Source of the DNA: Chloroflexia bacterium
Lineage (GTDB): Bacteria; Chloroflexota; Chloroflexia; QHBQ01; JADMIH01
Assembly: GCA_038254085.1 (NCBI GenBank)
Contig: JBBSGN010000001.1
Location: forward strand, 1 to 26,963
Reading direction: 5' to 3'
DNA length: 26,963 nt
Shown: positions 1-26,963 of the stretch, in pieces
Position numbering within the stretch: the first letter of the stretch is position 1
How the letters are laid out: each line of letters starts with the position of its first letter
The notes under the pieces: model-generated
The model's input: the letters and a program-made list of their open reading frames with translations, nothing else
The model's database searches: none
What the model was told of the DNA's origin: nothing
Position numbers and translations under genes: made by a program

Positions 1-2006
1 ACATCGTCCTGCCCATACTGTACGGGCTGTTGGTTCTGGGCGTGTCGAGCCTCGTCTATAACCTCGTTATCATCGTACAGCGAGCGCGAGGCAGTCAGAA
101 CAGCAACCGCACCGCCTTCACCTGGAGCCTCGGCGGCGTGGGATTGGTGGCGGTGGCAGGCAACTTACAGGGCGGTCTTCAGATGGTCAGTATCATTGCC
201 CCCGGCCTCTACCGCCCGCTCTTGGACCTTTTTCACGGGTGGGGCCTCACCACGCCCGCCATGACGCGCGTCTTCACCGGCGTTGACTACTGGCCCGTGA
301 GTCGCATCACCCCGCGCACAATAGAGGAGTTCCCTTACTGGATCTTCCTGGTTGGCGACCTGCACGCGCACCTGATAGCCCTCCCCTTCGACGTTGCCGT
401 GCTTGGCCTCGCGCTCAACCTCTTCCTGGGCGCTTGGGAGCACCGAGCACCGAGCACCAAGTACCGAGTCGAAAGTGGCTTATTCGCTACTCGGTATGAT
501 GCCGCTCTGCGCGTCGCTGTGACCGCGTTGGCCCTGGGTGCGCTCGCGCTGACCAACTCGTGGGACTTCCTCACCTATAGCGTGTTGATTGCGGTCCTGG
601 TAGCCCTGGCCGCGGCATATTCCCTTCGCGTCCAGGCGCGTACCCGCCGTTCCGCGCGCGCTCTATTTGGGGCTGGCGTTGGCCTTGCCGTCCTGTTCAT
701 GCTGGCGACTCTCGCTTACGCACCTTACTTTCTCACGTTCAAGACCTTCTACAGCGAAGTCCGCCCCATCGCAGAGAGCGTCAACGGCATGGGACGAACC
801 CACCTCGCCGAGTGGATTATCATCTGGGGCCTGTTCGCCTTCGTAACCGCAAGCTATATCTTCGCGGGCCTGCGCCGCTATCCCTGGGCCGAGGCGTGGG
901 CGGGCCTCGGGCAGATGTTCAGGGGCACACAATTGGCCTCTCACAGGCTAGGCATCGTCGCGGGCATCAGCGGAGCGGGGGGACGCTCTACCGAGACCGA
1001 GCAGCATCTCACCCCAGACCCGACGCGCACCGCCCTTTTTTCTCCCGCCGCAGGGTTACTGGTGCTTGCTGGCGCGATCCTGGTCGCGCTAGCGTGGACG
1101 ATCTCCGGAGAGTGGCTCCTGGCCCTGCTCGTCGTGCTAATTGGGATGATCGTTGCCCTCCAAGTGGGCGCTGTTCGCAATCCCGGCCTGCTCTTCGCGG
1201 GCGTGCTGCTTGCAAGCGCGCTGGCTCTAACGCTCGCAGTAGAGTTGTTCTATGTGGTGGATTTCCAACAGGGCACAGAATGGTATCGCATGAACACGGT
1301 CTTCAAGTTCTACATGCAGGCGTGGGTGCTGTTCGGCGTCGGCTCGATCATAGCCCTCTATGCCTTGCTTGGGCAACGGAGGCTCCCGCTAAGGAGTCCG
1401 GCCAGGTGGCTCTGGCTAGGCGCGTTGTTAGTGTTGCTTGCCGCGTCCGCCACGTTCGTAGTCGGCGGCACCGGCTCGCGGCTTGACGAACGTTTTCCTG
1501 TCCGGCCCGCCGCCCTAACACTCGATGGCACCGCGTTCATGGCAGATAACAGTTTTGTCTTCGGCCCCACAACCAACACCATCACAGTAACACTTGCTTA
1601 TGACCAGGCCGCGTATGATTGGCTGCTCAACAACGCGCGCGGCCTCCCGGTGATCGCCACAGCACCCACCGCCCCCGACCCGGAAGGCATGTTCGTCGCC
1701 ACCTACACCGGCTTTCCAGTCGTGGTGGGCAGTATGCACCAGGAGGAACAGCGTTACCCCGACCAGGTCGCCGAGCGCCGGGCCGCCATGGCCGACCTCT
1801 TCCGCACGCCCGACGTAGCCCGCACTCGTAGCATCCTCGACAAGTACGGCGTAACTTACATCTACCTCGGTCCATACGAGCGGTGGATCGCCCACGACGC
1901 GCCTGCGGGCCTCTCCAAATTCGCTGCGATGACCGGCCAGACGATAGAAGTTGCCTACCGCAACCCCGCCGTGACCATTTACCGGGTGATCAAGGCTGGT
2001 CGTTAG
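1..2006 (+). CDS. DUF2298 / Chlor_Arch_YYY-type polytopic membrane protein, putative GT-C glycosyltransferase (5'-partial)
   Basis: Frame is open from the window edge (codons from nt 3), stop TAG 2004-2006. Motifs EFPYWIFLVGDLHAH, NSWDFLTY, RMNTVFKFYMQAW and TLDGTAFM match DUF2298 as recalled. Many TM segments, then a soluble C-terminal domain ending YxNxxVTIYRV. Confidence 0.85.
   Translation, partial: IVLPILYGLLVLGVSSLVYNLVIIVQRARGSQNSNRTAFTWSLGGVGLVAVAGNLQGGLQMVSIIAPGLYRPLLDLFHGWGLTTPAMTRVFTGVDYWPVSRITPRTIEEFPYWIFLVGDLHAHLIALPFDVAVLGLALNLFLGAWEHRAPSTKYRVESGLFATRYDAALRVAVTALALGALALTNSWDFLTYSVLIAVLVALAAAYSLRVQARTRRSARALFGAGVGLAVLFMLATLAYAPYFLTFKTFYSEVRPIAESVNGMGRTHLAEWIIIWGLFAFVTASYIFAGLRRYPWAEAWAGLGQMFRGTQLASHRLGIVAGISGAGGRSTETEQHLTPDPTRTALFSPAAGLLVLAGAILVALAWTISGEWLLALLVVLIGMIVALQVGAVRNPGLLFAGVLLASALALTLAVELFYVVDFQQGTEWYRMNTVFKFYMQAWVLFGVGSIIALYALLGQRRLPLRSPARWLWLGALLVLLAASATFVVGGTGSRLDERFPVRPAALTLDGTAFMADNSFVFGPTTNTITVTLAYDQAAYDWLLNNARGLPVIATAPTAPDPEGMFVATYTGFPVVVGSMHQEEQRYPDQVAERRAAMADLFRTPDVARTRSILDKYGVTYIYLGPYERWIAHDAPAGLSKFAAMTGQTIEVAYRNPAVTIYRVIKAGR
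438..496. repeat. Heptamer tandem (GAGCACC x3 + AAGTACC) plus inverted arm inside the DUF2298 CDS
   Basis: GAGCACC at 438, 445 and 452, AAGTACC at 459. TACCGAGT (462-469) is complementary to ACTCGGTA (489-496). Confidence 0.8.
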
Positions 2007-2020
2007 TGGGCTTATGGGAT

Positions 2021-4270
2021 ATGTCGTTCGGCTCGCCGGTAGATACGTCGCCTGTTGCCAGTCCTTATAAGACCGGCCCTGTCTCTTTGTCCGCGCCCGA
2101 TCTCCCGACCGCGAAAGCTCCACAACGATACGCTGCTGCGGCCACGAGTCCGCGTAGAGATGCGTGGCCTCGGCACCTGGCGGCGCTGGGGTTCTTCCTG
2201 TTGCTGGGCGTGCTTGCCACCTGGCCCCTCGCCCTACATGCCCTTACCTCGGTGCCAGGTTTCGACAGCCCCTCCACCCGCGCGGGTATGGCCGACCAGG
2301 ACCAGGCGCTTTGGGCGCATTGGTGGCTGCGGGAGACGCTTTTCAATCAGCACACTGACCTGCTACGCACCGATCTGCTCTACTGGCCCTACTACCGCCA
2401 GGGACTCAGCCTGATCCTCTACGATATGCAGTTGCTCCGCACTGCCATTGCGCTGCCGGTGCAGATAATCTTAGGGCTAGCTGCCGCCTACAACTTCGGC
2501 ATCTTTTTGAGCTTCACGTTAGGTGGTTATGGCATGTTCCTGCTAGGGCGAGACCGAGGTCTGAGCTGCCCGGCGTCCCTGTTTGCGGGTGTGGTCTTCG
2601 TGGCTGGGCCGTATCACCTCATGCAGCTCCTCCTGGAGACCTCGCTGGTCGCGGTCGAGGCCCTGCCGTTTGCCGTCCTGTGGACCCGGCGCGCGCTCGC
2701 CGGTGAGCGACGCAGCGCGATTGTGCTGGCCGCTCTGTGCATTGTGTGGGCTAACCTTTCAAGCTGGTACTTTGGTCTGTACGTGCTGCTGGCGCTCTTC
2801 GTCCTCGCGGTCGGACTGGCGTGGCGGCGCAGGGCTGGGGGATGGCGTCAAATCCGCTCTATATTTGCGCGCGCTTTATTTATCGGGGGTCTGTACGGCA
2901 TCCTCTATCTGCCGGTCCTGGTGCCGGTGCTGGCCGAAGTGCTGAACGCGCCGCCCGCATCAAGGCTCTTCCCGTTCAGCGCATCTATACGAGGGGCCAG
3001 CACGCCCTGGTTCAGACTCTTCCTGAACGACCGCAACCCCATTACGCAACCGCCGATCTGGCTCGGCAGCGCTTTCCTCGGCTACACCACAATCGCTCTA
3101 GCCGTGTGGGGCACGATAAGACGTTGGCGACGTGCCCTGCCCTGGCTCATCCTCTTCTTCGTATACCTGAACCTGGCAATGGGGCCGGACCTGCACGGCT
3201 TCGGCAATGTCATCACTATAAACGGCCAACCCGTACCTCTGCCTTATGGCTTGCTCCTCGGCTTGCCCGGAATGAACCTGATCCGCGCTCCAGGTCACGC
3301 CAACGTGATGATCCTCCTCTGCGTGGGGATGCTCGCGGGCCTCGGCCTCGACGCGCTTGCCAGGCTTATGCGCTTCCCGAATTCGCAAGCCACCCGCACG
3401 GTCCCGGCGCTTCTCGCGTCTACCGCGATCCTGCTATCGCTTGCCGAATATTTGGTGCTACCCTTGCCCCTATATGAACTGCACTGGCCTGCGGCCTTCC
3501 AACAAATCGGCCAGGACAACGCGACCTATGGCATCCTGGAGCTACCTATCACCCTCCATGCGAGCAACGACCATCACCGGATGTTCAACCAGATCGCGCA
3601 CCACAAGGGCATCGCGGGCGGATACCTGCCCCGCCCCATACCCGACCCCTACCGCCTGCCCGACAGCCCCTTCGCCCGCTTCACCCAGCCTTACACCACG
3701 ACGGACGTGCTGGCCCAGGACGAGTCCCAGGCGACGGATGCCCTTCTCCAGCTTTACGATTTCCGCTACCTGGCGATCTACCACGACCGCAAGGATTACC
3801 GGGTGGACGACTCCCCCTGGTCCTGGCCCTACCCCACGCAGCCGCTTGAAGACCCCGAAATCACTGTCTACCCAGCCAGGCAAGCGGCGCTAGACCATAC
3901 CTACCTCTACCTCGGCAATAGCTGGAGCATTCCTGAGCGCGACGGCAACGGGGCACGCCGTTGGCTCAATGGCGACTCCGGCTACATGCTCGCGTGGAGT
4001 CCCGGTGAGCAAGGCCAACTCGCCCTCGACCTGGAGTTAGCCCCCAGCGCGCCCGCCGTCAGCCTGCAACTCTCCCTGGACGACCGCTCCATCCTCAGCT
4101 TCGGCATAGAAACTCTATCCCCCACCCACCACATGTCAACCCCGCCCATCGAACTGACACGCGGCTGGCACCGCTTCAAGCTCTACACTCTGACTCCTGC
4201 CACTCCAAGTGCGCTTGGCACATCCCATGCAATAGCCATCCGACTTGCGCGATGGGACAAAAGTCAGTAA
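2021..4270 (+). CDS. Polytopic membrane protein, putative GT-C (YfhO-like) glycosyltransferase, about 749 aa
   Basis: ATG 2021 chosen over GTG 1883, which would overlap the upstream gene. N-terminal DQDQALWAHWW loop, about 12 TM segments, FLGY motif, C-terminal ILELP...HHKGIAGGY soluble domain and a terminal beta-sandwich-like region. Confidence 0.75.
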   Translation: MSFGSPVDTSPVASPYKTGPVSLSAPDLPTAKAPQRYAAAATSPRRDAWPRHLAALGFFLLLGVLATWPLALHALTSVPGFDSPSTRAGMADQDQALWAHWWLRETLFNQHTDLLRTDLLYWPYYRQGLSLILYDMQLLRTAIALPVQIILGLAAAYNFGIFLSFTLGGYGMFLLGRDRGLSCPASLFAGVVFVAGPYHLMQLLLETSLVAVEALPFAVLWTRRALAGERRSAIVLAALCIVWANLSSWYFGLYVLLALFVLAVGLAWRRRAGGWRQIRSIFARALFIGGLYGILYLPVLVPVLAEVLNAPPASRLFPFSASIRGASTPWFRLFLNDRNPITQPPIWLGSAFLGYTTIALAVWGTIRRWRRALPWLILFFVYLNLAMGPDLHGFGNVITINGQPVPLPYGLLLGLPGMNLIRAPGHANVMILLCVGMLAGLGLDALARLMRFPNSQATRTVPALLASTAILLSLAEYLVLPLPLYELHWPAAFQQIGQDNATYGILELPITLHASNDHHRMFNQIAHHKGIAGGYLPRPIPDPYRLPDSPFARFTQPYTTTDVLAQDESQATDALLQLYDFRYLAIYHDRKDYRVDDSPWSWPYPTQPLEDPEITVYPARQAALDHTYLYLGNSWSIPERDGNGARRWLNGDSGYMLAWSPGEQGQLALDLELAPSAPAVSLQLSLDDRSILSFGIETLSPTHHMSTPPIELTRGWHRFKLYTLTPATPSALGTSHAIAIRLARWDKSQ

Positions 4271-4293
4271 CGGGCGGCGCCCACCGCCCCCTA

Positions 4294-4302
4294 TGCTATA
4301 CT
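4294..4302 (+). promoter_or_regulatory. Extended -10 promoter (TGcTATACT), probably leaderless
   Basis: TG at 4294-4295, TATACT at 4297-4302, ATG 6 nt downstream at 4309, no Shine-Dalgarno. Confidence 0.6.
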
Positions 4303-4308
4303 ACCGCT

Positions 4309-5898
4309 ATGGCAGCGTCGCGCACGGAGGCAGTTGCACGCCCGTTCCCGTCGCACTCAGACGGTCTAATAGCGGGCGCGCTCCTACTACTCGGTCTGGT
4401 GGCTGCCGGAGTGCGCTTCAACGACCAATTGGGCGGACTGACGGGGGACAACGCCAGCTACATTCTGCTTGCGCGGGACCTCGTGACGGGCGCACCTTAT
4501 GGCAACGCGGGCTTCCCCTGGGGCTTCCCGGCGCTCCTCACACCTATACTCGCTGTTACCCGACCTGATAACATTCTTGCGGCTATACCCTGGCTGAAGG
4601 CTCTGAGCATACTTCTGTTTGTCCTTTCGCTGCCCCTGATGTACGCCCTCTTCAGAACGCGACAGGGCGCACTCGCATCCTTCACCGCTGCCGCCCTGTT
4701 CGCTGTAAACAACACCGGCCTGCTATATGCGACCGACGTGATGACCGAGATGCCGTACACCTTCGCCAGTTTCGGCGCGCTTCTCTACTGGCAACTGGCC
4801 GTCGTCCCCAGACCGCAAGACTGTGCAAGACCGTTTCCCTGGCGGCAACTGCTGATAGCATCAGTTCTCCTGACCATACCCTACTACCTACGCACGGTCG
4901 GTCTGGCCCTACAAATCGCCGCCGTCCTCACGCTGCTATGGCGCCGGAGGTTTCGCCTAGCCGTGGCACTTGGCGCGGGCCTGGCGCTGCTCGCCCTGCC
5001 CTGGTTGGTCTTCAGCAGCGGCGCGGGCCAACCCAACTACGTCTCGTCCCTCCTGCTGCGCGACCCGTATAACCCCTCGCTCGGCCAAATATCGAGCCTG
5101 GGCGAACTCCTTGCCCGCATCTGGAGCTTCGCTCGGCTCTACATCACCGATGTGTTCCCGCGCATGTTGCTCCCATCGCCCACTCCTGGTGGGGTACTAA
5201 CGGCACTCGCCCCGGCGCTGGTGCTTCTATTGGCGATTGGGCTAGTCCTGCGCCTTCTCAAAGGGGTAGAGCTACCGGAGGTCTACGTGCTGCTCTTCTT
5301 GCTTGTGCTGTTCGCCTGGCCCTGGACCGGCGACCGCTTTCTCCTGCCCGTCTATCCACTCTTACTTCATTACGTCCTCGAAGCGATCACCTGGTTCGCG
5401 AAACAGGTCAAGAAGCGCTGGTGTTGGATCAGCGCCCGCACTGTCGGCTGGCAAACGCTTGCTGGAGCGCTAATAATGGTCGCGGTCCTGCCCAACCTCT
5501 GGCTGGACGGCGCGGCAGCCGCTGATAACGCGCGTTACCTGGCGGGCAACGCCCCAGCCAGCGGCTACACGCCCGACTGGCAGCGATACTTCGATGCCTG
5601 CCGGTGGCTTCGCGAGAGGACCCCGCCGGGCAGCGTGGTCCTCTCGCGCAAGAGCACTATCACCGAAATATTCGCCAACAGACCGTCAGTGCTTATCCCG
5701 CTAATCCCACCCGGCAAATATCCCGACTTTCTGCGCCGCAACCAGATAGATTACATCCTGGAAGACGCCTTCCCCTGGTCGGTCCACACGGTGCAGTACC
5801 TCCGGCCTGCTCTCGGGGCCTATCCTCAGATGTTCCAGTTGGTCCAAACCACCGCCCCGCCTATAACCCGCATCTGGAAGGTTATTCCATCGCCCTAG
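4309..5898 (+). CDS. ArnT/PMT-like (GT39/GT83-type) GT-C glycosyltransferase, about 529 aa
   Basis: First loop GDNASYILLARDL...PWGFP, then TEMPYT, WTGDRFLLPVYP and C-terminal DACRWLRERTPPGSVVLSR...IDYIL, the typical GT-C layout. Start supported by the adjacent -10. Confidence 0.75.
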   Translation: MAASRTEAVARPFPSHSDGLIAGALLLLGLVAAGVRFNDQLGGLTGDNASYILLARDLVTGAPYGNAGFPWGFPALLTPILAVTRPDNILAAIPWLKALSILLFVLSLPLMYALFRTRQGALASFTAAALFAVNNTGLLYATDVMTEMPYTFASFGALLYWQLAVVPRPQDCARPFPWRQLLIASVLLTIPYYLRTVGLALQIAAVLTLLWRRRFRLAVALGAGLALLALPWLVFSSGAGQPNYVSSLLLRDPYNPSLGQISSLGELLARIWSFARLYITDVFPRMLLPSPTPGGVLTALAPALVLLLAIGLVLRLLKGVELPEVYVLLFLLVLFAWPWTGDRFLLPVYPLLLHYVLEAITWFAKQVKKRWCWISARTVGWQTLAGALIMVAVLPNLWLDGAAAADNARYLAGNAPASGYTPDWQRYFDACRWLRERTPPGSVVLSRKSTITEIFANRPSVLIPLIPPGKYPDFLRRNQIDYILEDAFPWSVHTVQYLRPALGAYPQMFQLVQTTAPPITRIWKVIPSP

Positions 5899-5915
5899 AG
5901 AGCGTTCTCTTCCCG

Positions 5916-5967
5916 TAAAAACAAACCCCAAGAGCCGCCGAAGGTGACTTTTGAGGTTTGTTTTTTA
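5916..5967. terminator. Long hairpin between convergent genes, probably a bidirectional intrinsic terminator
   Basis: TAAAAACAAACC (5916-5927) pairs with GGTTTGTTTTTTA (5955-5967), with inner pairing CAAGAG/CTTTTG. A/T tracts flank both sides. Confidence 0.7.
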
Positions 5968-5991
5968 GCTTTGGTGAGCAGAGAAAACCGG

Positions 5992-7707
5992 CTACTGCGC
6001 GGGCGCTTCGTACCACTCGGTGCGCGGGAAGTTGGACGCAGCCTTTGGGGATAGTTGCACGTCGTTGCGCTTGTACACCCAATAGCCCCGGTCTTCCCAG
6101 TATTTGACCTTGTTGTAAAGCGAATATCGCCCCGTGAACCGAGGGTCAGTCATCAGAGGCTCGAATACCGCATTGAACTGCGGCACGCGGTCCGACCCGG
6201 AGGTGAACACCAGGAACTCTGGGTTAGACGCCAGCGCACTGTCGGCGAAACCCGCGGCTCCCCGTTTGTATATCACATCGCCATTGGTAAGCCCGCCCGG
6301 ATTGTCGTCAATCACCCGGAGACCCGAGTAGTAGGCCACCACGCCTATGTCCTGCAACGCCACAGTGGAAGAAGGCGGCGCGTACTGCCCCAGCCACACC
6401 CCCAGCGGCACGAGCGAGCGGTTCTTGGCATCCTCTGCTCTCTGCCCATCATAGCGCGTGCGTGGGGCCATCACCAGCAGGAAGAGCGCTATCGCCGCGC
6501 ACACCCCTGCGACCCCCAGCCAGGTTCGCCACGAGCGCCCCAGGCTTCCTACCAGCCTTAACAGCGCGATGACCGGCCCCTGCGCGTACAGGTAAAGTAA
6601 CGGCAGCACCGGCACCATGTATCTTATCCCAGGATTATACGATTCCGACACGAAATAGAGCAAACTGAGCGCCCCGGCGCAACTCACAATATACCAGTCG
6701 CGCAACCAGGGCCTGCGAAACCAGGCTAGGTCGGCAACAGCGAGGGCAAAGGTTGGCACCAGCAGGTCCCCATAAGCCGAGTAATGCGACCCGCGCGTAA
6801 AGTACGACCCCCAGGTAAGCCGGAGTTGGCTTGGATCGGTAAGAGTGCCACCCAGCCGCGAGAAGAAAGGCGTCGGCACCAGCTGGCCGAAATATTGCCC
6901 TCTCCACCACGTATAGGCCAGGAAAACGAGCGCCAACGTGCCGAAGCTCGCCACAGGCACGGCCCACTGCGATACGTTCGTCGAGCCTCTATGCCTCCAT
7001 GAGTCAACCACCGAAGCCAGCACGAACAACCCGCCGATCGCCATAGGAATCGCGCCGTCGTGGCGAGTCAATGCCAGTAAAAAGAGGGTGGCGGCAGCCA
7101 GCGGATAAGCCCACAGACGCCCGCCCAGCCCCAGCACGGTCAGCCACACCGACACCAGCAGCATGGTTGCGTACCACATCGTTTCCAGCCCGCCCTGCGC
7201 CCACAGCGCGAACGGAGCCGTCAACGCCAGCAGTGCGGTGGCCACGAGCGCCCAACCTCGATGCCGCACCACCTGAAGGGAGAGCAGATAGACCAAACCC
7301 AGGTTCAGCGCGCTCAAGATCGCGCCCAGGTTAGCCGCCCACGTCGGCACGTCGAGACCTAATCGCGCTAGCCCGGCCAGCAGCACGATCCAGGAGAGAT
7401 TGCTGTAACCCTCCACAGGCGGCGCCGCCGCGTTAAACACCAGCCCGTTGCCAGCCGCCAGGTTCTCGGCGTACCTGTAGGTAATATAGGCGTCGTCCGG
7501 CATGTAAACGCCAATGTACCGCTCCAAGGCCAGCAGTACAACCGCACACGCAGCCAGAGCGAGCAACACCACCCAGACACTCACATCGCTGTGTGCTTGA
7601 GATGCGAAAGCCCCGGCTCGTTCCTCAGCCCAGGTATTCATGCCGGTTGCTTGGGGGCCGGTGAGCGCGGGCGGTTTCACAGGTTCGATTACGGTTTTGC
7701 TGCTCAT
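5992..7707 (-). CDS. GT-C membrane glycosyltransferase (DDAYITxRY / AftB-like family), about 571 aa
   Basis: PDDAYITYRYAENLAAGNGLVFN...VEGYSN, GLET, LTRHDG, RYMVPVLP and DIGVVAYYS motifs. ATG 7707 chosen because a promoter lies within the 7731 extension. Confidence 0.78.
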   Translation of the reverse strand: MSSKTVIEPVKPPALTGPQATGMNTWAEERAGAFASQAHSDVSVWVVLLALAACAVVLLALERYIGVYMPDDAYITYRYAENLAAGNGLVFNAAAPPVEGYSNLSWIVLLAGLARLGLDVPTWAANLGAILSALNLGLVYLLSLQVVRHRGWALVATALLALTAPFALWAQGGLETMWYATMLLVSVWLTVLGLGGRLWAYPLAAATLFLLALTRHDGAIPMAIGGLFVLASVVDSWRHRGSTNVSQWAVPVASFGTLALVFLAYTWWRGQYFGQLVPTPFFSRLGGTLTDPSQLRLTWGSYFTRGSHYSAYGDLLVPTFALAVADLAWFRRPWLRDWYIVSCAGALSLLYFVSESYNPGIRYMVPVLPLLYLYAQGPVIALLRLVGSLGRSWRTWLGVAGVCAAIALFLLVMAPRTRYDGQRAEDAKNRSLVPLGVWLGQYAPPSSTVALQDIGVVAYYSGLRVIDDNPGGLTNGDVIYKRGAAGFADSALASNPEFLVFTSGSDRVPQFNAVFEPLMTDPRFTGRYSLYNKVKYWEDRGYWVYKRNDVQLSPKAASNFPRTEWYEAPAQ

Positions 7708-7718
7708 AATACCAATCA

Positions 7719-7747
7719 ATATTATCATCAACAGGTGGGCTATGCAA
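7719..7747 (-). promoter_or_regulatory. Sigma70-type promoter TTGCAT-N17-(TGa)TAATAT
   Basis: Minus-strand -35 at 7747-7742, -10 at 7724-7719 with extended TG. It ends 11 nt before ATG 7707, implying a very short leader. Confidence 0.55.
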
Positions 7748-7756
7748 ACAACAAAC

Positions 7757-7773
7757 GTAGAATCTGGTAGAAT
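7757..7773 (+). promoter_or_regulatory. Tandem -10-like hexamers (GTAGAAT x2); the second is an extended -10 (TGgTAGAAT)
   Basis: GTAGAAT at 7757-7763 and 7767-7773 in an AT-rich divergent intergenic region, upstream of RBS TAAGGAG (7828-7834). Confidence 0.5.
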
Positions 7774-7841
7774 TGTACCTGCCTAACCAAGCCCGTTTCA
7801 CTTCTTCTGCCCCAGGCCAAACCGACGTAAGGAGTATTGCC

Positions 7842-8162
7842 ATGTCCAGTCCGTCATCCGTTCCGGCCAAACCCAACGACCCGGACCAACCGCTCGCCAC
7901 CGCCCCGTTCGACCTCAGCCCAGCGGCAATCACCCCCACACGCGACGAACAGATCGGCCACGCGCTCGCAGCCGAGATACACGACTCCTCTGCGCCCCAG
8001 GACCGCCCCACCGCAACCCGCGACCTCGTCCACGAGATGATCAGGGCCGGCGCCGAGGGCGAGGTCGCGACCGATTTGTTGCAACAAGAGGAGTTACCAC
8101 CTGAACCGTTCACCGACACCGACTACGAAGACCACGAAGCAGCCTCCGAGGTCGAGCGATAG
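7842..8162 (+). CDS. Small acidic Pro-rich hypothetical protein, 106 aa
   Basis: Strong RBS TAAGGAG 7 nt before ATG 7842 and an upstream extended -10. It fills the gap before the next gene and has no TM segment. Confidence 0.7.
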   Translation: MSSPSSVPAKPNDPDQPLATAPFDLSPAAITPTRDEQIGHALAAEIHDSSAPQDRPTATRDLVHEMIRAGAEGEVATDLLQQEELPPEPFTDTDYEDHEAASEVER

Positions 8163-8179
8163 CTGTCATAAGCAACCAT

Positions 8180-9832
8180 TTGCCGTCACCTGATACGCAA
8201 AGAAGCTGGGGTCTGAAGGGGCGGTCAGGTCTGCTCGCCCTGGTGGGCTTTGTCGCCCTGCTTGTGTATGGCCTGCTGATATGGCTCGACTTGCCGTCCC
8301 CTGCGGGCTTGCGCTACGAAAAGCCTCCGGCGGGCCAGGGTCTCGTGCCCGCCCATTGGTGGGACGAAGTGCAAGGGTTGCGCGGCTGGGCGGTCCACCC
8401 TAGAGGGTGGTCATGGGCGCTCATTGATCCTGCCCCGCTCTGGCGCTGGCTGCCCTTGCTGGGACTCGGTCTGGCGGGCGCGCTGCTTATATACGCCTCT
8501 GTCCACTATCGCATCTCGCCTCGATACTCACTCCTTGCCCTTGTGATACTTGGCTATCCAGGGCAACTATCTGCGCTCTGGCTCAAAGACCCCAACCCAA
8601 ACCAGCTACTGTTCGAGCGCGTCCTCAACCGCAGCTTCACCGGCTATTTCACCTCGGCCACCCGCGCAAGCGCCGTTTACACCTTTTTCGGCGGCTACGC
8701 GGACGCCTTTGCCAACGACGACCCGGCCACCCGCCTGTGCGGGCACTGCCGCACGCACCCCCCAGGACCGATACTCTTCTACTGGTTGCCGATCCAGGCC
8801 GTCCAGTCTCTCCCCAGCGACGCACAACGGGGCCTGTGGAACAGTCTGGCAGGCGGGCTCCAAATCAGCGTCCCTGCTCCTCTATCGCCTATGCCACCCG
8901 CCCAGGCCATAGCCGGAGCGTTGGGCAGCCACCTGGTCTTATTGGGCGCTGCCCTCATAGTTATCCCGTTGTACGGGCTCGCCCGACGATTGGCACAGGG
9001 GCAGTGGACCATCTTATTGGCCGCGCTCGGCCTGGTTGTCCCAGGCATCCTTTTAATGAGTCCGGAGTTCGACCAGTTGTACGCGACTGCGACAGCCGCC
9101 CTTTTCTACCTCGCCATTCGAGGTCTCACGGGCGGCAAGAATCAGGCAGCCTGGGGTGCGGCGGCTGGCCTGTGGTTCGCGTTGTGGCTCTACTGGTCCT
9201 TCGGTCTTTGGGTGCTGGTCGGCCCTCTGTTCCTGTTGGCACTGTCCGTCGCGCTCGGCCTCATGCCCGGCCCGGTACATAGGCGGTGGAGATATGTCGC
9301 TGTGTGGGCGGCAGGGCTGACTGTTGGTGTGGCTCTACCCTGGGCTTTGCTCTGGGGCCTCTTCCAGTTTGACGTTCCCCGCGTAGTGCAACTGGCAGGT
9401 GAGCAACACCTGAAAGGCCTCACCGTCCTGCGCCCCTACGCCCCCTGGCTCCTATTCAACCTGGTTGACTTCCTCCAATTCGTGGGCCTACCGTTGGTGG
9501 TCGTCTCACTCGCCACCGCCTTTACGTGGCGCGATACTCACTACGCACAGCCCGGCAACCCCACGGACCCTCGTCGTTCAATCCTCATGCGCTTTATCAT
9601 GCGCACCAACATCTACACGCTCATTTTCTGGGCAACCCTGCTCCTACTCGATCTGTCGGGCACGGTCAGAGGCGAGGTAGGCCGGCTCTGGATATTCCTC
9701 GTGCCGATGGTCCTTATGGGTGTTTACGATGCTGTGGGCCGGGGCCTTCTTGGGACACGCGCTGTCTGGTTGCTCCTCGCTTCCCAGTTCACGGTGTGCG
9801 TGCTTATCGGTGGCCGCTGGCTCACACCCTGA
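8180..9832 (+). CDS. Polytopic membrane protein, putative GT-C glycosyltransferase (THPPG family), 550 aa
   Basis: Large extracytoplasmic loop with GYFT and HCRTHPPGP, then SPEFDQLY, about 11 TM segments and GEVGRLWIFL. The TTG start is uncertain. Confidence 0.7.
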   Translation: MPSPDTQRSWGLKGRSGLLALVGFVALLVYGLLIWLDLPSPAGLRYEKPPAGQGLVPAHWWDEVQGLRGWAVHPRGWSWALIDPAPLWRWLPLLGLGLAGALLIYASVHYRISPRYSLLALVILGYPGQLSALWLKDPNPNQLLFERVLNRSFTGYFTSATRASAVYTFFGGYADAFANDDPATRLCGHCRTHPPGPILFYWLPIQAVQSLPSDAQRGLWNSLAGGLQISVPAPLSPMPPAQAIAGALGSHLVLLGAALIVIPLYGLARRLAQGQWTILLAALGLVVPGILLMSPEFDQLYATATAALFYLAIRGLTGGKNQAAWGAAAGLWFALWLYWSFGLWVLVGPLFLLALSVALGLMPGPVHRRWRYVAVWAAGLTVGVALPWALLWGLFQFDVPRVVQLAGEQHLKGLTVLRPYAPWLLFNLVDFLQFVGLPLVVVSLATAFTWRDTHYAQPGNPTDPRRSILMRFIMRTNIYTLIFWATLLLLDLSGTVRGEVGRLWIFLVPMVLMGVYDAVGRGLLGTRAVWLLLASQFTVCVLIGGRWLTP

Positions 9833-9835
9833 GCG

Positions 9836-10774
9836 TCAGAAGCGCAGGCTGATCGCCGCCCATACCCCTTCGGCCACCATTGCAAACAGGCGGGTGAGGG
9901 CCGCCACCGCCACGCCAAGCGGCAACGGCACCCCTAACAGCGTTGAGAACAGATAGACAAGCACTCCCTCCCTTATGACCAGTCCTTGTGGCACGAGCAG
10001 GCCCAGTGACCCGCCCAGCACGCTCGCGCTGAACAGCCCAACTACGCCCGCAGCCTCACTGACGTATTCCTCGCCACCTAAACCGGCACGCAAGAGCAAC
10101 GCAATTAGCCCGTAGATTAGCCAATTGGCGAAGCAGCCCAATAGTACAGCCATTGTGTCTCGCCTTGAGAGAGCCGTCGCGATGCCTGCCCGCCCCATTC
10201 GTGCAAACAACCAGTTCACAAAGCGAGCGACCAGCAAAGGGCTGAACAACAGAGTTGCTATGGTTGTCACACCCGCCAAGGCGAGATAAGCCCCGTAACC
10301 GGCCAACTGCCGAATCGTCGCCATGCCGATAAGCGCCACAGCCAGCGCACTGCCGGTCAGCAACACCGTCTCCATGGCCGTGCTAGCCGCTGTCACGGTT
10401 ACAGGCACTCCTTCCTTGTCGGCCAGGTAAGCTCGTCCCAGTACGAACCACCACTGCCCAGGAAGATAGCGGGCAAGCCCCGAGTGGAAGTATAGCCGCA
10501 CCGCTCGGCCCCAACCCAGGTGATAGCCCCACGCCCGAATGATACGCCACCAGGGGTACACAACCGTCACCCCGCGCCCCAGCGCCGCCAACGCCGCTAA
10601 CACCAGATAAGCGGGGACCACCTGCCACCTGTACCTGTAATCCCTCATCCCGGACACCTGTGCCCACAGCGCCAGCAGAAACCCGCCGACAATCAGCGCG
10701 CCTAGCCCTGCTCGAACGGCGAGAAGCACTTGCGGCGATCTCCGTAATCTGAACATCACACCCGAATCATCCAT
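9836..10774 (-). CDS. UPF0104 / lysylphosphatidylglycerol-synthase-TM family flippase-like membrane protein
   Basis: YFHSGLARYLPGQWW...GR and VPQGLVIREG motifs with about 8 TM segments. ATG 10774 overlaps the upstream stop; 10756 is an alternative start. Confidence 0.8.
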   Translation of the reverse strand: MDDSGVMFRLRRSPQVLLAVRAGLGALIVGGFLLALWAQVSGMRDYRYRWQVVPAYLVLAALAALGRGVTVVYPWWRIIRAWGYHLGWGRAVRLYFHSGLARYLPGQWWFVLGRAYLADKEGVPVTVTAASTAMETVLLTGSALAVALIGMATIRQLAGYGAYLALAGVTTIATLLFSPLLVARFVNWLFARMGRAGIATALSRRDTMAVLLGCFANWLIYGLIALLLRAGLGGEEYVSEAAGVVGLFSASVLGGSLGLLVPQGLVIREGVLVYLFSTLLGVPLPLGVAVAALTRLFAMVAEGVWAAISLRF

Positions 10775-13583
10775 AGTAATAAGGGGCAATCAGGCCGAGC
10801 ACACAATAACCAGAGAAGACCAACAGCGCATTTATCCACAACCACACTCCCCATGCCACCAAACCGGGGCTATTTCGCCGAACCCTAATGTCCGACCGCA
10901 TGGCAACTCGCTCGCGGACCAAACTGACAACTCGGCCCACCCGCACGCAAAGGGACCACAGCCCACACAAAAGGAGCCACGCCACCGGGATGCTCAACAC
11001 GAACAAGTAGCGCCCCTGTGGGTACGACGCATTTCCCTGCGTCGCCAGCAGCGTCATCTGCTTGGCGAACCCTATCGCTGTCGCGGCGCTGAGAGCTAAC
11101 AGCGAAATCGCCCCAAGCCACTCAATCCCTGACCATTTCCCCCAGTGATGTATGCCTAAATAGCCAAGCCCGACCAATCCGGCCACAGTCAACAGGCCCA
11201 GCGCCATATAAAGCACCGAAGGCAAAGGCACCGACAGCCAACCGAAATCCCCCAAAAACGAGCGGTATTGCCCGTCCGCAAATTGCTCCCAAAGCGCATT
11301 CTCGTTGAACGGCTGGGGATTAGCAATCGCGTCAGCTATCTGGCCGGCGTCTATCGGCAAGAACCGTCTCAGCAAGGGCCGCAGCGTCGTCCCGTCCGTC
11401 TCGGCCGACGGGTTTAGAAGCGTCGGTCTGAATACGGGGTCGTTCCAGGGTCCGCTCGGCGTCACGGCGTTCAACGAAAGATCGTCGAACTCGACCACTC
11501 CGCCACCCGACACGAGCTTGAGGTCTATCTGCTCGGCGCTTTCCGGCACGCGCGAAGTGGCGACCAGCTTTATCCACTCGCCTGCCCGGTCCAGCGACGC
11601 CACTTCGCTCCCAAGCACGCGCCACCCGCTCTCTAGAATCTGTAGCGAAGCGGTAACAGGGCTTGATCCACGAACAGCGATCTCGGATGGTCGTCTTGCC
11701 CAACCCGAAAACGTGACTCTCAAGGCAGGGTGGTACACAGGCGGCACGAGCGACTGGGTGGCGGTCGCCCCTTCTCCGGCTTCTCCGCCAACTCCCAACC
11801 TGATCACGTATGATCCATCGTGCGCGCTCGCAGTTCTTGCCCTCGGCGCGCGCTCGATGGGCACATAGTTGGTCTGCCAACCGGCTACCCCATCATCGCG
11901 TTGGTATGCCAGCACTACACACACTGAGCCTAGCGCAACCAGGCTCGCCACCACCGCCAAAGGCCATGTCCAACCCGCTCGCGCCCTGCCGCCAAGACCG
12001 CCAGTACGCCCCACAAACGCTCTCGTTACCAGCGCCCCACACCACACGAGCAAGCCTAGCGTTAGCAAGGGCACCGAGGCCGCCAGCGCCGTTGACTTCG
12101 TCCACGCACCCACCCCCGTCACCATCGCAGCCAACAGCGCCAACACTAAGCCTCGCGCACCGAACGGCCAACGCGCCAACGCCACCAGTGCCACGAACAG
12201 GGCCGACACGTCCAGTTCAGCCAGAATGTCGTTATTGGCGACCGAGGCGATAAAGGTGTGCATCGGCAATAGGATCACAGTTAGAGGCGAAAGAAGCCTC
12301 AGCAGGCGCACAGGCCCACCGCCCCCCATATCAAGCAGCACCCCCGCCAACCACGCCAAGAACACCACGCCCAGGCTCAACAAGAGAGACACTGCGCGCA
12401 CGACCAACAACGCACCGCCAGGGTCCCGGTAGGGGTCTGCCGGAACGCCGACCGCGCGGACCGCCCGCATTGCCGCCGCGCCGAGCCAATAGTAAAGAGG
12501 CGGTTGGCGAAGCTGTTGGTAGAACCCGATGCCGGGACTTACCAGCGCACCCGGTGTGGCGTCCCCCAATATTCGGCGCGTAAACTCGTGCTGATTCATC
12601 GATTCGCTGATCGCGCCCGCGAGCAGGGGGTCGGCCGCGTTAGCGCCGAATTGGAGCCTCTGCACTTTGCTGTTGTCCATACCGTACTTGTCCAACAGCG
12701 CCACGTAAACAAAGTGCGAATGTTCGTCCGGCCCTTGCCAGGGAGGCGCCAATGTCAGATAAACGACCCCGTTCACCAGCGCCACCGACAGCGCAACCGG
12801 CAGCGACCACCGCACCACCCACAATGCTCTCCTGGTGGGGTCTCTCAGCACTCCGGGAAGTTGCAATACAACCCATACCGCACCCAGCGCGACAATGAGG
12901 TCAATCCCGGCCATCAGCGCAGTGGGAAAATTGGCTGAAGCCGCCCGCGCCAGTTGCGCCCACGCGCTCACCGGCGATGCGCTGTATCGCAGACCAAAAG
13001 CGAAGTCCGCGCGCTCTGCTTTCTGATCGCGGTATGCCGTTCCGCCCGCGTAGGCATCGCCCACCACAGGAGGTCGCCACCAGAACAGCGTTAGGGCGTG
13101 CCCGGGCAAGCCATCCGGCGACTCTATCTGGACGTAGAAGGGTTTATCTTGACTAGCGGCGATAGGAGGAAAGGAGAACAAGTACCAGGGGTTCTCGTCC
13201 AAGCGCGTGCCTTTCTCCAGGCGCGCAGTCGCGATGTCCGGCCCTCGCCCCGGCACGCTCCGCAGATGCAACACCAGCGTGGCTCTCGCTGGTCCCGCTC
13301 CCTGCCTATACGTGCCAACGCGCAGCTCTACGCCTGACAAGCCAGCATATCGCGCGGCAAAACTCTGGCCGAAGCTGTGCCCCGCCAGCAGTTCGCCCGG
13401 TACGCCGTTTATGTCGTCAGACCGCCGTTCCGTCAACGCCGCGTAACTGGTCCACAGCACCAGGGCCAGCCCCACTACAGGTACTAGCCACCACAGCACA
13501 AGCCAATGCCATCTCCGGGTTCCCATGGTGGCGGAGCGCGCATTCGCTGTTATCGCGGGCGGGGGATATGTAGAGGTCGTCAA
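10767..13583 (-). CDS. DUF2142-like GT-C membrane protein with two extracytoplasmic beta-sandwich/CBM-like domains, 938 aa
   Basis: PPWQGPDEHSHFVY, QPPLYY, VANNDILAE, WTKST, FLGDFGWL and QGRYLF motifs. TTG start lies 1 nt after the GT2 stop; ATG 13526 is an alternative. Confidence 0.75.
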   Translation of the reverse strand: MTTSTYPPPAITANARSATMGTRRWHWLVLWWLVPVVGLALVLWTSYAALTERRSDDINGVPGELLAGHSFGQSFAARYAGLSGVELRVGTYRQGAGPARATLVLHLRSVPGRGPDIATARLEKGTRLDENPWYLFSFPPIAASQDKPFYVQIESPDGLPGHALTLFWWRPPVVGDAYAGGTAYRDQKAERADFAFGLRYSASPVSAWAQLARAASANFPTALMAGIDLIVALGAVWVVLQLPGVLRDPTRRALWVVRWSLPVALSVALVNGVVYLTLAPPWQGPDEHSHFVYVALLDKYGMDNSKVQRLQFGANAADPLLAGAISESMNQHEFTRRILGDATPGALVSPGIGFYQQLRQPPLYYWLGAAAMRAVRAVGVPADPYRDPGGALLVVRAVSLLLSLGVVFLAWLAGVLLDMGGGGPVRLLRLLSPLTVILLPMHTFIASVANNDILAELDVSALFVALVALARWPFGARGLVLALLAAMVTGVGAWTKSTALAASVPLLTLGLLVWCGALVTRAFVGRTGGLGGRARAGWTWPLAVVASLVALGSVCVVLAYQRDDGVAGWQTNYVPIERAPRARTASAHDGSYVIRLGVGGEAGEGATATQSLVPPVYHPALRVTFSGWARRPSEIAVRGSSPVTASLQILESGWRVLGSEVASLDRAGEWIKLVATSRVPESAEQIDLKLVSGGGVVEFDDLSLNAVTPSGPWNDPVFRPTLLNPSAETDGTTLRPLLRRFLPIDAGQIADAIANPQPFNENALWEQFADGQYRSFLGDFGWLSVPLPSVLYMALGLLTVAGLVGLGYLGIHHWGKWSGIEWLGAISLLALSAATAIGFAKQMTLLATQGNASYPQGRYLFVLSIPVAWLLLCGLWSLCVRVGRVVSLVRERVAMRSDIRVRRNSPGLVAWGVWLWINALLVFSGYCVLGLIAPYYYG

Positions 13584-13584
13584 C

Positions 13585-14613
13585 TTATCTCAATGCGAAC
13601 CGCCGCCCTATACGACGACCCGACCACGCTAATTGCAGCCCGAAGCTCCCCAGCCCCCATGCGATCCCAGCCAGCAGACCAGCCGCCCGCAAGAGCAAGA
13701 GCATCGGTGCGGTCATCCCCACCATCACATCCCGCTTCCCCGCAGTCAACGCAAAGGGCACGACGCTTGCCGCCAAGCCCACTACCGACCCCGCCAACAA
13801 CCGCATCGCCAAACGCGAGAAAGGCACGAACGGTGACGCAGCCAGCACGCCCCCCAACAATAGCATTTGCGCTTTCACGCTTGGCGGCGTGTGCGAGTCT
13901 GTGGCGATGCGACCGGGGTGCAGCGCGACCACCTTCACCTTCCAATAACCGATCCTGAACTTCCGTCCAAAGTACGCGCTCGGCGAATCCACATGGCGGT
14001 GGTACACAATGGCACCTGGTATGAAGCGCAGGTCGTAGCCACGCTCGGCGAGCCGGAACGAAAGCTCCTGGTCCTCGTCAACCAGCAACGTCTCGTTGAA
14101 ACCACCCGTATCCAGAAAGGCATCGCGCCGGTAGGCAGCCGAGTAGGTGTCTATGAAATCAATCCGGTTGTGCTTCGACATGCCCCTATACTTACTCTCG
14201 TACTCGGCCTGCACGAACCTGGCGATAAGGCCCTTCTGCCGGGTGCGATACGTCCCCTTTGCCCCCGCCGCCCCCGCCCGAATAGCTTGCGTGAGCGTGT
14301 AGGCCCACGTAGGCGTCGGCTCGCAATCTGCGTCGGTAAACAGGATAATATCGCCACGCGCCGCTTGGACACCCCGGTTACGCGCCGCCGCCGGGCCACT
14401 GTGCGCCTGCCATACGAGCTTGACCCACGATGAATGCATGGATGCGATAGAGGCCGTCTCGTCGGTTGACCCATCGTCAACCACTACAATCTCGTAAGGC
14501 TCATCGAGTCGCTGCCTTGACAAGGCATGCAAGCACGCATCTAGACTGGAGGCGGCATTATACGCAGGCACCACTATCGAGATATTTGGCTGTCCCTGAC
14601 GCGCTTCTTCCAT
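13585..14613 (-). CDS. Glycosyltransferase family 2 with C-terminal membrane segments, 342 aa
   Basis: ISIVVPAYN, EIVVVDDGSTD, GPAAARNRG, FTDAD (DxD), GGFNE and EDQELSFRL. Confidence 0.92.
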   Translation of the reverse strand: MEEARQGQPNISIVVPAYNAASSLDACLHALSRQRLDEPYEIVVVDDGSTDETASIASMHSSWVKLVWQAHSGPAAARNRGVQAARGDIILFTDADCEPTPTWAYTLTQAIRAGAAGAKGTYRTRQKGLIARFVQAEYESKYRGMSKHNRIDFIDTYSAAYRRDAFLDTGGFNETLLVDEDQELSFRLAERGYDLRFIPGAIVYHRHVDSPSAYFGRKFRIGYWKVKVVALHPGRIATDSHTPPSVKAQMLLLGGVLAASPFVPFSRLAMRLLAGSVVGLAASVVPFALTAGKRDVMVGMTAPMLLLLRAAGLLAGIAWGLGSFGLQLAWSGRRIGRRFALR

Positions 14614-14651
14614 TATCTACATCATCGGGCGCTGCCCGGACCTGGACACCA

Positions 14652-14680
14652 ACGATAGCAGGGAAATGTATACCAGTCAA
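14652..14680 (-). promoter_or_regulatory. Internal sigma70-type promoter TTGACT-N17-(TGc)TATCGT upstream of the GT2
   Basis: Minus-strand -35 at 14680-14675, -10 at 14657-14652 with extended TG, in the 71-bp gap between the deacetylase and GT2 genes. Confidence 0.6.
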
Positions 14681-14684
14681 GCAG

Positions 14685-15611
14685 CTAGTCTACCATCCGT
14701 TTCATCTCCTTACGGCGACCCAAACCGTGAACCCAGGCAAGGCCATCGCTGAAGGGCTGTTGGCGCATCCCCCGAAACGCCCCAGAGCCAGCCACGCTGT
14801 CCGTCCCGTTCCTCTCACTCAAACTGCTAAACTGCTCCGGCGAGACCTCCCAGAACACCTCACAAGCGCCCCGGAGACGGTAGAGGCGGGCCAGGTATCC
14901 CCGGCATCGTCGCACCCACCCGAACGATTCTCGCTGTGTACGGTATTCTTCAAGCGCACGGCGCTTCAACCCCGAAACCGCCGTCGTATCAACAATCACG
15001 TTTGCGAGAATGGGGGTCAACGGCACCTGCACTTCGTACACTCTTACGGCGCGACAACACCCAAGGCCAGTAGCCGCCAGTGCCCTCGCCACCTCGCTGG
15101 CTACCGCTACATGCTCTGGATGATAGTCCACACAAGATGTCGTGTACACCAACGTCGGCGCAAGCCGCTCAATCACCTCCCTGAGCGCGGCTTGCATCTC
15201 GTCGGGCGTCCAACGGGACTCGGCAAACCCAAGTTGGACTACCTCCGAGGGCTTCAGCCATGACAGGGCCGCAGCCATCTCGCTGGATCGCCGTCTTGCC
15301 ATCTCATCCCGGCCCAGACCGAGGGCACGGGAGCCTCCACCGTCGGTCACGACCACTACGTATATAGCGTCACCTGCTAGCGCGTGCAAAGCGATGGTCC
15401 CTCCGCAGCCCAACGTTTCGTCGTCCGGGTGCGGCGCGACCACCAGCACTCGCTCACCTCCATTGGACCGCCACCGGGCGGCACGTGGCCGCAAGCACCA
15501 ACCGGCTAGCGCAAAACAGGCGCGCCAAAACCCTTCGGCGAGCGAGAAAGAGATCCGGCGTGCAATCCACTTCGCCGCTCGGCGCATACTGCTCTGTTCT
15601 ATGCCCATCAT
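14685..15611 (-). CDS. PIG-L / LmbE family deacetylase, about 308 aa
   Basis: VVAPHPDDETLGCGG, TDGG, RRSSE, HPEH and AxxxYRTQ motifs. ATG 15611 overlaps the GNAT stop (ATGA). Confidence 0.88.
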   Translation of the reverse strand: MMGIEQSSMRRAAKWIARRISFSLAEGFWRACFALAGWCLRPRAARWRSNGGERVLVVAPHPDDETLGCGGTIALHALAGDAIYVVVVTDGGGSRALGLGRDEMARRRSSEMAAALSWLKPSEVVQLGFAESRWTPDEMQAALREVIERLAPTLVYTTSCVDYHPEHVAVASEVARALAATGLGCCRAVRVYEVQVPLTPILANVIVDTTAVSGLKRRALEEYRTQRESFGWVRRCRGYLARLYRLRGACEVFWEVSPEQFSSLSERNGTDSVAGSGAFRGMRQQPFSDGLAWVHGLGRRKEMKRMVD

Positions 15612-16711
15612 ACCACGTCGAAGTCGCCGCCGGTCAGCATCCAATTTTGCGGCTTGGACAGCCAGGCAACATCAAGGCGCGGATCAAGAGGCGCCATGTC
15701 AAAGCTGAACGCCCCACGCCCCCGCCTGAACCCACCCAATCGTAGCAGCCCATCCAGCGCCGAGCCGGGACTAGCTGTCGCTAGCACCGCGCCCGCCCCG
15801 CGCACCCACAGATCATCAAGCGCACCAAGCATCAGAGCAGAGGCCACCCGCTTCGCCCCCGGCGCGGTGAACAGATCAGCCAGGTATCCTGTTAGCCTCT
15901 CCCCCTCTTCTGCCCAGCGGTATGCCAGGTAGCCCGCCGGCTCGCCACCCGCATACGCGATCAGCGTCTTGTACGCGCCGTCGTGCGCTTGCAGGTAACG
16001 CCAGTTCACCCATTTGCTATCGCGCACGAGCAGGTTGGCATATTGAGGCGATACGCTGCTCCAAATGTCGTCCACCTCGGCGCCCGCAAACTTGATCTCT
16101 CTCACCTCTATTCCTTCGGCCGTGCGCGCCAGATGTCTACGCCAAACCTCCCGCCTCGGCCGCGAGGCCAGCGAAGCTAATAATACCGCCCCCGGCCTGA
16201 TCGCTGCAGGCACTCTCCCCGAACGGGCCACTCTCTCCCACCTTAGCAACACCCGCATCCAGGCCAGGGGAAAGAGCCTGACCCACCCTAGCGCGACGGT
16301 GCGCGACCCCCACTGTTCGTTCGGCAGGCCCAGCACAGCCGCCACGCCCGCTTGCGCCCACGAGGCATAGGCCGCCGTGCCAAGCGCACTCAGGACGCCT
16401 CTTCGCCGGAAGTCGGGAGCGGTCATTGTGTCAACCGACACCATCACATCCCGTACCACTCCCCGACTTTGCAACCGCACCGGAATCCCGGCATACTGTC
16501 CAACAACCTGCCCATCCGTCTCCGAGACGGCCACCCACACGTTCTCGACGGGCGCTGGCAGCCCCTTTAGCTTCCACCGCCACCACCCCACGCTCCGGTG
16601 ACGACCGAACACGGACGCGAAGAGCGATACCAACTGCGCTTCGTCGCTCTCTCTATACGGCCTGATATACCAGCCACGTCCGGCGTCTGCCCTTCGGTCA
16701 ACGCTTTCCAA
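15608..16711 (-). CDS. GNAT-family acyltransferase with tandem GNAT folds, 367 aa
   Basis: IRPYRESD, SVDTMTAPDFRRRG (acyl-CoA motif A), GLPN and RDSKWVNWRY. RBS GAGGAGGAG precedes the TTG start. Confidence 0.85.
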   Translation of the reverse strand: MESVDRRADAGRGWYIRPYRESDEAQLVSLFASVFGRHRSVGWWRWKLKGLPAPVENVWVAVSETDGQVVGQYAGIPVRLQSRGVVRDVMVSVDTMTAPDFRRRGVLSALGTAAYASWAQAGVAAVLGLPNEQWGSRTVALGWVRLFPLAWMRVLLRWERVARSGRVPAAIRPGAVLLASLASRPRREVWRRHLARTAEGIEVREIKFAGAEVDDIWSSVSPQYANLLVRDSKWVNWRYLQAHDGAYKTLIAYAGGEPAGYLAYRWAEEGERLTGYLADLFTAPGAKRVASALMLGALDDLWVRGAGAVLATASPGSALDGLLRLGGFRRGRGAFSFDMAPLDPRLDVAWLSKPQNWMLTGGDFDVV

Positions 16712-16750
16712 TCACTCCTCCTCACTTTAGCCTGGTTCGAATAGTATACA

Positions 16751-16777
16751 AAAAAGAGCGCTACAGTGGCGCTCTTT
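16751..16777 (-). terminator. Intrinsic terminator downstream of the E1 gene
   Basis: Minus strand reads AAGAGCGC-cactgta-GCGCTCTT followed by a T run. Confidence 0.75.
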
Positions 16778-16799
16778 CTCGCGTTCGGGTCGGTGCGTT

Positions 16800-19094
16800 T
16801 TACCCCCTCAATATCCTCAACGCCTCGTCCACTATTGTATCCGGGTTGGGCATCATGGCCTTTTCGCCCAATGGGCCGTAGGAGACGCGGGTAAACTTGG
16901 GGTGGACGCGGCCAATGGGACCATGTAGCTCGTCCCACCAGTTAGACGCGATCTCGGAGGCCACCGACGACCCGAAGCCGCCTATGGCACGGTCCTCGTC
17001 CGCCATAAGCACGTGGCCGGTCTTTCTCAGCGATTGCAGCACTGTAGCGCGGTCATAACCGGCGTCCACCGTGCGGAGGTCTATCACCTCGGCGCTGATG
17101 CCATATTCGGAGGCCAGCTTGTCAGCAGCGGCCATCGAGCGCGGCCATAGGTTGCCGTAGGTCACGATGGTCAGGTCGGTGCCCTCGCGTGCCACGCGCG
17201 CGGCGCCCAACGGCACACGATAGTCGGGGCCTGGATAGAGCGAGCGCGACGGCTTGGCTTCATACAGCGACTTGGGCTCAAGGAACACCACCGGATCGCC
17301 CGATATGATCGCCTCGCGCAAGAGACCGACTGCGTCCGAGCCGAGCGAAGGCACCACCACGCGCAGGCCGGGGTAGTGAGCGATAGGCCCCACGCCCGCT
17401 TCACTGTGCCAGATTGCCCCCGCGCCACCCAGATAGTCGCCGTAGGCCACCCGAATCACCATTGGGCACGAGAAGACGCCGTTGGAGCGCCAGCGCATGG
17501 TGGCTATCTCGTCCACTAACTGCTGCCAGCCGGGGTGGATATAATCGCGGAACTGCACCTCCACCACAGGCAGGAAACCAGCCAGCGAATAGCCCATCGC
17601 CGTGCCCAGGATGGTCGCCTCGGCGAGCGCCGAGTTCCACACGCGCTCAGGGAAGGCCGTGCCCACGCCCCTCGTCACGTGGAACACCCCGCCCTTGCCC
17701 TTTAACTTGCCCGTTGGGTCTGGCATCGGGAAGTCCGCTACGTCCTGTCCGAAGACGATAATGCGATCGTCGTTCTTCATTTCTTCGAGGAGAGCGCGGG
17801 TAATCAGGTCGCGCATCGGTATCGGCTCGGTGCTGGTGTCCTCTTCAAGGGTGTTGGCTTCGCGCTCGCGGAACGAACTGACCCGCAGGTTGTAAGGAGT
17901 GGCGGTGATGTCATTCAGGATAGTCTCAGGAGCCAGCTTAGGCTCGCTGACCGCCTGCTCGGAGGCTTTACGTACCTCGCCGGTAATGAGACGGTCAAGG
18001 GCCTGTATCTTGTCGGCAGGTATGTCGTAGCTCTCGAACAGACTCGCCATGCGAGTGAGCGGGTCGCGCTGCTGTTCGGCTGCCAGGTCTTCCGCGCTGC
18101 GATAATATGCCTGCGTATCTGCCGACGAATGGCTGAGGGGGCGCGTGACGTGAGCGTGGATCAGCACCGGACCTTTGCGGCTTCGGCAATGCTCGACTGC
18201 CTTGCGCGCCACTTTGTATGACTCGATAAAATCGGTGCCGTCAAGCTCTATCACTTCCAGGTGATTATTCGGGCCGATGTTCGAGTAGCGGCTATACAGG
18301 CGAGAGGCGCTGCCCCCAGGAATGTTCACGCTCACCGGCGTAGAGATAGCCCATTCGTCGTCCTCGACCACGAAGATGATGGGCGACATGCGGCGCACAG
18401 CCTCGCGCACCGCTTCCTCGACCTCGCCTTCTGCGGTCGTGCCGTCGCCCACCGAGGTATAGACGATGCCGTCGTTGTAACCAAGTTGGGCGCTGTAGCT
18501 GAACGCCTTGCCCAACTCGTGCTCCAGCTTCAGGCCAGAGGCGTAACCAACCGCAGGCAAGCATTGCGAGCCGGTCATGGTCGAGCCTGTGGGAAAGTTG
18601 AACTCGACGGAGCCGAAGTGGCTGGACATCTGCCGACCGCCCGACGCTGGGTCGAGTCTGGACGCGACGCTCTGGCGCATTATGTCAAGCAACGGGATGC
18701 CGCACCAGAGGGCCATTGCCTGGTCGCGGTAATAGGGCAGCTTGGCATCGTCGGGGCGCAGATGCATGCTGATAGCCACGTTGATCACCTCTTTGCCCGC
18801 CCCCGCGATTGAGAACCACAAATTGCCGGTGCGTTGCAATAGGCCCATCATCAGGTCTATCTCACGAGAGGTCCGCATGGCCGCATATGCGCCAAGCAAG
18901 TCGCGCACGCTCAGACCCGCAAGCTCGGTACGGGGCATATCTCGTCCCTGGGTGCCGTCGGGTCCCAATACCTGGTCAACCAGTCCATAGAAGCAGGCGC
19001 GATGTTGCTCAAGCAACTCTTCCGCTGAACGGCGTCTGGTCGCAGGCGAGGTCCGCTTCGTGCGGGTGTCACTCTTGGTCTTATAACTAATCAC
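16800..19094 (-). CDS. Fused 2-oxoacid dehydrogenase E1 alpha/beta (ThDP-dependent, BCKDH/PDH-like), 764 aa
   Basis: YYRD, GDG...AIS ThDP motif and SHSSAD loop, then the beta half with VFGQDV, ALAE, QFxDY, FLEPKSLY and EVIDLRT. RBS GGAGG precedes GTG. Substrate cannot be assigned. Confidence 0.9.
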   Translation of the reverse strand: MISYKTKSDTRTKRTSPATRRRSAEELLEQHRACFYGLVDQVLGPDGTQGRDMPRTELAGLSVRDLLGAYAAMRTSREIDLMMGLLQRTGNLWFSIAGAGKEVINVAISMHLRPDDAKLPYYRDQAMALWCGIPLLDIMRQSVASRLDPASGGRQMSSHFGSVEFNFPTGSTMTGSQCLPAVGYASGLKLEHELGKAFSYSAQLGYNDGIVYTSVGDGTTAEGEVEEAVREAVRRMSPIIFVVEDDEWAISTPVSVNIPGGSASRLYSRYSNIGPNNHLEVIELDGTDFIESYKVARKAVEHCRSRKGPVLIHAHVTRPLSHSSADTQAYYRSAEDLAAEQQRDPLTRMASLFESYDIPADKIQALDRLITGEVRKASEQAVSEPKLAPETILNDITATPYNLRVSSFREREANTLEEDTSTEPIPMRDLITRALLEEMKNDDRIIVFGQDVADFPMPDPTGKLKGKGGVFHVTRGVGTAFPERVWNSALAEATILGTAMGYSLAGFLPVVEVQFRDYIHPGWQQLVDEIATMRWRSNGVFSCPMVIRVAYGDYLGGAGAIWHSEAGVGPIAHYPGLRVVVPSLGSDAVGLLREAIISGDPVVFLEPKSLYEAKPSRSLYPGPDYRVPLGAARVAREGTDLTIVTYGNLWPRSMAAADKLASEYGISAEVIDLRTVDAGYDRATVLQSLRKTGHVLMADEDRAIGGFGSSVASEIASNWWDELHGPIGRVHPKFTRVSYGPLGEKAMMPNPDTIVDEALRILRG

Positions 19095-19205
19095 GAGATT
19101 GCCTCCACAGGGTGGGAACCTCGTGCTGTGCGGGGGAGTTTAGAGAAAATGACAACTACTCCACGCCCGCACCAGCATCAGGATTCCCCAATGCTTACGT
19201 GCCGG

Positions 19206-19223
19206 TTGTGACATCGTTGTCAA
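19206..19223. promoter_or_regulatory. Rex-like operator candidate TTGTGAC-ATCG-TTGTCAA
   Basis: 11/14 match to recalled Rex consensus TTGTGAA-N4-TTCACAA and contains the palindrome TGACA-N4-TGTCA. It sits at the predicted +1 of the E1 promoter. Confidence 0.4.
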
Positions 19224-19229
19224 CGCCTA

Positions 19230-19260
19230 ATTATAACCCATAAGAGGGGGTGCGCGTCAA
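19230..19260 (-). promoter_or_regulatory. Promoter of the E1 gene: TTGACG-N19-TATAAT
   Basis: Perfect TATAAT at 19235-19230 and TTGACG at 19260-19255. The spacer is unusually long (19 bp). Confidence 0.6.
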
Positions 19261-19271
19261 GAGCCTCCAGT

Positions 19272-20336
19272 TTACGCGGCAGGCTCAATCTCGGCCTCGA
19301 TGCTGTCGTAACGCTTCACCTTGTAAATCAGCGTTGATCCTGCCCAACTGACCACGAAGATGCCGATGATGAGGTAGCCTATCGTCTCGAAATTGAGATC
19401 GCCTACCCAACCCCAAACACCGCCCCGCAGGTTGAACTTGTCGGCGATTATGCTCATAAACTCCATTGTACCGACCACGAGCGCAATCAGCACCGACACC
19501 AGCGTGATGTTGAGATTGTAGTAGAGTTTGCGCACCGGCTTGACGAAGGCCCAACCGTATGCCCCAAGCATCATTATCGAGTCCGTGGTGTCCACCAGGC
19601 TCATGCCCGCCGCGAACAGTAGCGGGAAGAGCATCACGTAATAGACAGGCATACCCCCGCTGGTGCCCGCAGCCGCCGAAATACCCAGGATCGCCACCTC
19701 GCTGGCCGTGTCGAAACCAAGGCCAAACAGAAAGCCGAGCGGGTACATCTTCCAGCTTTTGTCAATGGCCCGCACCAGAGGCCCGAAGAAGCGGTTCATC
19801 ATGCCGCGCTGTGCCAGGAATTGCTCTAGCGTCTCCTCGCTGTAAGTGCCGCCCCTGGTCACGCGCCGGAACATACGAAACACATCAATCAGCACAAGCA
19901 GGTTGATAAAACCGATCAGGTACAGGAACATGGCCGAGACGAATGTGCCTACCAGCCCACCCAAATCTTTCCATTGAGGCAGGTTGGTCTGCACGACAGC
20001 CGCCGCAAAAGCCACCCCTACACTGAGCAGCACCACCACCGAGGAATGCCCAAGCGAGAAGAACAAGCCCACAGCCACCGGGCGCTTGCCCTCCTGCATC
20101 AGCTTGCGGGTTACGTTGTCTACAGCCGCGATGTGGTCGGCGTCCACGCCGTGACGCAGGCCCAGGGTAAAGGCTGTAAAGCCGGTCGCCAGCACGACGG
20201 CGTACTGGGTTGACGCCAGGAAGGTCAGCCCCCAGAGGCTCACGTTGAAAACCGCCAACGCGACGTACATGGCGACAATTTTGTTCTTGACTTCCTGGGA
20301 TTGGTCGTTCAAGACACGCGATAATATACTACGCAC
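19272..20336 (-). CDS. hoxN: HoxN/HupN/NixA (NiCoT) nickel/cobalt permease, about 354 aa
   Basis: GLRHGVDADHIAAVDN signature, FSLGHSSVV, GFLFGLGFDTASEV and GMSLVDTTD. GTG 20336 with RBS AAGGAG. Confidence 0.93.
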   Translation of the reverse strand: MRSILSRVLNDQSQEVKNKIVAMYVALAVFNVSLWGLTFLASTQYAVVLATGFTAFTLGLRHGVDADHIAAVDNVTRKLMQEGKRPVAVGLFFSLGHSSVVVLLSVGVAFAAAVVQTNLPQWKDLGGLVGTFVSAMFLYLIGFINLLVLIDVFRMFRRVTRGGTYSEETLEQFLAQRGMMNRFFGPLVRAIDKSWKMYPLGFLFGLGFDTASEVAILGISAAAGTSGGMPVYYVMLFPLLFAAGMSLVDTTDSIMMLGAYGWAFVKPVRKLYYNLNITLVSVLIALVVGTMEFMSIIADKFNLRGGVWGWVGDLNFETIGYLIIGIFVVSWAGSTLIYKVKRYDSIEAEIEPAA

Positions 20337-20422
20337 CGAGCTCTTCTCCTTGTTTGAGGCGGCTAAGGTCACAGTCGAGCGCCGCCGGGTGACAAGATTG
20401 CCAAGAGTGCTGGTTCGCAACC

Positions 20423-20451
20423 AGTATACCTTATTTTGCAACTAGTTGCAA
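20423..20451 (-). promoter_or_regulatory. NiCoT promoter TTGCAA-N17-TATACT
   Basis: Minus-strand -35 at 20451-20446, -10 at 20428-20423. Confidence 0.65.
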
Positions 20452-20453
20452 AA
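20434..20453. promoter_or_regulatory. Perfect 20-bp palindromic operator TTTTGCAACTAGTTGCAAAA
   Basis: Exact 10+10 inverted repeat overlapping the NiCoT -35, between the permease and the metalloregulator. Confidence 0.8.
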
Positions 20454-20483
20454 CATAATACGTATTGGGTAACAACTTGGATT

Positions 20484-20512
20484 TTGACACCACTCACAGT
20501 CACGGCTATACT
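20484..20512 (+). promoter_or_regulatory. Promoter of the regulator-dihydroorotase unit: TTGACA-N17-TATACT
   Basis: Near-consensus hexamers at 20484-20489 and 20507-20512. Confidence 0.75.
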
Positions 20513-20551
20513 TCTCTTATAGAGAAAGCGGATCAAACATGGGGGAATCAC

Positions 20552-21274
20552 ATGTCTACGACCACTGATGTTACGCGGGAATACCTCGAGACGATCTACA
20601 ATCTCGCTGTAGAAGGAGACCCCATCGTGGGGGCGCGGTTGGCCGAGAAGTTCGGGGTTTCCCAGCCGAACGTCGCACAGGTCCTGGGACGGATGCAGAA
20701 GAACGGCCTCATAATTATGCCTGGTCGCGGTCGCGGCCGGGCAGGCGAGGGAATAGAGCTGACACCTGCTGGGCGGTCAGAGGCCGAAACCTTGCTGCGC
20801 CAGCATCGCCTGGCCGAGCGGTTTTTGGCCGACGTGCTGGGGATGGATTGGGTGCAGGCGCACGAAGAGGCCCACCACATGGAGCTTGGCATATCGCCGG
20901 CAATCGAGGAGCAGCTGATGCGTCTGCTCGGTCACCCGCGCACTTGCCCTCACGGCAATCCCATCCCAACCGCCACCGTAAACACCGTCAATTATCTGCG
21001 AGAACAGCAGGCAGTACGCCTCAACTCGGCAGAGCTTAATATGCCCATGAAGGTCGTGCTGATCTCGGAGGTGGTTGAAGACGAATCAGCGTTGCTTACC
21101 TACCTCGGCCAGGTGGACATTATGCCCGGCGCGTTGCTTACCGTGCTTGCCCGTGACCCTGTGGACGCCTCGCTTGATGTACGAGTCGTCCCTCGCGGAG
21201 ATAAGGCGACTAACGAACATACTGTCTCTTTGACCAATGACCTGGCCGCCAAGGTCTGGGTGAAAGGCGAATGA
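20552..21274 (+). CDS. DtxR/MntR/IdeR-family metal-dependent transcriptional regulator with C-terminal FeoA/SH3-like domain, 240 aa
   Basis: EYLETIY, winged HTH, HRLAERFL, AHEEA..E and CPHGNPIP. ATG 20552 lies downstream of the promoter with a GGGGGA RBS. Confidence 0.92.
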   Translation: MSTTTDVTREYLETIYNLAVEGDPIVGARLAEKFGVSQPNVAQVLGRMQKNGLIIMPGRGRGRAGEGIELTPAGRSEAETLLRQHRLAERFLADVLGMDWVQAHEEAHHMELGISPAIEEQLMRLLGHPRTCPHGNPIPTATVNTVNYLREQQAVRLNSAELNMPMKVVLISEVVEDESALLTYLGQVDIMPGALLTVLARDPVDASLDVRVVPRGDKATNEHTVSLTNDLAAKVWVKGE

Positions 21275-22350
21275 CGCTTATCCGGCTGCCCGGCCTGATT
21301 GATCCTCACGTCCATTTGCGTGATCCGGGGGCGACCCACAAAGAAGACTTCACAACAGGCACTAAGGCTGCTCTGGCGGGCGGCTTTACGGCTGTCCTCG
21401 ATATGCCGAACAACCTGGGCGACCCGACTGTTTCTCCCGACGCGCTGGCCCGCAAGGCTGATGTGGCGCGAGGAAGGTTGTTGTGCGACGTGGGCTTCTT
21501 CTACGGCGCAACCCCCTCGAACATCTCCACGTTCACACAAGTTGCCGCTAAAGTGTTTGGCCTAAAGCTCTATTTGGACCACACAACAGGCGACCTCAAG
21601 ATCGAGGACCTGGAAACTATACGCGAGATAATGCTAGCGTGGCCGCAAGAAAAGCCGATTTGCGTTCACGCCGAGGACCGCACAGTGGCTGTGGTACTGG
21701 GTCTGTTGCCATCAGTAGGCAGGCAAGTGCATTTTTGCCACGTTAGCGAGAAGGTGGAGATCGAACTGATACGCAATGCCAAAGAGCGCGGCCTACCCGT
21801 TACGTGCGAGGTCGCTCCCCACCACTTATTTTTGACCGAGGGAGACGTGCCCAGGTTGGCCGGCTTCGGCGTTATGAAGCCGCCCCTGCGACGCCGAGCA
21901 GACGTGGACGCGCTGTGGGCCAATCTTGACGCGATAGACATGATCGCCACAGACCACGCGCCGCACACCCTCGATGAGAAGACGGGAGACAATCCGCCTT
22001 TCGGTGTGCCCGGTCTCGAAACCGCACTCCCCTTGATGCTCACCGCTGTTCACGAGGGAAGGTTGAGCCTGGACCGGCTGGTGGAGATGATGTACATTGC
22101 GCCGGCTCGCCTGTTTGGTCTGCCCACGCAGCCCGACACGTACATCGAGGTGGACAACGCTCGGCGCTGGCAGATCGAGGCCGCCAAGCTGCGCACCCGT
22201 AGCGCCTGGACGCCCTTCGACGGTATGTCTGTAGTGGGGGCCGTATTGTCGGTGGTCTTGCGAGGTCGTGAAGCCATCCGCAACGGCGAGGTCCTTGCCG
22301 AGCCTGGCTGGGGAGGCGTTATCGAACCGGAGGCAGTGGATACTGAATAG
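21271..22350 (+). CDS. pyrC: Dihydroorotase, stand-alone CAD-DHO-like type, 359 aa
   Basis: PGLIDPHVHLRDPG, DMPN, GLKLYL (carboxylated Lys), HAE, HFCHVS, TCEVAPHHLFL, KPPLR, ATDHAPH and PGLET. ATGA overlap with the regulator. Confidence 0.88.
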   Translation: MTLIRLPGLIDPHVHLRDPGATHKEDFTTGTKAALAGGFTAVLDMPNNLGDPTVSPDALARKADVARGRLLCDVGFFYGATPSNISTFTQVAAKVFGLKLYLDHTTGDLKIEDLETIREIMLAWPQEKPICVHAEDRTVAVVLGLLPSVGRQVHFCHVSEKVEIELIRNAKERGLPVTCEVAPHHLFLTEGDVPRLAGFGVMKPPLRRRADVDALWANLDAIDMIATDHAPHTLDEKTGDNPPFGVPGLETALPLMLTAVHEGRLSLDRLVEMMYIAPARLFGLPTQPDTYIEVDNARRWQIEAAKLRTRSAWTPFDGMSVVGAVLSVVLRGREAIRNGEVLAEPGWGGVIEPEAVDTE

Positions 22351-22359
22351 CTATCAGCC

Positions 22360-22393
22360 GTAGTCGGTAGTCGCTCGTCTTTCGTCTTTCGTC
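22360..22393. repeat. Short heptamer tandems (GTAGTCG x2; TCGTCTT x2 plus a partial unit) between convergent pyrC and cytochrome b
   Basis: Direct reading: gtagtcggtagtcg...tcgtctttcgtctttcgtc. Confidence 0.7.
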
Positions 22394-22399
22394 GCCCAA

Positions 22400-23797
22400 C
22401 TACCGCCCCTTCCGCGTCTGTAGAAACGCCACCAGCGCGTCAAGCTCGCCGGGGTTGAGGATGCTGCCGTAAGCGGGCATGTTGTTGCCGCCATTCAGAA
22501 TGCGCGTGACCATCTGCTCGGACGACAGGCGGCTGCCTACGGCTGTGAGGTCGGGGCCGCGCTGGCCGCCGTTGCCGCCCAGGGCGTGGCAGGCGATACA
22601 TCCCTTCGACTGGAATAGCTGCGCTCCCTGGTACACCGGGCCGCTGGTTGCCCCGACTTCCTCGGAGGTCAGCGCCTTAGGGTTGAAGTTGGGCGACCAC
22701 TTCGCCTGCTCGCCCGCGATCCAGAGCGTGCCTATCATCACGACGGCGGTCAGCACGACGGCGAAGGCCCAGGGTCGGCGATACGGGCTGCGCTCGCCCT
22801 TGTTCGCCACGAACGGCAGCACGAACAGCAAAAAGCCGAAGATGAGCGGGCCGCCCACTATCACGAAAGTCTCGGCCTCCGACGGGATGAGCGCCAGCAC
22901 GGCGAAATACCAGAGGAAGTAGAAGTCGGGGCGCGGATAAGCCTGTAGTATCGTGGGGTCGGGCGGCTTGTCAAGCGCGGGTGGGCCGAAGATAATCGCC
23001 AGCCCGGCTATCGCCACGACCACGCCCACCGCGAACACCACGTCGCGCCAGGCCGCGTCCGGCCAGAACGGCACGCCCCGCTTCTCCAGCATCTTGTGAT
23101 ACCACTCGCGGTAGGTCTTGGGGTCAACCACCTGCCCCATCTTGGGCGGCTCCGATATGCCGTTACGCAGCACCAGGAAGAGATGGATACCCAGAAAGAG
23201 GAAAATCATTGCGGGCACGAAGAAGACATGGAAGGCGAAGAAGCGGCTCAGTGTCGCCCCGCCCACAGTGTCGCCCGCCAGGATGAAGTGGGCAGTCGCA
23301 TCTCCCATCAGAGGCACGCGGCCTGCTTGCTCCGCCGCCACCACCACCGACCACACCGCGTTCTGGTCCCAGCGCAGCAACTGCCCCGTAAAGGCCATAA
23401 GCAGCGTGAACAGCAGCAGCACAGACCCCGTGAGCCAATTCACCTCACGTGGGAACTTGTATGCGCCCATCAAGAAGGTCCGCGCCATGTGGATCCCAAT
23501 CAGCACCACCATCGCCGACGCGCCCCACGAGTGCATACCACGCAGCAGATTGCCCAGGAAAGCGTCATGTGTAATAAACTGTAGGCTGTTATAAGCGTCC
23601 GCAGTGGAGGTCACATAGGCCGTCGAGAGCGCGATGCCGGTCAGCACCTGCACGATAAAAGCGGTCAGGGTGGCCGTCCCGAAGACATACCACCAGCCCG
23701 TATTCGGCGGCACCGGATGCTCGGCAATCGGCTTCACAAACGCCGACGCCCCCGTGCGGTCGTCAATCCAATGCCATATCCCCGAGAAAATCTTCAT
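22400..23797 (-). CDS. qcrB: Cytochrome b (b6 + subunit IV-like) fused to a C-terminal monoheme cytochrome c; Rieske/cytb complex
   Basis: Four heme-b His (RGMHSWG, IHMAR, FHVFF, GIHL), FTGQLLRWDQ, Qo motif PDFY and C-terminal CIACH...GPDL...NMP. RBS GGAGG. Confidence 0.92.
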   Translation of the reverse strand: MKIFSGIWHWIDDRTGASAFVKPIAEHPVPPNTGWWYVFGTATLTAFIVQVLTGIALSTAYVTSTADAYNSLQFITHDAFLGNLLRGMHSWGASAMVVLIGIHMARTFLMGAYKFPREVNWLTGSVLLLFTLLMAFTGQLLRWDQNAVWSVVVAAEQAGRVPLMGDATAHFILAGDTVGGATLSRFFAFHVFFVPAMIFLFLGIHLFLVLRNGISEPPKMGQVVDPKTYREWYHKMLEKRGVPFWPDAAWRDVVFAVGVVVAIAGLAIIFGPPALDKPPDPTILQAYPRPDFYFLWYFAVLALIPSEAETFVIVGGPLIFGFLLFVLPFVANKGERSPYRRPWAFAVVLTAVVMIGTLWIAGEQAKWSPNFNPKALTSEEVGATSGPVYQGAQLFQSKGCIACHALGGNGGQRGPDLTAVGSRLSSEQMVTRILNGGNNMPAYGSILNPGELDALVAFLQTRKGR

Positions 23798-23819
23798 AAG
23801 CCCTCCGGGCTAGGAGCCA

Positions 23820-23840
23820 GTAGTCGGTAGTCGGTAGTCG
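23820..23840. repeat. GTAGTCG x3 heptamer tandem between the Rieske and cytochrome b genes
   Basis: Three exact units at 23820, 23827 and 23834. Confidence 0.8.
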
Positions 23841-23858
23841 GTTCCTCGTCACTCGCCA

Positions 23859-24395
23859 CTACGCAATTGGTATACCTGTCGCCTTGATCTCCACCTGGCC
23901 GTTGCGGAGGCGCACGGGGTACTCGACCAGAGGCTTAGGTGGCGGGCCTGCGGCTACGGTGCCGTCCTTGTAGTAGACCCCGCCGTGACAGGGACACATG
24001 AAGAGATCGGCGTTTTGCAGCCAGCTTACCGGGCAGCCCAGGTGGGTGCAGTTTACCGAGAAGGCCACGAACTTCTGCTCTGTGTCACGCCTCAGCCACG
24101 CTGCTGTCTGCGCGGCCACGCCTGCCCAGGGGAGCGGCGAGGCGTCCAGAAACGTCACCTCGACTGTCGTGCCGACCTTGAACTTGTCCACTGCACCCAC
24201 CACACGCCACACATCGGGCACTTTCTGCAGCAGAGGCGCGACCAGGAACCCCACGACAGGGACGCCGATTATCGCTCCGGCTAACGCGCTCAACGCCAGA
24301 CTCATCTTGCTTAGGAACGCCCGGCGTGTGATCGTTGCTTGCTTGTCGCTGCCGCTATCTTCGTTGTCGCCGTTGTCACTCACTGCCGTCTTCAT
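23859..24395 (-). CDS. qcrA: Rieske 2Fe-2S subunit of a (mena)quinol:cytochrome c reductase, Tat-exported
   Basis: TRRAFL Tat motif plus TM helix, CTHLGC and CPCHG boxes. ATG 24395 with GGAG RBS. Confidence 0.92.
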   Translation of the reverse strand: MKTAVSDNGDNEDSGSDKQATITRRAFLSKMSLALSALAGAIIGVPVVGFLVAPLLQKVPDVWRVVGAVDKFKVGTTVEVTFLDASPLPWAGVAAQTAAWLRRDTEQKFVAFSVNCTHLGCPVSWLQNADLFMCPCHGGVYYKDGTVAAGPPPKPLVEYPVRLRNGQVEIKATGIPIA

Positions 24396-24792
24396 GTCGA
24401 AGCTCTCCAATCCAGCCTACGAGGGCCAGCCCGAACAACAGCAAGCCCACGCCGGAAATGATCACCGAGGTCACGACCCCCCACGCCAGCATCATAATAC
24501 CGAGCGCCATTACGATGGGCCAGTAGGTCGGCGCGGGCAACTCTTCGGGCCGAGGGATGTGCCAGCCGGGGCGTAGTTGAGGAGTAGGCGACAGATGTTG
24601 GCTGGCACTAGCTTGCGGAGCGCGTTCCGGCGTCACTTGCTTCTCGTCTTGCCTCGGCTCCTTCTCTACGTTTGCAGCCGGGGCAGAGGCACCCTCGTCC
24701 TTCTTCACGGCTTGCCTCACTAGGGCCACGCTCGCGATTGCGCTGGCAACGGCGGCGACTAACCCCACAAGACCCTCTCTGATCTGGCGCAT
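24376..24792 (-). CDS. Small membrane protein resembling cytochrome c oxidase subunit IV (CtaF-like), 138 aa
   Basis: C-terminal LPAPTYWP followed by two TM helices and GWxxE, reminiscent of actinobacterial CtaF. RBS AAGGAGG before ATG 24792. It overlaps the Rieske start by 20 nt. Confidence 0.55.
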   Translation of the reverse strand: MRQIREGLVGLVAAVASAIASVALVRQAVKKDEGASAPAANVEKEPRQDEKQVTPERAPQASASQHLSPTPQLRPGWHIPRPEELPAPTYWPIVMALGIMMLAWGVVTSVIISGVGLLLFGLALVGWIGELRHEDGSE

Positions 24793-24846
24793 AATCCTTC
24801 TCTCCTCCTTTGTACTCATGCACTGATTGCTGACAAGCAGGCAAAT

Positions 24847-24978
24847 GACGACCGACGACCGACGACCGACGACTGACGACCGATGACCGATTACCGATTA
24901 CCACAGTAGTCAGTAATCGGCAACCACCTTTCACATTTCGTGCATTATCCGGTCGTCGGTCGTCAGTCGTCGGTCGTC
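24847..24978. repeat. GACGACC-family heptamer array with an inverted copy in the ctaG 3' end
   Basis: Eight units at 24847-24902 drift from GACGACC to GATTACC. GTAATCGG (24913-24920) is the inverse of CCGATTAC. Four inverse units RGTCGTC lie at 24951-24978. Confidence 0.85.
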
Positions 24979-25821
24979 CTCATTGCCTATTCGTCCGTCC
25001 TCGTCGGGCAACGAGTACCAGCGAGCGAACACCGCCATGATTGAAGCCAGGTAGACCAGGCTACCTGGAACCCACATCAGAAGCCCGCCTAACTGCTGGT
25101 CCCCGGCAGGCGAAATGCCCCAATCATTACGGACCAACGACAGCACGGCGGGATCGCCTTCGGGGTGCAAATAGGCAGGATAGAGACCCGGCCCGGCGAA
25201 CGTAAGCACGATACCCAACACGCTGCTGGCAAACGCGGCAGCGAACAAATAGATTATCGCTACAACCGGCTCAAGGCCGTGCCCGTCCAGAGGCGACAAC
25301 ACAGGCCACCAGAAGATGGTAGCCGTCACCAGGAAGCAAAGGTGCTGCCCGATATGGACGCCCTCGCTGTCCAGCGCCGCGTTGTACAGAGCCGGTACGT
25401 GCCACACCCACACCGCGCCCGTGCCGAGCAGCCATGCGACCGCCGGTTGCCGCAGCGCCCGCTCCACTATCGCCGCCGGCCGCCATCGCAGCACGCGCTC
25501 GAACACCCACCTAGGCGTGCCCAACAGGAGCAGCGGCGGCACGACCAGCACAAGCAATAGGTGCTGAAGCATGTGCGCGCTGAACAGGTAGGTATCACCC
25601 AACGTATCAATAGGCGACACCAGAGCAAGCAGCAACACCAGCACGCCCAGCATGAACGATAGATTTTGGATTTCGGGTGCCCGCTTGCGAGTGCTTGGAT
25701 TTTGGATTGAGCTAGGCTCCAAAATCCAAAATCCAAAACCCAAAATCAACAATCCCGCACACCCCACCAGCACGGCAGCATCGAGGCTCCAGGTAGACGC
25801 GAGCAGTTGCCAGGTGGTCAT
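24931..25821 (-). CDS. ctaG: caa3-type cytochrome c oxidase assembly protein CtaG, 296 aa
   Basis: DTLGDTYLFSAHMLQHLLL, WHVPALY, HIGQH..F.....FWWP and DQQLGGLLMWVPG. ATGA overlap with the upstream gene. Confidence 0.88.
   Translation of the reverse strand: MTTWQLLASTWSLDAAVLVGCAGLLILGFGFWILEPSSIQNPSTRKRAPEIQNLSFMLGVLVLLLALVSPIDTLGDTYLFSAHMLQHLLLVLVVPPLLLLGTPRWVFERVLRWRPAAIVERALRQPAVAWLLGTGAVWVWHVPALYNAALDSEGVHIGQHLCFLVTATIFWWPVLSPLDGHGLEPVVAIIYLFAAAFASSVLGIVLTFAGPGLYPAYLHPEGDPAVLSLVRNDWGISPAGDQQLGGLLMWVPGSLVYLASIMAVFARWYSLPDEDGRIGNEDDRRLTTDDRIMHEM
25662..25747. repeat. TTTTGGA/TCCAAAA heptamer inverted-repeat element in frame within ctaG
   Basis: gattttggatt at 25662; ttggattttggattgagc-tag-gctccaaaatccaaaatccaaaacccaaaatc at 25695-25747. 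Encodes GFGFWILEPSSIQNPSTRKRAPEIQNL. Confidence 0.8.
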
Positions 25822-26963
25822 GCCCGGTGACTCCAGCCGAGCGCGATTACACGGTCAAGCACCATCGCCACGTACAACAGCGCCAGATAGACATTAGAGA
25901 ACTTGAACAGGTTCCACGCCCGCGCCGTCGAGCTTTGCCTCACCAGTTGCGCCGCTCGCACGACAAACACGACGCCTAGACTGACGGCAGCCGCCAAGTA
26001 CAGCCAGCTAAGAGAGTTAAGCAGGAAGGGCAGCAAAGACACCGCCGTGAGCAGTAGCGCATAAGCCAGAATGCTCTTACGTGTATACGCCTCGCCGCGC
26101 ACCACCGGCAGCATCGGCACGCCTGCGTCCCGGTAGTCTTCCTGTCGCACCAGCGATAGCGCCCAGAAGTGTGCAGGCGTCCAGAAGAAGATAATGGCGA
26201 ACAGCAGCAGTGCGGGCAACCCTACCTCGCCCGTGACCGCCGCCCACCCCACCAGCGGCGGCACCGCCCCAGCCGCCCCGCCTATCACTATGTTCTGCGC
26301 GGTAGTGCGCTTGAGCCACATCGTATAGACGAGCACGTAAAAGAGATTACCCCCAAGTGCTAACAAAGCCGCCATCAGGTTTACCGTCAGCCACAACAGC
26401 AGGAAAGAGGCGACTGTGAGGACGACGCCAAACCAAAGTGCGCTAGGCGGCGAGACCCGTCCGGTCACGACCGCCCGCCTCTTGGTGCGCCGCATCCGCG
26501 CATCAATGTCGCGGTCCCAGTACTGGTTGATAGCGTGCGCCCCGCCCGCCGCTAGCGTCCCGCCCATAACCGTCATCGCTATCAGGAAGAGCAGTGGCCG
26601 CTCGGATGCGTGCTGCGCCGCCGCCATCAGCATTGCAGCCACCGTCGGCACCAGCAGCAACGGTATCACGCGGGGCTTGATGAGACCAAAGTAGAGCTTC
26701 ACGGTGGTGGGGACGAGTTTTGAGTTTTGACCCTTCGCTTCGCTCGATGGCATGGTTTTGAGTTTTGAGTTAGTTGGGCTATCTTCACTGACGATGCCCG
26801 ACGGCCCCCCATTGGCGCTCTTATCCCTGCCGCCCACTAGCACGAACGCGGTGAGAACAACCAGCGTCGCCCAGGTGGCTGCGGCGAGGGCCAAATGCGC
26901 GCCTTTGAGTATTTCGGGCGCTCCCAGCCAGATTGTGAATGCGCCCAGAAACACCTGCGAGAC
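25818..26963 (-). CDS. ctaB: Heme o synthase (protoheme IX farnesyltransferase) with N-terminal COX15/CtaA-like domain, 5'-partial
   Basis: IKPRV, NQYWDRDIDARMRRTKRR, LKRTTAQNIVIGGAAGAVPPLVGW, FFWTPAHFWAL and DYRDAGVPMLP. The frame is open to the window end, where QVFLGAFTIW...HLALA resembles the CtaA C-terminus. Confidence 0.88.
   Translation of the reverse strand, partial: VSQVFLGAFTIWLGAPEILKGAHLALAAATWATLVVLTAFVLVGGRDKSANGGPSGIVSEDSPTNSKLKTMPSSEAKGQNSKLVPTTVKLYFGLIKPRVIPLLLVPTVAAMLMAAAQHASERPLLFLIAMTVMGGTLAAGGAHAINQYWDRDIDARMRRTKRRAVVTGRVSPPSALWFGVVLTVASFLLLWLTVNLMAALLALGGNLFYVLVYTMWLKRTTAQNIVIGGAAGAVPPLVGWAAVTGEVGLPALLLFAIIFFWTPAHFWALSLVRQEDYRDAGVPMLPVVRGEAYTRKSILAYALLLTAVSLLPFLLNSLSWLYLAAAVSLGVVFVVRAAQLVRQSSTARAWNLFKFSNVYLALLYVAMVLDRVIALGWSHRA
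26715..26771. repeat. GAGTTTT heptamer tandems flanking a CCCTTCGCTTCGCTC core in the CtaA-CtaB linker
   Basis: gagtttt x2 (26715-26728), cccttcgcttcgctc (26731-26745), gagtttt-gagtt (26760-26771). Encodes NSKLKTMPSSEAKGQNSKL. Confidence 0.75.

Follow-up and report, generated by a model that had tools for sequence, protein, structure and literature searches.

The arabinan of mycobacteria is built by the Aft/Emb set of GT-C enzymes, in which residues D62, R221 and R372 of AftB have catalytic roles (PMC12041299). Several differing GT-C paralogues of this set occur in one organism, sharing a layout of membrane core and periplasmic cap, and EmbA-C and AftD carry a CBM. GT-C enzymes with a CBM are also found in the GT136 pentofuranose systems (PMC11127046). 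Three-component extracytoplasmic glycosylation systems (GtrA/GtrB/Gtr, CsbB/GtcA/YfhO, the streptococcal/lactococcal side-chain systems and these GT136 systems) combine a cytoplasmic lipid-sugar synthase, a flippase and a GT-C enzyme. Proteins with DUF2142 (PF09913) are encoded in loci for rhamnose-rich wall polysaccharides, namely the lactococcal one with WpsI/WpsJ and rgp of S. thermophilus; WpsI and WpsJ are proposed polymerases or PSP-transferases (PMC12599335). DUF2298 (TIGR03662) is assigned no function in the open-access literature that mentions the family.

The locus described here occupies the beginning of a contig from a Chloroflexia bacterium, and was analysed within a window of 26,963 nucleotides (the whole stretch of DNA studied). 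It contains several differing GT-C paralogues, as the Aft/Emb set does, and one of its proteins, D, is a clear sequence homologue of AftB, with C, B and A as more distant relatives of the same layout; B also carries a CBM. The host, however, lies outside Mycobacteriales, DprE1 was not found, and the genes do not form a conserved cluster. The combination of a candidate synthase, a candidate flippase and a GT-C enzyme recalls the logic of the three-component systems, with a GT2 gene directly upstream of the DUF2142 gene F and a small polytopic protein encoded downstream. Unlike those systems, the locus has six GT-C genes instead of one, its putative flippase is LPG_synthase_TM-like rather than GtrA, SMR or MATE, its GT2 is not demonstrably GtrB-like, and co-localisation in relatives is limited to GT2, F and the flippase-like gene. 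We consider the region to be, most probably, a cluster peculiar to this species, made up of six GT-C genes of ancient divergence, rather than one fixed conserved machine.

Gene layout and density

As originally predicted, positions 1-13583 of the window hold six long open reading frames, A to F, encoding polytopic membrane proteins (Table 1), each with about 8-14 hydrophobic segments in a hydropathy scan. All six frames are intact and their family motifs are conserved. A, B and C share one strand with gaps of 12 and 39 nt, F overlaps the flippase-like gene by 23 nt, and the deacetylase and GNAT genes overlap by 37 nt. The genes form at least four transcription units, comprising A-B-C (forward), D (reverse), E (forward) and flippase-like/F/GT2/deacetylase/GNAT (reverse), and GC content is even across the window. 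The best pairwise BLASTP match among the six proteins is no better than E 0.01, so they are not recent duplicates, in agreement with the earlier view that the array is no recent tandem amplification.

Table 1. Features of the locus, with positions in the window.
Feature	Position	Strand	Basis or remark
A: DUF2298 / Chlor_Arch_YYY membrane protein	3-2006	+	PF10060; 5' end cut by contig end
B: 750-aa predicted GT-C-fold transferase, periplasmic cap and CBM35/6-like beta-sandwich	2018-4270	+	AF2 model, Foldseek
C: 529-aa predicted GT-C-fold transferase, narrow unannotated family	4309-5898	+	AF2 model, Foldseek
D: 579-aa predicted AftB-like (GT89-like) GT-C transferase	5992-7731	-	Profile match to AftB
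E: 529-aa PMT_2-like (GT39/GT83-like) polytopic protein	8243-9832	+	Homologues match PMT_2
LPG_synthase_TM-like 317-aa membrane protein, flippase-like, between E and F	9836-10789	-	PF03706 below cut-off
F: 938-aa DUF2142 polytopic protein	10767-13583	-	PF09913
GT2 glycosyltransferase, two C-terminal membrane helices	13585-14613	-	PF00535, E 1.9e-32
PIG-L/LmbE-type deacetylase, same direction as GT2 and F	14685-15644	-	PF02585, E 1.8e-24
Double-GNAT acetyltransferase	15608-16711	-	PF13527, E 1.4e-14; PF00583, E 1.3e-7

The genome, 4.01 Mb at 72% completeness, contains 58 GT-C-like loci, giving an expectation of 0.2 per 13.6 kb. Clustering in the array is above chance, with a Poisson P(>=6) of 7e-8, or about 2e-5 when all windows are allowed for. 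Further, smaller GT-C arrays occur in the same genome on contigs C17, C21, C15, C16, C33 and C55.

Fold and family assignments

The family profile of D aligns with AftB in PDB entry 9dlf (9dlf_C) at E 1.3e-36 over AftB residues 39-425 and 520-577, placing D79, R222 and R369 of D opposite D62, R221 and R372 of AftB. In the DDAYITYRY motif, D79 is invariant and D78 occurs in at least 90% of 53 homologues. By this alignment D is an AftB homologue with the AftB catalytic residues, retaining the DD motif and both phosphate-binding arginines of the structures 9DLF/9DLH. Homologues of D are named arabinofuranosyltransferase by JGI, and its AftB-like family (CAZy GT89) also extends to proteins named GT39. 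When metagenomes were scanned with D, one contig of 8.8 kb was recovered, and D was the one gene of the cluster on it.

Protein C matches no model in Pfam or NCBIfam, a sequence search of the Protein Data Bank with its family gave 0 matches, and just 29 homologues were found, the family being mostly Chloroflexia. Its AF2 model (pLDDT 89.8), which ends in a C-terminal alpha/beta cap, retrieves GT-C enzymes without exception at Foldseek ranks 1-47, with VIA Z scores of 24.1 to AglB, 23.7 to STT3, 23.2 to PMT and 19.8 to AftB; the model thus supports a GT-C fold. G46 and D47 of its GDNASY motif are present in at least 90% of 26 homologues, and in the model D47 occupies the N-terminal tip of helix 46-60. 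Comparison of family profiles with hhalign gives probabilities of 98.8% for C-D, 94.4% for C-B and 91.8% for D-B, identifying the C family as a distant relative of the AftB-like family of D.

Protein B belongs to a family with 3,686 representative relatives that is nearly without Pfam cover. Foldseek matches of its AF2 model (pLDDT 86.1) include AftD, AglB, STT3, PglB and ArnT, VIA gives Z 24.2 to STT3 and 22.5 to AftD, and the high-Z matches are essentially all GT-C enzymes, which supports a GT-C fold for B at the level of the model. Residues ~630-750 form a C-terminal CBM35/CBM6-like beta-sandwich, with VIA Z 9.6-9.9 to CBM35-type modules, and D93 of the DQD motif is invariant in 52 homologues. 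The comparison with known GT-C folds that was suggested with the original prediction, carried out for B and C, returned Z scores of about 24 and GT-C matches for both, in keeping with the GT-C_A class; the GPI-transamidase subunit PIG-U is among the structural matches of the two models. In the models, the likeness of B and C to STT3/AglB is one of fold only. Archaeal-type N-glycosylation was rejected as a reading of the locus, since none of the six proteins matches the STT3 Pfam model and the WWD[YWF]G motif (WWDYG included) was not found in them, and the earlier suggestion of an archaea-like system has no support.

Protein A matches PF10060 at E 1.7e-60 (205.8 bits against a cut-off of 27.8), while for TIGR03662 the 5'-truncated query scores 293.3 bits, just short of the cut-off (300.25). 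The window holds the C-terminal 667 aa of A; another ~130-180 aa at the N-terminus, which presumably include the catalytic loop, fall outside the contig. Full-length orthologues (~800 aa) occur in G028 and G034, and a near-invariant D137 is seen in the orthologues. A sequence search of the Protein Data Bank with DUF2298 gave nothing useful. The A and B family profiles, however, match each other in hhalign at 97.3% and E 1.9e-11, linking DUF2298 to the family whose model has a GT-C fold and supporting, at profile level, the placement of A among GT-C proteins. The DUF2298/TIGR03662 family is also matched in the control genomes of Haloferax and Methanosarcina. In Chloroflexia, DUF2298 is frequently fused to PMT_2 and also occurs as tandem pairs.

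Protein E itself matches nothing in Pfam, PMT_2 included, even at E 10. PMT_2 (PF13231) is matched by 15 of 42 E homologues (best E 4e-9), protein-atlas neighbours include PMT_2 clusters at a score of 0.98, and the family profile weakly matches AglB (E 6e-5), which supports E as a probable PMT_2-like GT-C protein. It has a conserved loop motif, HxRTHPPGP, and an obvious acidic residue in the canonical first-loop position was not found.

Protein F matches PF09913 (DUF2142) at E 5e-14, with 52.3 bits against a cut-off of 30.1. We take DUF2142 to be a member of the GT-C clan, and F would be tied to GT-C solely through this Pfam family. Its profile gave no significant hhalign match to the other five families, BLASTP found no match to a DUF2142-annotated distant D homologue, and its family has only weak CBM-like matches in the Protein Data Bank (E 0.2). 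Neighbours of F in the protein atlas carry DUF2142 with or without PMT_2, and some clusters hold both PF09913 and PF13231. F shares PF09913 with WpsI/WpsJ and the rgp locus but is much larger than their DUF2142 proteins, having non-hydrophobic stretches of ~170 aa at the N-terminus (an extracytoplasmic domain) and ~220 aa inserted in the membrane part. D286, E287 and H290 of its PDEHSH motif are invariant in 23 homologues.

The initial description of all six proteins as GT-C-like is thus well founded for B and C (models), D (AftB homology), E (PMT_2-like) and A (profile link), while for F it comes down to the DUF2142 match. The motifs quoted with it (DQD in B, GDNASY in C, DDAYITYRY in D and PDEHSH in F) are present and conserved in each family. 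The acidic first loop it proposed is seen in the conserved D93 of B, D47 of C, D79 of D and D286/E287 of F, the loop of A lying outside the window, and the additional soluble domains are real in B (C-terminal), C (C-terminal cap) and F (N-terminal and inserted).

Orthologues in relatives and the putative donor module

Orthologues of A-E are patchy in relatives (among 25 further species in its family, C is present in one), and they are spread over separate contigs in every relative having them (G024, G026, G028, G034 and G037). Related assemblies are mostly fragmented, so some adjacencies could be missed, and two of them, G026 and G028, are contiguous enough to reveal dispersal. In the near-complete G026 (8 contigs) the orthologues are megabases apart, with B and D at 12.9 kb and 1.675 Mb of contig C2, C at 10 kb of C6, F at 230 kb of C4, and E orthologues at 512 kb of C6 and 624 kb of C3. 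In G028 five orthologues were found on four contigs, the sole adjacency being that of the B orthologue with an F-like gene. In G024, the closest species having them and a member of the same genus, C and D orthologues stand amid genes for Nramp, an LTD/dockerin protein and an M1 peptidase. When the 20-kb flanks of six D orthologues were searched by tblastn with all cluster proteins, no other cluster gene was found. The synteny expected of an undescribed system working as a stepwise assembly line, as originally proposed, thus fails across relatives. Orthologues in genus g3 are 50-68% identical, compared with 62-66% for the neighbouring cytochrome b gene. Because GC content is even and these identities are near that of cytochrome b, patchy loss of A-E is as likely as recent horizontal transfer.

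An F orthologue, 42-55% identical, was found in each of the 18 genomes of the same genus that were searched, and at E<=1e-40 the orthologues of F were confined to its family and a single neighbouring one. The F orthologue of G011, a same-genus genome, is part of a wall-polysaccharide locus that also contains Polysacc_synt_2, Wzy_C, GH5 and SLH-domain genes. In G011 the flippase-like gene, F and GT2 occur together, as do GT2 and F in G004, likewise of the same genus; no other array genes group in this way. GT2 orthologues, 56-57% identical, lie 3-4 kb from the F orthologues of both genomes, and the flippase-like orthologue, 52% identical, lies ~6 kb from that of G011. Neither the deacetylase nor the GNAT gene was found beside the GT2/F orthologues in relatives.

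The GT2 protein, with two hydrophobic segments at residues 267-324, has generic GT2 enzymes as its closest solved proteins, with DPMS, GtrB and ArnC matching only its N-terminal ~120 aa. Since it resembles generic/processive GT2 enzymes (MftF/EpsD-like, Glyco_tranf_2_3) more than GtrB, DPMS or ArnC, its candidacy as a polyprenyl-phosphate-sugar synthase is a guess. The LPG_synthase_TM-like protein, which scores E 3.3e-7 and 30.5 bits against PF03706, under the cut-off of 33.4, and has no match among solved structures, is a candidate flippase for the carrier-lipid-linked sugar. A GT2 with a putative flippase and a GT-C enzyme is the already known three-component scheme and is not new.

Competing readings and meaning for the envelope

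As the orthologues are scattered in relatives, the region is best read as a cluster specific to this species, in a genome with a very large GT-C repertoire, rather than a conserved new machine. Most likely, each enzyme would take a sugar from a polyprenyl-phosphate carrier at the outer face of the membrane and transfer it to an envelope glycan or glycoprotein. The chemistry would be performed by an invariant Asp located where the first extracytoplasmic helix has its tip, with the acceptor held by the additional periplasmic domains of cap or CBM type. One donor, mainly for F, would probably be made and flipped by GT2 and the flippase-like protein. The transferase activity, donors and acceptors of the six enzymes, together with the roles of GT2 and the flippase-like protein, are predictions, and we infer that the six work separately, or in combinations that vary, and not as one fixed six-step line. 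Tight packing of the six genes may accompany co-regulation and one shared polymer in this species.

A dedicated stepwise extracytoplasmic line of all six enzymes, fed by the GT2/flippase-like module and building or decorating one surface glycan, S-layer glycoprotein or glycolipid with a linkage from each enzyme, is unlikely. It would fit packing and clustering far above chance, the almost contiguous A, B and C on one strand and the adjoining candidate donor module, and the mycobacterial Aft/Emb GT-C set that builds arabinan (PMC12041299) offers a precedent, but the genes are adjacent in no relative having them, lie megabases apart in near-complete G026, stand in unrelated contexts for C and D in same-genus G024, and occupy both strands and at least four units here. 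The tendency of A-E orthologues to share genomes in genus g3 (G026, G028, G034) falls inside this single genus and is not independent evidence. We also regard as improbable that some of the six are GT-C-fold proteins in other roles, such as a polymerase or ligase, a non-catalytic scaffold like PIG-U, or decaying paralogues. PIG-U among the structural matches, the lack of an obvious acidic residue in the canonical first loop of E, the incompleteness of A in this assembly and the lactococcal DUF2142 proposals (PMC12599335) point that way; the intact frames, the conserved family motifs and the conserved catalytic Asp positions in B, C, D and F speak against it, and polymerase or ligase action by a GT-C enzyme would still be glycosyl transfer from a lipid-linked donor.

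The nature of the donor bears on a further reading, proposed tentatively and judged rather doubtful. In this pentofuranose pathway the genome's phosphoribosyltransferase would supply ribofuranose on polyprenyl phosphate, or its epimer, to D and C and perhaps also to B and A, which would assemble an envelope polymer containing furanose, the equivalent in Chloroflexia of the mycobacterial arabinan or of the GT136 three-component systems. A decaprenyl-phosphate phosphoribosyltransferase equivalog (NF008977) is encoded on contig C262 of the host genome (G000) at 286 bits against a cut-off of 234, and scores above cut-off in 35 of 41 relatives, whereas a search for DprE1 (NF053785) gave no match in the 41 genomes and did match its control in Corynebacterium; together these hint at lipid-linked ribofuranose donors. 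Because DprE1 was not found in those 41 genomes, an arabinofuranose donor, and with it arabinofuranosyl specificity, is not supported for D. The catalytic triad of D, the relatedness of C to D and the C-terminal CBM of B, a module also present in the GT136 founder and in Emb/AftD (PMC11127046), favour the pentofuranose reading. It is weakened by the missing DprE1, by a phosphoribosyltransferase gene that adjoins no GT-C gene in the loci examined, by an AftB-like family that reaches proteins named GT39, and by a GT-C donor specificity that is unreadable from sequence. Its broadest form has a slim chance: the lineage's universal phosphoribosyltransferase and a large AftB-like GT-C set (D, C, perhaps B and A) would build a ribofuranose-derived envelope polymer, the array being a local concentration of the pathway in this species. 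If true, an arabinan-like biosynthetic scheme would exist outside Actinobacteria.

On the preferred reading of a species-specific cluster, the array does not amount to a novel type of machine. The analysis assigns a fold and probable mechanism to the unannotated families of C and B and, by profile link, to DUF2298, and it places AftB-type enzymes with an intact catalytic triad well beyond mycobacteria. It also flags a GT-C repertoire of unusual size, with ~58 loci in a 4-Mb genome at 72% completeness. Taken together, these results point to a chemically complex, extracytoplasmically assembled and unstudied envelope in soil Chloroflexia.

Gene layout and evidence for GT-C folds

The window is the entire contig C1 of an assembly of 923 contigs (4.01 Mb, 72% complete). 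The original observation of six multi-TM proteins in about 13.6 kb was borne out, with six long membrane-protein ORFs, A to F, each carrying numerous hydrophobic segments in a hydropathy scan; the GT2 shows two such segments at its C-terminal end. The genes of positions 1-16711 occupy at least four transcription units on both strands. The deacetylase and double-GNAT genes (14685-16711), on the strand of the GT2, overlap by 37 nt.

Membrane-protein genes of the window and their neighbors
Feature	Position	Strand	Description
A	3-2006	+	Long membrane-protein gene; contig end cuts 5' end
B	2018-4270	+	Long membrane-protein gene
C	4309-5898	+	Long membrane-protein gene
D	5992-7731	-	Long membrane-protein gene
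E	8243-9832	+	Long membrane-protein gene
F	10767-13583	-	Long membrane-protein gene
Flippase-like gene	9836-10789	-	Polytopic, 317 aa, between E and F
GT2	13585-14613	-	Upstream of F, on F's strand
PIG-L deacetylase	14685-15644	-	Upstream of F, on F's strand
Double GNAT	15608-16711	-	Upstream of F, on F's strand

The acidic first-loop motifs are real, and family alignments show their residues to be conserved: D93 (B), G46/D47 (C), D78/D79 (D), and D286/E287/H290 (F). For A, the catalytic loop falls outside the contig; A orthologues carry a near-invariant PDLW, aligned to the DQD of B. Pairwise BLASTP among A-F returned no match below E 0.01, and the array is therefore not a recent tandem amplification, as originally stated.

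The original prediction that all six are GT-C-like is supported for five, by structural models for B and C, AftB homology for D, and profiles for A and E, whereas F is only likely to be GT-C, through DUF2142. In library searches A hits DUF2298 (E 1.7e-60) and TIGR03662, F hits the Pfam family DUF2142 (E 5e-14), and the sole Pfam/NCBIfam match of B is a sub-threshold PTPS_related; C, D, and E have no Pfam or NCBIfam match even at E 10.

The C family is narrow, with 29 detectable homologues, almost all unnamed Chloroflexia proteins. The confident AlphaFold model of C (pLDDT 89.8) retrieves GT-C enzymes without exception at Foldseek ranks 1-47, encompassing STT3, AglB, PglB, ALG12, ALG9, ArnT, DPY19, AftD, Pmt4, AftA, AftB, and Emb, and VIA-align superposes it on AglB (Z 24.1, rmsd 4.0, 427 aligned), PMT (Z 23.2), and AftB (Z 19.8). 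The B family is very large (3,686 representatives at E<=1e-3), with only a few of 52 members reaching PTPS_related or PMT_2. The B model (pLDDT 86.1) matches AftD, AglB, STT3, PglB, AftA, and ArnT, with VIA Z scores of 24.2 for STT3 and 22.5 for AftD, and its residues ~630-750 are predicted to form a CBM35/CBM6-like sandwich (VIA Z 9.6-9.9).

The D profile, built from 53 homologues, matches Mycobacterium chubuense AftB (PDB 9dlf, E 1.3e-36). Residues D79, R222, and R369, invariant or nearly so in the D family, align with AftB D62, the catalytic nucleophile, and R221 and R372, the phosphate-stabilising arginines (PMC12041299). PMT_2 is matched by 15 of 42 E homologues, the E-family profile aligns with AglB across TM3-6 (E 6e-5), PMT_2 clusters are among its protein-atlas neighbors, and the loop motif HxRTHPPGP is kept in the family. 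Profile alignment with hhalign links C-D (98.8%), C-B (94.4%), D-B (91.8%), and B-A (DUF2298, 97.3%), which makes A-D a single distant superfamily with a predicted AftB-like layout of membrane core and C-terminal periplasmic cap. The F profile gives no significant hhalign alignment with the other five families, and the ties of F to GT-C are its DUF2142 membership and atlas clusters combining DUF2142 and PMT_2.

Clustering in the source genome and scatter in relatives

Six GT-C-like genes in 13.6 kb lie far above chance at the genome's density (Poisson 7e-8). The genome carries about 58 GT-C-like loci, unusually many for 4 Mb at 72% completeness, comprising 33 PMT_2 over cut-off, 11 B-family, 7 AftB-like, 4 DUF2298, and 2 DUF2142 loci plus C and E. 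Smaller arrays occur on contigs C17, C21, C15, C16, C33, C55, and C2; GT-C arrays are a habit of this genome, not a sign of one special pathway. Contig C17 holds three PMT_2 genes and one AftB-like gene. DUF2298 in Chloroflexia often lies within giant open frames of 1,400-2,870 aa (loci L080-L105) and also occurs as tandem pairs; in the source genome, a 2,100-aa frame (locus L112, C21:385-9673) fuses PMT_2 to DUF2298.

The original prediction joined the six in a single undescribed stepwise system and named conserved co-occurrence in related genomes as its test. This system is not supported, as A-E orthologues are scattered over separate contigs in relatives. Four of the 41 relatives tallied (G016, G021, G022, G032) are unpublished genomes, and one of the D orthologues comes from G032; alignments for profiles or folding were made without their sequences. 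D has orthologues (64-73% identity) in G024, which is of the source genus, and in seven genomes of g3, a genus of another family; around six of these D loci, tblastn with all cluster proteins found no other cluster gene in flanks of up to 20 kb each side. Orthologues of C turned up in four g3 genomes and in 1 of 25 other species from the source organism's own family, never sharing a contig with D. B orthologues were detected in three g3 genomes and in none of the rest of the 40 relatives, E orthologues in a few g3 genomes, and A orthologues in two genomes.

In the eight-contig genome G026, B (C2:12.9 kb) and D (C2:1.675 Mb) lie far apart, with C at C6:10 kb, E at C6:512 kb and C3:624 kb, and F at C4:230 kb. 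G028 has five orthologues over four contigs, and only B and an F-like gene adjoin. This pair, a B orthologue (59% identity) beside an F-like DUF2142 gene (37%) on one strand (L074, G028:C54:20852-26588), is the sole adjacency of the six genes among relatives. In G024, D is flanked by an LTD/dockerin protein and an Nramp transporter, and C by a PilS-like protein and an M1 peptidase. Given this dispersal, the six-gene array is unique to the source genome among genomes searched.

At E<=1e-60, orthologues of the fused cytochrome b/c gene (22400-23797) turn up in 6 of 7 g3 genomes (62-66% identity) but in only 5 of 24 from the source genus (67-77%), so gene content in this genus is patchy in general.

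The F module, candidate donors, and overall reading

Unlike A-E, F is present in 18/18 same-genus genomes searched. In same-genus G011, a 15-kb stretch takes in the orthologues of GT2 (57%), F (53%), and the flippase-like gene (52%). Their locus (L064, C48:30000-49999), which looks like one for wall polysaccharide, runs Polysacc_synt_2, Wzy_C, GT2 orthologue, LysM protein, GH5, DUF2142 orthologue, methyltransferase, a second GH5 protein that carries three SLH domains, and flippase-like orthologue. GT2 and F are again close in G004, and the deacetylase and GNAT pair was not found beside them in G011 or G004. An F paralogue (50% identical) lies at C97:5096-7804 of the source genome.

A two-helix C-terminus is typical of lipid-sugar synthases; the GT2 has one, yet its sequence is nearest generic GT2 enzymes. 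A decaprenyl-phosphate phosphoribosyltransferase equivalog lies on C262 (L109:733-1725, NF008977, 286 bits), and 35 of 41 relatives each have one match to this family over cut-off; in the loci examined its gene is not next to GT-C genes. DprE1 was found in 0 of 41 genomes, with the control matched in Corynebacterium. This combination suggests a lipid-linked ribofuranose donor rather than arabinofuranose, and its use by the AftB-like enzymes is plausible by analogy with the pentofuranose three-component systems of Kelly et al. (PMC11127046).

Overall, the array is best read as a species-specific cluster of GT-C transferases, probably independent or loosely cooperating, beside a GT2/flippase-like/DUF2142 module probably serving wall polysaccharide; the GT-C repertoire of the lineage is greatly expanded. 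Thus understood, A-F would be further GT-C enzymes of an already known type and no new class of machinery.

Follow-up and report, generated by a model that had tools for sequence, protein, structure and literature searches.

A genus-restricted clade of DtxR-family regulators as candidate metal-loaded repressors of nickel/cobalt uptake in Chloroflexia

The protein families in which Ni/Co sensors are known are the ribbon-helix-helix family typified by NikR, the Fur family (Nur), the CsoR/RcnR family (RcnR/InrS) and the ArsR family (NmtR/KmtR). DtxR-family regulators, for their part, usually recognize sites in the form of a dyad of 16-20 bp. The role proposed below for a DtxR-family protein, namely repression of a Ni importer, is like that of NikR, Nur, RcnR/InrS and NmtR/KmtR, although these belong to families unrelated to DtxR. 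NikR is predicted or shown to repress NikMNQO, NiCoT and other Ni importers under metal-replete conditions (PMC2667541). In a 2024 review the DtxR family comprises Fe(II) and Mn(II) sensors only (PMC11672702). DtxR is nonetheless activated in vitro by several metals, Ni and Co included (PMC11672702), and the chemistry of the metal site is therefore, by itself, a weak guide to the effector. The word DtxR is absent from a review of nickel metalloregulators (PMC7055735), and our search of the literature for a Ni/Co-sensing DtxR protein returned none that has been described.

The window, a stretch of 26,963 nucleotides from a Chloroflexia contig, contains a DtxR-family regulator divergently arranged with a NiCoT permease, with a palindromic operator between them (Table 1). 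The best solved relatives of the regulator are the Fe(II) repressors DtxR and IdeR (PDB: 7B1V, 1FX7, 1DDN; E = 2e-31), with which it shares a layout of three domains, namely a winged helix-turn-helix (wHTH), a dimerization/metal-binding domain and an SH3-like (FeoA) domain (30.6 bits), as well as a palindromic operator of about 19-20 bp over a promoter and, in the role proposed here, the logic of a holo-repressor. Membership of the DtxR superfamily is supported by matches to PF02742 (98.7 bits) and PF01325 (40.6 bits), each above its cut-off. At the same time, the regulator scores below every NCBIfam DtxR and MntR equivalog cut-off, reaching 132.4 bits where the DtxR equivalog NF053665 requires 290, and a Pfam scan of the protein found neither a ribbon-helix-helix nor a NikR_C domain. 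Its ATG start is consistent with the N-termini of the orthologues.

Table 1. Coordinates of the features of the divergent regulator-permease locus in the window
Feature	Position	Strand	Details
NiCoT (HoxN/NixA-type) Ni/Co permease, about 354 aa	19272..20336	-	PF03824, TIGR00802, motifs; predicted start
Permease promoter	20451 to 20423	-	TTGCAA-N17-TATACT, promoter scan
Operator, perfect 20-bp palindrome	20434..20453	.	core TTGCAAC-TA-GTTGCAA at 20436-20451
CGTA box (permease-strand reading)	20459..20462	.	invariant, between operator and regulator -35
Regulator promoter	20484..20512	+	TTGACA-N17-TATACT, promoter scan; -35 begins 30 bp past operator
DtxR-family regulator, 240 aa	20552..21274	+	PF01325, PF02742, PF04023

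The ancillary metal site of DtxR/IdeR (H79, E83, H98 and an SH3 Glu or Gln) is preserved in the form of the invariant residues H85, E89, H104, E173 and E176, the last of which replaces Gln. In contrast, the primary site (M10, C102, E105, H106) reads E10, H108, E111 and L112 in the window, with three of the four ligands changed. Across the regulator clade the position of M10 is occupied by Glu or Asp, that of C102 by His (16 of 16 members), and that of H106 by Arg or Leu (again 16 of 16, with Arg in most orthologues), as against His in 144 of the 147 other homologues. The binuclear site of B. subtilis MntR is formed by D8, E11, H77, E99, E102 and H103. The regulator resembles it in having the acidic residues E10 and E13 at the positions of D8 and E11, His (H85) at that of H77 and Glu (E111) at that of E102, but departs from the MntR versions (B. 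subtilis, Thermus-type; ScaR/SloR) by a His in place of E99 and Arg or Leu in place of H103. Its C-x-H pair (C132, H134) has a counterpart in ScaR/SloR. A metal site unlike those of both DtxR and MntR supports the initial annotation, which had proposed a Ni- or Co-responsive repressor. The clade is further set apart by its DNA-reading head, which combines N40 and A42 in the recognition helix, where most other homologues have Thr, with a 6-residue Gly/Arg insertion (GRGRGR) in the wing that DtxR/IdeR do not share; the proposed targets likewise differ, being Ni/Co importers for the clade and iron genes for DtxR/IdeR.

The permease was examined in its longest ORF (19272-20441, minus strand), which matches NicO/PF03824 at 341.6 bits and the HoxN/HupN/NixA model TIGR00802 at 390 bits, the cut-off being 333. 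Both NiCoT motifs, HGVDADH (H-x4-D-H) and GHSSVV, are present in the translation, and on the strength of these models and motifs the protein is a predicted Ni and/or Co transporter. A start at TTG 20441 was ruled out, since this codon falls within the operator and precedes the -10 element. The GTG at 20336 is the likely start, being preceded by AAGGAG and in agreement with the L092 orthologue, which begins MKSIL, and it would leave a leader of about 80 nt.

The operator, TTTTGCAACTAGTTGCAAAA, occurs once in the window, and in 100 shuffles there was no match to it even with up to 3 mismatches allowed. One of its half-sites is at the same time the permease -35 hexamer (20451-20446), which is separated by a 17-nt spacer from the -10 hexamer TATACT at 20428-20423. 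The initial annotation had placed the palindrome over this -35 and 30 bp before the -35 of the divergent regulator, had seen no riboswitch in the leader, and had regarded the operator as unlike the DtxR/IdeR box TTAGGTTAGCCTAACCTAA. On the first point the sequence and a promoter scan agree, with the palindrome extending into the spacer as well; an Rfam search for riboswitches in 19000-21500 gave no match up to E = 1; and the consensus TTGCAAC-N2-GTTGCAA indeed differs from that box. An identical geometry of operator and promoter is seen in all 11 loci that were compared side by side and also in G152 and G082: a half-site serves as the -35, and the core is followed, at a distance of 7 nt (in one locus 6 nt), by TATACT, TATAGT or TATATT. 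The -35 and -10 blocks of the regulator promoter are conserved in the alignment of orthologous divergent regions. Autoregulation is unsupported, because in the divergent layout the operator sits upstream of the regulator's own -35.

Within its GTDB genus, 22 of the 25 other species have a detected orthologue of the regulator, as against none of the 375 other genomes of the class, so that a single genus among the 400 class genomes searched constitutes the known range of this clade. All genomes of the genus are MAGs, that of the window being 71.8% complete. Of the 23 regulator-bearing genomes, 22 have their best TTGCAAC-N2-GTTGCAA match immediately before a CbiM or NiCoT gene; the importer is of the CbiM(N)-CbiQ-CbiO type in 17 of them and a NiCoT in 4, while one (G074) has both, each with its own operator site. 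NiCoT genes with the operator include those of the window, L092, L097 and G116. The operator accompanies CbiM-PDGLE/CbiQ/ABC ATPase genes in L010, L011, L013, L091, L095, L099 and L100, and also in P0010, where the evidence comes from gene calls only. The association does not depend on close linkage: in G023 a distance of 865 kb separates the regulator from its target, and G047, G113, G152 and G137 each have the regulator on one contig and the site-bearing importer on another. The one exception among the 23 is G082, where the regulator is paired, through a perfect operator, with a ZnuA/ABC-3 importer. Loss of the pairing or of the palindrome in other genomes had been named beforehand as the outcome that would overturn the proposal, and both are retained in orthologues of at least 65% identity. 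The partner initially envisaged has to be broadened: the operator does belong to Ni/Co importer promoters, but NiCoT is the minority partner and CbiM(N)QO the usual one.

In the phylogenetic tree the 16 sequences at or above 65% identity all group in a single clade (support 100/99), within which the NiCoT-linked members are a derived subclade (support 97/96). The sister clades, from Ktedonobacterales and other Chloroflexota, are 43-52% identical to it and have in common with it the domain set, the TCPHGNPIP motif and the ancillary site. They differ in having FTR1 or ZIP permeases as neighbors, whereas the Ni/Co clade has NiCoT or CbiM; for the 147 homologues of no more than 52% identity, the neighbors include 45 FTR1 and 20 ZIP proteins and not a single NiCoT or CbiM. 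They also differ in retaining the His at the DtxR H106 position, in a recognition helix that mostly has T40/T42, and in lacking both the wing insertion and the palindrome. A crude search for shared perfect palindromes in the FTR1-linked sister clade found none common across loci.

Taken together, these observations make the genus-restricted clade a good candidate for a metal-loaded repressor of Ni/Co uptake, a role that we consider probable. We infer that the regulator binds the palindrome and thereby represses the importer in response to Ni and/or Co, with Ni somewhat the likelier of the two. Given an adequate cytosolic supply of Ni(II) and/or Co(II), the regulator dimer would bind TTGCAAC-N2-GTTGCAA and, since one half-site is the importer -35 hexamer and the remainder of the site fills the spacer, would keep RNA polymerase off the promoter; under metal scarcity it would leave the operator, permitting transcription of the importer. 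The promoter and operator would thus make up a portable unit driving whichever importer a species has, mostly CbiM(N)-CbiQ-CbiO, and NiCoT in the subclade of the window. With somewhat more reserve, we favor the view that this is the first DtxR-family regulator with Ni(II) and/or Co(II) as its physiological effector, which would have emerged from Fe/Zn-linked ancestors through remodelling of the primary site (Cys to His, His to Arg/Leu) and of the DNA-reading head, with the promoter-operator unit having moved within one genus onto three unrelated types of importer (ECF CbiM(N)QO, NiCoT and ZnuA-type ABC).

Ni and/or Co as the proposed effector is deduced from the identity of the target genes. 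To our knowledge, the NiCoT and CbiM-type transporter families are known only for Ni/Co, and it is on members of these families that the site stands in 22 of the 23 genomes. This argues against a reading in which the same regulator and operator respond to Zn, Mn, Fe or divalent metals broadly and the Ni/Co importers are a side branch. Such an effector would fit the G082 orthologue, given the Zn/Mn/Fe-type His3-Asp site in the binding protein of its ZnuA-type ABC importer, but that genome has no CbiM and no strong NicO match, and its ABC system may be a replacement Ni/Co importer. It would also accord with the Fe/Mn precedent of the family and with the presence of the ancillary site and the C132/H134 pair in FTR1- and ZIP-linked relatives; against this stand the loss from the clade of the His at the H106 position, which nearly all relatives have kept, and the second DtxR paralogue in the window's genome, which has the full MntR ligand set and represents a separate manganese-type sensor. 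No Mn transporter was found beside members of the clade, the ambiguous ZnuA-type case aside. On the whole, we regard a different metal as unlikely.

As between Ni and Co, the gene content of the genus tilts the proposed effector towards Ni. The [NiFe]-hydrogenase large subunit is above the cut-off in 11 of the 26 genus genomes, a search of the same 26 for urease alpha gave one marginal match only (G010, 24.1 bits), and CbiC was detected in none of them (0 of 26); the window's genome does encode B12-binding proteins. [quoted passage not shown] As to a competing regulator, NikR_C was sought in the window's genome (71.8% complete) and not found, and the locus gave no riboswitch match. The names that NCBIfam gives to the M-components ('cobalt transporter CbiM') are unspecific, most of the matches falling short of the cut-off, and TtNikM2 binds Ni as well as Co, CbiMNQO complexes being importers of Ni too (PMC3945884).

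It appears very unlikely that a different protein binds the palindrome, or that the latter is only a conserved promoter element, with the DtxR-family gene as a syntenic passenger. Conservation of the site could be driven in part by the promoter, as a half-site doubles as the -35, but the dyad is conserved over both half-sites, including the one located in the spacer (11 loci, 8 of them aligned). Other signals do exist in the region, since the CGTA box is invariant across 8 aligned divergent intergenic regions and is also present in G152 and G082; the operator, however, tracks the regulator across the genus, and the three genus genomes without a detected regulator (57-63% complete) have no convincing site. 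Moreover, the recognition helix and wing insertion are specific to the clade, as one would expect with a new operator, and the site has the usual form of DtxR-family sites. The opposite logic, in which an apo-repressor is released by metal or the protein is an activator and the transporters serve export or detoxification, draws on the direction of control being our own deduction, and is the least probable reading of all in view of the repressor position of the site over the -35 and spacer, the match of the permease to the HoxN/NixA importer subfamily model, the importer nature of CbiM/NikM ECF systems (PMC3945884) and the metal-loaded state in which described DtxR-family members bind DNA (PMC11672702).

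For the proposed Ni/Co-responsive repressor, the predicted regulon consists of one or two importer promoters per genome. In a scan of the window's genome, a PWM built on the 11 importer-promoter loci picks out the window's own site, at 38.8 bits, as the only strong one, and the next best site, at 15.5 bits, is inside a secreted-protein gene; with the genome 71.8% complete, this single-site regulon may be an undercount. Secondary one-mismatch sites fetched across the genus are intragenic or lie beside genes for an Ada-type methyltransferase, a DUF6754 protein and BrkB, the sole exception being the NiCoT site of G074. The initial annotation had anticipated further sites near Ni/Co/B12 genes; the PWM scans and the secondary sites do not support such a wider regulon at Ni/Co/B12 enzyme genes.

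If the proposed role is correct, DtxR would join NikR, Fur (Nur), ArsR and CsoR/RcnR among the Ni/Co sensor families, and the clade with its relatives would offer a natural series for the joint change of metal selectivity and operator specificity. At 45-52% identity, few ligand positions differ between the Ni/Co-linked clade and its FTR1/ZIP-linked sisters, which would make them a matched set for residues of metal selectivity. The operator provides a rule for locating genuine Ni/Co importer promoters in uncultured soil Chloroflexia, and a means of correcting generic labels such as 'Mn-dependent regulator' and 'cobalt transporter CbiM'.

A functional link between the regulator and the gene downstream of it was considered and rejected, as this pairing is seen in the window's genome only; the gene encodes an amidohydrolase (DHOase-like) and overlaps the stop codon of the regulator.

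The divergent intergenic region separating the permease and regulator genes contains a perfect 20-bp palindrome, TTTTGCAACTAGTTGCAAAA, which occurs only once in the window and was matched in 0 of 100 shuffles, even when three mismatches were allowed. A promoter scan placed one of its half-sites at the -35 element of the permease promoter, confirming the arrangement described in the initial annotation; coverage of the -35 and spacer by a site is the classic position of a repressor. The minus-strand gene encodes a NiCoT permease, as indicated by its matches to PF03824 (341.6 bits) and TIGR00802 (390 bits; cut-off 333) and by the H-x4-D-H and GHSSVV motifs in its translation. The start of the longest ORF falls within the operator and was rejected; a GTG codon preceded by AAGGAG, which agrees with the N-termini of orthologues, is the probable start. 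This start implies a leader of about 80 nt, which gave no Rfam match, in keeping with the earlier statement that no riboswitch is visible there. An inverted repeat, CTGGTT-N3-AACCAG, lies approximately at the predicted permease transcription start and was not seen in orthologous loci.

Coordinates of the features discussed (window positions unless a genome contig or fetched locus is named)
Feature	Position	Strand	Detail
NiCoT permease gene	19272-20336	-	predicted start GTG 20336
Regulator gene	20552-21274	+	ATG 20552
Operator	20434-20453		core TTGCAAC-N2-GTTGCAA
Permease promoter	20451-20446; 20428-20423	-	half-site TTGCAA, 17 nt, TATACT
Regulator promoter	20484-20512	+	TTGACA-N17-TATACT
CGTA box	20459-20462		from alignment of divergent intergenic regions
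Inverted repeat	20407-20427
Amidohydrolase gene	21271-22350		dihydroorotase-like
Fused E1 dehydrogenase	16800-19094; L097 113-2332; L012 1-1350; L221 2-457
Second DtxR paralogue	G000:C360 (L183 1155-2897)		window's genome
ZnuA-type locus	G082:C115 (L241 2417-5307)
Tandem operators	G137:C353 (L172/L211 691-750); G152:C35 (L242)		unlinked NiCoT
Short NiCoT ORF	G113:C28 (L240 1455-2706)		double operator
TTACAACGAGTTGCAA	G000:C673:1387-1402; G143:C216:25853-25868

Among the best 80 loci from species genomes, a NiCoT gene was found within 4 kb of a regulator homologue in none, a result that at first sight spoke against the association. All three of the closest full-length orthologues (66-69% identity) adjoin a CbiM-CbiQ-ABC ATPase operon, an ECF-type Ni/Co importer, with TTGCAAC-N2-GTTGCAA directly 5' of cbiM. 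Metagenome contigs and assemblies added two NiCoT-linked loci (L092, L097) and four CbiM-linked loci (L091, L095, L099, L100), along with a further CbiM-linked locus known by gene calls only (P0010), and the palindrome is present in every added case having DNA. Side-by-side comparison of 11 loci reveals one common architecture, in which a half-site serves as the -35, the remainder of the dyad and a further 7 nt (6 nt at one locus) make up the spacer, and the -10 reads TATACT, TATAGT or TATATT. Thus, the expectation that pairing and palindrome recur in other genomes held, with the dyad lying upstream of NiCoT or CbiM importers and NiCoT not being the sole partner. Two further elements are common to the divergent intergenic regions: a CGTA box, invariant and 8-20 nt distant from the operator, and a conserved AATCC block immediately adjoining the -35 of the regulator.

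Within the GTDB genus to which the window belongs, the regulator was found at E <= 1e-75 in 22 of the 25 other species; the 375 genomes sampled from elsewhere in the class yielded none. When the dyad was sought in the 26 genomes of the genus, allowing up to one mismatch and reading the context of each site, 23 gave hits, as against 7 for the reversed pattern. Across the 23 regulator-bearing genomes, the best site precedes CbiM(N)QO only in 16, NiCoT only in five (G000, the window's own genome, G116, G113, G137 and G152), both importers with a site each in one (G074), and a ZnuA-type ABC importer in one (G082). G137 (NiCoT), G017 and G041 (both CbiM) are genomes flagged unpublished; without them, the importer link is seen in 19 of 20. 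Regulator and target are not adjacent in G023 (where 865 kb of one contig separates them), G047, G113, G137 or G152, implying that the link holds in trans. At the unlinked NiCoT genes of G137 and G152, two or three operator copies are arrayed in tandem at intervals of about 22-32 bp, and several of these have one degenerate half-site (both copies are degenerate in G152); the arrangement may reflect cooperative binding. The NiCoT following the double operator in G113 is a 234-aa ORF that begins about 500 nt past the site and covers only NicO profile positions 118-285; a frameshift, a break or misassembly may affect its N-terminal half. An operator-like 16-mer, TTACAACGAGTTGCAA, found in two genomes, was rejected as a site and read as conserved coding sequence, as it lies inside a secreted-protein gene in the window's genome.

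The regulator (240 aa) contains all three DtxR-family domains and scores far below each NCBIfam DtxR and MntR equivalog cut-off. Maximum-likelihood analysis of 69 homologues groups all 16 sequences sharing 65% identity or more into a single clade (support 100/99; stem 0.44), within which the CbiM-linked members constitute a basal grade and the NiCoT-linked ones, including that of the window, a derived subclade (97/96). None of the 147 homologues with at most 52% identity has a NiCoT or CbiM neighbor; an FTR1 iron permease adjoins 45 of them and a ZIP permease 20. In alignments to DtxR/IdeR, the ancillary site (DtxR H79, E83, H98, E, Q) is invariant in the 16 clade members as H85, E89, H104, E173 and E176, and the same in the other homologues. 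The residue at M10 is Glu or Asp in the clade and mostly so in the others (or not aligned), and E105 is Glu in both. The position of C102 is His in 16/16, versus mostly Cys or His with some Gly or Ala, whereas H106 is replaced by Arg (12) or Leu (4) in the clade and retained in 144/147 others. Recognition-helix positions 40 and 42 are Asn and Ala rather than mostly Thr and Thr, and the wing bears a 6-residue GRGRGR insertion lacking in the others. Changes thus affect both the metal-sensing site and the DNA-reading surface, consistent with a novel effector and operator. The second DtxR paralogue in the window's genome has a complete MntR-type ligand set (motifs EDYLK and HDEAERLEH), suggesting that manganese sensing is plausibly handled by that protein. 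It is a single 580-aa ORF running into a long C-terminal extension, the tail of which resembles an acetyltransferase by eye; this arrangement may represent a genuine fusion, or else an undetected stop codon or frameshift error in the MAG.

NiCoT and CbiM/NikM are known solely as Ni/Co importers. The corrin-ring synthesis marker CbiC turned up in none of the 26 genomes of the genus, of which ten reach a completeness of 90% or more. Matches exceeding the cut-off for the large subunit of [NiFe]-hydrogenase occur in 11 of the 26, including the window's genome, and urease is essentially absent. A CbiN-like PDGLE domain is joined to the M component in a single protein, as is more usual for Nik than for Cbi systems. 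We lean toward nickel over cobalt as the effector. TtNikM2 binds both metals, and nickel is also imported by CbiMNQO complexes (PMC3945884).

The effector may instead be a metal other than these two, as in G082 a perfect operator, with its customary CGTA box and a -10 of TATAGT, stands ahead of genes for a ZnuA-family binding protein, an ABC ATPase and an ABC-3 permease, and not ahead of NiCoT or CbiM; in the alignment, the metal ligands of this binding protein are His-His-His-Asp, as in the Zn/TroA type. The G082 regulator has the same clade-specific residues as other members. Given that this genome has no CbiM and only weak NicO-family matches, the ZnuA-type system may be a replacement Ni/Co importer.

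A 2024 review presents DtxR-family proteins as repressors regulated by Fe(II) and Mn(II), with NikR named as the regulator for Ni uptake (PMC11672702), and the word DtxR is absent from a review of nickel metalloregulators (PMC7055735). Predicted controls of NikMNQO and NiCoT are NikR and B12 riboswitches, with NikR-independent regulation acknowledged (PMC2667541). Full-text literature searches turned up neither a Ni/Co-sensing DtxR protein nor this operator, though most subscription journals and curated regulon databases lay outside this scope and an earlier prediction is possible. The DtxR fold and repressor logic are known; the novelty of this clade lies in its target class, its operator and its metal site. 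Comparative genomics, as far as it reaches, supports a Ni/Co-linked DtxR-family regulator acting at importer promoters, much as the initial annotation proposed for a Ni/Co-responsive repressor of uptake, with effector and binding as predictions.

A fused E1 dehydrogenase adjoins both the window's permease and the L097 NiCoT and lies near the CbiM operon of G095, making it a conserved neighbor in several species. As it is shared whichever importer is present, the importer may have been exchanged at a single chromosomal site. The start codon of the amidohydrolase gene overlaps the regulator stop (ATGA), a pairing unique to the window's genome among all fetched loci.
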